Shown in pieces: positions 1 to 64,000 of a DNA stretch of 64,000 nt; position 1 is the first letter of the stretch; every line of letters begins with the position of its first letter. Under the pieces are notes generated by a model. It was not told the origin of the DNA, ran no database searches, and was given only the letters and a program-made list of their open reading frames with translations. The translations under genes were made by a program, and so were the position numbers. Origin of the DNA: a virus. The stretch lies in IMG/VR virus record IMGVR_UViG_3300036985_009306, positions 128,144 through 192,143 of that record. One strand, written 5' to 3'.

Positions 1-1
1 T

Positions 2-2119
2 GTAAATTTCTTTGGCAAGGGCTCAGGAAGAGCTGATTTGTTGGACAGTTACATCAATGACGACATGTCAAAGATGTATCTTGAAACTATTTTCAGAATA
101 GATAATCAAAGATTCAAAACGGTTAGAACAAAGTTAAGATCATCAGGAACAGTTTTTGAGATTTTTCAGGATTCTACAAATAAAGAAATAGATAAAGCAA
201 CATGGAAGAAAACTGATAGATCTATTGAAGATATTCTTGGTTTAAGTGCAAAAACTTATAGTTCGACAATATATTTGAACGAAAGAGAATCACTTCAAGT
301 AATTACAGGAACTAGTTCTGAGAGAAAAGAAATATTAAGAGAATTGTTGAATATAGATATTTATGAAAAAGCATCTAAATCATGTAATAGAAAATTTGAC
401 GATTTTGATAAAAAGTTTTTTGTTAATCTTGAGTTGATAAAAACACGTCAACAACAAATAGAAAACGAATCTTGTCTTAAAGAAGATCTTGTTTCTATAG
501 AGTCCGAATTAAGAAAACTCAAACAGGGTTTAAAATTGTTGGAGAAAACATTAAAAGACAAAAATGAAGAAAAGAAGAAGATAGAGATTTTGATTGAGAC
601 TCAGAAAACTGTTAAAGATCAAATAGTTCAATCTCAGAAAGTGATAGATGAATTTGAAAAAGAAAAGAAAAACATACAAATAGATATTAATTCAATTAAA
701 GATGAAATAGAAAAACAAAAGAAATCTTATTCTGCATTTAAGTCTGATATTGAAGCAAAAATTAAAGAAATACCTGACTTAGAAAAACAAATTAATACAC
801 ATGAAATAATGTTAAAAGAGTTGGATAAAGTTGACAAAGAGTTCAAAGTAGTTACAGAAGAGATTAAACAAAAAGTTGACAAAAAAAGCAAATTAATAAC
901 TTCAGGTGATGTTGCAGTAGCTGAGGCAAAACCTATTAATCAACTTTTGTCTCGTTTAGATGAGTTTGGAAATGTTTGTCCAGTAACTGAGTTGGAATGT
1001 CCAGTTATAAAAGGCGATTATAAAGATGAATTAAAAAGAACAAAGACAGAAGAACTACAGAAGAATATTGAAAAAACAGACAAAATACAAGAACAACTGA
1101 AAGTAATTGCTAAAGAATTAAAAGAGCTGCGTCAAAAAGAAAATGATTTAGAGCAAAAATCAGAAACTAGACAGAATACGAATGAAGCTTTATTGAAGGT
1201 AAAACTTTCTCTTCAGACAATAGAAAGCAATAAGACAAAATTAGTTGAGAAAGAGAAAGAGTTTAAAGAGTATTTAGAACAATGTGAAAAAGATGTAGAG
1301 AAATTAAACAAACAAAAATTTGAAAATGAAGAAAAATTAAAAGAATTTAATAAAAACAAGAATGATTTAGAAATCAAACTTGATTCTAGTCTTGACAAAA
1401 AATTATCTATAGCTTCAAATGAAGTTTTGATTGTTGAGAAAGATATTTCAGAAGAACAATTAAAACTTAATTCTAAAAATCAAAAACTTGGAGAAGTCAA
1501 AAATTCATTAGAAACTATTGAGAAAATGAAAAAGGATATAGAAGTTTTTATAAAAAATAATGAAGAGCTCACAAAACAAAAAAAGATATATCAATCTCTT
1601 AGTACTATATTTGGAAAAGATGGAATACAAAAAGCAATTATAAAAGAATCAATTCCTATGTTGGAGAAGTATACTTCAGAGTTTTTGAAAATTTTTAATG
1701 ATGATTCTGAGAAAATAAAAATAAAATTTGATCTAGACCCTCGAACTCAAGATGGTGAATATAAAAAAGGTGGAGGACTTGATATTCTTGTTTTAGAAGA
1801 GGGTAAAGAACCAAAAGATTTGCAAATGTATTCAGGTGGAGAAACTGTAAGAATTGTTTTTAGCATTGTTCTATCATTAGCAAAGCTTTTATCATTGAGA
1901 GCAGGTAAGAAACATGAGTCATTGATTATAGATGAAAAAATTGCAAAGTTAGATTCAAGAGGAATAGAACAATTTGGAGAAGTGATTAGAGAGATTTCAA
2001 AAATATACAAACAGGTTTTCGTTATCACTCATATTGAAAGTTTGAAAAACATGATCAGTGGAAATGAGATTATCGTAAATAAAGTTGATAATGAGGGTAG
2101 TCTTGTCTCTGTTGTTTAA
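2..2119 (+). CDS. Rad50/SbcC-like SMC-family ATPase (recombination nuclease subunit), 5'-partial
   Basis: Frame is open from the window edge. Long coiled coil, central CPVTELECP zinc-hook-like motif, ABC signature YSGGE, Walker B LIIDE, H-loop VITH. Confidence 0.9.
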   Translation, partial: VNFFGKGSGRADLLDSYINDDMSKMYLETIFRIDNQRFKTVRTKLRSSGTVFEIFQDSTNKEIDKATWKKTDRSIEDILGLSAKTYSSTIYLNERESLQVITGTSSERKEILRELLNIDIYEKASKSCNRKFDDFDKKFFVNLELIKTRQQQIENESCLKEDLVSIESELRKLKQGLKLLEKTLKDKNEEKKKIEILIETQKTVKDQIVQSQKVIDEFEKEKKNIQIDINSIKDEIEKQKKSYSAFKSDIEAKIKEIPDLEKQINTHEIMLKELDKVDKEFKVVTEEIKQKVDKKSKLITSGDVAVAEAKPINQLLSRLDEFGNVCPVTELECPVIKGDYKDELKRTKTEELQKNIEKTDKIQEQLKVIAKELKELRQKENDLEQKSETRQNTNEALLKVKLSLQTIESNKTKLVEKEKEFKEYLEQCEKDVEKLNKQKFENEEKLKEFNKNKNDLEIKLDSSLDKKLSIASNEVLIVEKDISEEQLKLNSKNQKLGEVKNSLETIEKMKKDIEVFIKNNEELTKQKKIYQSLSTIFGKDGIQKAIIKESIPMLEKYTSEFLKIFNDDSEKIKIKFDLDPRTQDGEYKKGGGLDILVLEEGKEPKDLQMYSGGETVRIVFSIVLSLAKLLSLRAGKKHESLIIDEKIAKLDSRGIEQFGEVIREISKIYKQVFVITHIESLKNMISGNEIIVNKVDNEGSLVSVV

Positions 2120-2789
2120 TGAGGAGAAAGATAGCAAAAAAGTTTTTAAAAATAGAAAATTGAAAGGTGGCTTGATTTTGAAAGAGAGCAAAATAAAAAA
2201 TTATCAGAAGCTTTTAGAAGCTGTTGATGCTCTGAAAGATGATTTTTTGTTTCAGGTTCGAGTTGAGAATCGTAATACTCAGGAAGAAAGAGTTGGGATA
2301 TTTGTAGATATACAGAATGTGTATTATGGAGCAAAAGATAACTTCAAAGGCAAGATAGATTTTAAGAAATTAACAGAAAGTATGATAAAGGGTCGACACC
2401 TTGTAGTGTCAAATGCTTATTTAGTCAATAGTGATAATGATAATTCTAACTTTGTCAGCTTTATGAAGCAGATAGGTTACAATATTATTTCAAAAGATCT
2501 TAGAAAAAGAAGTGATGGAACTGCTAAAGGCAATTTAGATATTGAGATGGTTATTGACATAATCACTGAGAAAGACAGATTAGATACTGTGGTTCTTGTT
2601 TCTGGTGATGGTGATTTTGTAGCATTAGCAGAATATTTAAAGTTGCAGAATATTCAGGTAGAGGTTTACTCATTTTCAAATAAGAAAAATATTACTTCAC
2701 AAGATCTCAAAAATGTAGCTTCTAAATTTTTCGAAATTGATGAAAGTTATGTTTTCGAAGAATCAAAAAAAGGGAGGGAAAGATGTTAA
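2085..2789 (+). CDS. NYN domain (LabA/DUF88, PIN-like) ribonuclease
   Basis: Motifs IFVDIQNVYYG, KGNLDIEMVID, LVSGDGDF. True start is probably TTG at 2178, after AAAGGTGG. Confidence 0.85.
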   Translation: MIMRVVLSLLFNEEKDSKKVFKNRKLKGGLILKESKIKNYQKLLEAVDALKDDFLFQVRVENRNTQEERVGIFVDIQNVYYGAKDNFKGKIDFKKLTESMIKGRHLVVSNAYLVNSDNDNSNFVSFMKQIGYNIISKDLRKRSDGTAKGNLDIEMVIDIITEKDRLDTVVLVSGDGDFVALAEYLKLQNIQVEVYSFSNKKNITSQDLKNVASKFFEIDESYVFEESKKGRERC

Positions 2790-2825
2790 ATGAATTTTTG
2801 AAGTTTCAATGATAAAGATAGTAAA

Positions 2826-3011
2826 ATGATTAAACATTATGAAGAAACAAAAATTGTAAATACAGCACTTGCAGAAAAAGCAAAAAATGAAGGTTTTAGT
2901 TTCTTTGAACAAATTGGTGTTGCTGCTTTTTTAAAAGGCGAAAAACAAACTAAAAGACATATTATGACTATACATGAGAAAAAAGATTTTGTAGAAACTG
3001 ATTCTATGTAA
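2826..3011 (+). CDS. hypothetical protein
   Basis: Short ORF tiling between neighbours. Confidence 0.5.
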   Translation: MIKHYEETKIVNTALAEKAKNEGFSFFEQIGVAAFLKGEKQTKRHIMTIHEKKDFVETDSM

Positions 3012-3022
3012 CTGGATGTAAT

Positions 3023-3916
3023 ATGATAGAATTTGTTGATTTGATGCAAGCACGAAGTCTAGTTGTTTTAGAAGAAAAAATGGATGAATATTGGTATTCG
3101 GATAACTGGGTTATGGAACCAATTTATCAAGGAATCAGATACCAATGTCTAGTTGATGATTCAAGGGAATTGAAATTTTTAGGAAAGAAGAAAGATTGTA
3201 AAGAAAATTCAGTATATTTGTTGACAGAACTTATTGAAGAAATCAAAAGTTTTAATCTTCCTAAAAATTCATTATTTGAAGGATATCTTACATTTAACAA
3301 TGATCAACAAAAAGCTTATCAGTTTCTAAAAAGCAATACAATTGATGATTTATATAAAGATTTTGAGTTCTATTTCACTGATGTAATCTACTTGGAAAAT
3401 AAAGAACTTTTTTTATTGCCTTTATTCGACCGCAGATCTAGATTGACATCTTTAATACAAGACAAAAAACTTGTAAAGCTACAAAAGTCTTATACTTCAA
3501 ATAAAAAAGACAAATTTGAAGAACTAAGAGATAAAATTAAAGTGTTCTTGTTTAAGGAGTTAGAATCAACATATACTTTCAAACAAAGTATGTCTTGGAG
3601 GATTTTTAAACTTCCTAAGTCATTTTTTATGATAGTTACAGGGTTTATAGAGAATGATAATGAACAATATAAAGGCATGGTAATGGCTTTAGAAGGTAGT
3701 CAGTATAAGGATGGACAAATTACTAAAATTATGAATGTTCCTGTACATAGAAATGATAGCAGACATTTTCTTTATAATTCAAGAAAAGAAATTATTGGAA
3801 AAGTATTTGAGTTTCTAGCATTGGAAAAAACTAAGAAAGGGAAATTTCAAGAAACCAGATTTGTAGATATGAGAAATGATTTTAACCCTGAAGAATGTAT
3901 TTGGGAAGGAAATTAA
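3023..3916 (+). CDS. ATP-dependent DNA ligase-like protein with degenerate active site
   Basis: WVMEPIYQGIRYQ aligns to motif I (ExKxDGxR) but lacks K and D. Also FEGYL, FTDVIY...PLFDRRSRL, and an OB-like C-terminus. Confidence 0.65.
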   Translation: MIEFVDLMQARSLVVLEEKMDEYWYSDNWVMEPIYQGIRYQCLVDDSRELKFLGKKKDCKENSVYLLTELIEEIKSFNLPKNSLFEGYLTFNNDQQKAYQFLKSNTIDDLYKDFEFYFTDVIYLENKELFLLPLFDRRSRLTSLIQDKKLVKLQKSYTSNKKDKFEELRDKIKVFLFKELESTYTFKQSMSWRIFKLPKSFFMIVTGFIENDNEQYKGMVMALEGSQYKDGQITKIMNVPVHRNDSRHFLYNSRKEIIGKVFEFLALEKTKKGKFQETRFVDMRNDFNPEECIWEGN

Positions 3917-3917
3917 T

Positions 3918-4058
3918 ATGTTTCATAAAAAAGGCACACCTCAGCCTATTCATGTTGCATCTGGTAAGTGTGAGATTTGTGGCAGTCAACCTGCAACTAC
4001 TATGTGTGAAGGTAAAATGGTGTGTAGCTCATGTAAAGAAAATATCAATAAAAAATAA
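3918..4058 (+). CDS. small zinc-finger protein
   Basis: CEIC...C...CSSC; ATG at 3918 follows the ligase-like gene. Confidence 0.55.
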   Translation: MFHKKGTPQPIHVASGKCEICGSQPATTMCEGKMVCSSCKENINKK

Positions 4059-4066
4059 TTAATGTT

Positions 4067-4762
4067 ATGTCATCAGAACTGAATAAAACTAGTTTAATAA
4101 GACATTTTGATCCCACAGGTGATATAAGCAGCTTTAAACGTGAAGTCAGAATTGACCAGAATCTATTAGAAATGTTTTTTTCTAATAGTGATGGACTTTA
4201 TAATTCATCAGACATACAGATTGAACTTGAAAATGGTGAGAAAATTAATGAAATAAATTATATAATAGAGCATATGTTGCCAGAAATAGAGAAGCTTGTC
4301 ATACTTCTTTTATTTTTTTATAAGAAAAAACAAGAAGTAGTCGGTCGAATATTACGTGTTTCTCAAGAGATGGTTTGTTATTATAAGAAGCGTGCTCTAA
4401 AAAGAATAAATTTGCTCTGTTTTTTTAGAAATATAGATATAACAAAGATGGAGCTGTTTTTACAGCAACATGTTACCAAGAAACAAAAAGTTGCAATGAT
4501 AGAATATTTTAAAGATCATGATTTAAGAAGGATTGCAAAAAAAATTGGTAAGTCTGAAGGAAAAGTGAATCTATTGTACGAGTCAATAGGTTCTAGAATA
4601 AAGTTGGGTCTTAAAAGACTTGATTATTTAAAGAAGTCATCTAATCCTACCTTAGCTAGAGAAGCTTCTCTTTATCACAAAGTATTCTCTCTTCTTAAAA
4701 AATATAACTCGCTTTATCACACTCAATCGAAGAAAAAAGTTAATAGAGAAATTTCTGTATAG
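4067..4762 (+). CDS. sigma-70 region-4-like HTH protein (possible phage transcription factor)
   Basis: LPEIEKLVILLLFFYKKKQEVVGRILRVSQEMVCYYKKRALKRI resembles a sigma r4 HTH; a second HTH-like segment follows. Confidence 0.6.
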   Translation: MSSELNKTSLIRHFDPTGDISSFKREVRIDQNLLEMFFSNSDGLYNSSDIQIELENGEKINEINYIIEHMLPEIEKLVILLLFFYKKKQEVVGRILRVSQEMVCYYKKRALKRINLLCFFRNIDITKMELFLQQHVTKKQKVAMIEYFKDHDLRRIAKKIGKSEGKVNLLYESIGSRIKLGLKRLDYLKKSSNPTLAREASLYHKVFSLLKKYNSLYHTQSKKKVNREISV

Positions 4763-4902
4763 ATTTCTAATGTATATCTTTTATAAAGTTTTTATTATCT
4801 TCACTTAAGCTGTTAAGTTCTTTCTATGAAACAAGAAGACATCATTAAGATGTTATCACACATGCAGTCTTAATGTTATCACATTAAAATAAGAGGACAA
4901 TT

Positions 4903-5586
4903 ATGGACAAAAAAGTTGTTGCTGAAAGGACTAATGTCCTTACTGAAACTGAGAATAAAAGTTTTATACACGCTGTCATTAATGCTGTGACTAAAGGTTA
5001 TTCTGACAATACAGTTCTAGAAGATATTCTTGATCTAGTGAGAAGAAAAGAAGTAAGCAAAGGCGTTATTAAAGCTGCACCGGAGGCATTGAAGACTTAT
5101 GGAGAATCAATCAAGAATAGTTTGGATTTTCTATCAAGTCAAATTGATGAGTTAGAGATTATTGATGAGCCTACAGTTAAGAAAAGAGAGAAACCTAAAG
5201 AAGATGATCAACAAAATGTTGTTGAAGAAGAAATGAAAAAAGTAGAAGAACCTGCAGAGAAAACAGCTTCTTTTGATAAGTTTGCATGTTTAAAAGTTTC
5301 TGAAGACTGGGACAAATATTGTTATGATGAGAAAAAGAATTCAATGACAGGTATTTTGAAGTTGAATTTTGGACAAGATATGTCAAAGTTTATGGTTAAA
5401 GCAAAAGTTATTCTTGCAAAACAAGATATAGAAGATGTTCTTTCTAAGATTTATAGTTATTATGGTTCTGAGTACAAGAATTTAAAAGCTAATTTGTCAC
5501 CTAATATTTTTAAGACAGAGATTAAATTTAGTAATTTAGAAAAAGGTTTAGCTGAAGTTCTTTATGAAATCAATGGAGCTTTCTAA
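4903..5586 (+). CDS. hypothetical protein
   Basis: 227-aa ORF with GAGG RBS. Confidence 0.75.
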   Translation: MDKKVVAERTNVLTETENKSFIHAVINAVTKGYSDNTVLEDILDLVRRKEVSKGVIKAAPEALKTYGESIKNSLDFLSSQIDELEIIDEPTVKKREKPKEDDQQNVVEEEMKKVEEPAEKTASFDKFACLKVSEDWDKYCYDEKKNSMTGILKLNFGQDMSKFMVKAKVILAKQDIEDVLSKIYSYYGSEYKNLKANLSPNIFKTEIKFSNLEKGLAEVLYEINGAF

Positions 5587-5783
5587 TGTTGAGAAGTGAA
5601 GAATCAAATATTCTTGAAAAAGCTTTGGGTAACACTGAGATAAAAAAGAAAAGCTATTTTGAAAGAGTCAATTTTTCTTGTAAAAAGAAAGATCCATTTG
5701 AAAATAAAGCTGATGGTAATGTTTGGAAAGTTCAAGGAAATAAATTGTTGAGAAAGAAGACTAAAGAGGAAAACAATGGATAA
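5586..5783 (+). CDS. hypothetical protein (ESNILEKAL N-terminal motif)
   Basis: Translationally coupled (TAATG). Confidence 0.65.
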   Translation: MLRSEESNILEKALGNTEIKKKSYFERVNFSCKKKDPFENKADGNVWKVQGNKLLRKKTKEENNG

Positions 5784-6147
5784 AGTTTATGTTGTTTGGG
5801 ATTTAAAATCAAAGAAACCAATTGAAGAAAAGAAAAATCCTACACAACAAGATTTTAAGAAATACCAAGCTCAACAATATGTTTGGGTATTAAAAGATGA
5901 TATGTATGATGCTAGACTATCTAAACATAATTTGAAGGCAACAAAAGTAGGAAGAATAGCTCAAGAAATTCTATCTTCAAAAGGTAATTTAATGTTGATA
6001 GAGAATTCTGTAAATAAGATAGAAAAATCTATTAAAAGCGTTATTGATTGGGCTAAAGATATACAAGACAAAAAAATTTCAGAAAAAATAAATTCAAATG
6101 CTTTAAGTATCATTAAAGAAATAAAAGAAGTAAAAAAGGAATTTTAA
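5776..6147 (+). CDS. hypothetical protein
   Basis: ORF with GAGG RBS, tiling. Confidence 0.7.
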   Translation: MDKVYVVWDLKSKKPIEEKKNPTQQDFKKYQAQQYVWVLKDDMYDARLSKHNLKATKVGRIAQEILSSKGNLMLIENSVNKIEKSIKSVIDWAKDIQDKKISEKINSNALSIIKEIKEVKKEF

Positions 6148-6148
6148 A

Positions 6149-6472
6149 ATGAATACAAAGAATGTCCTAATGGAGATATTAGCTGCAATACCAGAAGAAG
6201 TTGAGAAAAAAGCACCTCCTCTTAAAGAAGAAATTCCAGAAAAAGTAGTAAAACAGCAACCAAAGACTTCTGTTGATCAAGAATCAATAGATGAAGCACT
6301 AGAAATTGCTACTTTTGTAAGAGACAAAGCCAATAGTTTGTTGTCAGAAGCAAATCAAGCAATCGAAAATCTATCTGGTGATAGCAAGGCAAGTGTATTA
6401 GAATCAAAAGACGATTTTCATAGTTTAGTTTTGCGACTAAAACAGATGAAAAGAAGATTAAACATAATCTAA
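6149..6472 (+). CDS. hypothetical protein
   Basis: ORF tiling. Confidence 0.7.
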   Translation: MNTKNVLMEILAAIPEEVEKKAPPLKEEIPEKVVKQQPKTSVDQESIDEALEIATFVRDKANSLLSEANQAIENLSGDSKASVLESKDDFHSLVLRLKQMKRRLNII

Positions 6473-6481
6473 GGAGAAATT

Positions 6482-6952
6482 ATGCTTAGAGATACACAAT
6501 CAAAGTTTTTAAATGATATAAGTATTTCAAAAAGAGGTATTGTAAAAGTTGCTTCTTCACAAGTTCCGAGAGGAAAAGAAGCAACAACTAAACATGAAGT
6601 CAAGAAAGTTTTAAAGACTTTTGAAAAAAGTCCTGATGTGACAAAGGATACATTAAATAAATATCAACAAAGAGTGGAATTAGATCCAAGTCCAAAAAAT
6701 GTTGCTAAAGATTTCTTTAATGATCTTGGTGAAGCAAGAAAACATAAAAAACAAATGCATTTAGTAACTGCTATGTCTTTGAGACAAGCAGGTATCTTTA
6801 AGATAGCAGGTAGAAATGTATATGAGGATTTAGAGACAGGTGATTTTTGGAAAATGTCTGAAGACAAGAAACATGTTTTACGTATGTTCAAAGAAAATAA
6901 TGGTATTGCTGTAAATTTAAAAGATAAAAAACATGTCGTCAATTGCCATTAA
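6482..6952 (+). CDS. hypothetical protein; last codons supplied by the IscB element left end
   Basis: AAGGAG RBS; C-terminal VNCH-stop lies inside GTCAATTGCCATTAA. Confidence 0.75.
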   Translation: MLRDTQSKFLNDISISKRGIVKVASSQVPRGKEATTKHEVKKVLKTFEKSPDVTKDTLNKYQQRVELDPSPKNVAKDFFNDLGEARKHKKQMHLVTAMSLRQAGIFKIAGRNVYEDLETGDFWKMSEDKKHVLRMFKENNGIAVNLKDKKHVVNCH

Positions 6953-7170
6953 TGGTCTAAGCCGTGAGGTTTAGTGCAAGAGTTGATTAGAGGGCATGAA
7001 AATGCAGAAGTTTAAAGCAGAGTTAAAGAACGTACCAAAGAGTGCTCCACAAGCTCTTTGCTCTACAAGTCCATCTTTAAACAAAGACCAAAGTCTTAGT
7101 GAGATGGACAAAGTACTGGCTTTAAACAACCTCGAAGTGGATCCACTCCAACATAGAGGAGGACAGAAAC
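6938..7170 (+). ncRNA. omegaRNA scaffold of IscB (boundaries approximate)
   Basis: TCAATT/AGTTGA 5' stem, CTAAGCC-GTGA-GGTTTAG hairpin, AAAGAG/CTCTTT pairing, all immediately upstream of the PLMP domain. Confidence 0.7.
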
Positions 7171-8366
7171 TCTCTGTCACTATCTATGTATTTAACATAC
7201 ATGGCCAACCTCTAATGCCATGTTCACCAAGAAAAGCTAGAGTTTTATTAAAGAGAGGAGAAGCAAAAGTCTTAAAAACAAATCCATTCTTTGTCATTCA
7301 ACTTACTAAAGAAACTAGTAATCATGTACAAGAGTGCTCTTTAGGAATAGACTCTGGTTACAAGCATATAGGTTTTTCTGTAGTTAGTGACAAGAAAGAA
7401 ATTGTTTGTGGTGAGTTAGAACTTGATCAAAAAACTTCTGAAAGATTAATTAAACGAACAGGATATCGTAGAAATAGAAGAAATAGATTGTGGTATAGAA
7501 AGCCAAGATTTAGTAATAGAAAAAAAGATAAAGGATGGTTGCCGCCTTCAACTTTAAGAAGATTCAACACTCATATCTCTCTTATCAACAAACTCAAATC
7601 TTATCTACCAATCAAAGATATCTCTATAGAAGTAGGAAATTTTGATATTCAGAAGATAGAGAATCCAGATATTAAGGGAATACAATATCAACAGGGAAGT
7701 TTGTATGAATATCAGAATATGAGAAGTTTTTTAATGGATAGAGAACATGGCAAGTGTCAACTATGTGGAAAAGAATTTAGCAAAGGAAATGACTCACACA
7801 TCCATCATATTATTCCCAGAGATGATGGAGGGACAGATAGAGAAAAGAATTTAGCTTTGTTGCATAAAAGTTGTCATAAAAAACTTCACAAACAAAAATT
7901 ATTTGATAAATTAAAAAAGAACAAGCAGTATAAAGATTCAATATTTATGAATATTATTAGATGGAGGTTTAGAGAAATATTTAGAGAATGTAGGTTAGTG
8001 TATGGGAATGAGACATTTGTAAAGAGAAATGAGTTAAGATTAGAGAAGAGACATTGTAATGATGCTTTTGTAATAGCAAGTGGTACAAATCAAATTAAGA
8101 CAAATCCTATGTTTTTAAAACAGAAACATAAAAATAATAGAGTTTTGCAAGTTAATAGAAAAGGTTTTAGACCTTCTATCAGAAGAAAAAGATATTCTAT
8201 TCAACCCTATGATATAGTATTTATAAATAACAAGAAATATATTGCAAAAGGGTGTCATTGTTATGGTAAAAGTATTATTTGTAATAATAGAATAAAAACT
8301 TTGGATTGTAGTATTAAAAAAGTTGAAAAAGTTTTCTATACAAATTCAATTTTTCAAAAAATATAA
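6996..8366 (+). CDS. iscB: RNA-guided endonuclease IscB
   Basis: PLMP (GQPLMPC), RuvC-I GIDSGYK, Arg-rich bridge helix RRNRRNR, WLPPS, RuvC-II SIEVGNFD, HNH HIHHIIP...NLALLHKSCH, RuvC-III HCNDA. Confidence 0.93.
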   Translation: MKMQKFKAELKNVPKSAPQALCSTSPSLNKDQSLSEMDKVLALNNLEVDPLQHRGGQKLSVTIYVFNIHGQPLMPCSPRKARVLLKRGEAKVLKTNPFFVIQLTKETSNHVQECSLGIDSGYKHIGFSVVSDKKEIVCGELELDQKTSERLIKRTGYRRNRRNRLWYRKPRFSNRKKDKGWLPPSTLRRFNTHISLINKLKSYLPIKDISIEVGNFDIQKIENPDIKGIQYQQGSLYEYQNMRSFLMDREHGKCQLCGKEFSKGNDSHIHHIIPRDDGGTDREKNLALLHKSCHKKLHKQKLFDKLKKNKQYKDSIFMNIIRWRFREIFRECRLVYGNETFVKRNELRLEKRHCNDAFVIASGTNQIKTNPMFLKQKHKNNRVLQVNRKGFRPSIRRKRYSIQPYDIVFINNKKYIAKGCHCYGKSIICNNRIKTLDCSIKKVEKVFYTNSIFQKI

Positions 8367-8384
8367 AAAGAAAGTTTTACTAAA

Positions 8385-8741
8385 ATGAAAAACAATAGAG
8401 AATCATCTGTTTTAGAAGGTGCTATTTCTGCTATGACTGAAGCAGAGATGGCTGACTTGATGAAAGAAGCTGAAGAAGAATCTCTTGAAATTTTTAGTAA
8501 AGTTTCATTAGACTCACAAAAATTTGATGTACCTAATTTTGAACTTGTCGGTGTGGCTAAAGGTAAAAATGACAGTTTTGTTGTTACATATGAAAATAAA
8601 AATAATAAAGTTCTTAAAGGAACTGTTGATTTTGATAAAGCAAGAGCAGTAGAAAAAGGTTATGAACCTGTCGATGTTAGTGAGAAAGATGATTTAGTTA
8701 TAGTGGTTTTTGAAAAAACAGATTGGCATTTAAAAAATTAG
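8385..8741 (+). CDS. hypothetical protein (RESSVLEGAI N-terminal motif)
   Basis: 118-aa ORF. Confidence 0.7.
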   Translation: MKNNRESSVLEGAISAMTEAEMADLMKEAEEESLEIFSKVSLDSQKFDVPNFELVGVAKGKNDSFVVTYENKNNKVLKGTVDFDKARAVEKGYEPVDVSEKDDLVIVVFEKTDWHLKN

Positions 8742-8754
8742 GAGAAGGAGACTT

Positions 8755-9066
8755 ATGAATTATCATAGAGAATCAACTGTATTAGAAGCAGCAATTGCTT
8801 CTTTAGAACCAGAAATACTAGTGGCTAAAATTACTACTGTTCGTCCGCCCCCAATAGAAAAAGGCATTGAAACACTTATTTTGGATCATCGAGATTTTTC
8901 TGAAAAATCTCTCAATGATTTTAAAAAAGCACTTAAGAGTTTTGGTCTACATCTCGGAAATGCTGATGAAGAATATGGTTCTCCAAGTTCGGATACTTTT
9001 GTTTTATATATAGCAAAAAACAAATTGACAAAGTCTGAATTAAAAGATTTACTTCAAATAGATTAA
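8755..9066 (+). CDS. hypothetical protein (RESTVLEAAI N-terminal motif)
   Basis: AAGGAG RBS. Confidence 0.7.
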   Translation: MNYHRESTVLEAAIASLEPEILVAKITTVRPPPIEKGIETLILDHRDFSEKSLNDFKKALKSFGLHLGNADEEYGSPSSDTFVLYIAKNKLTKSELKDLLQID

Positions 9067-9119
9067 ACAGCTTCAACAACTACCCTTGGAAATAAGGGGA
9101 GAAGCGAAAGGAAGAAATT

Positions 9120-10772
9120 ATGGAAAAGCTTCAAGGAATTTTTGATCAAGGGTTTTCAGGTATCTATGAAGATTCATCTCGTAAAACAATGCCTGATTAT
9201 TTAGACAAACTAGCCGAACAAGAGAAGGACTTCGAGCCTGAACAAATAGAGGCCCCTAATATAACCTTTGACAAAGATTCGAGTTTATCTAGAGCCAACG
9301 AGTTAACTTCAGATGGGTCTAGAGAATCTTCTAAAACAAACAGATTCACTGTTGAAAAAGAACAAAGAGAAGCACAAGACAATAAATTGAAAGAAATAGA
9401 CAAAATTGTAACTAGTATGCAGGATGAAGGTTTTGATGAGATTCAATCAAGTTTATTAAAAAGGTATTCTAGAGATTTAGTAAGTAAATATTTAGAATCA
9501 AAAATAAAGTTGATTTTGGACAAATATGCTGTTCTTGGTTTTGAGAATTTGAATGAAAAACAAGCAAATATTGTAGAACAAGCAAAGATAGATTTTAAGA
9601 TCAAACGTTCTATGGTTCATGATATTCTAGATAAATTTTCTAAACTTGACTATATTTCAAATGGTATAGTTAAAGATTATCATGATTTGCTTGGTTCAAA
9701 AAGACCTCTTTATATTGTAGCCAAATTTTTGTTTTCATTAAGCTCTATAAAAGATTCTTATAATAAAAATAAAGAAACTAGAATTGCTTTTCAAAGAGAT
9801 GAAGATGAGAAAGTTTTAAGTTTAAGAGACATAAACAATAATTTGAAGAGGAATTCAAATCTACAGAGACAGAATATTTTTACTTTAATGTTGAATGATT
9901 ATAAGCAAGGTGTATATAATAAGTTGGCAAGATCTCAAATTGATCAAAAGATGGCAAAAGAATTTGGTATAGAGAAATTACAACAATTTCATTCAAAATT
10001 TAAAGACGATATTACTAGAGTTGAACGTTTTTATAATCGTCAGGCTTTTGATACAGATTTTTTGAATGCTATGCAACAGGGTGTTGAAGGACAAATAAAG
10101 CCAAAAATTTCATCTTTAAATACTAAAGAAATGTCAAATGATGCTTTTGATCTTATGACAAGAGGAAGTAATTTAGATGAAATTCATGTATCTTTAAAGA
10201 AGAAATATGGATATGTTAATGCAACTCAGTTTTTAGCAGAATATGATGACAGGTTAAAGAAACATTATGGACAGCTTGGATACTTGTTTATTGATGCCAA
10301 TATTTATGCAAATTGTAAAGAAATGGTTGATTCATTCTCAAGATTGCAGCATGCAGGAAGCAAATTGATTTTTAGTTTGAGAGCAAAGAAAGAGTGTGCT
10401 GGATGTAGTTGTAATAAAGGGGGAACATGTGAGAAGACAGGATTGTTGATTTCTAATAATCCTATATGCAGGTCTTCAAGAGCTGCAAAGAGAGTTTTTG
10501 CAAAAGCTTCATCATTTGTACCTAAGACATATATTGATTGTTTCACTTCTCAGATTAAAGAGAGTAATTTAGAACTTATTTCTAAGTTTGCTTTGGGAAT
10601 AGAAGCTGCATTGCAGAATGAAAAGAAGAATATTGGGAAGCAAGCATCAAAGGATAGAACAGAGACAACACATGTGCAGGAAGGTTTTGTAGCAGCAGAT
10701 AGTTTTAATATTGATGTTTTTGAAGAGAAAGTTAGTTCTAAAATAATAGAGGATGTTTTAAAAGGATTGTAA
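9120..10772 (+). CDS. hypothetical protein with Cys-rich C-terminal domain
   Basis: 550 aa; C...CAGCSC...C...C cluster. Confidence 0.8.
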   Translation: MEKLQGIFDQGFSGIYEDSSRKTMPDYLDKLAEQEKDFEPEQIEAPNITFDKDSSLSRANELTSDGSRESSKTNRFTVEKEQREAQDNKLKEIDKIVTSMQDEGFDEIQSSLLKRYSRDLVSKYLESKIKLILDKYAVLGFENLNEKQANIVEQAKIDFKIKRSMVHDILDKFSKLDYISNGIVKDYHDLLGSKRPLYIVAKFLFSLSSIKDSYNKNKETRIAFQRDEDEKVLSLRDINNNLKRNSNLQRQNIFTLMLNDYKQGVYNKLARSQIDQKMAKEFGIEKLQQFHSKFKDDITRVERFYNRQAFDTDFLNAMQQGVEGQIKPKISSLNTKEMSNDAFDLMTRGSNLDEIHVSLKKKYGYVNATQFLAEYDDRLKKHYGQLGYLFIDANIYANCKEMVDSFSRLQHAGSKLIFSLRAKKECAGCSCNKGGTCEKTGLLISNNPICRSSRAAKRVFAKASSFVPKTYIDCFTSQIKESNLELISKFALGIEAALQNEKKNIGKQASKDRTETTHVQEGFVAADSFNIDVFEEKVSSKIIEDVLKGL

Positions 10773-10774
10773 AA

Positions 10775-11344
10775 ATGGTTAAAATGCTAGATGCTAATAT
10801 TACTAAAAGTTTTTCAATTTCTTATCTTGACAAGAATGAAGCCATGTTTTTGTTGGGTCTTTTGAAGTCTGTTCCTTGTTCTCATTGTACAGATTTTTAT
10901 AGGGGTTGTCGAGGAGGAATGACATTGCAAGAAACAGCAATGATGTCAGAAAATGATTATATAGAAAGACATATTCAGGGGACAGAAGCATATGTTTGTG
11001 GGAAATTACGAAACATAATTGTTCTTTCAAAAGCTGAAGAACAAGAATTAGATAATAATTTTGAATCTGACTTTAATAGAAGAATTAGTTTGCTTACAAA
11101 GAAGAATGATGATAGTTCTAAATTTGTTTTGATCAATGATAAAGACGAATTTAGTTCGATAATGAGACAGATGGAAAGACAAATGATAGAAAGAGTACAG
11201 AAAGATGTTGATAAGATTAATCAACATAATGCATCAATAGTTAGTGGTATGCAAGACCAGATAGCTGAACAGGATGACACTATAAAAAAAATGCAATCTG
11301 TGATCCAGAAATTAAGAAGAAAAGACAAAGATGACATTTCTTGA
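10775..11344 (+). CDS. hypothetical protein (CxxC..C motif, C-terminal coiled coil)
   Basis: ORF tiling. Confidence 0.7.
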   Translation: MVKMLDANITKSFSISYLDKNEAMFLLGLLKSVPCSHCTDFYRGCRGGMTLQETAMMSENDYIERHIQGTEAYVCGKLRNIIVLSKAEEQELDNNFESDFNRRISLLTKKNDDSSKFVLINDKDEFSSIMRQMERQMIERVQKDVDKINQHNASIVSGMQDQIAEQDDTIKKMQSVIQKLRRKDKDDIS

Positions 11345-11894
11345 ACTTACTAAAAAGACTTATACATTTAAAGATGTTCCTAAGAAAAGGAATTATCTTT
11401 TAAAGAGATTAAAAAAGATTTATTCAACAACAGATGAAAAAGAGATTACTAGAGTTCTCGATTCAATAAAGATAGAGTTTAGAGAACAAAAAGAAAGAGG
11501 AGCTTCTAATCATAAAAAGTTGACCGTTTATTTACCTTTGCATGATTTTGACAAATATTCTTTGAAGACAAAAGATGATGTAATCAAATATTTAGAGAAT
11601 CCTAAGTCTACTGTCACACATGAAACAAATCATATTTTTCAAAATTTAGCAGAATCATTTCCAGATGTTCAGTATTTAGAAGAAGATTCAGAAGGTAAAT
11701 ATAAGATAGATTATGATAAGTATTGGGATGATGCAGGAGAAAAACAATCAAGATTAGAACAAGTTAGAGAATTATTAAGCTGGGGAATGACAAAATCTGA
11801 AATTATACAGTTTTTGTACAATAGAAAACATGATGATAGAGAGTTATGGAGTAGAATTATAGATAAGGCAATTGAATTGAGAAAGAAAGATTAA
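11331..11894 (+). CDS. putative zincin-type metallopeptidase
   Basis: HExxH motif (THETNH) and a downstream E in GEKQSRL. Confidence 0.5.
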   Translation: MTFLELTKKTYTFKDVPKKRNYLLKRLKKIYSTTDEKEITRVLDSIKIEFREQKERGASNHKKLTVYLPLHDFDKYSLKTKDDVIKYLENPKSTVTHETNHIFQNLAESFPDVQYLEEDSEGKYKIDYDKYWDDAGEKQSRLEQVRELLSWGMTKSEIIQFLYNRKHDDRELWSRIIDKAIELRKKD

Positions 11895-11955
11895 GTTATC
11901 TAAAGTGTTTATCAAGAGTCTTAATTATGAACAATAAACTTTTAGGAGGTTTATC

Positions 11956-12201
11956 ATGGGTATTGTAAATATTGCTTTGACAACTGATGCAGGAGTAACA
12001 AGGTCTATTATGACAGGTGCTAGTCCGTTGAGAATTAGCGATAATGAAACAAGTGCTTATCGTAAAAATTCTCTTGCTTCTGAGCCTATTAGTTCTCATG
12101 CAGTTAGAACTAAGAACAGAGTAAGTAGTATTGCCGGTGTTTTGAAAGCAAAAGTCGATTCGAACAAATCAATTGCCTATGGAGACAGAGCTTTTAGGTA
12201 A
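11956..12201 (+). CDS. hypothetical protein
   Basis: Strong AGGAGGT RBS. Confidence 0.7.
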   Translation: MGIVNIALTTDAGVTRSIMTGASPLRISDNETSAYRKNSLASEPISSHAVRTKNRVSSIAGVLKAKVDSNKSIAYGDRAFR

Positions 12202-12268
12202 ACTCTAAGTCAAATCATCATAGTGTCTCATGGTCCTTGGTTTAGGTATATTTTAAGTGACTATGTCT

Positions 12269-12303
12269 AATGGGTAAAAAGAAATTTCTTTTTACCCATT
12301 TTT
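12269..12303 (+). terminator. perfect 32-bp palindrome followed by a T-run; probable intrinsic terminator
   Basis: AATGGGTAAAAAGAAA/TTTCTTTTTACCCATT then TTT. Confidence 0.7.
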
Positions 12304-12317
12304 GTATATAAAATTAA

Positions 12318-12818
12318 ATGGCAAAATTAAAGTTAGAATTTGAAGGGTGGCATTGTCTCCCTAAGAATGAAACTAAAGTAATTTTAGACATGGCTCGTAT
12401 GAGGTTTGTTAATGCAAATTTCATAGACAATTGTGGTTTGTTAGTCGAAACGACAGATGAATTAAAAGCATTTTCTTTTTGTTTAGAAATAATTGCACAA
12501 TATATAAATATATTAGGTTCTTGGAATGGTTATACTGTGAGAAAAATAAGTAGAAGAATTGTGTTTAATTATCAGGATAAAAAAAGAAAACTTTCCTTTG
12601 AATATTTCAAGAAACTAATAACTGAGAGTAGATTTGAAGATGCCACAATAATATTGGCAGGGAAACTTTATTTAGACCCAAATGAAACAAAAATGATGTT
12701 AAAAACTATTGAACGAGATTTAGGAAAGTTTCTTGTTGAGATGAAGGATAATCAATTAAAAATTGCTTATAATCTCTTAATAAAATATGCAAGTACTTCT
12801 GTTAGGAAATTTGAATAA
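12318..12818 (+). CDS. hypothetical protein
   Basis: 166-aa ORF. Confidence 0.7.
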   Translation: MAKLKLEFEGWHCLPKNETKVILDMARMRFVNANFIDNCGLLVETTDELKAFSFCLEIIAQYINILGSWNGYTVRKISRRIVFNYQDKKRKLSFEYFKKLITESRFEDATIILAGKLYLDPNETKMMLKTIERDLGKFLVEMKDNQLKIAYNLLIKYASTSVRKFE

Positions 12819-13138
12819 ATGGACTTTCTGAAATTACCTATGTTTATAGAACGAAAGAAAAGAGTGATTTATAACACGTAATTTTGGATTAGGATTTAGA
12901 CAACAATCTGATACAGGTTATTTGCTATGCGATTGTGGTGGGGATCTTTTTATATAAACCCTAATGGAAGCAGCAAAGGTGTCACATATCTTTTTGCTGT
13001 GCTAAATGTAAAGAGTCCTGTGGAAAGATAGTTATAACTGAGGGCAAACTTGAAATAGTGTCTACTGATTTCGCAACTCTTAATTCTTTTTCTACAATAC
13101 TCATTCAATGCCCAGGAGATAAAGAGGATTTATATTAA
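12819..13138 (+). pseudogene. frameshifted Cys-rich hypothetical gene
   Basis: Protein-like segments (MDFLKLP..., ...YLLCDCGGDLF, YINPNGSSKGVTYLF, CCAKCKESCGK...EDLY) lie in successive frames; two of the shifts are at T5 runs. Confidence 0.4.
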
Positions 13139-13262
13139 AATTAAGAAATATCAATGTGGTGGTTGGTTAGCGCAAAACGAAAGGCACTATGATCACGATC
13201 GTAATAATTACAATAGAATTCAAGACTCAGCAAACCTCAAAGTAAAATATCCTGAATTTGAG

Positions 13263-13484
13263 ATGGTGATGAACCCAACAATAAATTTAAAAGAGTTGAA
13301 AACTGCTATGCAATCTGGTGACATAAAAAATGTAAAAATCATAGAGACAGTCTCTGGTAAAGTAACAACTGTAGGAGAAGTTTTTAATGGATTGACGGAT
13401 AATCTGGAAAAAATGGAAATAATTCATAAAAAAAATTCTATTTTGGGAAAAATGTTCTCAAACCAAACATCAAAAATTATATAA
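13263..13484 (+). CDS. hypothetical protein
   Basis: 73-aa ORF. Confidence 0.5.
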   Translation: MVMNPTINLKELKTAMQSGDIKNVKIIETVSGKVTTVGEVFNGLTDNLEKMEIIHKKNSILGKMFSNQTSKII

Positions 13485-13578
13485 AGTAAACAAATAAACA
13501 AAATGAAAATTATTACAAAGAAATAACATGCTCAAGATGCTATAGTAACATTGCATCTGAGTGAACAGGAGGACAAAG

Positions 13579-13941
13579 ATGACAACTCAGGTTGTTTTGT
13601 TAGGTTTGTGCTGCGTAATTGTGGTATTGGTGATTGTTTTTCGTAAAACTTCTTTTGTTAAGAAGTATTGGAGATACTCTTTAATTTTAATTCCTGCTAT
13701 TTTGATTTTAATTTTGGTTATTTTGAAGGGTAATAAGGGCAATACTTCAACAAATTCTTCTGCATTAAAAGATTCTATTTCAGACATCAAAGGTAAGCTT
13801 AATGAGGTGAACACAATAGTACAAATAGAAGCAGCAATAACAAAGACAAATGATGAGCAAAAGATGCAACAGCTTAAAGAAGTGCAAAAGATACCTGATG
13901 ATACTGAGAGAAGGAAAAAACTAGCTGAATTGATTGGGTAA
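13579..13941 (+). CDS. membrane protein (two N-terminal TM segments plus coiled coil; possibly inner-spanin-like)
   Basis: AGGAGG RBS before ATG 13579; hydrophobic segments then an amphipathic helix. Confidence 0.65.
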   Translation: MTTQVVLLGLCCVIVVLVIVFRKTSFVKKYWRYSLILIPAILILILVILKGNKGNTSTNSSALKDSISDIKGKLNEVNTIVQIEAAITKTNDEQKMQQLKEVQKIPDDTERRKKLAELIG

Positions 13942-13993
13942 ACAATGAATTCTAAGATTAATTATTAGAGTTTATAATTGAAAGGAGCGACAA

Positions 13994-14266
13994 ATGTCAA
14001 CTTGGGTAGTTCCAATCGTGGTTTGTTTTTTAGTAGGTGCATTTTCTTTCTTCATGGGGCGGTGGAGTCGCCGTTCTAACACTAAGGCAGGCGCTCCTTC
14101 CACATCAACCAACAGTGATTATGCGGCGTTGGCACAGGCGTGGCGCAAACTTGCTGATGAGTCAAGTGACGCACGGTATAGTGCTCATCTTTATGGTTGT
14201 GCCGAAGATTTGTGCCAACTCAATTCGGCCAAAGCTCCGAACTCGCATTTTGCGGCGACTGTATAG
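13994..14266 (+). CDS. hypothetical membrane-anchored protein (GC-richer patch)
   Basis: AAAGGAG RBS, N-terminal TM helix. Confidence 0.6.
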   Translation: MSTWVVPIVVCFLVGAFSFFMGRWSRRSNTKAGAPSTSTNSDYAALAQAWRKLADESSDARYSAHLYGCAEDLCQLNSAKAPNSHFAATV

Positions 14267-14274
14267 GGACACAA

Positions 14275-14487
14275 ATGGATTCTAAATACGTAGTTCATCT
14301 TCTAAAACAACTAATTGTGAAGCACGGGCAGGTTCGGCACAACGAAGCATTGGAATCCATTTGTGCAGAACTGAAGGGGCACTGCAAAACAGTCCGGCGA
14401 AACGCCCATACAACAGACAAAGTGCGCCATATAGATGACGTGTTCCTTCGACCGAGAGCTTCGGGCAACTATCGAAAAATATTCTAA
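14275..14487 (+). CDS. hypothetical protein (GC-richer patch)
   Basis: ATG 14275 after AGGG. Confidence 0.45.
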   Translation: MDSKYVVHLLKQLIVKHGQVRHNEALESICAELKGHCKTVRRNAHTTDKVRHIDDVFLRPRASGNYRKIF

Positions 14488-14728
14488 TGATGGTTTGTTG
14501 TCGGCAGGAGAAATTGTTGCCGTATTGGAGGTTGTAAAACATGCTACCATTCACGCTGCTGAGAATGCGGCGGCTGACACTGAGGTAGACAATTTTACAT
14601 CCACCAACAGCGCTATGGATGCCATTGCCGAACTCGCCGAAAAGTTCATTGTGTCAAATAAATGTGACGAAAGTGTTTCTATAATGCTGCGGTGCTTTGC
14701 GGAGTATGTTCGGCAACAGCACCAGTAG
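14435..14728 (+). CDS. hypothetical protein (GC-richer patch; start uncertain)
   Basis: ORF ends just before the GAACGTTGG motif. Confidence 0.4.
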   Translation: MTCSFDRELRATIEKYSNDGLLSAGEIVAVLEVVKHATIHAAENAAADTEVDNFTSTNSAMDAIAELAEKFIVSNKCDESVSIMLRCFAEYVRQQHQ

Positions 14729-14795
14729 CGCGAACGTTGGCCAAAATAAACCGCGTTGGGAACAGATATTATAGCCCGGCGCAGGAGAAAACAAA

Positions 14796-15122
14796 ATGGA
14801 ATGCAAATTTACCCAGGGCTTTGTGACAGCGTGTGCGGCAACGTTGCGTAATCATGGTTGTGATACCATTGTCGCGGATACTCTCGTTTGTTGTGGCCCA
14901 GTGTCAGTGGATCAGTATCGGAAGTTGGGTGTTGAGGAATACGACATTGATATTTTGCGACCTGTTATCAAAGAAATACAAAGGAAGAAAAGATGCGCCA
15001 GGAGTACACTGCGGAAACGCAGTTTACATCGGCCAACAGCTCAAGCATGGCAATCGGACGGTACTGTGGTGCCTGCTGACGGTTACGGCCAGCATAGTCA
15101 TCCTGATTTTTTCTCAAATTAA
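14796..15122 (+). CDS. hypothetical protein (GC-richer patch)
   Basis: AGGAG RBS within the GGCGCAGGAGAA motif. Confidence 0.55.
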   Translation: MECKFTQGFVTACAATLRNHGCDTIVADTLVCCGPVSVDQYRKLGVEEYDIDILRPVIKEIQRKKRCARSTLRKRSLHRPTAQAWQSDGTVVPADGYGQHSHPDFFSN

Positions 15123-15169
15123 CGGCGCCACTCTGATATCCAGATGTTGGTGCAAGAAAGGAAATACAA

Positions 15170-15421
15170 ATGGTATTAATTGACGGCAAAGAAGTAGATG
15201 TTAAAGAAGTCGATGCTGCAAAACATGGATTTATTGGGACGTTTCGTAAACCGTTTGAACAAATCAAAAGACCACTTTACGACATAATTTTTTGCAGTTG
15301 CGGATTGAATGTTTGTGGTGGTCACTATGACCTTTATCAACATTGGCAAATGGGGCATTTTGACTTGTTGCAATACAAAACAATAGAAGATGTGCCAACG
15401 GAAATTAAGGAAGTGGCATAG
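15170..15421 (+). CDS. hypothetical protein
   Basis: AAAGGA RBS; stop is followed by ACATCTTACAAC. Confidence 0.6.
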   Translation: MVLIDGKEVDVKEVDAAKHGFIGTFRKPFEQIKRPLYDIIFCSCGLNVCGGHYDLYQHWQMGHFDLLQYKTIEDVPTEIKEVA

Positions 15422-15522
15422 ACATCTTACAACAGCAGCATAAAATAACCGCCGACTGGTGGAATGATTGGAGTACCATAGATGATGAGCCATTTGACAT
15501 TTGACAACTGTTAGGAGATTGT

Positions 15523-16029
15523 ATGAAAAAATTTTTTTCACTAGTTTGTTTGTTAATGATATCATGTGCATCTACAAAACCTGCTGTAAACGAACAACAT
15601 TTGAAATATTCATATTTACCTCCTAAATTAAATATTGATTCATTGATGCCAGTCAATAGTGTTGTAGACACAAATCTTCATGATTTTACTTCTGTTGCAA
15701 TTGATTCTGGAAAACTAGTTACTATTAATAAAGATACTCTTAAACTTCATCCTGGAGTATTGATAAGTGAAAAAAAAGCAGCTCTATTTATTTATTATAA
15801 ATCAAGTTATGAATATTTATATAAAAAAGCTATGTTGACAAATATATTGTATTCTGATTATTACGACAAATCTGTTGATGCTGAGAAAATTTATCAAAAT
15901 GATATAATAAATTTGTCTAAAAAAGCTGAAAGAACTTGGTTGGAAAAAAATATGGTTTATTTTGGGTTTATAGCAGGTATTGCTACATGCATTCTTACTG
16001 AATATGCGGTGATTAAAACATCTAAGTAA
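15523..16029 (+). CDS. lipoprotein with C-terminal TM segment (possibly spanin-like)
   Basis: MKKFFSLVCLLMISC signal peptide/lipobox; C-terminal hydrophobic MVYFGFIAGIATCIL. Confidence 0.7.
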   Translation: MKKFFSLVCLLMISCASTKPAVNEQHLKYSYLPPKLNIDSLMPVNSVVDTNLHDFTSVAIDSGKLVTINKDTLKLHPGVLISEKKAALFIYYKSSYEYLYKKAMLTNILYSDYYDKSVDAEKIYQNDIINLSKKAERTWLEKNMVYFGFIAGIATCILTEYAVIKTSK

Positions 16030-16038
16030 AGGGAATTT

Positions 16039-16215
16039 ATGATATTGTTCATCATCTATTTTTTGATGACAGCTATTTTTTATCTTTTTATGACTTCCAG
16101 GGGATTTTGGAGAAGTTCATCGACACTCTATTCAAAAATTTTTCTTTCTTTAATTTTTCCTGTGACAATTGCAGTAATTTTAGTATTTATAAACAAGAAA
16201 GGAGAGATTAAGTAA
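16039..16215 (+). CDS. small two-TM membrane protein
   Basis: 58-aa hydrophobic ORF read directly from the sequence (below the track cutoff). Confidence 0.45.
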   Translation: MILFIIYFLMTAIFYLFMTSRGFWRSSSTLYSKIFLSLIFPVTIAVILVFINKKGEIK

Positions 16216-16359
16216 GACAAATATTAAAGTCTCACTCAGAAGACTAATAAAGATTGAGTTTAGGTGACAGCAACTGTAAAACCAGGTTGCAAAAATCCGC
16301 TACAATTTCTGTAGCAATAAAACCGAACCAATAAAAAGGTTCAACACAAGGAGATTAAA

Positions 16360-17247
16360 ATGAGTATCGATCTTAAGTCCCGCATTTCATCCGCAGCAGA
16401 AGTTCTTGATCTTTTTTTTCAAAAAGCAAAAATTGATGTTGATTCAATCTCATATCTTAAACAAATTCTTGAGCTTATGGGAATTGATGAAACAAAAACC
16501 GGTATTGAAACTTTAGAAGCAGAATCTACTACTTTTGAAGATTTTCAAAAAATAATCCTTGTAAAAATTCCTTTACCCAGACTCAAACTTGCGTGGTCAA
16601 TTCTCAAAGGAGTTGAAGAAACAAAAACAAATGTAACCAATGTGATTAATCAGTCTGCTGATTTGTCTACATTGATTCAGACTATAAGACCGATTGGAAC
16701 ATGGGGTGATCTCGAACTTTTAGAGAAATATGGAAGAGAATGTTCCCCAGAAATTGAAGAGGAATTGAAGAAAAGGAGTAAGAGTAGAAACTGTATTGTG
16801 TTTTTTGAGGATGGAACAGTTGATTCTGAAAAATCTTTGTATGTTTTGAGAAAAGCACGGCATCAAGAAACTCCCACAACCTTCATGTTTAAAGACGAAA
16901 TGAAACAAGTCTTTAAAGTAGGAGAGTTTCCGCTAGACGTCCTTTTTGAATGTCCTATCCACAGAAATGTTCTTCTAGTCGATGGATATTGTGAAGAATG
17001 TGGTATAACTTGGAATACTGAAAACATGGATCGTCTTGCACTTCTTAGATTAGTAAAAGAAGGCACTTCATCTGATCCAATAGTTTACAGAACTTTTAAT
17101 TTCGATAAATTGTGTAAAGAATTTCCCAAAATCTATATACAATTTAAAGAATTAAAATCTGAAGACAAGCTTCCAAGTTTAAAGAGAAGAATTTCTAAAG
17201 CAAAAGATGGCGACCCTTTCAGGGTTTCTTCTCACAAGACATTCTAA
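16360..17247 (+). CDS. hypothetical protein with CPIH...CxxC zinc ribbon
   Basis: AAGGAG RBS; ECPIHRNVLLVDGYCEECG. Confidence 0.8.
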   Translation: MSIDLKSRISSAAEVLDLFFQKAKIDVDSISYLKQILELMGIDETKTGIETLEAESTTFEDFQKIILVKIPLPRLKLAWSILKGVEETKTNVTNVINQSADLSTLIQTIRPIGTWGDLELLEKYGRECSPEIEEELKKRSKSRNCIVFFEDGTVDSEKSLYVLRKARHQETPTTFMFKDEMKQVFKVGEFPLDVLFECPIHRNVLLVDGYCEECGITWNTENMDRLALLRLVKEGTSSDPIVYRTFNFDKLCKEFPKIYIQFKELKSEDKLPSLKRRISKAKDGDPFRVSSHKTF

Positions 17248-17257
17248 TTTTTTAACT

Positions 17258-17287
17258 TAGGTAGCACTATTTTCATAGTGCTACCTA
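17258..17287 (+). terminator. 13-bp hairpin (terminator-like or processing site)
   Basis: TAGGTAGCACTAT-TTTC-ATAGTGCTACCTA. Confidence 0.55.
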
Positions 17288-17305
17288 TTACTAAAGGGAG
17301 TTTTT

Positions 17306-18382
17306 ATGTTTACTATGCAGCACAAAGGATTTAATGCTAAAATAATGAGAGCACAAAGGTTAACTGGATTAGGAACACATGAATTACCTCTGGGTACTCC
17401 TATAGAAACACTTCCGGTTGATGAGTTTAAAGAGCCTCTTTCTCATTGGATAAAGGGTGCAGGAAATTATGTAGTTCCTGTTGACTCTGATTGGGGGTTA
17501 TGGTTTGACTTTACATTGAACGATCGAATGAATACAGCAGTTCTTTTGTCAATTAAGGGAATGAATCCTGTGACAGGACAAAGAACGAACGGGTTAGGAT
17601 TAGAACGATATGAAGAAAAATGTCCAATCCATGATGTTAAGTTTAAGGATGGATTGTTTTGTGAGAAGTGTAATTATAAGTGGCCTTATCAAAATTATAT
17701 TTCTCATCCAAATGTCCTTTGGTGGGATGGTTTTAGATCATCTGATGGAAAAGTAAGACAATTCTTCTTTACAGAAGATATGGCAAAATCTGTTCCTGAA
17801 CTTGTTATTGGGAAGGAAGATACTGTTCCTGCATTTGGATTTGCGTTTTTTAGACCTAAAGTAACAAGAGGTGCTGTTGGTCAGAAAACTAGGTCTGGTA
17901 TTATTTCAAGTTATAATGAAATTAAGTATTGTAAGTCATCTGCACCAAGTCATAAATTTTTAGGTTCAGGTTCAAATTTAGAATCATTAAATGAGCAAAA
18001 AACTTCTGACATTAAAAATATTTCAGATAGTATGATGTCATTGTGTTGTGATTCTCTTTCTGAACTTCCTCAAGTTGCTTGTGCTGTTGCTTGTGCTGCT
18101 GCACCAGTTGAATATGTTGAAACTCTTTCTTTTATTCAAGAAAGATGTGTAGAAAAAAAGTCGAGATCTAAAAATGCTGAAGTAGGTGTTGGAGCAGGAG
18201 CAGAGATAAGTCAAAGTTTGCAGATTGATCCTTTGAAAGTAAACGATTGGGAGAATGAGCCTGCTTCTGTCATGAGATTGTATTTTGTATTTATAGAACA
18301 ATTTGAAGAAATAAAATCTAAGGGATTAGTCGATTTAATTGGGCAAAAAGAGGGATATTTGTCTGGTTTGCCTGTTGGTTAA
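17306..18382 (+). CDS. hypothetical protein with CPIH...CxxC zinc ribbon
   Basis: KCPIHDVKFKDGLFCEKC; QNY...WWDG...VRQF and VGVGAGAEISQ motifs. Confidence 0.8.
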   Translation: MFTMQHKGFNAKIMRAQRLTGLGTHELPLGTPIETLPVDEFKEPLSHWIKGAGNYVVPVDSDWGLWFDFTLNDRMNTAVLLSIKGMNPVTGQRTNGLGLERYEEKCPIHDVKFKDGLFCEKCNYKWPYQNYISHPNVLWWDGFRSSDGKVRQFFFTEDMAKSVPELVIGKEDTVPAFGFAFFRPKVTRGAVGQKTRSGIISSYNEIKYCKSSAPSHKFLGSGSNLESLNEQKTSDIKNISDSMMSLCCDSLSELPQVACAVACAAAPVEYVETLSFIQERCVEKKSRSKNAEVGVGAGAEISQSLQIDPLKVNDWENEPASVMRLYFVFIEQFEEIKSKGLVDLIGQKEGYLSGLPVG

Positions 18383-18416
18383 AAAGATTGTTAATTTTTT
18401 TCTAAAAGATATATAA

Positions 18417-18448
18417 TAAGAGACAGAGGCAGATACTTCTGTCTCTTA
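18417..18448 (+). other. hairpin immediately downstream of a TATATAA promoter-like motif
   Basis: TAAGAGACAGAGG-CAGATA-CTTCTGTCTCTTA. Confidence 0.5.
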
Positions 18449-18772
18449 TGTTAAGAACTAACAAATGAAAACAAATCTATTTAATTCTAAAAATATAGAA
18501 GATAATAATAGAAAATTTTGTAATACATCTTCTTGTAGATTAAATAGTAATAAAAGATGTAGAGCACCATCAGAAGTTCATCGAACTTGTAGAAAAAAGA
18601 CATGAATCAAAGACAAGAGAAAATTAAAATACTTTGTGATCAACTCCGAAAAATTGCTAATATAAAATATTTGGGGGGAGAATTTTTTTTGTGTTGATGA
18701 ACCATTGAGAGTTAGTCAAATATTTATGACTCAAGAGTGTTTTGATGAAATAAAACAATGGGCGGATAACTG

Positions 18773-18997
18773 ATGATATTAATTTCAAAAGAAATTTCTA
18801 AAAATTTTGTATTTGAAATTTCTTTTTTTCATAAGTTGAGAAATTTTAAAGATGGAATCTCATTTTTAGAGTTTGATGTAAATTTAGACTTGTATAAAGG
18901 AGATCACAATCCTCAATTTGAGATGTGTTTAGTTATATTGAATTTTAAGATTTTTGAAACTAATATCTATAATATTAATCATGGTGAGATGATATGA
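18773..18997 (+). CDS. hypothetical protein
   Basis: Coupled ORF. Confidence 0.6.
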   Translation: MILISKEISKNFVFEISFFHKLRNFKDGISFLEFDVNLDLYKGDHNPQFEMCLVILNFKIFETNIYNINHGEMI

Positions 18998-19209
18998 AAG
19001 TTGAAAAAGCTATAGAAGTCATTCATGAATATTGGCCAGATACTAACCAAATTATGTGGGGCGAGGCTTTAGAGACGCTCATTCAATGTGTGCTTGACAA
19101 AGTTGAAATAATTAATGAATTAAGAGTTTTGAAGCATCTAATAGAGACAGAAAGTAAGACTACAGCATTGCAAATTATTGATGCAATGATTGAAGATGCC
19201 CATTCTTAG
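18994..19209 (+). CDS. hypothetical protein
   Basis: ATGA overlap. Confidence 0.6.
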   Translation: MKVEKAIEVIHEYWPDTNQIMWGEALETLIQCVLDKVEIINELRVLKHLIETESKTTALQIIDAMIEDAHS

Positions 19210-19226
19210 TCCACCGCAAAGACTGC

Positions 19227-19616
19227 ATGTCTAATAGTAGAAGTAATACTAAAAAAGTTATTATTTTGATGAAAGGTAAAATGAAAGAAGTAAAAATCTC
19301 TAAAAAACTTGCTATTAAAACATCTTATTCAGTTAATTCATGTAGTTGTTCTTTATGTCAGAGAGAAAGAAAGATAGAAAAATTAATAGAGAGAAAAAAT
19401 TTTAATGAATTAGCAAATTATACAAGAGAACTTTCTCGTTTGCTTGTAAATGCTGATACATATGCTGAACATGTTGTAAATGTGGTAAAAACATACAAAA
19501 AGGAGAAAAACCCTTTTCTATTTATGAGATATTGTTTAAAATGTAGTCCTGAGAGTAGTTCTGAGATTATAATAAAGCAGACTCAATCAAAAATGAGATT
19601 TATATCAAAAGGATAA
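19227..19616 (+). CDS. hypothetical protein
   Basis: ORF tiling. Confidence 0.55.
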   Translation: MSNSRSNTKKVIILMKGKMKEVKISKKLAIKTSYSVNSCSCSLCQRERKIEKLIERKNFNELANYTRELSRLLVNADTYAEHVVNVVKTYKKEKNPFLFMRYCLKCSPESSSEIIIKQTQSKMRFISKG

Positions 19617-19619
19617 AGT

Positions 19620-19829
19620 ATGCAAGATATATCTGACGAAATCAAGATTCAATTACTAAAAAATAGAATTTATGCTGCAATTGAATGTCTAGAAAAAACA
19701 ACTACTTCATCAGGGCTTTCTAAGGGCTTTTATGATCCTGATGCAAAAGATGCTCTTCTTATTCTTAAGGGTATGAAAGATTGCGAACTTAATCTTTCTC
19801 CAGATCCGAATGACTTCAGATATGTTTAG
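19620..19829 (+). CDS. hypothetical protein
   Basis: ORF tiling. Confidence 0.6.
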   Translation: MQDISDEIKIQLLKNRIYAAIECLEKTTTSSGLSKGFYDPDAKDALLILKGMKDCELNLSPDPNDFRYV

Positions 19830-20025
19830 ACTTGAAACTTATGAGGTACAAAATGAGCTTAGAACTATCAGGATCAAGCCCAGTTGTTGTTGCTAAAACA
19901 GGACTTACAACAAATGGTGTAAATTTGTTTGATGCTCAATGTCCAATTGTTGGAGACACAATTCTTTGTGTTGAGTTGAATGGCAATATCATATAAATCA
20001 CACGATATCTCGATTAGGAGAATAT

Positions 20026-20481
20026 ATGATACACCTTTATCTTTTGTCAGGAAAAAAAGTCCAGCAACATTTAACTGTCGATGGTTGGTTAGAATCTCAA
20101 TCCCATCCAAATTTGTCAGAACCACAACTAACTGGAACTCATTTACAATACTCATTTTGTTCTCTATGTCATGGTACAGGTGTTGATCCGGTACAAGAAG
20201 GCGAATTGACAAGAATATGTAGACGATGTCAAGGAGCAACATATGAAACAGTGAGTGTGGCTCCACATATTGGCGGCTATAGAGACGTTGCTACCACATT
20301 GGATATAATAGGAAAACCCTGGATTGAATGTTTCAAAATTACACCAGAATATAAAAATCTACCTGCTGAAATTCAACATCAAGCATTAGATGGATTGAAA
20401 CAATGGTGTTACGAAGAAGAACAAAGAATAAATGCAGAAGATCCTGTAAAAACAAATAATAAAATAAAGTTCATATGTTAA
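20026..20481 (+). CDS. hypothetical protein with DnaJ-type zinc-finger repeats
   Basis: CSLCHGTG and CRRCQGA motifs; AGGAG RBS. Confidence 0.65.
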   Translation: MIHLYLLSGKKVQQHLTVDGWLESQSHPNLSEPQLTGTHLQYSFCSLCHGTGVDPVQEGELTRICRRCQGATYETVSVAPHIGGYRDVATTLDIIGKPWIECFKITPEYKNLPAEIQHQALDGLKQWCYEEEQRINAEDPVKTNNKIKFIC

Positions 20482-20987
20482 AAAAATTCTTTTGCAATTA
20501 AAAGAATATGTAGACGATGTCAAGGAGCAACAGTGAGAGTACCTATTATGTCAACTTTAACAAATAGAAATGGTAGACAATATGATTTAAATGATTTAGA
20601 ACTGTCAACTTTAACAAATAGAAATGGTAGCCAATATGATTTAAATGATTTACAACCTGGTAGAGTTGAATTCTTAACAAATGGTACACCTTTACAAGTT
20701 ACTGGTCCTGGTATCTTACAAGTTCCAACTTCCGAGAATGAAATTACAACCGAATTAAGAGAAAATATGGATGAAATTCATAAAGACATAGAATTTGTGC
20801 ATGAAAACAACAAAATGAAGTTTATACTGACTGGGCAAACTGGAACTCATTTACAATACGGTGTTGATCCGCCGGGTCCCTCACTTGCTTTTTGCTCAAT
20901 GTCCCTGATAAGAAGCAGGTACAATTCGGCCTGTGTGGTACAAGAAGGCGGATTGACAAGAATATGTAGACGATGTCAAGGAGCAAC
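20211..20987 (+). repeat. three dispersed copies of a 30-bp sequence (20211-20240, 20502-20531, 20958-20987)
   Basis: AAGAATATGTAGACGATGTCAAGGAGCAAC, identical x3. Confidence 0.9.
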
Positions 20988-21006
20988 TTTAACTAAGAAA
21001 TGGTAG
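20533..21006 (+). CDS. mosaic hypothetical ORF built from duplicated fragments
   Basis: Contains a 54-bp tandem duplication and segments copied from 20026-20481 (GTHLQY, GVDP, VQEG.LTRICRRCQGAT). Confidence 0.4.
   Translation: MRVPIMSTLTNRNGRQYDLNDLELSTLTNRNGSQYDLNDLQPGRVEFLTNGTPLQVTGPGILQVPTSENEITTELRENMDEIHKDIEFVHENNKMKFILTGQTGTHLQYGVDPPGPSLAFCSMSLIRSRYNSACVVQEGGLTRICRRCQGATLTKKW
20549..20652 (+). repeat. 54-bp in-frame tandem duplication
   Basis: TGTCAACTTTAACAAATAGAAATGGTAG.CAATATGATTTAAATGATTTA x2; a third partial copy lies near 20984-21032. Confidence 0.9.
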
Positions 21007-21184
21007 ACAATATGATTAAATGATTTACAACCTGATGGTAAGTTTAGTTCTAGTATTAGATTTTGGCTGCACAATTCAAATTGACAAACCACTATCTATA
21101 GATTACTCCTCAATATAGAAAACAATTACCAAAAACTCAATATTGAATGCTGAAATTCCTCTTAAAAAATAAATAAAAAAATAA

Positions 21185-21213
21185 TGTACATTTTAAAAAA
21201 TAAATGATATATT
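21185..21213 (+). promoter_or_regulatory. promoter of tRNA array 1 leader
   Basis: TGTACA-N17-TATATT; identical hexamers and spacing at 31414-31442. Confidence 0.65.
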
Positions 21214-21238
21214 AATGATATACAATAGGAAAAGGACT

Positions 21239-21376
21239 ATGAGACTTCACCTAACTTCATCAAAAAAGATATTATGGCAGCAACTGCCTGATATGGGTGT
21301 CAATAATAACTCCCATAAAACACTGTCATGTTTGTCGAGTCTCTATTTTAAAGTGAGACAAGAAGGTGAAGCTTAA
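21239..21376 (+). CDS. putative attenuator leader peptide of tRNA array 1 (45 aa)
   Basis: MRLHLTSSKKILWQQLPDMGVNNNSHKTLSCLSSLYFKVRQEGEA; AGGAAAAGGA RBS; contains a codon readable by each of the 15 downstream tRNAs. Confidence 0.7.
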   Translation: MRLHLTSSKKILWQQLPDMGVNNNSHKTLSCLSSLYFKVRQEGEA

Positions 21377-21414
21377 AGTTTAAAAAGAAAATATTTTTAA
21401 AAAGGCTCACCTTC
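21362..21414 (+). promoter_or_regulatory. putative antiterminator helix of tRNA array 1
   Basis: GAAGGTGA-A-GCTT (21362-21374) pairs with AGGCTCACCTTC (21403-21414), the 5' arm of the terminator. Confidence 0.65.
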
Positions 21415-21438
21415 AAAAAAAAGAAGATGAGCCTTTTT
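21399..21438 (+). terminator. intrinsic terminator (attenuator) upstream of tRNA array 1
   Basis: AAAAAGGCTCA-C-CTTC-A8-GAAG-A-TGAGCCTTTTT. Confidence 0.8.
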
Positions 21439-21456
21439 GATTTTAGAGATATACTC

Positions 21457-21530
21457 GCCTCAATAACTCAAATGCTTAGAGTACTTGTTTCTTAAACAAG
21501 GAGTTGAAGGTTGAAATCCTTCTTGAGGCA
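21457..21530 (+). tRNA. tRNA-Lys(CTT)
   Basis: Acceptor GCCTCAA/TTGAGGC; anticodon arm CTTGT-TTCTTAA-ACAAG. Confidence 0.85.
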
Positions 21531-21547
21531 AAATAAAGGAGAAACAA

Positions 21548-21620
21548 GCCGCTTTAGCTCAGTTGGTAGAGCAATGGACTGAAAATCCATGTGTCACCCG
21601 TTCAATTCGGGTAGGCGGCA
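21548..21620 (+). tRNA. tRNA-Phe(GAA)
   Basis: Acceptor GCCGCTT/AGGCGGC; ATGGA-CTGAAAA-TCCAT. Confidence 0.92.
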
Positions 21621-21884
21621 TTTTGACTAGAGAAAAATATGTTTGAATGTGAAACAATTTTGAAACAATTGACAAAAAATCCAGATACAGAAATAATTCA
21701 TAATCATCAACAATGTAATTCATATATAGAAAAGATGTTGACTGAACGAGAATTAAAACGTAGATGATCTCGAAGGTGACGAGTTAACTATAAATTTTCG
21801 TACATATAAACCATAGGATGAAATTTTGAATAACAAGAAAGGGACCCGAAATGAACGACAAAGATGGCAAATCTGACAAACTAA

Positions 21885-21973
21885 GGGTCCGTCACTTAGA
21901 GGCCGATAGTACCAAATTTTTAATTTGGAGAGTGACAAAAACTCCATCGCAGGTTCGAATCCTGCCGGGCCCA
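21885..21973 (+). tRNA. tRNA with TTT (Lys) anticodon and long variable arm
   Basis: GGGTCCG/CGGGCCC; CCAAA-TTTTTAA-TTTGG; 20-nt variable region with GAGT/ACTC stem; GCAGG-TTCGAAT-CCTGC. Confidence 0.8.
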
Positions 21974-21993
21974 TTTTAAAAGAGAAAATAATT

Positions 21994-22287
21994 ATGTTTA
22001 AAAAATACACTAAAGAAAATTTATCAACAATGGACAATGGTTTCTATATAATGAAATCAGATCCTAATTCTGAAACAGTGGCCAAAAATCCTAATGATGA
22101 AATTGTTGAACTAATAAATGGTCAAATAATCAATGACATCAAACTTGACATAAGCAATGTAAATTATGAATTAATACAATTAAAAGGAGACTTTAAAAAA
22201 CTTCCACATAATGGTGGAGGACCAATCAAGTTTGAATTAAATGGAAAAATAGTTGATATTGACAATATAAAAAGTTCTTTGAAATAA
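21994..22287 (+). CDS. hypothetical protein within tRNA array
   Basis: ATG 21994; the upstream extension in the ORF track overlaps a tRNA. Confidence 0.6.
   Translation: MFKKYTKENLSTMDNGFYIMKSDPNSETVAKNPNDEIVELINGQIINDIKLDISNVNYELIQLKGDFKKLPHNGGGPIKFELNGKIVDIDNIKSSLK
22273..22284 (+). promoter_or_regulatory. boxA-like antitermination motif
   Basis: AGTTCTTTGAAA; similar copies at 22450-22461 and 23631-23643. Confidence 0.4.
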
Positions 22288-22289
22288 AT

Positions 22290-22362
22290 AGACCCATAGC
22301 TCGTTGGTTCAGAGGCCTTCTTTACAAGTAGAATGTCGGGAGTTCGACTCTCTCTGGGTCTA
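22290..22362 (+). tRNA. tRNA-Val(TAC), imperfect anticodon stem
   Basis: AGACCCA/TGGGTCT; loop TTTACAA; two stem mismatches; T-arm GGGAG-TTCGACT-CTCTC. Confidence 0.7.
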
Positions 22363-22369
22363 AATTTAT

Positions 22370-22442
22370 ACGGACATAGCTCAATGGCTAGAGCAATGGT
22401 CTCCAAAACCATAGGCTGTGGGTTCAAGTCCTACTGTCCGCG
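22370..22442 (+). tRNA. tRNA-Trp(CCA)
   Basis: ATGGT-CTCCAAA-ACCAT; G73. Confidence 0.9.
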
Positions 22443-22449
22443 AAAATTA

Positions 22450-22461
22450 TGTTCTTTGACA
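22450..22461 (+). promoter_or_regulatory. boxA-like antitermination motif
   Basis: TGTTCTTTGACA between tRNA genes. Confidence 0.45.
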
Positions 22462-22491
22462 TACTTGGTTATTTAGCAAGTTTCTTAATTC

Positions 22492-22583
22492 GGAGATTTG
22501 TCCGAGTCTGGCTTAAGGAGCCGCACTGCTAATGCGGTGAAGTTGTTATACAACTTCCAGTGGTTCAAATCCACTAATCTCCG
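22492..22583 (+). tRNA. tRNA-Ser(GCT)
   Basis: GGAGATT/AATCTCC; CCGCA-CTGCTAA-TGCGG; long V-arm; G73. Confidence 0.92.
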
Positions 22584-22599
22584 CTTTTTAAAGAGTTAT

Positions 22600-22685
22600 G
22601 CCCAAATGGTGGAACGCTAGACACGCTGCGCTTAGAACGCAGTATCCGAAAGGGTGTGGGAGTTGAAATCTCTCTTTGGGCACCA
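22600..22685 (+). tRNA. tRNA-Leu(TAG)
   Basis: GCCCAAA/TTTGGGC; CTGCG-CTTAGAA-CGCAG; encoded CCA. Confidence 0.92.
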
Positions 22686-22701
22686 AAAATTAGGAATAAA
22701 C

Positions 22702-23454
22702 ATGACAAAAGAACAAATGTATCAAGACCTTTTGTCTGTTGATACATCAAAACTTGGTTGGATTTCTAAACTTTCAAAAAAATGGCATATGTCACATACA
22801 TGTGCAACTAAGAAAGTGTGTAAATATTTTCCAGAAATTATTGAAAATAGTTATAAAAGAAAGTCAAAAAAGAAATATTGTCCCAAATGTAATTCTTATT
22901 TTCATAAATCATTTTTTAATAAACATAAATGCAAAAACTATTTAGAAAAATATAGGAGAAGCAGAAGAAAACTTCATACAAGAAGATCATTAATCGTTGA
23001 TAAAGACATTCTTGAAAAATCTGTGAGTAAAGCTGAATCATTTAATCAAGTAATAATAGATTTAAAACAACAAAATATTTCTATATCATTTAAAAGACTT
23101 TTCAAACTGATAAAATTTTATGAACTTTCTACTAAACATTTTCTTGGAAAAAGTTCGTTAAAAGCAAGAAAAAAACTTGAAAAAGAAGAATTTATTTTAG
23201 AATGTTTAACAAACAATTCAAAACATGCAGCTTATAATATAAAATCTAAGATTTTGCATTTTGAAATTTTAGAATATATTTGTAATAGCTGTGGACAAAA
23301 TTCTGAATGGAATAATAAAAAACTTGTATTACATTTACATCATAAAAATGGTAATGACAATGACAATAGATTAGATAATCTAGAATTTCTTTGTCCTAAT
23401 TGTCATTCACAAACAGAAACATATTGTAGGTCGAAATCAAAAAAATTGAAATAA
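22702..23454 (+). CDS. HNH homing endonuclease
   Basis: CNSC...LHLHHKNGNDNDNRLDNLEFLCPNCHSQT; ATG 22702 after AGGA. Confidence 0.88.
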   Translation: MTKEQMYQDLLSVDTSKLGWISKLSKKWHMSHTCATKKVCKYFPEIIENSYKRKSKKKYCPKCNSYFHKSFFNKHKCKNYLEKYRRSRRKLHTRRSLIVDKDILEKSVSKAESFNQVIIDLKQQNISISFKRLFKLIKFYELSTKHFLGKSSLKARKKLEKEEFILECLTNNSKHAAYNIKSKILHFEILEYICNSCGQNSEWNNKKLVLHLHHKNGNDNDNRLDNLEFLCPNCHSQTETYCRSKSKKLK

Positions 23455-23467
23455 ATACTAAATTATT

Positions 23468-23541
23468 GGCCGAGTGATGGAAACGGAATACATGCGATAT
23501 TCAAAATATCGATTTTAAGAGTTCAAATCTCTTCTCGGCTA
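23468..23541 (+). tRNA. tRNA-Leu(CAA) lacking the long variable arm
   Basis: GGCCGAG/CTCGGCT; Leu-type D arm; CGATA-TTCAAAA-TATCG; variable region only about 5 nt. Confidence 0.75.
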
Positions 23542-23545
23542 TTAA

Positions 23546-23630
23546 GCCCAAGTGGTGCAATTGGTACCCACAACGGTCTTAAGAACCGTCGAAAGAAATT
23601 TCATTGCCAGTTCAAATCTGGCCTTGGGCA
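23546..23630 (+). tRNA. tRNA-Leu(TAA)
   Basis: GCCCAAG/CTTGGGC; ACGGT-CTTAAGA-ACCGT; V-arm present. Confidence 0.92.
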
Positions 23631-23643
23631 AGTTCTTTGAAAA
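23631..23643 (+). promoter_or_regulatory. boxA-like antitermination motif
   Basis: AGTTCTTTGAAAA directly before the permuted tRNA-like gene. Confidence 0.5.
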
Positions 23644-23644
23644 T

Positions 23645-23790
23645 TAAGTTGTATCCTTTAACACTTAATGCTTACATTAAATTTTGTGGTTCGACTCCAC
23701 ATTCCCCCAATTATGGGGGAATAGCCAAATGGTAAAGGCAATAGACTATAGATCTATCAAAAACAGCATTATCAACTTGGATACAACTTA
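23645..23790 (+). ncRNA. circularly permuted tRNA-Tyr-like RNA (ATA anticodon) with paired termini
   Basis: T-arm and acceptor 3' strand (23685-23709) precede acceptor 5' strand, D arm and anticodon arm (23715-23757); 12-bp and 7-bp terminal inverted repeats. Confidence 0.8.
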
Positions 23791-23796
23791 TTTTAC

Positions 23797-23869
23797 ACTA
23801 ATGTAGCTCAATTGGTAGAGTAATGGGATCATACCCCAGAGGTTAAGAGTTCGAATCTCTTCATTAGTA
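23797..23869 (+). tRNA. tRNA-Met(CAT), initiator-like (could be Ile2)
   Basis: ACTAATG/CATTAGT; three G-C pairs next to the ATCATAC loop. Confidence 0.85.
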
Positions 23870-23918
23870 TTTTAAATTACAAGATTTAGATATATAAACA
23901 ATCTGAGGAGGATTGTTT

Positions 23919-24086
23919 ATGGATAATCTTGAATTAAGAAGGAATGGTAAATTTACATGTTTAGATTGTCAGAATAACAAATCTGAGTTGTGTAAGACAT
24001 GTAAGAATTGGGACCAATTCGATTTAAATGAAGAAGTCTCAAAATTGCTGTATGAAGAAAAGAGTTTAAAGAGAGATAAAAAATAA
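23919..24086 (+). CDS. small Cys-containing hypothetical protein
   Basis: GAGGAGG RBS; CLDC...CKTC; 55 aa. Confidence 0.5.
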   Translation: MDNLELRRNGKFTCLDCQNNKSELCKTCKNWDQFDLNEEVSKLLYEEKSLKRDKK

Positions 24087-24087
24087 C

Positions 24088-24174
24088 GGTGGGATGGCAG
24101 AGTCTGGTTTATCGCACCTCGCTTGAGACGAGGATCTCCGAAAGGGGACGCAAGTTCGAATCTTGCTCTCACCG
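24088..24174 (+). tRNA. tRNA-Ser(TGA)
   Basis: GGTGGGA/TCTCACC; CCTCG-CTTGAGA-CGAGG; V-arm. Confidence 0.92.
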
Positions 24175-24255
24175 CTTAAAATTATGTTAAAAAAATATTT
24201 TTGTTCTATTTGTAATTGGGATTTAACAAATTCTGGTATGAGATATTCAAATTAA

Positions 24256-24350
24256 GGAAGAGTGTCCGAGTTGATCTAAGGAGCTAGTCTCGAAAACTAG
24301 TGAAGGATGAAATAAAGCCTCCGCAGGTTTAAATCCTGTCTCTTCCGCCA
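24256..24350 (+). tRNA. tRNA-Ser(CGA)
   Basis: GGAAGAG/CTCTTCC; CTAGT-CTCGAAA-ACTAG; encoded CCA. Confidence 0.9.
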
Positions 24351-24357
24351 TTATGAT

Positions 24358-24429
24358 GATCCTGTAGCCAAATGGTAAGGTGCTGGTCTGCAAAACCAGA
24401 ATAGGTCGGTCCGATTCCGCCCAGGATCT
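24358..24429 (+). tRNA. tRNA-Cys(GCA)
   Basis: GATCCTG/CAGGATC; CTGGT-CTGCAAA-ACCAG; U73. Confidence 0.9.
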
Positions 24430-24450
24430 TAAAATTAAAAGGGATTAACT

Positions 24451-24681
24451 ATGGAAGACAAAGATTATGTTTTGACAATCAGGGTACCTTTCAAAGCAGC
24501 TGACGATATAGATGCTAGAGAGTATGCTAAGTCTATATTTTCTATAGATTCTCCTAATGGAGTGAACTTAAAATTGCAGGAGATTTTTGTAAATAAAGCA
24601 CCAAGAGGAGTGAATTTTTTGTCCGATTATGAGATTGCAGGATTGTTAAATACAGACAAAGGAAAGAAAACAAGCATGTGA
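24451..24681 (+). CDS. hypothetical protein
   Basis: AAGGGA RBS. Confidence 0.6.
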   Translation: MEDKDYVLTIRVPFKAADDIDAREYAKSIFSIDSPNGVNLKLQEIFVNKAPRGVNFLSDYEIAGLLNTDKGKKTSM

Positions 24682-24784
24682 TAATATTGTTGTTAAAAAC
24701 AACGTGTCTGCTTGGATGAAGAAGTTTTGGATATTGAATGTGTATATGAGAGAGGATTAGACACTTTCTAATGGGAGGCATACT

Positions 24785-25057
24785 ATGTTAGACAAAAGAC
24801 AAGAAGCCGTTTCTATTGCAGAAGAAGTGTTGAACGTTATTCCTAAGGAAGTTACATATAAAGTGCCTGGTCTGACTATGGAGGATATTAAAATTACATA
24901 TAAAGTGCCTGGTCTGACTATGGAGGATATTAAAATTACATATAAAGTGCCTGGTCTGACTATGGAGGATATTAAAATTACATATAAAGTGCCTGGTCTG
25001 ACTATGGAGGATTTAAGTGTTGTTAAAGTTTATGGTGACTGTAGTTTAGATGGCTAA
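24785..25057 (+). CDS. hypothetical protein with 14-aa tandem repeat (3' end overlaps tRNA-His)
   Basis: GGGAGG RBS; TYKVPGLTMEDIKI repeated about 3.8 times. Confidence 0.5.
   Translation: MLDKRQEAVSIAEEVLNVIPKEVTYKVPGLTMEDIKITYKVPGLTMEDIKITYKVPGLTMEDIKITYKVPGLTMEDLSVVKVYGDCSLDG
24852..25012 (+). repeat. 42-bp perfect tandem repeat, 3.8 copies
   Basis: TTACATATAAAGTGCCTGGTCTGACTATGGAGGATATTAAAA; no spacers. Confidence 0.95.
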
Positions 25058-25108
25058 AACATTGCGTTGTGACCGCAAAAATCGGCAGTTCAAGTCTGCT
25101 CAGTCACC
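25034..25108 (+). tRNA. tRNA-His(GTG)
   Basis: G-1, GTGACTG/CAGTCAC, C73; TTGCG-TTGTGAC-CGCAA. Confidence 0.9.
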
Positions 25109-25162
25109 CTCTCATTATGAAAAAATATTATACAGTCTACAAAACTAAGCCGCTAATTTTCT

Positions 25163-25252
25163 GGGTCAGAGGCAACTATCGGGTGTGTTGCGCAAGACTG
25201 TAGATCTTGTCCCGTAGGGTAAACATTGGAGGTTCAACTCCTTCCTGGCCCA
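25163..25252 (+). tRNA. tRNA-Tyr(GTA)
   Basis: GGGTCAG/CTGGCCC; CAAGA-CTGTAGA-TCTTG; V-arm; atypical D arm. Confidence 0.85.
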
Positions 25253-25269
25253 TTTTGGAGAAATTTAAA

Positions 25270-25863
25270 ATGTCATCTGTAATAGTTTTGACCAAAACAT
25301 ATGCATATTGGGGAGAGAGATCTCTTGAAGATGCAATTAGATTGTACTTTCGTGGAAAAGCTGAGATTTTAAAAGCTGATGAAAGTAGATTGATAAAAGC
25401 AGGAATTAATAAAAATGGAATTATATTGAAAATGCCTGCACCTTTAATACTTAGATTGCTTGAATTTACAGGTATTTATCACACAAAAACAAAAATTAAA
25501 TATTCAAAAGAAGCAGTTTGGAAGAGAGATGATAATTATTGTCAATTTTGGCATAGAGATGAAAAAGGAAAAAAGTTTAAATATAAATGCTCACAAGATG
25601 ATAGAACTATAGACCATTTGATTCCTAAAAGTAGAGGTGGAAAACGTAATGACTTTTTAAATTGTGTGACTGCTTGTAGACATTGTAATGAAAAGATTAA
25701 AGGTAACAAAACTCCTTTAGAAGCAGGTCTTATATTAACTAAACTTCCAGAAATACCAAAGTTTAGACGGGGGGATATGATTATACTGACTTTTTCATTT
25801 AATCCTTCAAATAAAGCTCATCAAGCTCTTAGAGAGTTAATCCCTCAATTAATTAAGCTGTGA
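25270..25863 (+). CDS. HNH endonuclease (McrA-like)
   Basis: TIDHLIPKSRGG...NCVTACRHCNEKIKG; ATG 25270 after GGAG. Confidence 0.88.
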   Translation: MSSVIVLTKTYAYWGERSLEDAIRLYFRGKAEILKADESRLIKAGINKNGIILKMPAPLILRLLEFTGIYHTKTKIKYSKEAVWKRDDNYCQFWHRDEKGKKFKYKCSQDDRTIDHLIPKSRGGKRNDFLNCVTACRHCNEKIKGNKTPLEAGLILTKLPEIPKFRRGDMIILTFSFNPSNKAHQALRELIPQLIKL

Positions 25864-25999
25864 GAAGATGATTACATCTACTGGTGTGATATCGAGTTAA
25901 CGACTTCCTGTTTCATAGAAAGAGCTTGACTTTGATGATCTAAAAATAATTTATAAAAACAATTGAAAAGTAGATAGAATATTTTGGCTGTTTTTAGAT

Positions 26000-26218
26000 T
26001 TGATGTCGATAGTCTCTAATATGAGAATTCTAGTTTTACATGGAATATGTGGCGACAGATATTTCTTAATAAAGGATGATGCTCACCTTTTTAGTGTTTG
26101 TATAGCTATTATTAAGGAGAGACTTAATGATGGTTATCGGTATGTTGCTGAAGAGCCTCTTGGATTGACAAAACAACAGATCGATAATCTTCCTTCTGGT
26201 AAAAGGGACATACTATGA
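26000..26218 (+). CDS. hypothetical protein
   Basis: ORF; start uncertain. Confidence 0.45.
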   Translation: MMSIVSNMRILVLHGICGDRYFLIKDDAHLFSVCIAIIKERLNDGYRYVAEEPLGLTKQQIDNLPSGKRDIL

Positions 26219-26403
26219 AAGTCTTTCCATTGGGAACTAAAAGAGAAGAAGAAACACAAATGATTACTATTCGTTTGAAGTGTAATCACAAAGGTTGCAG
26301 AAAAACTATACAAGGAGTTGAAGGATATAACGGTCATTTTTATTATCGTAGAAAATTTGCAGCTGATCTAAGAAATCAAGTATGGGTTTGTGATGAACAT
26401 TAA
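26215..26403 (+). CDS. hypothetical protein
   Basis: Coupled ORF with Cys motifs. Confidence 0.5.
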   Translation: MKVFPLGTKREEETQMITIRLKCNHKGCRKTIQGVEGYNGHFYYRRKFAADLRNQVWVCDEH

Positions 26404-26438
26404 ACAAAGAAGAGTACAATCAATCAGGAGAGTGTAGA

Positions 26439-27215
26439 ATGAAATTCGAGTTTAAACCTTCTCAAAAAGTTCGTCAATTCAAATGTTCTGATTTAATAGG
26501 TAAAATAGTAACAATTTCTTGTGAACATTTGTCAAGTGACAAGAAAAGTCAATATATTCAGGCAAGATCAAAATTACTTTATGATTTTGGAATTTATGGA
26601 GTATCAGATTGGGTGCCTGTACTTGGGAAAAAAGATACAGAAGTAAAGAGAAAAATCATAGGTTGTTGTTTGAAAGAAGCAATGAATGGTGGGAGATGTG
26701 ATAATAAAGAATATTCTTCTTATCAGGATTATTTTAACAAAGACAAAAAAGAAGAAGTCAAAAAGTATTGGATAGGTGGATTGTTGGAAAGAATTGATAG
26801 AGGCGGTGGAGATGCCGATAAAACAAGTCTTATTCTTAGGTTTAAAGATTTTTCTTTAGAGAATAATACTTGGAGTATGACAGCACCTGAAGAATGGTAT
26901 TCTGAGTTGCACCAACTAGAATTTCCACGTGGTTTTTATGAGACTTCAGAAGAGGCAATTAAGTTTTTTGGAGATAAGGCTCATGATGATCTTTTTGGAG
27001 AACGGTATTTCCCTGTAATAGTTTTTCCTAAGGATACAGAGGCTAATGTTAGAGAAATTGCTGGTATGCCTAAGTCATGTTCTAAAGCTATTATGACAAA
27101 AGAATATATTATATTTGGAACTCGTTGCAAATCTTCTGAATATACAGATGTCATTGATAAAACTTATAAAGCAGATGGAAAAGTAGCAAAGTCTAAAGAG
27201 TGGGATTGGGACTGA
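26439..27215 (+). CDS. hypothetical protein
   Basis: AGGAG RBS, 258 aa. Confidence 0.75.
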   Translation: MKFEFKPSQKVRQFKCSDLIGKIVTISCEHLSSDKKSQYIQARSKLLYDFGIYGVSDWVPVLGKKDTEVKRKIIGCCLKEAMNGGRCDNKEYSSYQDYFNKDKKEEVKKYWIGGLLERIDRGGGDADKTSLILRFKDFSLENNTWSMTAPEEWYSELHQLEFPRGFYETSEEAIKFFGDKAHDDLFGERYFPVIVFPKDTEANVREIAGMPKSCSKAIMTKEYIIFGTRCKSSEYTDVIDKTYKADGKVAKSKEWDWD

Positions 27216-27241
27216 GTCCTTCAGTAAGAAAGTGAGATAAT

Positions 27242-27799
27242 GTGAAAGAACAATTTATAGATCCACGAGTGAATATTATCACACATAATTTTATACGAGA
27301 AAAAATTAAAGAAATCCCAGAAGATGTAAACAAGATTTCTAATGAACAATGGGATTGGATTTTAGATTTGACAAAAGATGAAGGTCTTTTAAAACTTGAG
27401 TTTCGATGCAAGATTATTAATAAATTAGGTTTTGGTCATTCTCTTATTTTTAATAAAGAAGCAAATCAACCTATTCTTTGTATAAAGAGAGAGTTTCCAA
27501 AATGGGACAAAAGTATAGGTAAAAATGGTGGATGGTTAGTTTCTGATGAAACTCAAAACAATCCAGAAAAAATAAAAAAAGGTTTTGAAATTATTAGACA
27601 ATATTTAAAACCTATTGAAGAAACAAGTATTGTTTTTGAAGTTTGTGATCTTAAAAAATGTTCATCTGTTTTATTTGTTAGCAAAAGAAATGTAAAACTT
27701 GTAGAAACTGATGAGAAAATTAAAGAATTTAAAAACTTTGGTATATTTATAGATTGGTTGTTTGATCAATACGCTGAACTCATACAAATGAGTGGATAA
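27242..27799 (+). CDS. hypothetical protein
   Basis: 185-aa ORF. Confidence 0.7.
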   Translation: MKEQFIDPRVNIITHNFIREKIKEIPEDVNKISNEQWDWILDLTKDEGLLKLEFRCKIINKLGFGHSLIFNKEANQPILCIKREFPKWDKSIGKNGGWLVSDETQNNPEKIKKGFEIIRQYLKPIEETSIVFEVCDLKKCSSVLFVSKRNVKLVETDEKIKEFKNFGIFIDWLFDQYAELIQMSG

Positions 27800-27814
27800 A
27801 GGAAAGAGAATAAT

Positions 27815-27991
27815 ATGACAGATGAACAAAGAGCTTCTTACATTATATCGCAATCAGTTTGTGCCTTGGCCGAAATAGAATACCCTTTTCGTACTGAATC
27901 TGATTTTCAAGGAGTTGACAAACCAGTTGCGCGTTATTGTAGTTCTGCCGCGAGAAAGGTTAAGGTTCAAAATGAAGTTGACAGAATGTAA
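27815..27991 (+). pseudogene. deleted, chimeric copy of the gene at 55838-56038
   Basis: Near-identical 5' sequence with an in-frame 45-bp deletion, then fused to unrelated GC-richer DNA. Confidence 0.7.
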
Positions 27992-28178
27992 GGTTGGTTG
28001 TCCTCGGCGCGGCAGAAAGAAAATTGTGGAGTTGCCGCAAACAGGCAAACAACAACGCAAGGGCGAAATTTGCCGCTGCGGTAGCAAGAAAGATTGGGAA
28101 CATATTCGTAACTTTGTCGGTTGGTGTAACTTTAATTTTTGTCCCGAATGTGGCGGCAAACTGTCGCCCGTTGCGTAG
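27972..28178 (+). CDS. small zinc-finger hypothetical protein (GC-richer patch)
   Basis: CRCG...FNFCPECGGKL; followed by GTTAGGC. Confidence 0.55.
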   Translation: MKLTECKVGCPRRGRKKIVELPQTGKQQRKGEICRCGSKKDWEHIRNFVGWCNFNFCPECGGKLSPVA

Positions 28179-28278
28179 ACGTTAGGCACAATTGTCAACG
28201 CTTGAGAGCTATAGTTTTTGGGAGCTAAGATGTCAAAGATGAGTATATGGGCATGTAATTGTATTCCTGGTGTGAAAT

Positions 28279-28509
28279 ATGAGATATGATGATGGTGATT
28301 TTTTTCCTTATACTTTATTTGAAATTTGTAGGGTAGGAACGAAAGCTAAACACCAGATTAATGATGTAAGACATTTCAAAGATGAGAAAAAGTTTGTTAA
28401 GGCTGTGCGAGGGGCAAAAATAAAGATAGATCAGAATTATGGGCGTAGAAAAATTAAAAAGTTATTGCAGGAAATTGAAAGAATAGAATATATGTATCAG
28501 TTGAATTAA
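28279..28509 (+). CDS. hypothetical protein
   Basis: ORF. Confidence 0.55.
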   Translation: MRYDDGDFFPYTLFEICRVGTKAKHQINDVRHFKDEKKFVKAVRGAKIKIDQNYGRRKIKKLLQEIERIEYMYQLN

Positions 28510-28640
28510 TAATATTATAAGTAATTTTACAGAAGAATACGTACAAAAAGAAATGTATGATTATTTTGGCATAAAAGAAAATGATAACATATTAAACATA
28601 AATGGAAATATAAATACAGATTTCTTTGAAGGGATTAAAA

Positions 28641-29039
28641 ATGAAAAAGATACCAACCGTTAGTGGAATTGTATCAAAACCTGCTAATGATGAATATAGA
28701 AAAAATTATGACAGGATATTTGGTGAACAACAAGAAATTAAAGAAAAACCAATAATTAAAGAAAAACCAATAAAAAAAGAATTTATAGATTTAATTCCTA
28801 TAAGAAATGATCTTGTTAATATAGAACGTAAACTTCGTAGACTATTGCACCCTTTAGAAAATTGTGGAATACGAGGTTATATAGAATGTAAACTTCGTAG
28901 ACTATTGCACCCTTTAGAAAATTGTGGAATACGAGGTTACACAAGTAAAGAATTCGAGGGATTTCAATGTATTGAGATAGCCCAATCAATTAAATTTCTT
29001 TTATGTAAAATTGATGAACAAAATCACGAGGCAAAATAA
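28641..29039 (+). CDS. hypothetical protein with 20-aa tandem duplication
   Basis: KLRRLLHPLENCGIRGY x2. Confidence 0.6.
   Translation: MKKIPTVSGIVSKPANDEYRKNYDRIFGEQQEIKEKPIIKEKPIKKEFIDLIPIRNDLVNIERKLRRLLHPLENCGIRGYIECKLRRLLHPLENCGIRGYTSKEFEGFQCIEIAQSIKFLLCKIDEQNHEAK
28820..28938 (+). repeat. 60-bp in-frame tandem duplication
   Basis: Two copies with period 60 and one mismatch. Confidence 0.9.
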
Positions 29040-29122
29040 ATCATGGGTAAAAAAGCGTGCTAAGTTGTGATAGGAAGATGAAAAAGCAATAATAATTGAT
29101 TTACCAAGTTTAGGAAAATTAT

Positions 29123-30130
29123 ATGCTTAGAAAACTAGCTTCAATTCGAAAAGTAAGAGACATCAAACCAATAAAAGATGCTGATGCAATTGAACTTGCA
29201 ATTGTTGATGGATGGCAAGTAGTTGTAAAAAAGGGACAATTTAAACTTGATGAACTTGTAGTCTATGTAGAAATAGACTCATTTTTGCCAGAACGCTCAG
29301 AATTCGAGTTTTTAAGAAAAAGCTCACATCGAACAATGGCGGACGGTTCAACAGGATTTAGACTTAAAACTGTTCGTTTGAGAGGACAACTTAGTCAAGG
29401 TTTGATTCTTCCTCTCAATGAAGTCAATCTTTCTAATGTCAATCTGGGTGATGAAGTTACAGAGCAACTGGGAATTAAAAAGTATGAACCACCTATTCCA
29501 GCTTGTCTTGCAGGAGAGATGAGAGGAGCTGTTCCAGGAGAAATTCATAAAAGTGATCAAGAAAGAATTCACAATTTATTAAACTATTGGACAATCTATA
29601 AAGATTTAGAATTTGAAGAAACAGAGAAGCTCAATGGTGCTAGTATGACTGTTTATCACAATCAGGGAGATACCGGAGTTTGTGGCCATAAATGGAATAT
29701 GAAGGAAACTAAGGACAACACCCTTTGGAAGGTCTCTAGAAGGCTCGAATTAACAGAGAGATTAACTAAATTAGGATTGAATCTAGCACTTCAAGGTGAG
29801 ATCATTGGAGAAGGTATTCAATCTAATTGGTACAAAATAATTGGACAAACTTTTAAAATCTATGATATCTGGGATATTGACAATCAGTACTATTTAACAA
29901 ACAAAGAACGATTAGATATCATTCAAAAACTTGGATTTGATCTTTCTATTCACGTACCTATTCTAAATGCTCATATGAAGATTTTTGATATAATTAAAGA
30001 TGTTAATGAATTTTTAGAATATTCAACAGGAATTTCAAAATTAGCCAATGTGCAACGAGAGGGTCTTGTTTATAAATCAACAGAAAGAGTTGGACCTCAA
30101 ACTATTTCTTTTAAAGTATTAAAAGAGTGA
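29123..30130 (+). CDS. RNA ligase (DRB0094/Rnl2-like family)
   Basis: N-terminal RKLASIRKV...GWQVVVKKGQF...EIDSFLP; motif I TEKLNGAS, QGEIIGEGIQ, REGLVYK, SFKV. Confidence 0.88.
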   Translation: MLRKLASIRKVRDIKPIKDADAIELAIVDGWQVVVKKGQFKLDELVVYVEIDSFLPERSEFEFLRKSSHRTMADGSTGFRLKTVRLRGQLSQGLILPLNEVNLSNVNLGDEVTEQLGIKKYEPPIPACLAGEMRGAVPGEIHKSDQERIHNLLNYWTIYKDLEFEETEKLNGASMTVYHNQGDTGVCGHKWNMKETKDNTLWKVSRRLELTERLTKLGLNLALQGEIIGEGIQSNWYKIIGQTFKIYDIWDIDNQYYLTNKERLDIIQKLGFDLSIHVPILNAHMKIFDIIKDVNEFLEYSTGISKLANVQREGLVYKSTERVGPQTISFKVLKE

Positions 30131-30134
30131 TTAT

Positions 30135-30392
30135 ATGACTAAAGAAGAATTTTGTAAAGCTCCCAAAAAGGTAACTATAGTTTTTAATCGAGTAACATCA
30201 AATGAAGAATTAAAAAGACTTTTAGATATGGCAAGTTTGAATGTCGAAAGTTCTATTATGGGTGCTGATTTTAGTACTGTGGAAAATGGTGTTCAAAAGA
30301 GTTGCGGAACGCCTTACATCTTACAACAGGTCGAGTATGCCATGCCGGGGAATCCACAGACGCGAGCTATCCTTGGCAACAAGGGTAGATGA
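30135..30392 (+). CDS. hypothetical protein
   Basis: ORF running into the GC-richer patch. Confidence 0.5.
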   Translation: MTKEEFCKAPKKVTIVFNRVTSNEELKRLLDMASLNVESSIMGADFSTVENGVQKSCGTPYILQQVEYAMPGNPQTRAILGNKGR

Positions 30393-30651
30393 AAAAGGTG
30401 CAGTCCGGTTACAAGTCGGACGTTCCCCGGCACAGCACACGTCGGCCGTTTTCTTTTCTGGTGGAAGGTGTGTGACATTTCCGCTGACATTAGGGAAATT
30501 CGCGCAACGGTCGTACAACAGGCAAAGGAATGCCATAACCTTGACACTATAGAAGTAAAAAATAAATAGCGGTTCGGCAAACGGATGCCGTAACCGCTGC
30601 AAGAAATTTATGTCACTCTGATATTCAGATGTTGGCGCAGGAGAAAACCAA

Positions 30652-30888
30652 ATGCCTAAATTCAGACTTAGAAATTCAGTAGATTGTGAAGAAGAACAGA
30701 TAGTCAATCTTATTAAAGGTACTAACGGGGAACGATTTATAGCAGGTTGGAAAGGTTGCGGTGCTGTAAAATTCAAAGCAAATGATACAGCACTAATTTT
30801 TGAAGTTATGTGTGAAAATAAACCCTATGGTGATGTCGGGGTTACTTGGGAAGAAGATGCGTCAACGGACACTAAAGAAGTGACCTAA
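30652..30888 (+). CDS. hypothetical protein (GC-richer patch)
   Basis: Bounded by GGCGCAGGAGAA (RBS) and ACATCTTACAA motifs. Confidence 0.6.
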   Translation: MPKFRLRNSVDCEEEQIVNLIKGTNGERFIAGWKGCGAVKFKANDTALIFEVMCENKPYGDVGVTWEEDASTDTKEVT

Positions 30889-31413
30889 ACATCTTACAAT
30901 TTGAATAAATAGGTGGGCGCAAAACAAAGGAGTAATTATGTGTATTTTTCACAAGTGGACTAAATGGGAACAGTATACGTTCAACAAGGCTGATAAAGAT
31001 AAGCGTATTGTTGAAGTTGAACGTAGACAGCGCAGGCATTGTTAAGTCTGCGATAGCCGAAGGGTTGCCAATGACAAAATTTGAGCTGATTTCACAATTT
31101 GGAATGAATATTAAATGATAGATATTCATAGTTTAGTAGAAGTTGTGCCGAGTGATGATGTATGTTTGATGATAAGGCTTGGTTGGTTGGCCGAAAGCTG
31201 TAAAATCGTTATGAACAGTCGGACGAGAGTAGGGTGTAAGTAACGTGCCTAAGTAAAAGAATAGCGCTCTGACTATCCCTAAGCCTATTCTTCGCCAAGC
31301 CTATATTATACTATTGCGTATAGGTAAGTCTTTTAGAGAAGTTAAAAAGATGAACAAGTATCGATAAAGATTTTGTGCGATGTCCAGGAATTTGCTGACA
31401 AAGTTAAAAAAAT

Positions 31414-31442
31414 TGTACATTTGCAATAAAATGTATTATATT
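31414..31442 (+). promoter_or_regulatory. promoter of tRNA array 2 leader
   Basis: TGTACA-N17-TATATT, matching 21185-21213. Confidence 0.65.
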
Positions 31443-31451
31443 AGATGCATT

Positions 31452-31517
31452 ATGATAACAAAGCTTTTTCAACAGCCGCAACCACAACCCAAACACCTGA
31501 GGAGTGAAGCCTGTTGA
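31452..31517 (+). CDS. putative Gln/Pro attenuator leader peptide (21 aa)
   Basis: MITKLFQQPQPQPKHLRSEAC; seven consecutive Gln/Pro codons upstream of tRNA-Pro and tRNA-Gln. Confidence 0.75.
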   Translation: MITKLFQQPQPQPKHLRSEAC

Positions 31518-31553
31518 AATAAGTTGATATAGATTTTTCAAAAGGCCTCACTC
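31467..31553 (+). promoter_or_regulatory. protector (1:2) and antiterminator (2:3) helices
   Basis: TTTCAACAG (31467-75) pairs with CTGTTGAAA (31511-19); 31502-31519 pairs with 31536-31553 at 16 of 18 positions. Confidence 0.75.
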
Positions 31554-31577
31554 GAAAGTTTGAGGCTTTTTTGTTTT
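31540..31577 (+). terminator. intrinsic terminator (attenuator) upstream of tRNA array 2
   Basis: AAAAGGCCTCA...TGAGGCTTTTTTGTTTT. Confidence 0.85.
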
Positions 31578-31580
31578 AAA

Positions 31581-31653
31581 CAGGGCGTATTTCAGCTAGT
31601 AGAATTCTTGATTTGGGATCAAGAGGTCGGGAGTGCAAACCTCCCCGCCCTGA
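31581..31653 (+). tRNA. tRNA-Pro(TGG)
   Basis: CAGGGCG/CGCCCTG; CTTGA-TTTGGGA-TCAAG; atypical T loop TGCAAAC. Confidence 0.85.
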
Positions 31654-31659
31654 AATTGA

Positions 31660-31708
31660 CAGGTAGTAGCTCAATTGGTAGAGCACCGCATGAGTCTCTC
31701 CTGCCTGA
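31660..31708 (+). pseudogene. internally deleted tRNA (Pro-like acceptor)
   Basis: CAGGTAG/CTGCCTG acceptor and intact D arm; anticodon and most of the T arm are missing. Confidence 0.7.
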
Positions 31709-31726
31709 ATTTTATAATACAGTTCT

Positions 31727-31802
31727 TGGGTGTGTCTTCCAGTAGGTTTAGGAAACTAGATTTTGAATCTAGCAACCAAGGTTCAAATCCTTGCACACTC
31801 GA
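31727..31802 (+). tRNA. tRNA-Gln(TTG)
   Basis: TGGGTGT/ACACTCG; CTAGA-TTTTGAA-TCTAG; CAAGG-TTCAAAT-CCTTG. Confidence 0.88.
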
Positions 31803-31857
31803 TTTTAATAGTTATGTCGATACTGTCTAAATTTTTGCCAAAATTCAATGATTTGGT

Positions 31858-32064
31858 TCATAGTTCTTCCGAGAATGGGTCTTCTATTTCTTTGACAGCT
31901 TTTATTATATTGATTTGATCAAGTACCGATTGTCTATGTTCATCTAGTATAGAGTGAGTTATTCTTAGAGCTTCTTCATCATGTTCAATTGGTGTCAAAT
32001 CCAATGAAGAACGGATATTGTTTTTGTTGTCAATAGAGATCTGAATTAGAGTTAGTTCTTCCAT
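31858..32064 (-). CDS. hypothetical protein (only credible minus-strand gene)
   Basis: Fills a gap with no + strand ORF; acidic, protein-like. Confidence 0.55.
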   Translation of the reverse strand: MEELTLIQISIDNKNNIRSSLDLTPIEHDEEALRITHSILDEHRQSVLDQINIIKAVKEIEDPFSEEL

Positions 32065-32379
32065 AATGTCCCAATCTAGTTAAGTGTTTCTTTCATTAAA
32101 ATGTTTTTAATTTTATATTATATGGATGCATTTTTAATAAAAAAATAAAAACATGAAAACAGTAGATAAAAGAATAGAAGATATTGTAAAGCATGGATTG
32201 ACAAGTATGATATGTAGTTGGAAGGGATGCACATTTGAATTCGTTCTTAAAAGTGGTAGACGTTTTGTTATGAGCATTCAAGAGTTATTGCTATAGAACA
32301 TAAAAAAGATAACTCGAGCAATTAAATTTATTCTTTTTTAGTGAAATATATTAAAATAGTTCTATAAAGGAGGTAATCA

Positions 32380-32640
32380 ATGGATAAAGAAGTATTGAAA
32401 AAATTTGGTGATATTAAAGAAACAAAACATTATACACAGGTGACTGATAAAAGTAAGAAAAAAGCTCTTATAATGAAGAGAACAATCCATCTTGAAGATG
32501 CTAATAAAATATATTCTTCAAAGATGAGAGAGTTTATGAATGACGAAGTCAAGAAGAGACACATGGGTAAGATTAAATGTATTGTTGGGTATAAAGATGA
32601 AACTGAACTTTTGAAAATATTAGAGATGTATTTTTTGTGA
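32380..32640 (+). CDS. hypothetical protein
   Basis: AAGGAGGT RBS. Confidence 0.7.
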   Translation: MDKEVLKKFGDIKETKHYTQVTDKSKKKALIMKRTIHLEDANKIYSSKMREFMNDEVKKRHMGKIKCIVGYKDETELLKILEMYFL

Positions 32641-32957
32641 AGTCATTGACATTAGAAGAGTTTAATCTTGCAATAAAGTCATTTGTTCCTATTCTTATAG
32701 AGTTTTGGAGTCAATTGTGCACAGCATGTGAGAATGCAGAGCAATATTTAGAGAAATTAGAACTTGTATATAGGGGAAAAATGATTGTCGCAAGAGTTGA
32801 TATAAATAATTTGAGTTTAAATCAGTTAAATGATGTATATTCTATTAATAAGCTACCAACGTTTATTTTGTTTAAAAATTCAATTGAACTTGTCAGAGTT
32901 ACAGGTTTCAGGAATGAAATAGAACTTGAAAAGGCTATTCGTCAATATCTTAAATAA
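32637..32957 (+). CDS. thioredoxin-like protein with shifted CxxC (WSQLCTAC)
   Basis: ILIEFW, VARVDI, KLPTFILFKNS, VTG thioredoxin-fold motifs. Confidence 0.8.
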   Translation: MKSLTLEEFNLAIKSFVPILIEFWSQLCTACENAEQYLEKLELVYRGKMIVARVDINNLSLNQLNDVYSINKLPTFILFKNSIELVRVTGFRNEIELEKAIRQYLK

Positions 32958-32978
32958 AATTTTTAAAAAGGAGAGCAG

Positions 32979-33167
32979 ATGGCTTATAAAATCACAATAC
33001 CCAGGCATGGTAAAAGTGCTGGAGAAGTGACCATAGAATCATTAGATTCTACAAGTTGCAGTGTTGTCCAGGAAGTTTCACAGTATTATGGGCCTGTGAA
33101 AAGCAATACACCCATCCATCATGGAGATGATCAGCCAGTTTTTGATAACGTACATGTTACAGAGTAA
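32979..33167 (+). CDS. DUF2997-like small protein
   Basis: Size, conserved Cys pattern and position before DUF1257-like and Ycf46-like genes. Confidence 0.5.
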   Translation: MAYKITIPRHGKSAGEVTIESLDSTSCSVVQEVSQYYGPVKSNTPIHHGDDQPVFDNVHVTE

Positions 33168-33229
33168 AAATGAAGATTAAAATGCATAGAACAAAAAGAT
33201 CAATAAACATTGAATAGAAAGGTTCAGTC

Positions 33230-33526
33230 ATGTCTAACAAAATAGTCATATCATTTCAAGTTGCGAATATGTTGATCATGGAGGAAACTCTTAAAAAACT
33301 TGGTCATGCATATTCAAAGACAGCAAATGGACTTTCACTAAATCGTGCATATTATCCTATTGAAATTGCAAAAGATGAAATCAGTTGTGATTCAATGCAC
33401 TCACATGAAGTAGAAACAATCAAATGTGAGTACCAAAGAGACTTCCAGATTTACGAACGAACAGTTCGTGGAGAACAATTCGAAGTAACAGAAACAAAGA
33501 ATGAAATAGTAATAACAGTTCATTGA
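33230..33526 (+). CDS. DUF1257/Ycf35-like protein
   Basis: EETLKKLG...EYQR...FEVTE..IVITV pattern and position. Confidence 0.5.
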   Translation: MSNKIVISFQVANMLIMEETLKKLGHAYSKTANGLSLNRAYYPIEIAKDEISCDSMHSHEVETIKCEYQRDFQIYERTVRGEQFEVTETKNEIVITVH

Positions 33527-33595
33527 TTTTTCTTATCATGATCTATTATTAATAGGAAAATAGTGTTTAAAAATAAGATGAAAGTACAAACATAA

Positions 33596-35236
33596 ATGGA
33601 TAAAGCATTAACTCTTAATCTAGATATATTAAGACCTCTTATTCATGTTGTAACAGAAGAAGAGGATAGACTTATAAAAGATATTTATGAAGCAACAAAG
33701 GCTAATTCTCAAATTTTTGTTTATAGAACTACAACAGGCATTGTCAGTTACTCAGACTATGAAAAAGAAGCAGACAAAAAAGAAGATATAGTCAATATAG
33801 GAACAATGCCCATTCATGAAGCTCTTAAAGAAATACAAAAAAATCAATCTACAGAAAAAAGAATCATTTATATTTTGCTTGATATTGATCAGAATCTTCA
33901 AGAAACTCAAGCAACAAATTTTCAGACTATTAGGAAATTAAAAGACATAGTTTTAAATATCTATCATGATTTTACTCATTTAAAATCTATTATTTTGGTT
34001 TCTTCTTCACTTTGTATTCCTCAAAAGCTTCTTAGATATTCTGAAGTTATCTTTTATGATTTACCCAAGGATGATGATATTAATGAAAAAGTAAAATATT
34101 TACTTGATGAATACAACTCGGTATCAGATGAGAAAGTTCCGACTGATGTTCATGAGACTATCAAAAGAGGTCTTAAAGGATTGACTTTGTTTGAAATAGA
34201 ACAAATAGTGATGGGGTCATTAAAGAAAAAGAAAACATTAGCAATAGAAGAAATAAATACATATAAGAAGACAATATTAAAGAAAACAGATCTTCTTGAT
34301 ACAATGGAGACTAATGTAACATTTGATCAAGTTGGTGGGTTAAATAGATTAAAAAATTGGTTAGACAAAAGACAAGAATTATGGTCTGACCATGCAATAA
34401 AACTCAACATTCCTATTGTCAAAGGCGTTCTTATTATCGGGATAACAGGATGTGGCAAATCTTTGACAGCAAAAGCAATTGGTAATCAATGGGGATTGCC
34501 TTTAATTGCTTTTACTCCTAGTAAGATATTTTCACCAAGAGTTGGTGAGAGTGAAATGAGAATAGGAAAGGCTTTTAAAATAATTGAGAGTGCAGCCCCA
34601 TGCGTTGTGATGATAGATGAAATAGAAAAACAATTTGCAGGTAGTCAGAGTTCTACTTTTAGTGATGCTGGAACAACAGCAAGAGTGATTGGTTCATTTT
34701 TGACATGGTATGAAGATTGTACTGCACCTGTTTTTATTGTTGCAACATGTAATAGTATTCAATATTTGCCCCCTGAACTTATAGGTCGTTTTGATGATAA
34801 GTTTTTTGTTCCTTTGCCTTCTATTAATGATAGAGCAGTAATTTACGATATTCATTTAAGAAGATATGGCAGAGATCCTTTAGCTTTAGGAATAAATATT
34901 CAGCAACTTGCTACAAAAAGTCCTTGTTTTACAGGAAGAGAGATAATGCAAGTTGTAAAAGCAGGTTTGATTGAGATGTGGCATGAAATAAGAACTACTG
35001 GTAAGGAAATACAACTTAATCAAGATCATCTTCTTAAGGTTTTAGGTTCTAAAGTCCCAATGCAAAAAACTATGGAAGAAGAGTTAAATTATCTTGTTCA
35101 ATGGGTTGGTTGGGATAAAGAGAAAAATGATGGTATTAGAGCTAATTATGCAAGTGAGAGAGAAGATGACATTGATATGTTGTTTACAGAGATTTTGTCT
35201 AAGGAAAGTGTTTTAGATAAAAACAAAAGAAGATGA
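33596..35236 (+). CDS. Ycf46-like AAA+ ATPase
   Basis: FDQVGGLNRLKNWL, Walker A GITGCGKS, Walker B MIDEIEK, PPELIGRFD, FTGREI. Confidence 0.88.
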   Translation: MDKALTLNLDILRPLIHVVTEEEDRLIKDIYEATKANSQIFVYRTTTGIVSYSDYEKEADKKEDIVNIGTMPIHEALKEIQKNQSTEKRIIYILLDIDQNLQETQATNFQTIRKLKDIVLNIYHDFTHLKSIILVSSSLCIPQKLLRYSEVIFYDLPKDDDINEKVKYLLDEYNSVSDEKVPTDVHETIKRGLKGLTLFEIEQIVMGSLKKKKTLAIEEINTYKKTILKKTDLLDTMETNVTFDQVGGLNRLKNWLDKRQELWSDHAIKLNIPIVKGVLIIGITGCGKSLTAKAIGNQWGLPLIAFTPSKIFSPRVGESEMRIGKAFKIIESAAPCVVMIDEIEKQFAGSQSSTFSDAGTTARVIGSFLTWYEDCTAPVFIVATCNSIQYLPPELIGRFDDKFFVPLPSINDRAVIYDIHLRRYGRDPLALGINIQQLATKSPCFTGREIMQVVKAGLIEMWHEIRTTGKEIQLNQDHLLKVLGSKVPMQKTMEEELNYLVQWVGWDKEKNDGIRANYASEREDDIDMLFTEILSKESVLDKNKRR

Positions 35237-35239
35237 TGG

Positions 35240-35536
35240 GTGGTTTTAATGGATTTCGAATTTGTTGTTATTGATACTGAAGAGGTGATTAGGGTATATC
35301 CTTCTGTTTTCGAGCATATACCTCAAAGATGTGAAATTGTTACTATAGATGACCAAAAATATACAGTAAATAATGTTGAAACTAAATATAAAAAAACTGA
35401 ACTTAATAGACACCAAGTAGAGAAAGATAGATTTGATGACTATCTAGTAAGACGTACTCCAGGTAGTATTAGTTGTGTTAAAACAATCATTTATTTAGAA
35501 AAATATGATGATCAAAAACAAAGGCAAATCATGTAG
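35240..35536 (+). CDS. hypothetical protein
   Basis: ORF tiling. Confidence 0.55.
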   Translation: MVLMDFEFVVIDTEEVIRVYPSVFEHIPQRCEIVTIDDQKYTVNNVETKYKKTELNRHQVEKDRFDDYLVRRTPGSISCVKTIIYLEKYDDQKQRQIM

Positions 35537-35738
35537 TGGTTGTTCAGAACCAGCATTTTGTAAAGGATATTGTACAAAACATTATCAACAGATAAAATTT
35601 CATGGAAAGATAAAAGAGAAAGAAACTCATTTGACAGTATCTGGATTTTGTAAAAATTTAGGTTGTGGAAAACTAGTTTTTGCAAAAGGATTTTGTCAAA
35701 ATTGTTATACAAAACAAAGATTAAAGGAAAATGTTTAA
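35505..35738 (+). CDS. small protein with two C-x-C...KG.C..[HC]Y zinc-binding repeats
   Basis: CSGCSEPAFCKGYCTKHY and CKNLGCGKLVFAKGFCQNCY. Confidence 0.6.
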   Translation: MMIKNKGKSCSGCSEPAFCKGYCTKHYQQIKFHGKIKEKETHLTVSGFCKNLGCGKLVFAKGFCQNCYTKQRLKENV

Positions 35739-35796
35739 CTTATCTAATCATGGTTTTAAATATTTCCAGGGTTCATATTTCTAAGGGGAAAAAAGA

Positions 35797-36303
35797 ATGA
35801 AAATTAATGAGTGGGTTTGTGAAGCTCTATTAAGAAGAGGAATTAGAGTAAACAATGATGGTTCACTGGACGTTTGTTTCTCAGGTGATCAAATTCAACA
35901 TGTCACTGATCTAGATGCTGCAATTAGACAACAGAAGCACATTATAGATCAACAAAAAGACGAACAGAAAGAAAATGAAGAAATAGGAATTTTGATGAGG
36001 AAATTTCATGAAACTGTGTTAGAGATGACAAAAATGACTATGAAACAGCTTACTACAGAAAAAAAGTTTAAGAATGAACTTTCTGAAGTTCTTGTGATTA
36101 TGTCAAGAAAGAAAAATGACTTAAGGAAAGATGGTTACAACAGGCTTAATAAAGTTATGAAAATGATCGATAAAAGCAATCTTCCTGCAGCAAATTTAGC
36201 AAGTCAGGCTGCTTTAGATAGGATGAGAAGAAGATGGCTGGTGAATGAAAAGGTCATTGATAAATCTTTAGCAAGATTGCAAGCACTTAAAGAATTAAAA
36301 TAG
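35797..36303 (+). CDS. hypothetical protein
   Basis: 168-aa ORF. Confidence 0.7.
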   Translation: MKINEWVCEALLRRGIRVNNDGSLDVCFSGDQIQHVTDLDAAIRQQKHIIDQQKDEQKENEEIGILMRKFHETVLEMTKMTMKQLTTEKKFKNELSEVLVIMSRKKNDLRKDGYNRLNKVMKMIDKSNLPAANLASQAALDRMRRRWLVNEKVIDKSLARLQALKELK

Positions 36304-36335
36304 TATTTTACAATTATAGAGAAAGATGGTAAAAT

Positions 36336-37226
36336 ATGGAACTGGAACCTGGGAAACTAATTACAGGTATTTTTACAATCGAGAAAATTTCAATTAGTGA
36401 GCATCTTGCAGAAATTGAATTAAATGATGGAACTACTAAAATAATTGGGCTTTTGAAAGACAATGTAGATCTTTTTTCAAAAACATATTTTATTGGTGAG
36501 AAAGTTGTTTGTAAAGGAAAAGTAAGGAAAAGAAGAAAAAATAATTGTCTTGATATAATTTATATTTCAAAAAACATGTTAGATACTCAAATTAATAAAA
36601 AATTTAATTCAGAAGTGTATGTTGAAAGATTTCATGAATTAGTTTCTAATGTTGAGGATCCAGATTATAAAAGTATTTTAGATAATTGTTTTAATGATGA
36701 TGTAAAAGAGTTATACTTTACATATCCTGCAGCAAAGGGTAATCATCATAATTATGTTCATGGTTTGTTGCAACACAGTGTTGAAGTTGTTGATATTAGT
36801 TTGTTTCTTGCAAAATATTTCAAAGCAAATAAAGATTTATTAATTTGTGCTGGGCTTTTGCATGATATAGGAAAATTAAAATCATATGATGTAGAAAGTG
36901 GTTTTAAAGTTATAAAAACAGACTGGGAAGGGTTGTTAGGACATTTAACTATTTCAGCTCTTTTTGTTTCAAGGATTATACATTCTGAAGTAAATCAAAA
37001 TAAAGCCATGTTACTTTATCATCTTATTTTAAGTCATCATGGTAGTCTAGAAAATGGTAGTCCTGTAGTTTGCAAGACAAAAGAGTCATATATTCTTAGC
37101 AAAGCTGATGAATTGAGTAGTGCTTTAAATCATATAGATTTATTAAGTTATAATGGTTCATGGTCTGAAGAAGATAATAAAACATCATTTAAACGATCTT
37201 GGTATAGAGGAATAGAAAATGTCTGA
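36336..37226 (+). CDS. YhaM/Cbf1-like 3'-5' exoribonuclease (OB + HD domains)
   Basis: AAKGNHHNYVHGLLQHS, LLHDIGK, GH, ILSHHG, ADELS. Confidence 0.85.
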   Translation: MELEPGKLITGIFTIEKISISEHLAEIELNDGTTKIIGLLKDNVDLFSKTYFIGEKVVCKGKVRKRRKNNCLDIIYISKNMLDTQINKKFNSEVYVERFHELVSNVEDPDYKSILDNCFNDDVKELYFTYPAAKGNHHNYVHGLLQHSVEVVDISLFLAKYFKANKDLLICAGLLHDIGKLKSYDVESGFKVIKTDWEGLLGHLTISALFVSRIIHSEVNQNKAMLLYHLILSHHGSLENGSPVVCKTKESYILSKADELSSALNHIDLLSYNGSWSEEDNKTSFKRSWYRGIENV

Positions 37227-38124
37227 CGATGACGGTATTGAATCAAAGCAAATTATAGCTAATCCAATTGATACATTAATCGAAGAAGATAAAGATTCGG
37301 TTATATCAAAGTACATTAATCCAAGAGCAAATTGTGTTTGTTGTAATCTGCCTACTATTGCTACAAAAATAAATAAAGCATATCTTTCTGGATCTTCGTA
37401 TAAACAAATAATAGAAGAATTTTCTGAAGAAGTTAATATTGCATGTGGAAAGAAGTTAGAATTGTTTCAAGTTTCTGAACACTTTTCTAAGCACTTTGAT
37501 TGTACTGGTGCTGCAATAGCTGAGTTTAATAGAAAAATGGGCTTGAATAAGTTACCTGCTATTGAACAAAAAGAAATGAAGGATATTTTCTCTGTTTTAA
37601 CTCAAAGAAGAATAAATGATTTAGAGTTATTAGAACTTTCAATGAAAGAACAAATAAAAAGATTACAAGAATTAGAAACAATAAAGAATGACAGGATTAA
37701 AGAAGGGAGGACTTTTAATCTCGAAAATTTGATAATGAAGCAAGAAATGATCATGAATAATCTTCAAATGAATGTGATTGGTAAATTGAAGATGTGGTCT
37801 AAAGCAATGCTTCAAAATAAACAAGCTGAATTTTTGGACCGTCAATTGCAGTTTTTAGATACAAAGACTGCAGATTTTCTTGGTTTACAATCAGAGGCAG
37901 TGAATCCTGCTCTTTTTAAAGAAGCAGAGAAGCTTTATTTAAAAACTGTTATAGAGAGTGTAATTAAGAGGATAAAGTCTTCTGTTGATTGTGCTTTATC
38001 TATTGATCAACATGAAAAAGCACAATTTTATAAAGAGTTTCAAAGAGAATTGTCTGGGATAGAAGAAGAAATTAATAAAACATTTGAAGCAAGAGTACGA
38101 GAGCTTAAAGAAATAAGAACTTAA
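37219..38124 (+). CDS. hypothetical helical protein
   Basis: 301-aa ORF with CVCC motif. Confidence 0.75.
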   Translation: MSDDDGIESKQIIANPIDTLIEEDKDSVISKYINPRANCVCCNLPTIATKINKAYLSGSSYKQIIEEFSEEVNIACGKKLELFQVSEHFSKHFDCTGAAIAEFNRKMGLNKLPAIEQKEMKDIFSVLTQRRINDLELLELSMKEQIKRLQELETIKNDRIKEGRTFNLENLIMKQEMIMNNLQMNVIGKLKMWSKAMLQNKQAEFLDRQLQFLDTKTADFLGLQSEAVNPALFKEAEKLYLKTVIESVIKRIKSSVDCALSIDQHEKAQFYKEFQRELSGIEEEINKTFEARVRELKEIRT

Positions 38125-38139
38125 AGTATAGGTGGAATT

Positions 38140-38433
38140 ATGGGGACAACTTTTAGATCATCCAAAGGCGAAATACCTGAAATAGATCCTGCTAGACTTG
38201 ATTTGATTGTTTCTTTATTGACGACTTTTGAGTCTAATGACTTACATACTAGAAATGCAATTAATTTTAAATATGATAGAAGTTCTGATTATGTTTTCTT
38301 GGAAATACTTGCAATTCATAATGGCATGAATCTTATAGATTATGTTTTGGGATATGACAGAGAAAAAGTAGTAAATGTTTGCAAGAGTATTCTTGAATAT
38401 TTTTCTCTTAAAAAAAGTGAACAAAATGGATAA
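38140..38433 (+). CDS. hypothetical protein
   Basis: AGGTGG RBS. Confidence 0.65.
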   Translation: MGTTFRSSKGEIPEIDPARLDLIVSLLTTFESNDLHTRNAINFKYDRSSDYVFLEILAIHNGMNLIDYVLGYDREKVVNVCKSILEYFSLKKSEQNG

Positions 38434-39229
38434 AAAAATTCTTTTACTTAGTAAAGAAGAACCTTTTTCTAAGCATATTGAGAACTGTTTGAAAGATGAT
38501 ACATTGGATGTGGAATGTTCTAATTCATTCTTAGTCAAAATTCCACCAAACATTGTTATTATAAATTTCTTTTCGTTTAATGAAAAAGAAATTGAAAGTA
38601 TGCAAAAACAAGTAGATTTTGTTCTTAAGAGTAATGTAGAAAAAGTAATTCTATTAGAAAATGCTTTAAATCTTTATTTGAATAGTAAGAATTCATTACC
38701 TTTTAGTGTATATACTCAGCTTATTCCTAAAAATGATATTTGCAAGTTTTATTTAGAGATAGAAAAGAGAATAATAGAATCAAAAAAACCTCATGTAATT
38801 TTTAGAATTTCTGAAATATATGGGATTTCTTCTCCTCATAGTCTTATAAATAAGCTGCTATTTGTAAAATCAGGAGAGTTTGAAAATTCTTGTCATGACT
38901 TTATATATGATGGAGATGTATTGAGTGCAATAGAGGTTTCTTTAAGAAAAGAAGTTAAAGGTCTGTTTGATATTGCAAGTGGTCAGTCTATAGAGTTAAG
39001 GAAATTAGTAGAACTAATAAAAAGAACAAGATCTGACAATTTTAATATACGATGGAAACGAAGATTTTGGCAGAAAAAAATGGAAATAAAGTTCAATTGT
39101 GATAACTTCAAATATTATAAATGGGCTCCATTAGTCGATATAGAATTGGGCCTCAAAACACTTTTTAATCTATCTAAGGAGAGTTCAAGATGTCTTACCA
39201 AGCCCCTACAACAGCATCGGAACGTATAA
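38426..39229 (+). CDS. degenerate NAD-dependent epimerase/dehydratase-like protein
   Basis: IFRISEIYG, HDFIYDGD, LFDIASGQSI extended-SDR C-terminal motifs; no clear GxxGxxG or YxxxK. Confidence 0.55.
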   Translation: MDKKILLLSKEEPFSKHIENCLKDDTLDVECSNSFLVKIPPNIVIINFFSFNEKEIESMQKQVDFVLKSNVEKVILLENALNLYLNSKNSLPFSVYTQLIPKNDICKFYLEIEKRIIESKKPHVIFRISEIYGISSPHSLINKLLFVKSGEFENSCHDFIYDGDVLSAIEVSLRKEVKGLFDIASGQSIELRKLVELIKRTRSDNFNIRWKRRFWQKKMEIKFNCDNFKYYKWAPLVDIELGLKTLFNLSKESSRCLTKPLQQHRNV

Positions 39230-39486
39230 AGAGTTTTAATGAATTTGTTGAAGAATTTAGGACTGAATATGTTAATCTTACAGAAAAACGAAAAAAAGTG
39301 TCTGCTTATAGATCAAGAAAAGCATTGCTTTGTATAGCAAAATTAACTAGATTTATAAGAAATGATATTAAAGTTTATGCTGAAACTCTTTCAAAAAAAT
39401 CAGAAATTTCGGTTTTTTCTGAAGAAACAGCACTTCCTGAACAAAATGTAAATGTTCCAACATCTGAAGCAGATAAAAAAGAATAA
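39190..39486 (+). CDS. possible Hc1-like DNA-binding protein
   Basis: SAYRSRKALLCIAKLTRFIRNDI pattern. Confidence 0.4.
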   Translation: MSYQAPTTASERIKSFNEFVEEFRTEYVNLTEKRKKVSAYRSRKALLCIAKLTRFIRNDIKVYAETLSKKSEISVFSEETALPEQNVNVPTSEADKKE

Positions 39487-39520
39487 TTTTTTATACATTT
39501 TTTGATGGAGAAAAAATAAC

Positions 39521-39946
39521 ATGTCTTCTTACAATGTACCTATGTTGAATAAGGTTTTTATTATCGGTACTGTTGTCAATGTTCCAAGAGTGAGCTTGAC
39601 AAACAACAACAAAATAAAAGTGGCAAATTTTAGAATTGCTTGTGGAAGAAAGTTCAGAACAAAGAATGGACTTTTAAAAGAAGAAGTTTGCTATGTGAGT
39701 GTCACATCGTGGTTGAAACTTGCAGAAGTATGTGAAAACAATCTTGTGCAGGGTGACAAAGTGTATGTAGAAGGTGCTCTACAAAGCAAACAATTAGGTG
39801 ATAGCAAAATGACCGTTGTTGAAATTTTAGCTGATAGGATACAAATTCTCACTCCTAAAAGAATAATAACCAATTCTTCAAAAAATGAAGAGACATACAC
39901 AGAGGAGGTTGAAGTAATAGATGAAGAAACTAAAAGCCAAGTCTAA
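39521..39946 (+). CDS. ssb: single-stranded DNA-binding protein
   Basis: NKVFIIG, VANFRIA, GDKVYVEGALQ, EILADRIQ, acidic tail. Confidence 0.9.
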   Translation: MSSYNVPMLNKVFIIGTVVNVPRVSLTNNNKIKVANFRIACGRKFRTKNGLLKEEVCYVSVTSWLKLAEVCENNLVQGDKVYVEGALQSKQLGDSKMTVVEILADRIQILTPKRIITNSSKNEETYTEEVEVIDEETKSQV

Positions 39947-40072
39947 AAAAGAGTTGGAGAAAATTAATAAAATTATAAATGATGGGAAACCACTAGATCC
40001 AAAATGGAAAAAATTGGGTGAACTAATTGCCGAAGAATTAAATTTTAGAATTGCTCATGCAAGATCTCCAAT

Positions 40073-40975
40073 ATGGTGGCGATAAAAATGAAACTAGAAA
40101 ACATCTCAGTAGAAAAAATCGACTTAATACCATCTTTTAATGTTCGAATTGAATTTGGAGATGATGAAACTAAAGATTTAAAAGAGAGCATTAGAACTAC
40201 AGATGGCAATATTCAACCTATTTTAGTATGTCAAAAGAATGACAGATTTGAACTTATTTCTGGTGAAAGAAGACTTAAAGCTCTTAAAGATTTGGGTAGA
40301 GCTACAGCATCTTGTATTGTTTATGATAATCTGACTGATCTGCAAAAAAGTCAATTAATGTATAATGAAAATCTTGGAAGAAAGAATTTGTCATGGAAAG
40401 AAGAAGTAAAAGCAATAAAAAAACTCAAGACTTTAGGTTTTGATATTAGTGCAGAAACTATAGCTGTACATAAAAACGTTTCTAAAGGTGTGGCTTGGAA
40501 TTTGTTAGAAGCTCTTCAAGCTGTTGAAGAATTTCCTGAACTTATTAATGAAAAAACTAGAAGAAATTGTATAGAACGTTATAAACAGATAAAGAAATTA
40601 GAAAAAGAGAAACAAGAAGGTATAAAAGAACGAAAAATAACAATTAAAGAAGCTTTGACATCAGATAAAATTGTAAGACAGAGAAATATAGAGACAATGG
40701 TAATTGAAGAGTTAAAACAAGAAGTAAGTCATTATAAAGAGAAACTTGGTGATATTTATGGTTTGATTAAACAATTGGATAAAATTGAGAGATTAAGCCA
40801 AGGAGTATGGCTTTCTGAAGAAATTAGACAATTGATTGAAGCTGCAAGATCTTGTGAAACATTTGGAAAATTAGATGAAAAAGATAAAGAATGCATAGAA
40901 TGTCAAAAAGAGACATCTGGTAATTATGCAAAATGCGAATTTTATCGGGATGAGTTTGAAGTTAACAAGAAATAA
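40073..40975 (+). CDS. ParB/Srx N-terminal domain protein
   Basis: LKESI...IQPILV...ISGERRLKALK...ENLGRKNLS. Confidence 0.85.
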   Translation: MVAIKMKLENISVEKIDLIPSFNVRIEFGDDETKDLKESIRTTDGNIQPILVCQKNDRFELISGERRLKALKDLGRATASCIVYDNLTDLQKSQLMYNENLGRKNLSWKEEVKAIKKLKTLGFDISAETIAVHKNVSKGVAWNLLEALQAVEEFPELINEKTRRNCIERYKQIKKLEKEKQEGIKERKITIKEALTSDKIVRQRNIETMVIEELKQEVSHYKEKLGDIYGLIKQLDKIERLSQGVWLSEEIRQLIEAARSCETFGKLDEKDKECIECQKETSGNYAKCEFYRDEFEVNKK

Positions 40976-41136
40976 ATATGTTTAAAAAAAACAAAAAAGA
41001 AAAAGAAGAGGAAGATAATGCAAAAACCTTTTATTGGGAATCTGGTGAAGAAGATATTATAACAAAAAATGTAGACTATAGAGTTCTAATAAAGAAAGAA
41101 AGACCTCATCTTCCGAGAGAATAATATGGTGACAAC

Positions 41137-41367
41137 ATGTTCGTTTATAAAGATTATAAAGTTGTTTTCGAGAAGTTTTTGAGTGGTTATCGACCTATAG
41201 TAATAGGAAAAGATGAAACTAGAAAAATTTTTTTATATATGCAAGATAAGCAAGTTGAATTATATGAAGTAATGTTGTCTAAAATCAAATTTAAAGAAGA
41301 CGTATCTTTTGACTTGTTTGTAATGATAGTTTCGGGTTGTGCAAAATACTCAATATATTATGATTAA
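41137..41367 (+). CDS. hypothetical protein
   Basis: ORF. Confidence 0.5.
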   Translation: MFVYKDYKVVFEKFLSGYRPIVIGKDETRKIFLYMQDKQVELYEVMLSKIKFKEDVSFDLFVMIVSGCAKYSIYYD

Positions 41368-41418
41368 GTTTATTTTAAAAATGTATATAATTGATCTACC
41401 ATGTGTAGAAACAGTTAC

Positions 41419-41452
41419 GATGCCGTCTCCTGTGGGGGCGGCATCAGCTTTT
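41419..41452 (+). terminator. intrinsic terminator
   Basis: GATGCCG(TCTC)...(GGGG)CGGCATC followed by AGCTTTTT. Confidence 0.7.
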
Positions 41453-41801
41453 TAAAAAGGAATTAGATATGAAAAGTTTGGATGACATAAGACTTTGGTT
41501 GGATAGTTATGCAGGTGAGTTTGCTCCTTATGATATTCCAGGACACAAATTTTGTATTGAAGGTATGGAGATTCAGCATGGTGGTCCTTTAGATAAAGCA
41601 GTGATTTTTAAATTGGGAAGTGAAATATTAGAGGAGTGATAAGTAATGGCTGTGATAGAAGAAAAGTTTTAAAAATGAGTGATATTCTAGATTTTATTTC
41701 AGGTATTGTATCTGCATCATCAAATGCTTGTCTAGAAAGTTCAGGATCTAGCATAAGTACTGATGCATTTTTTCACCCTTTATCTACTGGAGGAGATGAA
41801 G

Positions 41802-42230
41802 ATGAGTAGTAACATGGACTTAAGACAAGTAGAATCTTTTATTCAAGATAACATCAAAAATTATCGAGATCAATTTCAGAAGGACGCAAATACCTTTACT
41901 GAGGTTTTGAAAAAGGAATATGAAACCATTAAGGTATCATTAAATGGTATGATAGACGGCCTCGTAGATAGGTTCAATAAACAAACTAAGGAAAACTTGG
42001 ATAGGGAGAGAGATGCTTTTTCAAAGAGCATAATGGATACATTTGAACAGATGATGCAGTCTATGCTTCAGGATTTTGAATGGAAAGGAAATAAACGTTT
42101 GGAGTTGGCAAAAAAACAAATAATGAGTGATATACAAATTTATTTAAAAGACTATATTGAAGAGAATTCTAAAGAAATAATAAAATCATTCTTTTTTAAG
42201 AAGAAAAAGAAGACAAATGGAAAAACATGA
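41802..42230 (+). CDS. hypothetical helical protein
   Basis: GGAGGAG RBS. Confidence 0.7.
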   Translation: MSSNMDLRQVESFIQDNIKNYRDQFQKDANTFTEVLKKEYETIKVSLNGMIDGLVDRFNKQTKENLDRERDAFSKSIMDTFEQMMQSMLQDFEWKGNKRLELAKKQIMSDIQIYLKDYIEENSKEIIKSFFFKKKKKTNGKT

Positions 42231-42414
42231 AATTTGTAGTTCTGTGATCTCTTTAGAAAATGAAGTAGAATTTTTAAAGGAGAACAATTTATCTTATCTT
42301 TCAAGAAAAAGGCAATTGAACAAATTATATTTACAATTAAAGTCAATTTCAACATTAGAAAAGGAGCATGAAAATGAAGATGACAGTCAGTACATGGCTT
42401 TCGATGGCCACTAA
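42217..42414 (+). CDS. hypothetical protein
   Basis: ORF tiling. Confidence 0.45.
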   Translation: MEKHEICSSVISLENEVEFLKENNLSYLSRKRQLNKLYLQLKSISTLEKEHENEDDSQYMAFDGH

Positions 42415-42661
42415 TTTGAGAACAAGATTAAAAGATATAGAACAGATGAAAGAATCTTCTGCTATATCTAAGGAATATAGGTATATGGAAAAAGATGTCA
42501 AGGAAACACCCGTTTATAATATTAAAGAACTTGACAAAAAGTCTGTTGAGATTCATAACGCACTTTTCTTAATTGATAGCGAAATTAAATCATCAAATGC
42601 AAGAACAGAAATTGATCTTCCTACAGTTGATTATAGCAAACTAATGGAAGCTGTTCAGTAA
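42368..42661 (+). CDS. hypothetical coiled-coil protein
   Basis: AAGGAG RBS. Confidence 0.7.
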   Translation: MKMKMTVSTWLSMATNLRTRLKDIEQMKESSAISKEYRYMEKDVKETPVYNIKELDKKSVEIHNALFLIDSEIKSSNARTEIDLPTVDYSKLMEAVQ

Positions 42662-42982
42662 AAAATATTTTTAAAGTTTATCCTGATCAAAAAATGAGAG
42701 AGAATAACTAGAAGATAAATCTTTGAAATCTCTATTGATTTGAAATTTTACGAACTATGGTCGTCTTTGTAGGAAACCCTTTATTATTATTGATAAGTCC
42801 TACAAGACAAGACAATTTATTTGTTGTAATTATTTATTAACAATTTCTAAATTTTCAATTCTTTAGAGCGTTATTCTCTTTCTTTCACTCTTCAAATTAT
42901 TTTCCTTTCTTTTTTGTTTTCTACCACAAGATTTTAGTATAAGAATTAGTCGAATAAACAATGACATTCCAAGGAGGTAATT

Positions 42983-43381
42983 GTGTGGCAGCAAGATAAA
43001 CAAGAAGCGATGGTTACAAAATTCGAAGGTATTTATTCTAAACAAGAAGAGTTTGAAAATTTACTTATTTTTAAGAGCAAATCTTTACCTGATAAGTTAC
43101 TTAAAAATTTTGATCAAAAGGAAAAGACAGCATTTAGTAAAGAACTTGCACTTTTGCTTCATCAAGAAATAAGTGAATTTATTAATGCCGTAGGAAATTA
43201 TAAATTGCATAAAATACAGCAAGATGGCAAAAGCGTAAAAGAAATTAAAGAAGAAATAGCTGACATGTTTATTTTTGTTCTTGATATGGCTTTGACTCAT
43301 AATATGACTGCCGAAGAACTTCTCAATGAAGTAATCAAGAAACAAGACAAGAATTTTGAGAGACAACGAACTGGTTATTAA
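42983..43381 (+). CDS. MazG-like/all-alpha dNTP pyrophosphatase
   Basis: QEISEF...KEEIADMFIF...KQDKNFERQ. Confidence 0.75.
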   Translation: MWQQDKQEAMVTKFEGIYSKQEEFENLLIFKSKSLPDKLLKNFDQKEKTAFSKELALLLHQEISEFINAVGNYKLHKIQQDGKSVKEIKEEIADMFIFVLDMALTHNMTAEELLNEVIKKQDKNFERQRTGY

Positions 43382-43474
43382 AGACTGCTTTCTGACAATT
43401 TCGTCTTATACAACAAGTGTGAAATTTTGTGAAAAATTGTAACAATATGTTTATACATTAATTATAATTATACC

Positions 43475-43699
43475 ATGGCAAAAAATAAAATATTGGCTTC
43501 ATTGAGAATATCTGATGATATACATTCACAGTTACTTAAGACTGCTGAAGAAGATGAGAGACCACTTCAAAGTCAAGTAAGATGGTTGATAAGTCTTGGA
43601 CTTAAAACAAGGAAAAAACTTTTAGAACCCAATGAAGAACAAAGGAGAAAGCATGTCAGCAACTTCAGAAGTAAAAAAGATATTGCAACAGTACCCTAA
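43475..43699 (+). CDS. Arc-like ribbon-helix-helix DNA-binding protein
   Basis: SLRISDDIHSQLLKTAEEDERPLQSQVRWLI. Confidence 0.7.
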   Translation: MAKNKILASLRISDDIHSQLLKTAEEDERPLQSQVRWLISLGLKTRKKLLEPNEEQRRKHVSNFRSKKDIATVP

Positions 43700-44222
43700 T
43701 TTTACAATTGATGAATTGAGAAAAAACAATCCTGATTTAAAATTTACTAATAGTGTTTTTTACACTGCTCGTTATAGTTTGGGACTCACTCAAAAACTCT
43801 CACAAAATGAAGATTCTCAAAAACAAAAAATTCTTTCAATAATTCAGACTTCACCACAAGGAATTTCTTGTGCAGATATTATGAGCCAGATGTGCATAAC
43901 GGCATCAGCTGTTTATGGTGCTCTCAATAGTCTAAGGAGATCAAATAATTACAAGATAAAAAATAAAAACGGAAAATATTTCTTTATTGGTCAAAATCAA
44001 AAAACTCACCAAACTGCTCTTCAATCTGTTATGCCATCTACAGTTACTTTAAGTTCTAATGGTGACATTTCTCAAAAACTCCTTAGTGAAATAAGCCTTC
44101 TTTCTGAGTCAGATAAAGCTGATTATTTTGATATGGTCAAAAAATCTGTTTTTTATAAACTCAGTTCGGATTCTCTTCTTAAAGCTAATGCAATTGTCAA
44201 TGAAATGAAAAATCCTGTATGA
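43653..44222 (+). CDS. winged-HTH domain protein
   Basis: ISCADIMSQMCITASAVYGALNSLRR; AAGGAG RBS. Confidence 0.6.
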   Translation: MSATSEVKKILQQYPNFTIDELRKNNPDLKFTNSVFYTARYSLGLTQKLSQNEDSQKQKILSIIQTSPQGISCADIMSQMCITASAVYGALNSLRRSNNYKIKNKNGKYFFIGQNQKTHQTALQSVMPSTVTLSSNGDISQKLLSEISLLSESDKADYFDMVKKSVFYKLSSDSLLKANAIVNEMKNPV

Positions 44223-44263
44223 AATAAGTGTTTTTGATCAATCTATAAATCATAAACGAGGAG

Positions 44264-44683
44264 GTGTTCATGAAAGCAAGTGTCAAAGAATCGATCAATA
44301 AGGTAAAGCAGGCCTTGATCGATAATGAGTATCAGACTGCAAAACAACTTGGTGATAAGTGTGGATTGAAGCCTTGTTCAATCTATCGCGTCGTCAAGAA
44401 CATGAGAATTGCAGGAATCGGCGTTTTGCCCAGTAGCTGTGGGTATGTTCTTTCTCAATATGCCAAAAAGAATGATGATGTTGGGTTCATTCGCAGGGTT
44501 TACGGTAGAAGAGCCAGTGACTTTATTGCAGTTAAAGCTGCTCAACCTGACATTTCTCGTCGATGGAACTCAATAGAAGAGAAAAAAGAATTAAAGCTGT
44601 TGATACAGCCTTTATTTGTCAATCTTTCGGACTCAAAAGGAATGAACATTCTTTTGAAAAAAACCAATTCAAAAGGATTGTAA
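44264..44683 (+). CDS. HTH domain protein
   Basis: TAKQLGDKCGLKPCSIYRVVKNMR; GAGGAGG RBS. Confidence 0.6.
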   Translation: MFMKASVKESINKVKQALIDNEYQTAKQLGDKCGLKPCSIYRVVKNMRIAGIGVLPSSCGYVLSQYAKKNDDVGFIRRVYGRRASDFIAVKAAQPDISRRWNSIEEKKELKLLIQPLFVNLSDSKGMNILLKKTNSKGL

Positions 44684-44709
44684 TAATATAAAATTCTTTT
44701 GGAGTACAT

Positions 44710-45135
44710 ATGAAAATGAAGATTGGTGGATTGGACTGTATACGGCCTGATTTCGATTGCATAAGTCAAAATGATTTCGAGATGGGAAAAATAGAGTGTT
44801 GTGCCATTTTGATAGAGATTGCAAAGAAAAAACGTAGACCAATTAGTTACGGAAAACTTGCATCTCAACTTTGTACAATTCAGTACCCTTTTACAAGCGA
44901 TCCCCAATTCAGAGTATTGTCAAACATGATAGGCGAAATTTCTGTAGAGGATCATGTTGCAGGAAAACCTTTGTTATCAGCACTTGTGATCAATGACACT
45001 CCTGGTTCTGAACATCAAGGAATGCCCGGAAATGGTTTCTTTGAACTTGCAGAATGGCTTGAAAAATCTAATGTTTCTAACAGAATTACTTTTTGGGCAA
45101 ACGAACTTAATGATATTTACAATCACAAATATTAG
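44710..45135 (+). CDS. hypothetical protein
   Basis: ISYGKLA...PLLSALV...PGNGFF. Confidence 0.7.
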   Translation: MKMKIGGLDCIRPDFDCISQNDFEMGKIECCAILIEIAKKKRRPISYGKLASQLCTIQYPFTSDPQFRVLSNMIGEISVEDHVAGKPLLSALVINDTPGSEHQGMPGNGFFELAEWLEKSNVSNRITFWANELNDIYNHKY

Positions 45136-45192
45136 CTCGTATCAAAACTGATCTTGAACATGAATCAATAACAAAAGGGGCTGATTTATCAT

Positions 45193-45567
45193 ATGATTAA
45201 AATTAAAGACTGTAAAGACGGTTTTCTTTATCGTATTGATGCGAGAAATGCAAGAGTAGGAATTTATGATAAAGAACAACTCGGATTTATCATTAGTAGA
45301 CACAAATTCAAAGATAATTTTCTTTATGTCGAATACCATTGGGATGTAGGAACTATCAAACCAGAATTAAAGCAACATGGGACAGCAGCACCTATTGAAG
45401 AACTGGGACCTACTAAATTGTCCTTCTTACCTGAAATGAATGACGAAGAAAAACTTAAATTTCTTAATCAACAAGAAGAAGAATTAGGTCCAATGTCTGA
45501 AAAAGATTTTGATGATTATATCAAACGTATGACAAACTATGAGAAAGATGAAAACAATGACATTTGA
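45193..45567 (+). CDS. hypothetical protein
   Basis: 124-aa ORF. Confidence 0.65.
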   Translation: MIKIKDCKDGFLYRIDARNARVGIYDKEQLGFIISRHKFKDNFLYVEYHWDVGTIKPELKQHGTAAPIEELGPTKLSFLPEMNDEEKLKFLNQQEEELGPMSEKDFDDYIKRMTNYEKDENNDI

Positions 45568-46153
45568 AGAAACATGTCAAAAAATTGCTTCTTTAAAATT
45601 AGTTCAAGCAAGTAGTGGAAATTTATCTGAAAGAAGTAAGTTTAATGAAGGTGAATTTTTTATTACTTCTACGGGTTGTTGGTTTGAAACAATGGACCAT
45701 CAACAAAAAGTGAGATGTTCTCTTGAAACAAAGAAAAAGATCGATAAAGACAGTCCTGATCCTTCTTCTGAAATTCTTATGCATGCTTTGACATTAGAAA
45801 ATAGACCTGATGTCAATGTAGTTCTTCATTATCAACCTGTCCATGGGACATTAATTTCTTGTATATTTGATGCTGAGCTCTTACCTGATTTTAATGTGAT
45901 CCCTGAAGTACCTTACTATATTAACAAAATTTCTTATGTTACTTATCATAAACCAGGATCTGTTGAATTGGCTCAATGTGTCTCAAATGCTTTAAAAGAA
46001 CAAAATTTGGTGATAATGAGAAATCATGGGCTAACAGTAGTTGGATGTAATTTTGAACAAGTTTTACAAAGAGCAATATTTTTTGAATTGGCATGTGAAA
46101 TTTTAGTTAAAGCAAGGGACAAATGGGAACTAGATAGAATTTATAAGCTTTAA
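45557..46153 (+). CDS. class II aldolase/epimerase family protein
   Basis: SSGNLS, PSSEILMH, VVLH, MRNHGL. Confidence 0.85.
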   Translation: MTFEETCQKIASLKLVQASSGNLSERSKFNEGEFFITSTGCWFETMDHQQKVRCSLETKKKIDKDSPDPSSEILMHALTLENRPDVNVVLHYQPVHGTLISCIFDAELLPDFNVIPEVPYYINKISYVTYHKPGSVELAQCVSNALKEQNLVIMRNHGLTVVGCNFEQVLQRAIFFELACEILVKARDKWELDRIYKL

Positions 46154-46694
46154 TTATGCTCTTGTTCATGGTAAATTAAACAAAAAATTCTCATTGTGTT
46201 GTTCTGATCCATCAAATCCATGTTCTAGACAATTTTGTGACATAATGCTCAAAATTGTCTCGGTATTATTGACAATAATGGCACTAAATTACCAGAATTT
46301 AAACAGATTAAAAGTTTTGCAAGATTAGATAAAAATAATTGTTTTTTACTTGCAATAATGTATATAATTATTGCATGAAACATGTAATACCTGGTTTCTT
46401 CGAATTACACGGCATATCTAAAGAAATTCTTGACAAATTAAAACATGGTGACTCTATTCAAGACCTTGCCATCAAGGTCGAGTAGTTGCTGTCAAGTTGA
46501 AGTCGATTTCTTGTTAGATAATATATGTTATAGAGTATTCAAATCTTCAAAATCTTTCATTATCAAAAAGAATTGAAATTTGGAACATTAGATGAATATT
46601 TCAAGACAAGAAAAAAGAAAATTTTAAAAAATCAAGAATTAATAGTTATTCAAAATACACATCCTTCATCTTTTAAGAAACTAAAGGAGAAAAT

Positions 46695-47693
46695 ATGGAA
46701 ATTTCAAAAGAACAAATAGACAATATGCGAGAAGCTTTAGACACACTTCCAAGTAGAACTCAAACAAAAACTTATGATTATTTTAATGTTCTAGAAACTT
46801 TAACTGTAGAAGTTTATGATTCACCAAACAATCCATATTTGAATATTGTTAATGCAGCTTGTTCTACATGGGGCTCTGGAAGAGTTGGTGCTGATGAGGG
46901 TTCGTGTAGAAAATGGCAAAAATTATCTCCTCGAAATAGATATATAGTCACTTTGAGTGCTTTAAAAGGAGAAACACTTCCATTAGCATTAGAAAATGTA
47001 AAATATGAATTCTGTGTTAATGGTGGTCCGAGACATTTGTACGACCAACACTTCCGCGTAAGGCTTGCAGCGCATCAGAGTATTGGTTGTAGGGATAACA
47101 CTAAATTAGATGCACCTTTCATATTATATCCTGAGCTTTTTAAAGAGATTATAAATAATCTAGAACTTAAAAAACAATTCGAAAATTGGGTAAAAACTAC
47201 TAAAGATATGTACGAGACAATTTTAAATTGTGGATGCGGTTCATATCAAACAGCGAGAGCAGTATTACCTATGTCTTATAATCATTCTTGTACGACATCT
47301 ATTGATTTATTGTCTCTTAAAAGTCAAATGGCGAGAAGATTAATGGCTTGTGAAGAAGCACCAATAGTCTATATGTATTGGAAAATAAGAGAAGAAATAA
47401 AAAAGAAAACACCTCTTATAGCAAATTATTTGCGGCCTGCCTGTGATAGTGCAAAAAGATGTGTCTATCATGGTGGAGCAGAAGGTTTGACAAAATATTT
47501 TAGTAATTTATTTGCTGGTTGTGGTCGTTGGACAGATGAAGTCAAATATGCTGAGTTTAATAGAAGTTGTTCAGATTATAATGAACTTTCAAAATATGTT
47601 GAAATAGTACCTCGAGATGGTTGGATTAATTTTACAGAGAATGATTATGATTTGCTAGACATGAAAGATAAAATACTTTTTGCAAGGGAATAG
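46695..47693 (+). CDS. divergent ThyX-like flavoprotein
   Basis: QHFRVRLAAHQSIGCRD aligns to RHRxxSxxxxSxR; ARAVLPM, RRLMAC. Confidence 0.65.
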   Translation: MEISKEQIDNMREALDTLPSRTQTKTYDYFNVLETLTVEVYDSPNNPYLNIVNAACSTWGSGRVGADEGSCRKWQKLSPRNRYIVTLSALKGETLPLALENVKYEFCVNGGPRHLYDQHFRVRLAAHQSIGCRDNTKLDAPFILYPELFKEIINNLELKKQFENWVKTTKDMYETILNCGCGSYQTARAVLPMSYNHSCTTSIDLLSLKSQMARRLMACEEAPIVYMYWKIREEIKKKTPLIANYLRPACDSAKRCVYHGGAEGLTKYFSNLFAGCGRWTDEVKYAEFNRSCSDYNELSKYVEIVPRDGWINFTENDYDLLDMKDKILFARE

Positions 47694-47954
47694 ATTTGTG
47701 ATTAATCGTCCTGATAAATATAACAATTCATGTGGTATTGGTTAAATGTCTTTCAACTGTAAAAGTAGAAAGAACTAACCTGCATTATCTATGAAGAAAC
47801 AATTAGAAAGACCTAAACCTCAAGGCTGGCCATCAACTATACAAGAGCAATTGAAGGAAAAATACAATGTTCTGAAAGAAAAATTTTGTCACAATATTTA
47901 GTAATTGTTTTTTTGTTTCTTATGTTTTTAGTTAAGATATAAAGGACTTAAAAA

Positions 47955-48851
47955 ATGAAATATATCATAGGTGCAGGGATCACAGGACTTATTTTTGCAT
48001 ACTATAATAAAGATTATTTTGTCGTATCTGATCAAATTGGTGGACAAATGTTATCTCATTTTGATTTAGGTCCAAGATATCTTCATTATAAATCAGAAAA
48101 AGTAAGAAAGTTTCTTGAAAGTTTAGATATGCCAATACATATTTCTACTATCAAGGTAGGATATCTAGATGACAATGGTTGGATAGAAAACCCTGATCTA
48201 GACTTTCGTCAACAATATTATTTGAAATCAAGAGGAACAAAAGACATAAAAGGATTTGATTCTTCAGTATTAAATTGTAATATTAGAGAATTTCAAGTTT
48301 GCGACGTTGATTTTAAACTTTTAATATACAGACTATTTCAAAAAGTAAGTGATAGAATTATTACTGATAGAATTAAAAAAATAGATTTAGAAGAACGACT
48401 AATAACAACTTTTGAATATTCTTTTAATTATAATAAACTTGTTTCTACAATTCCTCTTAATATTTTTTGTAAAATTTCAGGTATTGATAAACAGTTAGAA
48501 CATACATCTATTGCATATTGTCTCTTATCACCATTTTATTTTGATCTCAAACAGTTTGATTTTATATATGATAATAGGATAAATACTTATCATCATAGAA
48601 TGACAAAGAGTAAACAGGGGATTGTTTGTGATGTTTTAGAACAAAATTTAGATAAATTTAAGAATTCTGTTGATCCAGAATATTATGTGTTACCTATAGA
48701 ATCATCTATAAAAGTCGTAAAAAATAGTCAAATAATTTCATTGGAAAAAGATTTTAGACTTGATGATCATCCGGAAGTTAAGTTTTTAGGAAGATATGCA
48801 GCATGGAATCGACGTTTTAAGACAGAAACAATAATTGAGGAGGCACAATGA
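47955..48851 (+). CDS. FAD-dependent oxidoreductase, UDP-galactopyranose-mutase-like
   Basis: IIGAGITGL, IGG, GPRYLH, LVSTIPL, FLGRYAAW. Confidence 0.7.
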   Translation: MKYIIGAGITGLIFAYYNKDYFVVSDQIGGQMLSHFDLGPRYLHYKSEKVRKFLESLDMPIHISTIKVGYLDDNGWIENPDLDFRQQYYLKSRGTKDIKGFDSSVLNCNIREFQVCDVDFKLLIYRLFQKVSDRIITDRIKKIDLEERLITTFEYSFNYNKLVSTIPLNIFCKISGIDKQLEHTSIAYCLLSPFYFDLKQFDFIYDNRINTYHHRMTKSKQGIVCDVLEQNLDKFKNSVDPEYYVLPIESSIKVVKNSQIISLEKDFRLDDHPEVKFLGRYAAWNRRFKTETIIEEAQ

Positions 48852-49078
48852 GCTCTGAAGAATTAAAAGTTATACCTTCAAAAGAGGCAATTGGTTGGAC
48901 TGTCAAAGAAACTATTGGAATTGGAGTAGTAAACACATATCCATTTTGGCCATGGTGGAAGAAGATGTTTTATAGACTGTCTTTTAAATCTATTAAGCAA
49001 AGAAGAAAATTTAAAAAATATGTAAAGACAATTAGAGAATCCGAGTGGAGACGATCATTGAACAAACAAATAGGATAG
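48848..49078 (+). CDS. hypothetical protein
   Basis: ATGA-coupled ORF. Confidence 0.55.
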   Translation: MSSEELKVIPSKEAIGWTVKETIGIGVVNTYPFWPWWKKMFYRLSFKSIKQRRKFKKYVKTIRESEWRRSLNKQIG

Positions 49079-49080
49079 CA

Positions 49081-50034
49081 ATGAACAAGAAAATCTGGTT
49101 TGATCAATTAAAATTCAACAAGAAACTTTTTAAAGACGTATATAATTTAGAATTAGAAAATCTTTCTAATAAAGAAAAAACAAAGTGGTCAAAAGAATTC
49201 TTTTTTTATATAAATAGAGAATTAACTGATGTCATTAACAATCTTCCTAATTGGAAGATGCATTATGTAAATGATGAAAACAATTCTTTGCAGATTGTTA
49301 CTTCTAATCTTATAGAAGACTATATAGACTCTTTCAAGTATTTTATGGGTTTAGGTCAAGTTCTTGGCATCTCATTAGAAGACATTTTAAAAGGATATGA
49401 GAATAAGACAGAAGTTGTCAAGCAAAAATATCAACAAAACCAAAGGATTCATGAACTACGAGAAAAGGAAGTTGTTCTCTTTGACATTGATGGTGTGATT
49501 AATAATTATCCTAAGTGTTTCCTTGATTGGATGAAGGGCACCACTCACTTTTCATTTAGATCAATCGAGGAGGCTAAATCTAAATTAGACTTAAAAACTT
49601 ATGAAAATTTAAAGACTGAGTATAGGTTATCAGGAGCAAAACGGACTCAACCTATTAATGTCAATACTGTTAAATTAATGATAAGATTGAAGGAAATGGG
49701 TGAGACTATAATTTTATTTACTAATAGACCTGTTTTAAAGTATAAAATCATATACTCGGATACACTACATTGGTTGAAGAATAATAGAATTCCTTTTGAT
49801 GCAATCTATTGGAGTGATTATAATAGAAAAGAAGATATTTATAAACTTAAATTTAAAATCAAGTTTATTGTAGAAGATGATATAAATAATGCTAAAAACT
49901 TTAATCATGAAGGTTACAAAGTTTATTTGATCAATAATAAAGATAATTCAAAAATCAAATATAAAAATAAATTTCTTATCAGAATAGATAATCCATTAAT
50001 TATATTAGAAAAGCGACAGTATGAGAAAAATTAA
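49081..50034 (+). CDS. fusion of all-alpha dUTPase-like and HAD 5'(3')-nucleotidase-like domains
   Basis: RELTDV...WKMH...EDYIDSFKY; HAD FDIDGV, FTNRP, IVEDD. Confidence 0.7.
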   Translation: MNKKIWFDQLKFNKKLFKDVYNLELENLSNKEKTKWSKEFFFYINRELTDVINNLPNWKMHYVNDENNSLQIVTSNLIEDYIDSFKYFMGLGQVLGISLEDILKGYENKTEVVKQKYQQNQRIHELREKEVVLFDIDGVINNYPKCFLDWMKGTTHFSFRSIEEAKSKLDLKTYENLKTEYRLSGAKRTQPINVNTVKLMIRLKEMGETIILFTNRPVLKYKIIYSDTLHWLKNNRIPFDAIYWSDYNRKEDIYKLKFKIKFIVEDDINNAKNFNHEGYKVYLINNKDNSKIKYKNKFLIRIDNPLIILEKRQYEKN

Positions 50035-50269
50035 AATTCCAAAAAGTTTTATTGCAGCAGCGTATGCTGGAGCATGTGCTGCTCATCAAGTGTCAGTTCA
50101 TGAAGATATGTTTGGCCAAGATAAAATTGATTTTCATGAACATTTTACAAAAAATTTTCAACATGTTAAGGGAACATGCTCTGATATAGTTGGAGAATTA
50201 CAGTCTTCATTGACTCTTAAAGAGATAGCATCGAATTCTCCTGCAAATTATGATTATGGTGGATTTTAA
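50021..50269 (+). CDS. hypothetical protein
   Basis: ORF tiling. Confidence 0.55.
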   Translation: MRKIKIPKSFIAAAYAGACAAHQVSVHEDMFGQDKIDFHEHFTKNFQHVKGTCSDIVGELQSSLTLKEIASNSPANYDYGGF

Positions 50270-50271
50270 TT

Positions 50272-50532
50272 ATGTCTCTTATAGAAGAAATATTAGCCGA
50301 GTTTCAAGCTTATGGTATTACAATTGCTCAAATAGAGCGTGTTTTAGATTTACATCAAGGAGCATTAGATACAGGAAATTTAATTGATGACCCAGAGATA
50401 ATTGCTTTGCTTAAAATAGTTAGAACATATCCTTGGTTGCTTGAAGTGGCTGAAGCAGATTATGACGAAAATGAGTCAAAACGAATATTATTACATCATG
50501 CAATAGATCAAATGATTTTAATGAAAAAGTAA
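50272..50532 (+). CDS. hypothetical protein
   Basis: ORF tiling. Confidence 0.6.
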   Translation: MSLIEEILAEFQAYGITIAQIERVLDLHQGALDTGNLIDDPEIIALLKIVRTYPWLLEVAEADYDENESKRILLHHAIDQMILMKK

Positions 50533-50799
50533 AATAAAGATAGGAAAACAAATGGTATTACGTAAGGGTACCAAAGTTTTTGATAAGACAAAAAGAAGAG
50601 TTGGAAAAGTAATTAGTATTGATATTCATGATAGATTAAAATGTAAATGGTATGTTGTTAAGTATAACAATGGTCTTGTACGTAATTGTTTTAGAGAAGA
50701 ATTAAAGGCTAATGGCAAAAAATTTTGTTAATATTAACGATCATGTTTTTAGCAAGGAGGAACATATGCATTAAGTTACCTTAACAAGGAGTTAATGCT

Positions 50800-51030
50800 A
50801 TGTCTCGTTCTTACAAAAAACATCTTTGGTTCAAAGATCACAATTCAGGAGCAAAGAGAGAAGCTAATCGTGTTGTCAGAAAAACATCTGAAATTGCAAA
50901 TGGTAACGCTTATAGAAAAGTTTATGATTCTTACAACATTTGTGATTTCAAAATTTTACATGACCCAAATCCAAGATGGTATGAAGAATGGGTAGATCCT
51001 ATCTCATTCTGGAAAGCCAGAATGAAGTAG
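50800..51030 (+). CDS. hypothetical basic protein
   Basis: MSRSYKK...KREANRVVRK...YRKVYDSYNICDF. Confidence 0.65.
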   Translation: MSRSYKKHLWFKDHNSGAKREANRVVRKTSEIANGNAYRKVYDSYNICDFKILHDPNPRWYEEWVDPISFWKARMK

Positions 51031-51158
51031 ATAAAATGGGAAGGTCGTGTTGATGTTGTTAATAAAGATTCTTTTATTGCTAGTTTGAATAACTTAACAA
51101 TGATGATGATAAAATTTGAAGATGGTCCGGCCTTTACAATAAACGAAAGGGGTCTAAA

Positions 51159-51386
51159 GTGGGTAAGCTAATAGTCGTTTTAATTGTTCTTTGCATTGGT
51201 GCAGCAATTGGTGCTATTTGCTGGCCGTATACTATCAACACGTGGCTTGTCTTTGCTCACAAGCCCCCGGTTATTCAGTGGTGGCAGGGTTCTTTGTTGG
51301 GTTTTGTTCCAGTGCTCGGCCAAATAAGTATAGCGGCTGCGTGCATTACATGGATTCTCATGTTTTTCCTGCATGGGGCCGCATAA
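51159..51386 (+). CDS. small membrane protein
   Basis: Hydrophobic; CWPYTINTWL...GFVP. Confidence 0.65.
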   Translation: MGKLIVVLIVLCIGAAIGAICWPYTINTWLVFAHKPPVIQWWQGSLLGFVPVLGQISIAAACITWILMFFLHGAA

Positions 51387-51563
51387 ATTATGAAAGCTCA
51401 TCCCACAGCACTTCAGGTTAATATTTGCTTGCAGTGGTTGCCAAACGAAGCTGAATGTGCATTCTTTGGAGCATGCTATGCAGCAATATGTGGTCTTACA
51501 TGATGAGAACAAGAAAACAAAAGTTATGAAAGTTTTAAAAGAATTGATTGAGAGGAACTAAAA

Positions 51564-51833
51564 ATGGAATTCGTAAGAATGGGGAAACACGAAATCAACA
51601 TTTGCATTTGGGAACTAATTAATGGAACAGAAGATGATGATACTTGGACATGTTTTAGAAGGTTGAACAAAACGAGCCAAATTATTGTTTCTTTGTATAA
51701 AAAAACTTGTAAATTAAATTCACTTGCTCCTGATCCTCAGATAATTCAAAAAATTACTTCACATCTTGTTTCAAATTTAATTCCAGTTAAACAAAGTGAT
51801 TCAAAAATGATTTCTAGAAAGAAAAAATTATGA
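51564..51833 (+). CDS. hypothetical protein
   Basis: GAGGA RBS. Confidence 0.55.
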   Translation: MEFVRMGKHEINICIWELINGTEDDDTWTCFRRLNKTSQIIVSLYKKTCKLNSLAPDPQIIQKITSHLVSNLIPVKQSDSKMISRKKKL

Positions 51834-52210
51834 ACTTTACTTTTGAACCAACTGAAATACAACAAGAAACAATTAAAAATCTTATCAATGGTATGATAGA
51901 TTGTATTATTCAACAAGAAATAGAAAAAGCTGAAAAGGAAGTTGTTAGACGAATTGGTGAAGTAATGCCTAAGATAAAAACTGAAGTTCTTAAAGTTTTT
52001 AATTATCAGACAAATCATCAATGTATTAATATTATAATTGAAATGCTTTTAAAAGAAAACATAGCCAATGAAGATTTCGAACATAGAGTTCAAGAAGTTC
52101 TAGAAAATTTACATACTTGGAGACCAGGGCATGACGGTGAATGTACAATCTTGCTTGCTGGACTTTTAAGTGAATTAGAAGAACTTAAGAAATTGTCGAA
52201 GAAAAGGTGA
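51830..52210 (+). CDS. hypothetical protein
   Basis: ATGA-coupled ORF. Confidence 0.6.
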   Translation: MNFTFEPTEIQQETIKNLINGMIDCIIQQEIEKAEKEVVRRIGEVMPKIKTEVLKVFNYQTNHQCINIIIEMLLKENIANEDFEHRVQEVLENLHTWRPGHDGECTILLAGLLSELEELKKLSKKR

Positions 52211-52521
52211 ATAAAATGAATTCTATTATAATAAAATTCATTAAAGCTATTGGAGAAATACCTGAGGGAGCTCTTGGTCTTATTCGCATTGGGATCTATT
52301 CTCGTGTTTTTATTCCACGTAGATATGTGAACCTTGCGGCACCCATTATTCCTTGTTATGATATGCCTGAAGAAAATCCTTCTTCGTATTGGACGCATAT
52401 ACAAGAGAGTGCATTGACTGATTTGGAAAAGAAAGAACTGTCAGATTTTGAAGAAGAAATATCGAAAAAAGAAAAGTTGTTTATTGGTGAGGATCTTATT
52501 CTGAAAACTTTTGGAATATAA
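52207..52521 (+). CDS. hypothetical protein
   Basis: Coupled ORF. Confidence 0.55.
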   Translation: MNKMNSIIIKFIKAIGEIPEGALGLIRIGIYSRVFIPRRYVNLAAPIIPCYDMPEENPSSYWTHIQESALTDLEKKELSDFEEEISKKEKLFIGEDLILKTFGI

Positions 52522-52542
52522 AAATAAAAAAGGAAATAAACT

Positions 52543-53556
52543 ATGCAATTTGCTCTATCGCCTTCTGTATTTTTTGAATCTTTAAGAACTAAATCACAGG
52601 ATTTTGTAAGATCAATTCAGATAGAAATTCTTTCTGGTTGTGCATGTAAATGTGTCATGTGCAAACAATGGGAAGATAGACAATCATATTATATGGAACC
52701 TGATCAACTTACAAAATTTTTTAATGATTATAAGAGACTTGGTGGGCTTCAAGCAAATTTAACTGGTGGTGATCCTCTTTACTACAAAGATTTTGTGAAA
52801 GTATTTTCTCAGGACTTTGGATTGAGATTAGACATTACTACTACAATGATTACTAATGATAAAGAAAAACTCGATTTGTTAAAAAAGTTCAAGCTTATTA
52901 CAGTAAGCATTTCGGGTACAAAAGACATGTATGAGAAAGTTCAAGGTATAAATGCTTATGAGTTAGTTAAAAAGAATTTGGTTTATATAAGAAAGAAGGG
53001 AATGAATTTTAAGACAAATACAGTCTTAAATGATGTAAATCTTAGTAATTTAGATTGGGTTGAACAGTTTGTAGAAGACATGAATCTTTTACAACCTAAG
53101 TTTGTGACTCTCATTCAAAGCTTATTTGATGAAGGCAGTTTTACTAATATTCCTGATGTAGTAAAAATATTTAAAGACAAAGCAAAATTTAAGTTTTCAA
53201 ATGCAACAATGGGAGATAGAAATAAAAAGCATAAGAAAGAACCTAATTTTAAGAAATATCCTTGTATAATTCCTTATTTGCATTGGCATATTAAATCTAG
53301 TGGTGATGTTTATCCTTGTTGTATAATGGGAGGAGAAGTAGGTCAGGATTTAGATCCCAAATTTTGTTTTGGAAACATATTTAAAGACAGTCTTGAGACT
53401 ATCTATAAAAATGGAACTAATTTTGTGGACAATGCAGGAGCTAATATTTATGATGGAGGGTTGTGTAAAAAGATGTGTCTTAATGGAGTTAGATATTATT
53501 CTTTGAACAGGGATTTTTATAGATTTGATAAAGGAATTTTTGTACCAAGAATATAA
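52543..53556 (+). CDS. radical SAM protein with SPASM/twitch domain
   Basis: CACKCVMC, LTGGDPL, C...SGDVYPCC...FGNI...C..C. Confidence 0.88.
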   Translation: MQFALSPSVFFESLRTKSQDFVRSIQIEILSGCACKCVMCKQWEDRQSYYMEPDQLTKFFNDYKRLGGLQANLTGGDPLYYKDFVKVFSQDFGLRLDITTTMITNDKEKLDLLKKFKLITVSISGTKDMYEKVQGINAYELVKKNLVYIRKKGMNFKTNTVLNDVNLSNLDWVEQFVEDMNLLQPKFVTLIQSLFDEGSFTNIPDVVKIFKDKAKFKFSNATMGDRNKKHKKEPNFKKYPCIIPYLHWHIKSSGDVYPCCIMGGEVGQDLDPKFCFGNIFKDSLETIYKNGTNFVDNAGANIYDGGLCKKMCLNGVRYYSLNRDFYRFDKGIFVPRI

Positions 53557-53824
53557 TTTGAGGATGGAATTAATAAGGCCTGTTGGAAAACCTAAAAATA
53601 TTGAGCGGGAGAACATATCTAAATAACGGCGTAGCGCAAGAAACACAAGCCACCATCCGGATGGCAAGAAAGTGCAGGCGGCCACGAACGTTGGCTGAAA
53701 CTTCAGTCGTGCTTTCAATATAGGCTATAACCTTGAAACTGGGACTAGGCATTGGTTCTTGGTTGAAGAAACAGAGAATGTTAAAAAAAATTAACGAGGG
53801 GGTTTATGAAAATCTTCTCCAAAA

Positions 53825-54088
53825 GTGGAAGAGCAAATGAGCAAGAACGCTAAACGACGCTGGAGAGAGATTTCGGAGAGAAAACAGCGGGAAATTTATG
53901 CTCAAACTGAAGAAATAAAAGATGCATCGGAGCAACTATACGAATTCGTGCAAGGCTATATTGAAAATCATAAGATTTCTTGTCCTGAATCGATTCACCA
54001 GTCCGATGAGATCAATCTCGATGCCCCGCATTTTATGGAAAAATGTTGTGAGATTGTAGGACTTTTCCATGAAAAGGAAAACTCATGA
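53825..54088 (+). CDS. hypothetical protein
   Basis: ORF. Confidence 0.55.
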   Translation: MEEQMSKNAKRRWREISERKQREIYAQTEEIKDASEQLYEFVQGYIENHKISCPESIHQSDEINLDAPHFMEKCCEIVGLFHEKENS

Positions 54089-54440
54089 AAATCGTTACTG
54101 GCTTAGTGTTAATAGTTCTGGGTATGGTTGTTGGTTTGTGGCTTGGAGTATGGGTTATGTTCATCGGTGGAATAGTTCAGGTAAATTGTTGAAGGTAGAT
54201 ATGAGTGAAGTAAATGATTACATCATTGAAAGATCTATGAGTTCTATTGCATATTTTTTGAGACAAGCTCAATGCAAACATGAATGGCATAAACATGGAT
54301 TTGGATATAAATGTGATAAATGTGATTATTATTCAGGTATGGATCAAGAAATTAACAAAATGATTGAGAAACAGTTAAATAAAGTTGGAGCCAGCTCGCA
54401 GGCGTACAATAGGCCGCCGCAAAAGGAGAGATTATGGTAG
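54069..54440 (+). CDS. hypothetical protein with C-x-H-x-W..CxxC motif
   Basis: ORF. Confidence 0.55.
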   Translation: MKRKTHENRYWLSVNSSGYGCWFVAWSMGYVHRWNSSGKLLKVDMSEVNDYIIERSMSSIAYFLRQAQCKHEWHKHGFGYKCDKCDYYSGMDQEINKMIEKQLNKVGASSQAYNRPPQKERLW

Positions 54441-55102
54441 ATTCGAAAATTAATCTTTGTGATACGTGTTTGGTTAATAATTTTCCGATCTGTCTGTCGT
54501 ATATTCCTAGACCAGTGTTCGGAGATGATATTAGTGATATTGTTGTTTCGTGCGATAATTATGTGGCGACGGATCAAAACAAAAGAATCGCCACGCTAGA
54601 CGAACATTTTTAAAGAAATAAGAAAAAGAGCAAGGGTTTCGTCTAAATATGCGACTGTGATTGTCATTGTCACATGATGGAGCAACCTGAAGGTGTGTAT
54701 GTTAAATTTTATAATGCGGTAGAAGCTCCCTCAAACAGCCTACAAGTGGGCGCAGGAGAATAATTATGGAGTGTGAAAATAGATTTTGCGTTGAATGGGA
54801 ACACGGTGCTTTTGTAACAGGTGTTTTCAAACAAAAGGCTGGAATAATCTTTGCGGTAGAAGAGTGTTGTACCTTAAATATATAAAAGATGCGCCCACAG
54901 AAAACAGTGGAAATGGTGAGCACATCTTACAATAAATAAATGGTGACGCAAAGCCTAAATCGTGAGTACATGACTTCACCATTTGTCGAAGGGATGTAAT
55001 AAATGACTATTATGGCAACGGGAGTATTTGCAATGCCGAGCGGTAGCGGGTTGCGTTAATATGCCATTTGATAACCGTTTTGAATAATAGGAAGGTAGCA
55101 AA

Positions 55103-55327
55103 GTGGTTCAAGTAACTCCAAATTCTCATTATTGGTCGAGCATTGAAACGTTAATTAATTATCTCGAATTGACACCTGAAACGATAAACAGAAAGTATCT
55201 AATAATCGGACTGAAAAACAGCTTAGAGCATGGGTATGATCTACGTAAGAACTACCCTCGAAAAGTGCGAAAGGTTGTCAAACGAGTAATCAACAAAACA
55301 GGTAGGCACTCTTTAATGCGGGTCTAA
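55103..55327 (+). CDS. hypothetical protein
   Basis: GGAAGG RBS. Confidence 0.5.
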   Translation: MVQVTPNSHYWSSIETLINYLELTPETINRKYLIIGLKNSLEHGYDLRKNYPRKVRKVVKRVINKTGRHSLMRV

Positions 55328-55353
55328 AACCATTATAAGTAAAATATAAAAAT

Positions 55354-55566
55354 ATGTTTGATTTAATCACAGAATTACATAAAGCCTTCCGAAATTCAAA
55401 GTCCGAAGGTGATAATCTTCGTGTTGGTCCTTGTCCAAATTGTGGTTCTACTTTAACCCTTTCCGTTAATATTGCAAGTTCTAATGTGCCTATTGGTACA
55501 TTTCATTGTTGGGAATGCAGAATGGAGGGGAATTCGAGAAAGTATTTTATTAGCTTTAGGTGCTAA
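55354..55566 (+). CDS. small zinc-ribbon protein
   Basis: CPNCG...FHCWEC. Confidence 0.55.
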   Translation: MFDLITELHKAFRNSKSEGDNLRVGPCPNCGSTLTLSVNIASSNVPIGTFHCWECRMEGNSRKYFISFRC

Positions 55567-55837
55567 ATTATGGGTGGATATATACACAAGAAAAGAGGAT
55601 TCTCAGTTTTCGTCTAAATTTATGTATGTTAGAAACTTAAAGGTATAGCAGAGAAATTGAGAGGATCAATTTGTTATTATGTTGGTGATTTAAAATGTAA
55701 GAAATGTAAAGGTGTGGGTTTTGTTCCTATATCATTGTTGCGTAAATTAAAAGCTTATTTTATAGAACGGGTACCTTGGAATCACATAAAGAAAAACGTT
55801 ATGTGTACATTTTGTGAAGGTCATTTGGAGGAATAAT

Positions 55838-56038
55838 ATGACAGATGAACAAAGAGCTTCTTACATTATATCGCAATCAGTTTGTGCTATGGCTGAAATA
55901 GAGGCTATGAAAGTTGAAAATGTTATTGCTGCTTTGCGTAATGAATACCCTTTACGTACTGAATCTGATTTTCAAGGAGTTGTTTCTAAATATCAATTAG
56001 ATCATAATTCCGTTATTAGTTATTTTATGAATTATTAA
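55838..56038 (+). CDS. hypothetical protein (source of the partial copy at 27815)
   Basis: GGAGG RBS; MTDEQRASYIISQSVCAMAEIEAM. Confidence 0.7.
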   Translation: MTDEQRASYIISQSVCAMAEIEAMKVENVIAALRNEYPLRTESDFQGVVSKYQLDHNSVISYFMNY

Positions 56039-56329
56039 AGGAGGAATCTAATGTAACAACGCGCGTTTTTCAATATGCGATCATGCCTTCGTATTATGTA
56101 AAGATGTTCACGACTATTGTATGCACAAACAGCAGGCGGGCGCCTGAGAACGTTGGATACATATTTTGCCAGCCTTATTATAGGCGATTGGGCAAGGAGG
56201 TTAGGTCAAAATATGATGATGTAGAAAAAGACTAAAATCAAGATCTATTCCAGAATATCTTAAAGCAGGAAATAAGAAGAATTGCTAATAAAGGTTGCAC
56301 AATGTCATATTTCATTTTGAGTTTAATAC

Positions 56330-56902
56330 ATGATCTCAAGAAAAACTGATGGCAAACTTTCTCTATTAAATCAGAAAATCCAAGCATGTACAAAGTGCAC
56401 TTTATGTGAATTAGAATTTAATAAAAAAGATGTGTCACAAGGTTATGGTAAACTTTATGGTTGGGGTAGCAGTCAATGTAAATTTCTTCTTATCGGCATG
56501 AATCCATCCCATTCTCGATTTCCTGGTCACGAATATGCTTTTGGAGGTAAAGAAGGAAGTCCAGGAGCTGGACAAAAATTCAACATATTACTTAAAGAAG
56601 TCGGAATATTCAATGAAATCTTTGTGGATAACATTGTAAAATGTTCGACAGAATCAAATTCAATAGATGAAAATCAAGTTAGACAATGTTTTGAATATCT
56701 ACAAGAAGAAATAGAAATTTTAAAACCTATAAAAATAATTACTATGGGTAGACAAGTTTTTGATATTTTAAAGTTGCTTTTGCATGAACATAATATACAA
56801 ATACCAATAAGAAATTTGTGGCATCCAAGTTATGTGTTTTCATATCAAAGAGAATCGCCTGACAAATATAAAGAAATGATCAAACAAGTATGTCAAAATT
56901 AG
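56330..56902 (+). CDS. uracil-DNA glycosylase, family 4-like
   Basis: CTKCTLC, IGMNPS, NIVKC, CFEYLQEEI..LKP..I..MGR, HPSY. Confidence 0.85.
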   Translation: MISRKTDGKLSLLNQKIQACTKCTLCELEFNKKDVSQGYGKLYGWGSSQCKFLLIGMNPSHSRFPGHEYAFGGKEGSPGAGQKFNILLKEVGIFNEIFVDNIVKCSTESNSIDENQVRQCFEYLQEEIEILKPIKIITMGRQVFDILKLLLHEHNIQIPIRNLWHPSYVFSYQRESPDKYKEMIKQVCQN

Positions 56903-56923
56903 TCAAAATGATAGGAAACGAAA

Positions 56924-57169
56924 ATGAAAGTTAAAGATTTATTGACAGAAATAAAAGCAAATCAAAAGAAATATAAAGATTTTTTAGAATGGGATGTTTA
57001 TGCTGAACAAATATCGACTTCATGTAAAAAGAATTTGAAACAACAAGAAAAGAAATATAATAAACGATTTGTAATTAAAGATAATGAAAATTGGGAGTAT
57101 TTTAAGTGTGATGGGTTCAATACTCTTTTTAATGAAGAAAAAATATTTACAGTAAATGTTAATTTTTAA
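56924..57169 (+). CDS. hypothetical protein
   Basis: ORF tiling. Confidence 0.6.
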   Translation: MKVKDLLTEIKANQKKYKDFLEWDVYAEQISTSCKKNLKQQEKKYNKRFVIKDNENWEYFKCDGFNTLFNEEKIFTVNVNF

Positions 57170-58228
57170 ATGACAAAGATGAAGACATTATTTATAACAG
57201 GTGAATCGGGTACAATTCCAATGGCTATGCAAAGAATTTGTGCTTTAGGAAATGAATCTTTTAAAGTTATTAATACCCAATTAGAGAAAAATTTTGTAAC
57301 TTCTGAAAAAACTCATCAAAGCTTTGAAGTAAGACTTCCAGAACTTGATTTTCTTAATAGAGATTTAATAGATTGGGATGAACTTTGGGATCAAGTGGAC
57401 TTGATAATTCATTCAGGTGCATTTGTCGGAACAGATTATTGCAGTTCGGATCCTGTTTTAGCTATAAGAACAAATGTTGAAGGTACTCAAAATGTTGTCG
57501 ATATTTGTAATAAGTTTGATATTCCGTTGATTTATTTGTCTACAACTGCAATTTTAGATCCTTCTTGTTATAGTGTTATATCTCCAATGACAGAAAACAC
57601 ACCAACTAATCCACAAACTCTTTATGGAATTACAAAATATGCAGGTGAACTGATTGTCAAGAATACATGTAAAACTCGAACACTTGTTCTTAGACCTGTT
57701 TTTGGATTTGGAGATTATCCAGATGACCTTCATAGTGCATTGACAAAAGTTATTTATGTTTTGTATAGAAATGTTATAGGTAAAGAAACAAATCTTACAG
57801 TTTTGTTGAATGAACTTGTTCCGAAATCATATACAAGAGTAGAGAATATAGCAAATTGTATTTTAGGTTTTGCTAAAATTCTTTTGAGAGATGGGATAGG
57901 TTATCCTGTTTATGTTCATTCTGTCTATAACATAGGTGAAAATTATAAGGCTGCAAATGATTGGCAACAACTTATGCATTTAATGCAGCATTGCTTTGAA
58001 ACTAAAAAAATAGGTGAAAAGGATGATGTTTCTCGGCTTTTTAAGAAACATATAAAATTTGAAGCTCAAAAAGATTATTTACATTATCATAATATGGTTG
58101 ATTCAAGACTTCAAGATGCTGGTTTGAAATTTGATAATCAAAAAAACTATATAAGAATTGACCATGGCATTGAAAAAACTATAGATAGTGTAATAAAAAA
58201 TATTGATAAGGAGCCATATTGGTTATGA
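57170..58228 (+). CDS. NAD-dependent NDP-sugar epimerase/dehydratase
   Basis: FITGESGTI, IIHSGA, TNVEGT, YLST, YGITKYAGE (YxxxK), LRP. Confidence 0.85.
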   Translation: MTKMKTLFITGESGTIPMAMQRICALGNESFKVINTQLEKNFVTSEKTHQSFEVRLPELDFLNRDLIDWDELWDQVDLIIHSGAFVGTDYCSSDPVLAIRTNVEGTQNVVDICNKFDIPLIYLSTTAILDPSCYSVISPMTENTPTNPQTLYGITKYAGELIVKNTCKTRTLVLRPVFGFGDYPDDLHSALTKVIYVLYRNVIGKETNLTVLLNELVPKSYTRVENIANCILGFAKILLRDGIGYPVYVHSVYNIGENYKAANDWQQLMHLMQHCFETKKIGEKDDVSRLFKKHIKFEAQKDYLHYHNMVDSRLQDAGLKFDNQKNYIRIDHGIEKTIDSVIKNIDKEPYWL

Positions 58229-58683
58229 ATGTAAAACAATTAAGAAATAAGATTTCTAAGTTTCCTGCAAATATGCTCATATATTTGCAGAGTAACTGGT
58301 CTCTTTTTGGAGTAGATCGTTCAGGATTTGCTCCTCTTCAAAGTGTTACCTCTGGTGTTCCAGTCAAAAGTCTAAAAAATGGTTTGTTGAAAGACATTCA
58401 GTTGTCAAGCAAAAATCCATCAACTAAAACAACTATAATTGTTTTTGAAACAGGAGATGTTCCAATACAAGTATCTAGATTATTATTTTTGTTGAACACT
58501 ATTCCTGGAAATTGGCTTGTAACTACTCAGTATATAGTTGCAGGTTCAAAACCATTTGTTGGTTTTATAGAACTTGATTACGAATTTAAAGTTTCATGTA
58601 TAAAAAAACAAAAAGAATATGATTTGTATGATGAGAACTCTAAAGGGAAAAGACAAGTTCTTTTATTAAAGGAAAGATATTAA
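58219..58683 (+). CDS. hypothetical protein with internal sequence duplication
   Basis: Two similar halves (VKQLRNKISKFPAN / VSRLLFLLNTIPGN). Confidence 0.6.
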   Translation: MVMNVKQLRNKISKFPANMLIYLQSNWSLFGVDRSGFAPLQSVTSGVPVKSLKNGLLKDIQLSSKNPSTKTTIIVFETGDVPIQVSRLLFLLNTIPGNWLVTTQYIVAGSKPFVGFIELDYEFKVSCIKKQKEYDLYDENSKGKRQVLLLKERY

Positions 58684-58685
58684 AC

Positions 58686-59150
58686 ATGCAAATTTATTTA
58701 TCTGGACCTGATGTAGCAGGAAAAAATTCTCTTATGCATGGACTTGCAAAAGAGTTAGAGTATAAACCTTTTATGAGTCCAAGATCTCCTATTTGTAATA
58801 TTGTTTATGATAATCTATACAGAAATACAGAATGTTTTATACAAAATATGGATCTAGTTTCTAAATTATTGAAGCTTGGAGCAATCTTTATTTTAGTTCT
58901 TGTAAAACCTGAGATTTTAGTTAAGAGAGCTAAAGAAAGAAATGAAAAACATGTTTCCCAAAAAAGTGATTTTGTAAAACATATAAGAGAATACAAAAGA
59001 GTTTTTAATATTTGTAAAGAAAATAATAATGGTTTTGGTCATAGATTTATTGTTATAAATAACAACACAAGTCTTTCAAAAGCAGTTAAGAAATTGAAGA
59101 AATTAATAGATGTTTCTAAGAAACATGACCATTGGATTGCAAATGAATAA
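58686..59150 (+). CDS. P-loop (d)NMP kinase, thymidylate-kinase-like
   Basis: YLSGPDVAGKNS; ILVKRAKER. Confidence 0.75.
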   Translation: MQIYLSGPDVAGKNSLMHGLAKELEYKPFMSPRSPICNIVYDNLYRNTECFIQNMDLVSKLLKLGAIFILVLVKPEILVKRAKERNEKHVSQKSDFVKHIREYKRVFNICKENNNGFGHRFIVINNNTSLSKAVKKLKKLIDVSKKHDHWIANE

Positions 59151-60054
59151 TTCGCCCTTGTTAGATGTTTCAAATATTGCACAAATAGAAGAATTTGCTT
59201 GGAATACTTTTGATGAAAGAGATTTAAAATATTTCAATAAAAAAAATATATATTCTCTTGTTTTAACAAATGATGAAGTAGAAAATTTTCATAAAATAAT
59301 AGAAACCAAAAAAGGTAATTGTTCTACAAATGATGCAGGATCAAAAATAGCTTATGGCAATGTTTTTGATTCTCATTCTCTTACATTTTATCTCTACAAT
59401 TTCTCTGCTCTTCAATTAATTAATACTTTTGTCCAAAACAAAGAAGATTGTTCTATTCTAGAACTTGGTTGTAATAATGGTCATGTATCTAGACTATTTC
59501 AAAGAAATGGTTTTAAATTCAAAGAATATTGGGGTGTAGATTTTGATTTTTCTTTTATTGTAGAGGGTCTTAATTCTTTCACAGATCAAGATAATCTGTT
59601 CATGAGCAATTTTTGTTCAGGTAATTTTAATAAACCTCTTAATTTTAAAGATAATTATTTTGGTCTTGTTTATTTTCAAGAGGCATTCGATCACTGTAGA
59701 GACAAATTCTTTTATGCTCAACAATGTATAAGCGAAATTCAACGTGTGCTAAAGCCAGGTGGATATCTTTATATAACTTTAGTATTTGATCATAAGAATC
59801 GAGATTTATGGCATTGGGATCATCAATATGTTTGGGAAATCTTCCAGTTTGAAAACATGATTCAAGATTATTTTAAAATCATTGATTTTATTCCTTTGCT
59901 TACTTTTGAGAAAACACTTCATCAAACAACTGATCAACGAGTAGTTGATGCGTACAGACATTGGCCTCATAAGTTTGCAAAAATGATTTGTGCACATTTT
60001 GTAGATAAAAAAGAGACGGCAGTAGGAGCATATTTTTTACAAAAAGTATTTTGA
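59143..60054 (+). CDS. class I SAM-dependent methyltransferase
   Basis: ILELGCNNG, GVDFD, FKDNYFGLV, QRVLKPGG. Confidence 0.85.
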   Translation: MNNSPLLDVSNIAQIEEFAWNTFDERDLKYFNKKNIYSLVLTNDEVENFHKIIETKKGNCSTNDAGSKIAYGNVFDSHSLTFYLYNFSALQLINTFVQNKEDCSILELGCNNGHVSRLFQRNGFKFKEYWGVDFDFSFIVEGLNSFTDQDNLFMSNFCSGNFNKPLNFKDNYFGLVYFQEAFDHCRDKFFYAQQCISEIQRVLKPGGYLYITLVFDHKNRDLWHWDHQYVWEIFQFENMIQDYFKIIDFIPLLTFEKTLHQTTDQRVVDAYRHWPHKFAKMICAHFVDKKETAVGAYFLQKVF

Positions 60055-60220
60055 TTTAAATATGATAGTGACCTTCGATGAGATTGATGAGCTTTTTACT
60101 GAGATATTAGAGAAAGTAAAAAATACGCCCTCAGATCAAAATTGTTCTCCTCAAGAACCCTTGTTTTAATTTGCACGGAGAAAACTTTTGGTACAAATTT
60201 AGGAGCATAAAGGAGACAGT

Positions 60221-60977
60221 ATGAGCATTTTATGTATGTTAAAAAAATTAATGAAATTTAAAGGTGACGACCAAGAATCAAAAAGTTATGTAATAAACAC
60301 TCAATCGTCATTAAAAGATAATTATTTATTAAATTTTAGAGAAGATAGATTTAGAAGTGGATATTATGATGAAGATGATGATATTAGTGAAGGTGAAAAT
60401 GTTATTAACACAACAAAAACAAAACAACAGAAAACATTTAAAATTGCAGTGAATGCAATTGATGTTTTAAATGAACTAGAAAGAGTTCCTACAAATTGGT
60501 CTCTTGAAGGATTGGATGATAAAATTGCAATTTTAAAGGATAAAGCAGACTTGATTGTGCAAAAACATGCAAAAAAAGAAGTAGAAGCTCTGAAACAATG
60601 TCTTGAAAATCGAAAAAAAATACGATATCAAAGATAAATCAGGCAAAACAAATAGAGAATTCTTCTCACAATTTGATTGCACAAATGAAACAAAAATTCA
60701 AATTCTACTTAATAAATACACATTGGTAATGAAGGATGCAGATATCTTTATACCTGAGATGCCAGATACAGCGATCAAAATTATTAAAAAATTTACTGAA
60801 AAAACACAACAGATTTCCGGTAAGAAACCACGAATATATATTATTGCAAGTGAAAAAGATTTTAAAACAGAATATGGAAAAAGAGATCCTATTATGTTAG
60901 CTCAATCTCCTTTTGGGTTTTATTATCATATCCTTGGTGCTTGGGACAAAGAAATGATTTATTTGCCAGAACTATAA
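60221..60977 (+). pseudogene. one conserved phage gene split by a 1-nt frameshift at an A8 run (60613-60620)
   Basis: ...CLENRKK joins YDIKDKSG...DPIMLAQSPFG if one A is removed; may be a sequencing error. Confidence 0.6.
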
Positions 60978-61086
60978 TATGGATTCAAATCTTGAATGGC
61001 AAGAGTTAAAGAAGATCCAAATTTTTGTGGTGGTGCTATAGGAATTTTTATTTTTGTCAAATGCCTATTAGAGAGATTAAAGAAGA

Positions 61087-61374
61087 ATGTTTAAAACAAT
61101 TTTAGAAATTTATAATAAAGAAAATGATACTTGGAGTAGAATTGAACATGGAGCATGGGAAAATGAAAGAGAACTTGATAAGCATATTCAAGTTCTAAAA
61201 AGACAATGCGGCCATACTTGTTTTTATTTTAAATGTTTTCGAAATCAAACTAACATCCCTGAAAATTATAAGTTTATGATACATGATTTTTATGAAAGAT
61301 ACTCAACTGTTGAAAAAAGAAATGAAGCTTTTAATCTAATGAACAAAAATGGATATAATCAGAATATAGGTTGA
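61087..61374 (+). CDS. hypothetical protein
   Basis: ORF. Confidence 0.55.
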   Translation: MFKTILEIYNKENDTWSRIEHGAWENERELDKHIQVLKRQCGHTCFYFKCFRNQTNIPENYKFMIHDFYERYSTVEKRNEAFNLMNKNGYNQNIG

Positions 61375-61443
61375 GATTTTCAACCTATGAAGAAAGACAA
61401 CATATCATATCTGAAGTAAGAAGGAATATAAAAAGGGGATTTT

Positions 61444-61656
61444 ATGAAAAATACATTTAAAAGTCTTTTATATTTTATACAAAGTAAAATGAGAGAGTTA
61501 TTTAAAAAAAGAATAAAACCTATAGTTCTTTTTTGTGTGAATTGCAAGAAAAAAGAATGTCCAGACAACCCAAATTTTTATGAACAAGGGATAAAACGTT
61601 CTGTAAAGGTTTTCTGTATTCCATACATAGAACATAGAAATGTGAAAAAAACTTGA
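61444..61656 (+). CDS. hypothetical protein
   Basis: AAGGGG RBS. Confidence 0.5.
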   Translation: MKNTFKSLLYFIQSKMRELFKKRIKPIVLFCVNCKKKECPDNPNFYEQGIKRSVKVFCIPYIEHRNVKKT

Positions 61657-61900
61657 TAAACACATACAAGTTTTAAAAAGGCATTATGGAACAAATTGCA
61701 TCTACTGACAACTTTCAGTATAGTTGATGATGGTTTTCTAGAAAACTTAGTAAGGAGATTTATATGAAACTTGAGTATTAAAATTTTCAGAGTTTGTAGC
61801 AAGTCAAAAAGATATACCGGCAGATTTTGCGCAGATAGTAAACGATAAGTTCTGGGACTTAGTTTGATGTTCGCTTTTAACTACAAAAAACGGAGAAAAA

Positions 61901-62428
61901 ATGACTGATATAATCAGAATTATAGGTTATAAAGGTAAAGTACAAGTTTTTAAATCAACAATTATTAGATGGACAAAGAAGGGTAGATTTTTCATAGAGG
62001 GTGATGCTTGTTCTAAAAATTGTTTTAGTGGAATGAGACTCGAACATCTGGGTCAATTTAATCAATGTAGAAATACTCCTGGTTTTTGTGAAATGTATAC
62101 AATACCTGTCTATTTTGGTAGAGATTATCACAAATTTTGTCAGTTATACAATCATCACTATAAAAATGTCTTGTGGATTCCTATAAAAGATAGAGAGTTA
62201 ATTCGAGACTGGGTTGATCATAGTCTTGATTTTGATGCATCATGGTTGAGTGTAGATAGCAATGCAGTAAAAACATTTATAGGAACTTGGTTAAATAGAA
62301 AAGATAAAGTTTCATCTCCTCTTGAAGAGATATTTGATGGGGACACTTCGGATTGGGCTATGTGGTTTGCAGATTTACCAATGATTAAAAAGTATTTGAG
62401 AGAATTAAAGTTCTATGAAAAAGATTAA
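61901..62428 (+). CDS. hypothetical protein
   Basis: GGAG RBS, 175 aa. Confidence 0.7.
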   Translation: MTDIIRIIGYKGKVQVFKSTIIRWTKKGRFFIEGDACSKNCFSGMRLEHLGQFNQCRNTPGFCEMYTIPVYFGRDYHKFCQLYNHHYKNVLWIPIKDRELIRDWVDHSLDFDASWLSVDSNAVKTFIGTWLNRKDKVSSPLEEIFDGDTSDWAMWFADLPMIKKYLRELKFYEKD

Positions 62429-62490
62429 TATAAAGAAAAACATGAATGGGAAAGTATAAAAATGCTTGGAATATGCAATTGATTATATAA

Positions 62491-63048
62491 ATGATTGAAG
62501 AGGTATCTATGCTTAAAATGGGAATTAGTGATTGGAAAAGAAGAATTGATAGACAATTTGAGGCAGGATTATATGATGTTGTTACAATTCAGGTAAATGA
62601 TTCTAAAAGAGTAACTAAGGAAATTGTTAATTTTGAGTTCTGTTTGCTTCCTGAAATAAACTTCAATCAGGTTCAACCTCCAGTTCAAGAAGAATTAATA
62701 GAAAGACAGTTTGTTATAGACAGATCAAAAGAGATGTATTTTAATTATTTAAGAAAAGATATAAATACAAGACAAGCAGCATTTGTTAATAATTATGATG
62801 ACAAGGACAACCATTGTATTTCATATTTTCATCATTATGTAAGAGACAATAAATATTGTATGAATGTTTACGCAAGAAGTATGAATTATCTTACAAATTT
62901 TGAATTTGATTGTCAAACCTTCAATTTTGCATATTTTGACGTTTTTAGAAATATCTCGCCTTATTATTTTAGTACTCAACCTGAACAAGATACAGTAAAA
63001 TTAGGATATATAAGAGTGTTTGTTTTTTCTCTTCACATTTATAGTTAA
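62491..63048 (+). CDS. thymidylate-synthase-fold enzyme, dCMP-hydroxymethylase-like
   Basis: DINTRQA, catalytic Cys in HCISYFH, YARSMNYLTNFEFD (Asp at the ThyA N177 position), SLHIY. Confidence 0.75.
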   Translation: MIEEVSMLKMGISDWKRRIDRQFEAGLYDVVTIQVNDSKRVTKEIVNFEFCLLPEINFNQVQPPVQEELIERQFVIDRSKEMYFNYLRKDINTRQAAFVNNYDDKDNHCISYFHHYVRDNKYCMNVYARSMNYLTNFEFDCQTFNFAYFDVFRNISPYYFSTQPEQDTVKLGYIRVFVFSLHIYS

Positions 63049-63067
63049 AAGAAATGAGATTAAATTT

Positions 63068-63460
63068 ATGCTTAGATATTCTTATAAAACAGGTGCTTAT
63101 ATCTATTCTTTAAAAGAATCAAAAAAGAAATTTAAGGGTGGAATGGTAGCAACTTTTGTTGGAGATAGACAAGTAGATATTTGTTCAGACAAGTCCGTTC
63201 CGATAGGTTTTTTTATGCATGATACTGAGATTAATTTTCTGCAAAATCATGCAACAATTTTGGTTGGACAAGCAGATCTTTCAACTGATGTTTTCGAGAA
63301 AAATCAATATAAAATTAACGATTTTTTGTATTGTAGTCGTAATGGTAAATTAACTAATGAAGCAAAATATAAAGGTAATATTATCATTGGTATTGTAAAT
63401 TATGTAAATATGCCGTTTATTGGATTGATTACTTGTTTTGCAAGAAACATAGAAAATTAA
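63068..63460 (+). CDS. hypothetical protein, possibly capsid decoration/cement-like
   Basis: PIGFF...ATILVG...TDVFE...YKINDFLYCSRNGKLT pattern. Confidence 0.45.
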   Translation: MLRYSYKTGAYIYSLKESKKKFKGGMVATFVGDRQVDICSDKSVPIGFFMHDTEINFLQNHATILVGQADLSTDVFEKNQYKINDFLYCSRNGKLTNEAKYKGNIIIGIVNYVNMPFIGLITCFARNIEN

Positions 63461-63464
63461 TTTT

Positions 63465-64000
63465 ATGAGTTTACAAGAACTTAGAAGCAATTTTGCAAAA
63501 TTTTTAAAAGATCAGCAAATTAAAAGCGGATTAGTCTCTAAGAAAACAATGGACCGACTTTCCGTAGATGAAATCATTAATTCTTGTCGGATAGATCATA
63601 GAACAGATGAAGAAATAATGACAAATGAACAGATGAACAATCTTATTATGGAAAATAATAGTGAAACTGTTATAGATATTATAAATGAAACTCTACAAGA
63701 AAGATTTGATAATGAAAGATTGATGAACATTAAAAACAATTTATCAGACAAAATAGTTAGAATAAAAGTCCCGGAAATAATAATTTCAATTATAGAAAAA
63801 TTAGATTTTAAGATTGAAGAAGAAAGAGTCAAAGAATTAATTGATGATTTATTGATAATTTATCCTTATTGGATTTTAGATGAAACATATTATGATATTG
63901 ACAATAATTCATTAATTGAACGGAACGTACCATATAGACATCTATTAATAAGTTCTTTATCAAATTATGATACTTTTAAAGATTGGATGGAAGACACTTT
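63465..64000 (+). CDS. hypothetical protein, 3'-partial
   Basis: ATG 63465; the frame stays open to the window end. Confidence 0.6.
   Translation, partial: MSLQELRSNFAKFLKDQQIKSGLVSKKTMDRLSVDEIINSCRIDHRTDEEIMTNEQMNNLIMENNSETVIDIINETLQERFDNERLMNIKNNLSDKIVRIKVPEIIISIIEKLDFKIEEERVKELIDDLLIIYPYWILDETYYDIDNNSLIERNVPYRHLLISSLSNYDTFKDWMEDT

Follow-up and report, generated by a model that had tools for sequence, protein, structure and literature searches.

A predicted leader-peptide transcription attenuator at the head of a phage tRNA array

Introduction

An uncultured 192-kb sediment phage carries a block of 15 tRNA genes, in front of which a promoter-like site is followed by a short open reading frame (ORF) and an intrinsic terminator, and the question raised by this locus is what a terminator does between a promoter and the tRNA genes behind it. 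The window analysed is a stretch of 64,000 nucleotides of this genome, to which the coordinates refer. In the favoured reading, to which a probability of about 60% is assigned, positions 21185-21438 (module 1) constitute a ribosome-dependent, leader-peptide transcription attenuator heading the array. If so, the phage would probably make the array tRNAs only when ribosomes read the leader slowly. No published account of leader-peptide attenuator control of tRNA genes was found.

The tRNA array and its promoter

The array (21457-25253, + strand) encodes, in order, Lys-CUU, Phe-GAA, Lys-UUU (with a class II body), a Val-UAC-like species, Trp, Ser-GCU, Leu-UAG, Leu-CAA, Leu-UAA, Met, Ser-UGA, Ser-CGA, Cys, His, and Tyr tRNAs. 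A sequence-only reading of the locus had counted 15 canonical tRNAs, of which 14 are solid in ARAGORN, the other being the weak Val(UAC)-like gene at 22290-22362 (39 bits, two anticodon-stem mismatches). HNH endonuclease genes and small ORFs are scattered through the array, and no terminator-like hairpin was found within it.

The promoter-like site of module 1 (21185-21213, + strand) consists of TGTACA (21185-90), a 17-nt spacer, and TATATT (21208-13), with a TG at 21205-06 that makes an extended -10 element (TGn-TATATT) and an A-rich tract upstream at 21166-21181. The pattern TGTACA-N16-18-TATANT has only two matches on both strands of the 192-kb genome, namely this site and another at 31414-42, both of which read TGTACATTT-N14-TATATTA. 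Each lies directly 5' of one tRNA cluster, and the two clusters together hold 16 of the 16 ARAGORN-called tRNAs of the genome; judged from this distribution, the TGTACA promoter appears to be dedicated to tRNA clusters.

Inside the array, a sigma-70-like site at 21669-21697 (+ strand; TTGACA-17-AATAAT) matches 11 of 12 consensus positions. Such sites number 3 on the + strand and 12 on the - strand, so that this one may have arisen by chance, or it may act as a leader-independent driver of 13 of the 15 tRNAs, bypassing the switch; it was counted against the attenuator reading.

The leader ORF

The leader ORF comprises 45 codons and a TAA stop (21239-21376, + strand; MRLHLTSSKKILWQQLPDMGVNNNSHKTLSCLSSLYFKVRQEGEA) and is predicted to be translated. 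A Shine-Dalgarno sequence, TAGGA (21226-21230, + strand), lies 8 nt 5' of its ATG, and the GG of this element, at -11/-10, falls at the position of the G peak (-11 to -8) upstream of the genes of the phage, where AGGA occurs in 38% of the regions vs 5% of the background. Although the DNA is AT-rich, the 45 codons are free of stops, the chance of which is estimated at ~0.04, and the peptide uses all 20 amino acids (P ~0.01), a feature that had escaped the earlier reading. The codon usage is non-genic, with a log-likelihood ratio below that of 98.7% of genic windows, and resembles random sequence, which was also counted against an attenuator. No homologue of the peptide exists among 1.84 billion representative proteins and no PHROG matches it, as expected of a leader peptide.

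Three mutually exclusive helices

The promoter, ribosome-binding site, ORF, terminator, and complementary segments described from the letters alone were all found where they had been placed, and folding computations bear out the proposed protector and antiterminator pairings. Strand 1, the protector (21234-21252, + strand), runs from the end of the ribosome-binding region through the AUG to codon 5, and includes CTTCACCT at 21245-52. Strand 2, the 5' strand of the antiterminator (21362-21381, + strand), contains GAAGGTGAAGCTT at 21362-74 as well as the final four codons with their TAA stop (21374-76). The ORF has its start within strand 1 and its end within strand 2. In the minimum free energy fold, strand 1 is paired with 21364-21381 (helix 1:2, duplex energy -20.2 kcal/mol). 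The other partner of strand 2 is 21404-21414, with which it forms 11 bp with a one-base bulge (helix 2:3, -17.7 to -18.1 kcal/mol). Strands 3 and 4 make up the intrinsic terminator (21399-21438, + strand), whose core GGCTCAcCTTC-A8-GAAGaTGAGCC-T5 occupies 21404-38 and is preceded by an A5 tract giving an A/U extension from 21399; this 3:4 fold has an energy of -18.9 kcal/mol (z = -6.9). Its stem contains one C/A mismatch and was missed by a simple terminator scan. The helices 1:2, 2:3, and 3:4 exclude one another. Structure is concentrated in the switch, with z = -4.2 for 21220-21382 and -6.9 for the terminator, vs -1.5 for the middle (21253-21358), the whole fold (21220-21446) reaching z = -6.35. 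The + strand of the entire genome has only five strict hairpin-plus-T5 terminators, four of which stand at gene ends; that of module 1 is the only one placed elsewhere, between a promoter and tRNAs. The first tRNA begins 19 nt beyond it.

These parts suggest an RNA, transcribed from the dedicated promoter, whose first 200 nt could adopt two alternative folds. With no ribosome, strand 1 would pair with strand 2, the terminator would form, and RNA polymerase would stop 19 nt before the first tRNA; a ribosome reaching the stop codon would cover strand 2, with the same outcome. A ribosome held on or just past strand 1 would leave strand 2 free for the 5' arm of the terminator, and the polymerase would enter the array. 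Termination would depend on the ribosome. A translated spacer of 105 nt, such as separates strands 1 and 2 here, is unusual among classical attenuators and was counted against this reading.

A second module in front of tRNA-Pro and tRNA-Gln

The other TGTACA site opens module 2 (31414-31577). Its promoter (31414-31442, + strand) has the architecture of that of module 1, and its leader ORF of 21 codons (31452-31517, + strand; MITKLFQQPQPQPKHLRSEAC) has no Shine-Dalgarno sequence, a trait counted against the attenuator, the ATG lying 10 nt 3' of the -10 element. This leader includes QQPQPQP (31470-90), the only run of at least five Gln/Pro codons in the six frames of the genome. The terminator with strand 3 spans 31536-31577 (+ strand), and its antiterminator partner (31502-31519) contains the TGA stop; the energies are -14.6 kcal/mol for 3:4 and -20.1 to -20.7 kcal/mol for 2:3. 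Behind the terminator are tRNA-Pro(UGG) (31581-31653, + strand) and tRNA-Gln(UUG) (31727-31802, + strand), separated by a tRNA fragment. When a ribosome is modelled as a mask on this RNA, the probability of the terminator is 0.00 with the A site at codons 3-13, including the Gln/Pro codons, 0.83-0.89 at codons 14-22, and 0.78 at codon 2.

The switch regions of both modules align at 73% identity. Beside a GUGA/UCAC core, a G:C pair of module 1 becomes A:U in module 2, and strand 3 of module 2 has one C more, for which strands 2 and 4 both supply a partner, in a compensatory manner. The modules are paralogous, to judge from their sequences, and module 2 is the strongest support for reading module 1 as an attenuator. 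Close relatives of the phage were not found, and conservation of ORF and helices is seen only between the two paralogous modules.

Two explanations without a sensing ribosome have to be weighed here. The terminator might be overcome by a factor, either a lambda Q-like antiterminator protein or another RNA-binding regulator, for which the shared TGTACA promoter would be the loading site, the ORF being incidental. This improbable alternative would fit the presence of an unusual palindromic hexamer in both promoters with a terminator 100-200 nt further on, a layout that recalls lambda pR'-tR', as well as the non-genic codon usage of the leader. However, it leaves unexplained why the genome's only Gln/Pro run lies 5' of tRNA-Pro and tRNA-Gln, why the stop codons of both ORFs fall within the antiterminator strand, why there is a Shine-Dalgarno site, and why an unrelated megaphage has matched leaders (see below). 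Alternatively, promoter, ORF, and terminator might form a self-contained unit, a gene for a small RNA or a small protein, with the array served by leaky read-through or internal promoters and no switch at all. The strong overall fold, the stable terminator, and the internal TTGACA-17-AATAAT site would suit such a unit, which nevertheless seems very unlikely: the structure beyond chance is confined to the switch strands, neither an Rfam match nor a peptide homologue was found, the 2:3 helix and the compensatory differences between modules would have no role, and the stretch between terminator and first tRNA (21439-21456, read by eye) leaves no room for a promoter.

Which codons could be sensed

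Under the attenuator reading, the sensitive position of module 1 would be codons 3-10 (Leu-His-Leu-Thr-Ser-Ser-Lys-Lys) and not codons 25-39, as judged from module 2 and one megaphage leader, whose matched codons overlap strand 1 or directly follow it. Of the 15 array tRNAs, 9 carry amino acids encoded by these eight codons, although the run is not significant alone (binomial estimate, P ~0.02-0.08).

A sub-variant of the attenuator, put forward in the sequence-only reading, holds that the 45-codon ORF is a checklist, an OR gate in which read-through follows whenever a ribosome stalls at one of the codon classes that the array serves. The 15 codons listed in its favour and all six Leu codons are indeed in the leader, which offers a readable codon for 15 of 15 array tRNAs, the weak Val-like one included. 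The proposed estimate of chance coverage gave P = 5e-5 with the gene codon usage of the phage and strict wobble (6e-4 with lenient wobble), but the figure weakens to 9e-4 with small-ORF codon usage and 1.9e-3 with the mononucleotide composition of the genome, and one other of the 304 ATG ORFs with 35-60 codons in the six frames, a spurious out-of-frame ORF of the same length at 53922-54059, also covers 15 of 15. Coverage jointly with the use of all 20 amino acids has P = 1e-5 to 1e-4. The run SHKTLSCLSSLYFKV (codons 25-39) does hold 14 of 15 residues within the amino-acid set of the array, as had been counted, yet its significance drops from P = 0.0025 under the genic null to 0.03-0.07 under non-genic nulls. 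The leader is, as described, inclusive rather than exclusive: array-served codons make up 23 of 45 vs 37% expected (strict wobble), and 16-22 of the 45 (22 with the strict wobble set) have no array tRNA, so that such a gate would react to any slowdown of translation. That array codons do not predominate in the leader was counted against an attenuator as well.

The anatomy of the proposed multi-input attenuator is supported, whereas its any-codon response is conjectural. In a single-ribosome equilibrium model, the probability of the terminator is lowered only with the A site at codons 5-8 (to 0.15-0.73), which was counted in favour of the attenuator reading, and is 0.90-0.96 at codons 11-46, staying at 0.95 for codons 25-39, although this model is weak, as clearly matched megaphage leaders also give barely any response. 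When the transcript is cut before strand 4, the probability of helix 2:3 is 0.99 at codons 2-10, which also favours the attenuator, and the antiterminator forms at all A-site codons from 2 to 38, in agreement with a checklist; it fails only when a ribosome covers strand 2, with helix 2:3 then at 0.33-0.47. The variant would need trailing or initiating ribosomes covering strand 1 while the lead ribosome stalls before about codon 39, and in a model with ribosomes queued every 30 nt the probability of the terminator is reduced to 0.11-0.18 when the stall is at codons 15-16 and to 0.39 when it is at codon 27, several further mid-ORF codons giving lesser reductions. Megaphage leaders that would sense five or six amino acids together also speak for it. 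Nevertheless, matched codons sit on strand 1 and not in a distant spacer in module 2 and one megaphage leader, and the checklist is regarded as conceivable but doubtful.

Comparison with known systems

In the multivalent attenuators of enterobacterial amino-acid operons, the ilvGMEDA leader carries Leu, Val, and Ile codons and the thr leader Thr and Ile codons. Module 1 shares with them a short ORF after a promoter, exclusive 1:2, 2:3, and 3:4 helices, a U-tailed terminator, a stop codon in or near strand 2, and, as proposed, one leader sensing several amino acids. Unlike them, it sits in a phage and would regulate tRNA genes, not biosynthetic enzymes; its leader has 45 codons, a spacer of 105 nt separates strands 1 and 2, the AUG is within strand 1, and regulatory codons of one or two kinds do not form a dense run.

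T-box riboswitches (Rfam RF00230) are likewise transcription attenuators whose input is the tRNA pool. However, they bind uncharged tRNA directly through a specifier codon and the T-box bulge, require no translation, and control synthetase and amino-acid genes; a search for T-boxes gave no match at E up to 5. Lambda pR'-tR' also combines a special promoter and a strong terminator within ~200 nt that gates a long downstream unit, but lambda Q needs no leader translation, whereas both ORFs of this phage are built into the helices, and the module 2 leader is matched to the tRNAs downstream.

The same order of short ORF, terminator, and tRNA cluster is found in megaphage LR756501.1, where a leader with ...SKHSKHFSSSSKWF... 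and a terminator precede Trp-His-His-Phe-Lys-Ser tRNAs, and another with ...TPAPAVAFRRGTGTGTGTCVPAGCG... and a terminator precede Arg/Thr/Val/Ala/Gly/Pro tRNAs. The residues of these leaders mirror the tRNAs behind them almost exclusively, 14 of 14 and 22 of 25 belonging to the matching set, unlike the inclusive leader of module 1 (26 of 44 in the set, with all 20 amino acids used), to which they show no sequence similarity. The matched codons of the leader upstream of the Trp-His-His-Phe-Lys-Ser cluster are located on strand 1 or immediately behind it. These matched leaders are not a published family.

Among single-amino-acid attenuators are trpL, hisL, pheL, and leuL, and the Pro-codon leader mgtP of Salmonella mgtCBR. 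Module 2 closely resembles them in that its regulatory codons overlap strand 1 or come directly after it and that masking them abolishes the terminator in silico, and differs in lacking a Shine-Dalgarno sequence and in having the tRNA itself as its output, with which the loop would run from decoding speed directly to tRNA supply.

Two tRNA clusters and their surroundings

The window covers the final 64 kb of an IMG/VR virus record of 192,143 bp, which comes from a sediment metagenome. The record has an estimated completeness of 97% and a G+C content of about 30%, and nearly every gene is on the + strand. All 16 tRNA genes called by ARAGORN in the genome (16/16) are confined to two clusters, at 21457-25253 and 31581-31802. 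The first is the array attributed to 15 tRNAs by the sequence-only reading; 14 of these are solid. The remaining one, a Val(UAC)-like gene (22290-22362), is weak: it scores 39 bits against Rfam, has two mismatches in its anticodon stem and receives no call from ARAGORN.

Several other features mark this region. The tRNA with a UUU anticodon (Lys, 21885-21973, 89 nt) has, in the Rfam alignment, a class II body with a variable region of ~20 nt carrying its own stem, and A73. HNH endonuclease genes lie among the tRNA genes of the array (22654-23454 and 25207-25863), and the ORF at 24785-25057, just 5' of tRNA-His, contains a 42-nt unit repeated in tandem four to five times (24807-25054), which encodes the 14-residue repeat ITYKVPGLTMEDIK. 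Upstream of the leader described below, two tandem paralogous small genes (20026-21020) have in common a 51-nt 3' block (20190, 20481, 20937) and carry 54-nt internal repeats (20549, 20603). The interval between the clusters contains an RNA ligase gene (29123-30130); between that gene and the second cluster's leader, the stretch 30241-30780 is richer in G+C (0.38 vs 0.30), with implausible-looking ORFs on both strands and no Rfam match. A fragment resembling a 5' tRNA half (GGTAGTAGCTCAATTGGTAGAGCA...) occurs at 31654-31726, between tRNA-Pro and tRNA-Gln. Moreover, a stretch of ~110 nt is duplicated 28 kb apart (27808-27917 and 55831-55982, 96-98% identity), each copy spanning the start of a small ORF (MTDEQRASYIISQSVCA...).

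A putative attenuator before the large array

The stretch 21185-21438 is best explained as a ribosome-dependent attenuator of the tRNA array, a predicted function to which we assign a probability of roughly 0.6. All of the parts listed in the sequence-only reading are present on the + strand: a promoter-like TGTACA-N17-TATATT (21185-21213) whose -10 element is extended by TG, a Shine-Dalgarno site (TAGGA) 8 nt 5' of the ATG at 21239, the 45-codon leader ORF (21239-21376), the proposed protector CTTCACCT (21245-52), the proposed antiterminator GAAGGTGAAGCTT (21362-74), and a U-tailed hairpin terminator with a T5 tail (21399-21438; one C/A stem mismatch, -18.9 kcal/mol, z = -6.9). Genes of this phage use Shine-Dalgarno sites: AGGA occurs in 38% of the regions upstream of them vs 5% of the background, and G is most frequent there at -11 to -8, a peak within which the GG of the leader site (-11/-10) falls. 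A 53-codon version of the ORF, starting at ATG 21215, was set aside because its start, 2 nt past the -10 element, is unlikely to be transcribed.

The terminator sits between the leader ORF and the array, 19 nt 5' of tRNA-Lys(CUU), and no promoter fits between it and this first tRNA; a sigma-70-like site inside the array, at 21669-97, is a caveat for the switch. Only five strict hairpin-plus-T5 terminators occur on the + strand of the genome, four of them at gene ends and the fifth being this one, and the region 18-34 kb holds no terminator-like hairpins beyond those of the two leaders described here.

The RNA 21220-21446 folds with -65.7 kcal/mol (z = -6.35), and the excess of structure is confined to the switch: z is -4.2 for 21220-21382 and -6.9 for the terminator, as against -1.5 for the middle, 21253-21358. 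Four strands are involved, namely the protector (strand 1, 21234-52, which includes the AUG), the 5' strand of the antiterminator (strand 2, 21364-81, which includes the stop codon) and the two terminator arms (strands 3 and 4). In silico, the helices that they form are mutually exclusive and of comparable stability, with -20.2 kcal/mol for 1:2, -17.7 to -18.1 for 2:3 and -18.9 for 3:4.

Other identities for the leader were sought. The peptide has no PHROG match and no homologue in a search of 1.84 billion representative proteins, and a type I toxin was rejected because the peptide is not hydrophobic. Rfam returned no family except tRNA; with E values up to 5 allowed, its T-box riboswitch model gave no hit between 21100 and 22450, and a T-box was rejected.

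A second leader in the same genome

The genome, read on both strands, contains just two copies of the pattern TGTACA-N16-18-TATANT, one at 21185 and one at 31414; both copies read TGTACATTT-N14-TATATTA and are preceded by an A-tract. Downstream of the second copy lie a 21-codon ORF, MITKLFQQPQPQPKHLRSEAC, a terminator, tRNA-Pro(UGG) and tRNA-Gln(UUG). Across the 384,282 codon positions of the six frames, the QQPQPQP of this ORF is the sole run of at least five Gln/Pro codons. When the transcript was folded with a 27-nt ribosome mask, the probability of the terminator was 0.00 with the A site at codons 3-13, a range that takes in the seven Gln/Pro codons, 0.83-0.89 at codons 14-22 and 0.78 at codon 2. 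The modelled response is textbook attenuator behaviour: the regulatory codons match the downstream tRNAs and lie where a ribosome stalled at them would, in silico, mask strand 1. The weakness of this second leader as an attenuator is the missing Shine-Dalgarno site; its ATG lies 10 nt past the -10 element, so that the mRNA would be nearly leaderless.

From the ends of the ORFs to the U-tracts, the two leaders align with 73% identity and have the cores GUGAAGC and GGC(C)UCAC in common, and the two switches are paralogues. When the folds are set against the alignment, the pair adjoining the GUGA/UCAC core is G:C in the first and A:U in the second, and the extra C of strand 3 in the second (GGCCUCA vs GGCUCA) has its counterparts in one more C in strand 2 and in GAGGC, as against GAGCC, in strand 4. 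Such compensatory differences would be expected if both the 2:3 and the 3:4 pairings were maintained, limited evidence coming from two sequences only.

A promoter followed by a terminator could also serve factor-dependent antitermination, or simply delimit a self-contained small RNA or small gene, and either proposal accounts for these two elements. However, factor-dependent antitermination leaves unexplained how the ORFs are built into the helices and why QQPQPQP matches the downstream tRNAs, and the same two observations find no explanation in a small RNA or small gene.

The search for relatives gave no usable comparator. The region 20500-25300 had no megablast hit among phages. Nothing emerged from exact-pattern scans for the terminator and for pieces of tRNA-Lys in IMG/VR and in JGI metagenomes, nor from searches of IMG/VR with the leader peptide and with the upstream gene. 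The neighbouring ORF (21994-22287) lacks homologues in a set of 5.8 billion proteins. Relatives of the RNA ligase reach at most 42% identity and lack tRNAs nearby. Among the contigs of three DNA runs, the phage itself is present in two sediment runs, and the peat run holds a relative ~94% identical, as 150-300-nt pieces of the array only, in which the leader is barely covered and no differences are listed within it. The comparison of helices and ORF is thus limited to the paralogue within the genome, with its compensatory differences.

Codon content of the leader compared with chance

The claim that every tRNA of the array has a readable codon in the leader holds for all 15 under a strict wobble set. 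How rare this is depends on the null model, here 44 random codons after the ATG: the probability of 15/15 is 5e-5 with the codon usage of phage genes under strict wobble and 6e-4 under lenient wobble, 9e-4 with the codon usage of small, mostly spurious ORFs, 1.3e-3 with the leader's own base composition and 1.9e-3 with the mononucleotide composition of the genome. The non-genic nulls are relevant because the codon usage of the leader is itself non-genic, scoring below 98.7% of genic windows. None of 42,469 44-codon windows within real genes reaches 15/15 with the strict set. Nevertheless, of the 304 six-frame ORFs that begin with ATG and have 35-60 codons, one other does so; it lies at 53922-54059, out of frame within a real gene, and is equal in length to the leader. 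Coverage of the array (P = 5e-5 to 1.9e-3, and equalled by one spurious ORF) therefore departs from chance at a level near 1e-3 and not at 1e-5.

As the sequence-only reading had held, the match is inclusive and not exclusive. Every one of the 20 amino acids occurs in the peptide, for which P is about 0.01, or 1e-5 to 1e-4 in combination with 15/15 coverage. The run that it had singled out at codons 25-39, SHKTLSCLSSLYFKV, is present with 14/15 residues from the set served by the array, but P is 0.0025 under the genic null and 0.03-0.07 under non-genic nulls, where it is not significant.

Matched leaders in a megaphage

The public 735-kb megaphage LR756501.1, examined as an independent check, carries 66 tRNAs in clusters grouped by amino acid. 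Upstream of a Trp-His-His-Phe-Lys-Ser cluster, the ORF MLQTSKHSKHFSSSSKWFTTFGVETDLLCVS at complement(207396..207491), followed by a strong terminator, has 14 consecutive residues drawn from exactly the set of that cluster. Upstream of an Arg/Thr/Val/Ala/Gly/Pro cluster, the ORF at complement(367468..367596), ...TPAPAVAFRRGTGTGTGTCVPAGCG..., has a Shine-Dalgarno site and is followed by a terminator. A cross-table of leaders and tRNA sets shows strong enrichment of each leader for the set of its downstream tRNAs, the own set scoring highest for 4/5 leaders when non-overlapping sets are used, and the enrichment of the Gln/Pro leader coming mainly from its single run. Since the megaphage leaders are enriched for the sets of their downstream tRNAs, the class of matched leaders is real outside the genome of this phage. 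In the same megaphage, at least three clusters are preceded by a terminator and a short ORF enriched in the amino acids of the cluster, and two tRNAs with a CUA anticodon, Pyl according to ARAGORN, occur at 690585-690737.

Which codons of the leader may be sensed

In an equilibrium model with a single ribosome on the full 45-codon leader transcript, only A-site codons 5-8 (CTA ACT TCA TCA) lower the probability of the terminator, to 0.15-0.73; it stays at 0.90-0.96 at codons 11-46, and codons 25-39 are uncoupled from the switch. When the transcript is cut before strand 4, the antiterminator forms with a probability of 0.99 at codons 2-10 and about 0.8-0.98 at codons 11-38, and it fails, 2:3 pairing dropping from 0.8 or more to 0.33-0.47, with the ribosome covering strand 2 (A-site codons 39-46), within which the TAA stop (21374-76) lies. 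With ribosomes queued at a 30-nt spacing, stalls at codons 15-16 and 27 favour read-through too (probability of the terminator 0.11-0.39), and lesser drops appear at several further codons in the middle of the ORF. The equilibrium mask model is a weak judge, because on the clearly matched megaphage leaders it hardly responds, with dips to 0.54-0.88 only; its negative for codons 25-39 is thus not taken as strong evidence.

Strand 1 of the protector helix carries the matched codons both in the Gln/Pro leader and in the megaphage leader that precedes the Trp-His-His-Phe-Lys-Ser tRNAs. The equivalent position in the 45-codon leader is codons 3-10 (Leu-His-Leu-Thr-Ser-Ser-Lys-Lys), where 7/8 residues belong to the set of the array, a proportion not significant alone; their amino acids cover 9/15 tRNAs (three Leu, three Ser, two Lys and one His).

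The sequence-only reading had proposed an OR-gate with 15 inputs, in which a stall at any sampled codon allows read-through of the array. The coverage statistics support this in part, but the geometry does not, and in that specific form the proposal is doubtful. An OR-gate over the whole ORF would be possible provided that trailing or initiating ribosomes keep strand 1 covered. A related and similarly tentative proposal is that the leader may sense the tRNA pool, or decoding speed, through many inputs. It would then sample all codon classes of the 15 array tRNAs, plus the second cluster's Gln and Pro codons; any decoder that became limiting, for example by attack of a host anticodon nuclease, would cause ribosomes to queue back onto the start region, and the whole array would be switched on.

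Implications and comparison with known systems

If ribosome-dependent attenuation of tRNA arrays is true, it would be the shortest possible loop, in which slow decoding of given codons leads the phage to transcribe their own tRNAs. It would explain when large phages choose to express their tRNA arrays, tie phage tRNAs to host tRNA depletion and anticodon-nuclease defences, and show a route to compact, portable sensors of individual tRNA availability. The presence of a narrow (Gln/Pro) and a broad leader in one genome makes the idea directly testable. A search of the literature turned up no publication in which tRNA genes are controlled through a leader peptide; leader-peptide attenuation itself is a textbook mechanism for amino-acid operons.

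Follow-up and report, generated by a model that had tools for sequence, protein, structure and literature searches.

The closest described counterparts of the element analysed here are the enterobacterial leaders trpL, hisL, pheL, leuL, thrL, and ilvL, in which a short promoter-proximal ORF contains a run of regulatory codons, and the RNA comprises four segments that form mutually exclusive 1:2, 2:3, and 3:4 pairings, with a terminator ahead of the structural genes. The regulatory codons are located in or next to segment 1, and the position of the stop codon allows a finishing ribosome to mask segment 2. A related system, pheST (pheM) of E. coli, uses leader-peptide attenuation to control phenylalanyl-tRNA synthetase, so that attenuation acts on the decoding machinery and not on amino acid synthesis. 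In T-box systems, the state of a specific tRNA determines the choice between terminator and antiterminator, and the genes that are controlled belong to the aminoacylation system. Phage tRNA genes, in turn, are usually seen as a constitutive supplement that serves codon usage or as a reserve against host anticodon nucleases, and, to our knowledge, their regulation is largely unknown.

A phage locus that resembles all these systems is located in a 64,000-nt stretch of viral DNA (the whole stretch is hereafter called the window). It shares the short ORF with its codon run, the four segments, and the terminator position with the enterobacterial leaders, would attenuate the decoding machinery through the ribosome as pheST does, and, as in T-boxes, its terminator would be set by the state of specific tRNAs. 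The preliminary description of this locus, made from the sequence alone, proposed a Gln/Pro leader-peptide attenuator controlling tRNA-Pro and tRNA-Gln genes, and homologous loci, alternative folds, and the agreement of the leader codons with the tRNAs behind them all support that interpretation. It is likely that the element is a ribosome-mediated attenuator through which the phage gates transcription of its own genes for tRNA-Pro and tRNA-Gln.

The leader and its alternative structures

The leader begins with a sigma-70-like promoter (31414-31442) composed of a -35 box, TGTACA (31414-31419), a 17-nt spacer, and a -10 box, TATATT (31437-31442); like the other parts of the leader, it lies on the plus strand. 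It matches 9 of 12 positions in a consensus scan, and transcription is predicted to start at approx. 31449. A Bacteroidota-type promoter (TAnnTTTG, 31416-31423) was also considered; it was dropped because the conserved motif is the sigma-70-like one and because the phage genes are clearly enriched in Shine-Dalgarno sequences (AGGA precedes 37% of them vs. a background of 6.5%). The promoter is followed by an ORF of 21 codons and a TGA stop codon (31452-31517), in which seven consecutive codons encode Gln or Pro (QQPQPQP, 31470-31490). Promoter and ORF are thus present as first described, and the ORF is conserved in five further loci. Such runs are rare in this phage: its 155 long ORFs (50,419 codons) contain a single Gln/Pro run of at least four residues, which is four residues long. 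The same extended promoter motif precedes every tRNA leader in three genomes (G000, G001, and G002), and in the 192-kb genome it is confined to the two tRNA leaders, except for a single weak variant within the tRNA array. Given the rarity of the runs and the confinement of the promoter motif to tRNA leaders, the features of the leader exceed what chance would produce.

Upstream of the ORF in the window there is no Shine-Dalgarno sequence, and only 9 nt separate the -10 box from the ATG, which would make the mRNA nearly leaderless. Among the homologous leaders, a Shine-Dalgarno sequence (AAGGA) is present in L135, L139, and L142, whereas L007, like the leader in the window, has none and would likewise be leaderless, and L011 has no clear one. 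We infer that the ORF in the window is translated, and the mostly synonymous substitutions within the Gln/Pro run argue for translation of the leader. Two other ORFs were considered. A longer in-frame ORF of 45 aa from an ATG at 31380 was rejected, as its start lies upstream of the conserved promoter, and an ORF in an alternative frame (31445-31507) was discounted, as apart from the window copy it is open in L011 alone and closed in the other members.

Downstream of the start codon, the RNA contains three pairing segments and an intrinsic terminator, and folding indicates that the 1:2, 2:3, and 3:4 pairings are mutually exclusive. Segment 1 (31462-31475) overlaps the first two Gln codons and pairs with segment 2 (31502-31525), of which nucleotides 31511-31525 pair with segment 1 and nucleotides 31502-31519 with segment 3 (31536-31553). 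The latter, the antiterminator partner of segment 2, includes the 5′ arm (31540-31550) of the terminator (31540-31577), whose 11-bp stem is completed by 31561-31571 and followed by a T-run to 31577. The terminator ends 3 nt upstream of tRNA-Pro. A simple terminator scan missed it because its loop is longer than the scan allows.

The preliminary description had predicted a 1:2 pairing, the terminator, and an alternative pairing of segment 2 with the terminator 5′ arm at 16 of 18 positions, and had suggested folding the leader with and without segment 1; all of these pairings are reproduced by folding. The minimum-energy fold of 31445-31580 (-31.8 kcal/mol, z -2.6) consists of the 1:2 hairpin (31462-31475 with 31511-31525) and the terminator. 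When segment 1 is removed, the RNA instead adopts the 2:3 hairpin (31502-31519 with 31536-31553), which consumes the terminator 5′ arm. This hairpin (-20.7 kcal/mol, z -4.6; none of 200 shuffled sequences folds as well) is, in the window, more stable than the terminator (about -14 kcal/mol).

The position of the codons relative to these segments is consistent with ribosome-mediated control. The Gln/Pro run begins within segment 1, and 11 nt separate its end from segment 2, within which the stop codon (31515-31517) lies. Given the established size of the ribosome footprint, a ribosome stalled on the run would mask segment 1 and leave segment 2 exposed, whereas one that has reached the stop codon would mask segment 2. 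Much of segment 1 would stay uncovered by a ribosome that stalls on the last Pro codon. When 20000-34000 was scanned with Rfam at E values up to 1, neither a T-box nor any other cis-regulatory match was found at the leader. The only match overlapping it, to the snoRNA SNORA30 on the minus strand (31411-31517), scored 26.1 bits, far below the gathering score of 90, and was taken as chance.

Two tRNA genes follow the leader, as first described: tRNA-Pro(TGG) (31581-31653; Rfam, 54.3 bits) and tRNA-Gln(TTG) (31727-31802; Rfam, 61.4 bits), both on the plus strand and both recognised by ARAGORN and Rfam. Between them, on the same strand, lies a degenerate tRNA remnant (31654-31726), at which neither program calls a tRNA and which contains a 20-nt D-arm stretch identical to that of the L142 tRNA-Pro. 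The earlier designation of this region as a Pro-like remnant thus holds with respect to the remnant, whereas "Pro-like" is at most plausible because the D-arm stretch also matches other tRNAs. A 424-kb relative (G001) has six tRNAs at the place equivalent to the remnant region, and the remnant is probably what survives of a larger Pro/Gln/Arg array in an ancestor. A neighbouring RNA ligase gene is the sole support for the triggers proposed in the preliminary description (starvation or host anticodon nucleases).

In the proposed mechanism, the dedicated promoter would produce a transcript whose first element is the 21-codon ORF. If no ribosome loads, segments 1 and 2 would pair, the 3:4 terminator would form, and transcription would stop at approx. 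31572-31577, just short of tRNA-Pro. A fast ribosome would reach the stop codon and mask segment 2, and the terminator would form again. A ribosome that reads the Gln/Pro codons at 31470-31490 slowly would cover segment 1 and leave segment 2 free to pair with newly made segment 3; the terminator would then fail to form, and RNA polymerase would enter the tRNA genes. The phage thus probably makes tRNA-Pro and tRNA-Gln only when ribosomes read Gln and Pro codons slowly, since a Gln/Pro mini-gene and a switch are located directly ahead of these tRNAs and are conserved in relatives. The products of the operon are the very molecules needed to read the leader, and so the supply of tRNAs that decode Gln and Pro codons would be under direct negative feedback. 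Stalling at the Gln/Pro codons and its effect on read-through are predicted. In nature, the circuit might be triggered by starvation, by a host tRNA pool that is poor, or by host defence systems that cleave tRNAs.

Conservation of the leader and codon match to tRNAs

The same module precedes Pro/Gln tRNAs in five further related loci (L007, L011, L135, L139, and L142), whose neighbouring ATPases are 72-79% identical to that of the window. These five contigs represent four distinct leader sequences, i.e., five together with the window, all from one phage clade. Each of them has a short ORF that starts with ATG, contains a Gln/Pro run, and stops at or in segment 2; each has tRNA-Pro and tRNA-Gln genes directly behind the leader; and each can form the 1:2 hairpin, the terminator, and a 2:3 hairpin that consumes the terminator 5′ arm. 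Loss of the Gln/Pro run or of the 2:3 complementarity in homologous loci had been named in the preliminary description as refuting an attenuator, and all five loci retain both. The run is preserved with mostly synonymous third-position changes, with one Leu codon inside that of L139. Past the run, the reading frame differs among members while the nucleotides are conserved; it therefore appears that the run is kept as codons and the rest as RNA.

When folded individually, all six homologs form a 2:3 hairpin into which the entire terminator 5′ arm is drawn (-15.6 to -22.4 kcal/mol, z -2.1 to -4.7), and in five of the six this hairpin is far beyond shuffles. In the alignment of the six, 85% of cells in the 1:2 helix are paired (one compensatory pair), as are 97% in the terminator helix (three compensatory pairs); taken together, the two helices reach 92.4%, compared with 42-54% in slid controls, with four compensatory pairs. 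The corresponding value for 2:3 is 88.5% vs. 25-64% in slid controls, with two compensatory pairs, although this column-wise count is weakened for the distal part, where two subgroups pair in registers two columns apart, which makes per-sequence folding the better measure there. L011 has a change in segment 2 (column 68) for which both partners compensate, segment 1 at column 8 and segment 3 at column 91. The covariation is thin (four and two compensatory pairs) because only five distinct leaders from one clade are available, and sequences that are related may outdo shuffle controls even if they have no structure. The relatives have a more stable terminator (-20 to -22 kcal/mol), equal to or above the 2:3 hairpin in stability, and when the first 40 nt of their whole RNA are masked, the equilibrium fold retains it. 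Antitermination in these relatives must therefore depend on the order in which the segments are transcribed.

Every Gln/Pro leader found is followed by Pro/Gln tRNAs, and relatives whose syntenic flank has no such tRNAs (L006, L010, L137, L138, L141, and L158-L161) have no leader either. Across members, the terminator ends 3-20 nt ahead of the first tRNA. Wider searches yielded no additional members: a DNA similarity search of GenBank phages with 31000-32100, a search of IMG/VR with the exact leader pattern, and a search of GTDB genomes with the ATPase profile gave no match or relative. A degenerate Gln/Pro-run pattern had at least 120 matches in metagenome contigs, which were screened for segment 2; the only new survivors, L083 and L131, are coding-like, have neither a terminator nor a Pro/Gln tRNA motif, and were judged to be false positives. 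An IMG/VR contig with the Gln/Pro-run pattern (L013) was likewise a coding false positive, and sister-leader and segment-2 patterns recovered from IMG/VR only two already-known relatives, the other eight matches being coding false positives. Matches to the tRNA-Pro anticodon arm in three unrelated phages of higher GC content were set aside, as these phages share the arm by chance. Only two sequencing runs contain the stretch, both of them DNA and one of them probably from the source sample.

The regulatory codons are cognate to the products of the operon, a trait by which attenuators are recognised. The run of the 424-kb relative is nine codons long and includes an exact Watson-Crick codon for each of the six tRNAs behind the leader (Pro TGG, CGG, and GGG; Gln CTG and TTG; Arg CCT). 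Cognate codons account for 9 of 23 leader codons in this relative (p < 2e-5), 8 of 19 in G002 (p < 2e-5), and 6 of 20 in the window (p = 0.0014). An exact match at the codon level occurs only in the 424-kb relative; the window leader retains CCG, CCC, and CAG, though only the Pro(TGG) and Gln(TTG) genes remain.

A model built from the Gln/Pro leaders also matches leaders directly upstream of other tRNA arrays in all three genomes. In the window, such a sister module (21185-21444, plus strand; 26.9 bits) precedes the large tRNA array and comprises the same promoter as the Gln/Pro leader (21185-21213), a Shine-Dalgarno sequence, an ORF of 45 codons (21239-21376), segment 2 (21364-21372), and a terminator (21400-21444), followed by tRNA-Lys at 21457. 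The codons of the sister leader cover 15 of 15 downstream anticodons (p = 0.0006), and those of its G001 counterpart 17 of 17 (p < 2e-5). In G002, tRNA-His and tRNA-Met are preceded by a leader that has two internal Met codons and five His codons, four of them closely spaced and the last more distant. A string of Tyr-Phe-Lys-Lys codons stands ahead of tRNA-Tyr, Lys, Phe, and Lys. It seems somewhat more probable than its opposite that this clade of 190-424 kb giant phages runs all its tRNA operons through codon-matched leader-peptide attenuators with private promoters, the leader codons following the gain, loss, and movement of tRNAs. Ribosome speed would then set the synthesis of the matching tRNAs, resulting in a self-correcting supply circuit that could detect depletion or cleavage of host tRNAs.

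Alternative explanations

The leader might depend on translation without sensing specific tRNAs, either by reporting general translation capacity or coupling, i.e., the distance at which a ribosome trails the polymerase, or by using a slow, Pro-rich nascent peptide to impose a fixed delay. Proline is known to form peptide bonds slowly, Gln and Pro alternate in the run of every member, and in the sister leaders segment 1 is located at the very start of the ORF, so that any ribosome loading affects the 1:2 helix. However, a general sensor would have no need for its codons to track the tRNAs, whereas the leader codons change with the tRNA set, as the His/Met and Tyr-Phe-Lys-Lys leaders illustrate, and the six codons of the 424-kb relative each match one isoacceptor, including AGG with tRNA-Arg(CCT). 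Consecutive prolines, the classical stalling motif, are also absent from the run. This explanation is unlikely, albeit the strongest of the three considered here.

Even less probable is that a small early gene of the ordinary kind, equipped with a promoter and a terminator, lies ahead of the tRNAs by coincidence, the tRNAs being transcribed by constitutive leakage through the terminator or from upstream, and the pairings having no regulatory role. Units of a short ORF and a terminator are common in phage early regions, and in the window the ORF lacks a Shine-Dalgarno sequence and the promoter reaches only 9 of 12 matches. Nonetheless, a small gene would not explain why the peptide is unconserved beyond the Gln/Pro run, where the frame differs, why the 2:3 hairpin exceeds shuffles in nearly all homologs, or why the L011 change in segment 2 is compensated in both partners. 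Moreover, among the loci found, the unit never occurs without cognate tRNAs, and the short distance between terminator and first tRNA leaves no room for a separate promoter. Conservation of the RNA structure, together with the weak initiation signals of two members, would also suit an untranslated switch set by a protein or by direct, T-box-like tRNA binding, in which the ORF is incidental. This is the least credible of the readings and we consider it very improbable: every member has an ATG and an in-frame stop codon at segment 2, three have a Shine-Dalgarno sequence, most differences within the run are synonymous changes at third positions, the Rfam scan matched neither the T-box nor any other family to the leader apart from the chance snoRNA match, and an element of approx. 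120 nt is far shorter than a T-box. The conserved, codon-matched attenuator is a real candidate, with a function that is predicted.

Significance and relation to known attenuators

If the leader acts as proposed, sensor codons that are read by the controlled tRNAs would constitute the shortest possible feedback on decoding capacity, and a textbook mechanism would reach from amino acid supply to tRNA supply. The question of when and why phages need their own tRNAs would become testable, as each leader would reveal which codons are monitored. Natural variation offers ready-made comparisons (two vs. six tRNAs, or a separate His/Met operon with its own leader). It is also conceivable that a compact 130-nt module could be used in synthetic biology as a codon-specific sensor of translation speed.

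Compared with known systems, the phage leaders recall the multivalent thr and ilv leaders, both in the mixture of Gln and Pro codons in the run and in the many codons that the sister leaders include. The phage leader differs from its enterobacterial counterparts in that it sits in a phage, that the mRNA of two members is nearly leaderless, and that there is no sequence homology, nor is any expected. It also differs in controlling tRNA genes, not enzymes; the sensed molecule would therefore be the product itself, giving one-step feedback rather than feedback through a pathway. The pheST system is cellular, responds to a single amino acid, and controls a synthetase rather than a tRNA gene. T-boxes, in contrast, bind uncharged tRNA directly, require no translation, are approx. 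200 nt or longer, and have conserved motifs, whereas the phage leader has no T-box match in Rfam and contains a conserved, codon-matched ORF. The preliminary description knew of no translational attenuation for phage tRNA genes, and, in agreement with it, no published description of leader-peptide attenuation was found for tRNA genes in the literature. What appears to be new in this candidate is the target: a classical attenuation mechanism, as read from the sequence, applied to tRNA genes.

Anatomy and conservation of the Gln/Pro leader

The 192,143-bp IMG/VR virus record is roughly 97% complete, and the window, its final 64 kb, has a G+C content of about 30% and carries nearly all of its genes on the + strand. 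The elements listed in the preliminary description (promoter, ORF, terminator, tRNA genes and a tRNA remnant) were all found at 31414-31802, likewise on the + strand. They comprise a sigma-70-like promoter recognised by consensus scan (TGTACA-17 nt-TATATT), a leader ORF of 21 codons (31452-31517) with seven consecutive Gln/Pro codons (31470-31490), a terminator made of a stem-loop with a T-run (31540-31577), and the genes for tRNA-Pro(TGG) (31581-31653) and tRNA-Gln(TTG) (31727-31802), both called by ARAGORN and Rfam. The 73 nt separating the two tRNA genes hold a tRNA D-arm stretch and no intact tRNA. Only one Gln/Pro run of at least four residues, itself of length four, occurs in the phage's 155 long ORFs (50,419 codons), and the leader uses both of the Pro codons that are rarest in phage ORFs, CCG (1.9 per thousand) and CCC (1.8 per thousand). 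Genome-wide, the extended promoter motif is present only ahead of this leader and of a second leader at 21185, apart from one weak variant.

A DNA similarity search of GenBank phages gave zero matches to the window locus. Many metagenomic proteins are homologous (62-83% identity) to the neighbouring AAA ATPase (33596-35236), and related loci were gathered from contigs encoding them and by scanning IMG/VR with an ATPase alignment. Five further loci, representing four distinct leader sequences, have tRNA-Pro and tRNA-Gln upstream of a conserved thioredoxin-ATPase block: L007 (a 424-kb contig, also found as G001 in IMG/VR and as L008 in a GenBank MAG), L011, L135 (the 194.6-kb record G002), L139 and L142, to which L143 is identical across the leader stretch. 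In all five, the same promoter motif and a short ORF that begins with ATG and contains a Gln/Pro run stand ahead of the tRNAs; the ORF leads, in order, into segment 2 (which contains the stop codon or lies right after it), segment 3 and the terminator. Thus, the Gln/Pro run and the complementarity between segments 2 and 3, which the preliminary description expected homologous loci to share, are retained throughout. The leader is absent from relatives that lack Pro/Gln tRNAs in this flank (L006, L010, L137, L138, L141 and L158-L161).

Within the run, members differ mainly by synonymous substitutions at the third position (CAA/CAG, CCG/CCA), and L139 has one Leu codon there, whereas 3' of the run nucleotides are conserved and reading frames differ between members; the run therefore appears to behave as coding sequence and the remainder as RNA. 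A Shine-Dalgarno sequence (AAGGA) is present in three members. Because the ATG lies only 9 nt past the -10 box in the window and 6 nt past it in L007, the predicted mRNAs of these two would lack a 5' leader completely or almost completely. Overlapping the leader in another frame is a 20-codon ORF (31445-31507), which is also open in L011; it is probably incidental, since the remaining members lack a start for it.

Two further observations concern the relatives. The tRNA-Pro(TGG) sequences of L135 (3391-3469) and L142 (5660-5732) are quite different behind near-identical leaders, which suggests that the tRNA gene was replaced behind a conserved leader. The 50-kb contig L008 (GCA_028717785.1, JAQUND010000010.1), whose region is identical to the 424-kb phage, belongs to a MAG labelled Candidatus Nanoarchaeia archaeon; the presence of sigma-70-like promoters, Shine-Dalgarno sites and intrinsic terminators suggests a bacterial phage that was placed in the wrong bin.

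Alternative RNA structures and the predicted switch

Segments 1, 2 and 3 span 31462-31475, 31502-31525 and 31536-31553; the preliminary description locates all three correctly, and its count of 16 of 18 paired positions between segments 2 and 3 is also correct. The complete window leader folds as a 1:2 hairpin plus the terminator (-31.8 kcal/mol). When segment 1 is omitted, a 2:3 hairpin takes up the terminator 5' arm (-20.7 kcal/mol, z -4.6, 0/200 shuffles); this antiterminator is more stable than the terminator (about -14 kcal/mol). Folding with and without segment 1 thus supports the proposed switch. All three structures form in each of the six homologs, i.e., the 1:2 hairpin at -15.7 to -21 kcal/mol, the 2:3 hairpin with the entire terminator 5' arm at -15.6 to -22.4 kcal/mol (z -2.1 to -4.7), and the terminator.

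In a model-based alignment of the six homologs, 92.4% of cells are paired for 1:2 plus terminator, with four compensatory pairs, compared with 42-54% for slid partners; for 2:3, the value is 88.5% vs. 25-64%. Since these counts rest on a small sample, five distinct sequences from one clade, they are supportive rather than decisive. L011 offers the single most informative change: the segment-2 base at column 68 is G in place of A, and its partners at column 8 (segment 1) and column 91 (segment 3) have both gone from U to C, a pattern that would be expected under selection on both alternative helices. A different A-to-G substitution in segment 2, shared by L135 and L142, has a matching U-to-C in segment 1 and is tolerated as G-U with segment 3; the G-U comes from the alignment's pair count, and the segment-1 match was read from the sequences because the alignment puts both rows one column off there.

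The predicted geometry is classical. Without a ribosome, 1:2 and 3:4 would pair. A ribosome whose A site is at the first Gln codons would mask segment 1 and, if stalled on the run, would leave segment 2 able to pair with segment 3 as the latter emerges, because 11 nt separate the end of the run from segment 2. A ribosome at the stop codon, inside segment 2, would block the antiterminator, and the terminator would form. Given this pairing and stop-codon geometry, read-through would be expected to rise only when Gln or Pro codons are decoded slowly, and the extra tRNA-Pro and tRNA-Gln made by read-through would remove the slow-decoding signal. The inferred parts of this scheme are where transcription begins, leaderless initiation on the window's mRNA, ribosome stalling, the effect on transcription and the natural trigger. 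On balance, the leader is a good candidate for a codon-specific attenuator and probably functions as one.

Correspondence between leader codons and downstream tRNAs

In the 424-kb relative, six tRNAs follow the leader (Pro TGG, Gln CTG, Pro CGG, Pro GGG, Arg CCT and Gln TTG), and its nine-codon run contains the exact complement of all six anticodons (CCA, CAG, CCG, CCC, AGG and CAA). Against 50,000 equal-length windows from the phage's own genes, this leader has 9 of 23 codons cognate and 6/6 anticodons covered (each p < 2e-5); the 194.6-kb relative has 8 of 19 codons cognate (p < 2e-5) and the window 6 of 20 (p = 0.0014). AGG immediately past the run occurs only in the member with tRNA-Arg(CCT), whereas the others have AGA or AAA there; in the window, AGG lies four codons past the run. 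The window leader still has CCG, CCC and CAG codons, and the window holds a tRNA remnant, which suggests that its module descended from a larger tRNA array.

A covariance model built from the Gln/Pro leaders also matches weaker relatives directly ahead of other tRNA arrays, at 21319-21445 in the window, 184620-184726 in the 424-kb relative, and 145198-145307 and 147843-147973 in the 194.6-kb relative. Each sister module has the same promoter, a Shine-Dalgarno sequence, an ORF of 33-47 codons, a long-range 1:2 helix, an alternative 2:3 pairing (z -2.0 to -7.4) and a terminator. The window example (21185-21444, + strand, array to 25253) has a 45-codon leader and a 1:2 helix with a fold z of -6.6; the others, on the minus strand of their extracted loci, are L151 1501-1670 and L149 1501-1690 (194.6-kb relative) and L148 1501-1705 (424-kb relative).

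Sister leader codons track the downstream arrays. For example, one leader of the 194.6-kb relative, before tRNA-His and tRNA-Met, has a cluster of four His codons plus a more distant fifth, as well as two internal Met codons, and the next leader closes with Tyr-Phe-Lys-Lys codons and is followed by tRNA-Tyr, Lys, Phe and Lys. The leader of the 424-kb relative contains Phe-Tyr-Leu(CTT)-Lys-Lys-Arg-His-Lys ahead of His, Tyr, Lys, Phe, Leu(GAG) and Lys tRNAs, and its GTA and ACG codons correspond to its tRNA-Val(TAC) and tRNA-Thr(CGT). The leader codons cover 15/15 anticodons in the window (p = 0.0006) and 17/17 in the 424-kb relative (p < 2e-5). The proposed mechanism is on less firm ground for these long leaders than for the Gln/Pro one; one possibility is that queued ribosomes could keep segment 1 masked during a deep stall.

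Within the window array, 22290-22362 is a tRNA by Rfam (39.2 bits) that ARAGORN missed; its anticodon loop reads TAC, suggesting tRNA-Val(TAC), a tRNA that relatives have at the same place. About four tandem copies of an approximately 44-nt unit lie in a small ORF just upstream of tRNA-His (24850-25010). The motif GTTCTTTGAA (GTTCTTTGAC at window 22454) resembles the rrn boxA antitermination site. It follows attenuator terminators in relatives (L007 1787-1796 and, on the minus strand, L148 about 1480-1489 and L151 about 1485-1494), recurs between tRNAs of the window array (22454-22463 and 23633-23642) and is absent immediately after the window's two terminators.

Genomic neighbourhood and relation to known systems

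The Gln/Pro leader has an RNA ligase gene (29123-30130; phrog_968, E 2e-76) 1.3 kb upstream, and the ligase homolog in L139 is PF09414. Other genes related to RNA ends or tRNA, Thg1 and RlaP, lie near the locus in relatives' contigs. These neighbours could indicate a tRNA repair context; the ligase is compatible with tRNA damage and does not show it. Between ligase and leader, about 1.3 kb (30135-31400) has a higher G+C content (about 38%), with neither a convincing + strand ORF nor an Rfam match.

A T-box was rejected, as an Rfam scan of the leader gave no T-box match. In the full-text literature searched, ribosome-mediated attenuation of tRNA genes was not found described; many subscription papers fall outside this coverage, and such absence is not proof. 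The attenuator interpretation of the preliminary description held up in the comparison of related loci, and the observation itself is confirmed. Among known systems, the Gln/Pro leader most resembles the leader-peptide attenuators that control amino-acid operons and pheST, and all of their sequence-level defining features are present there. Judged from these features, the system would be best classed as a classical attenuation mechanism acting, with self-referential logic, on a new class of regulated gene, namely tRNA genes.
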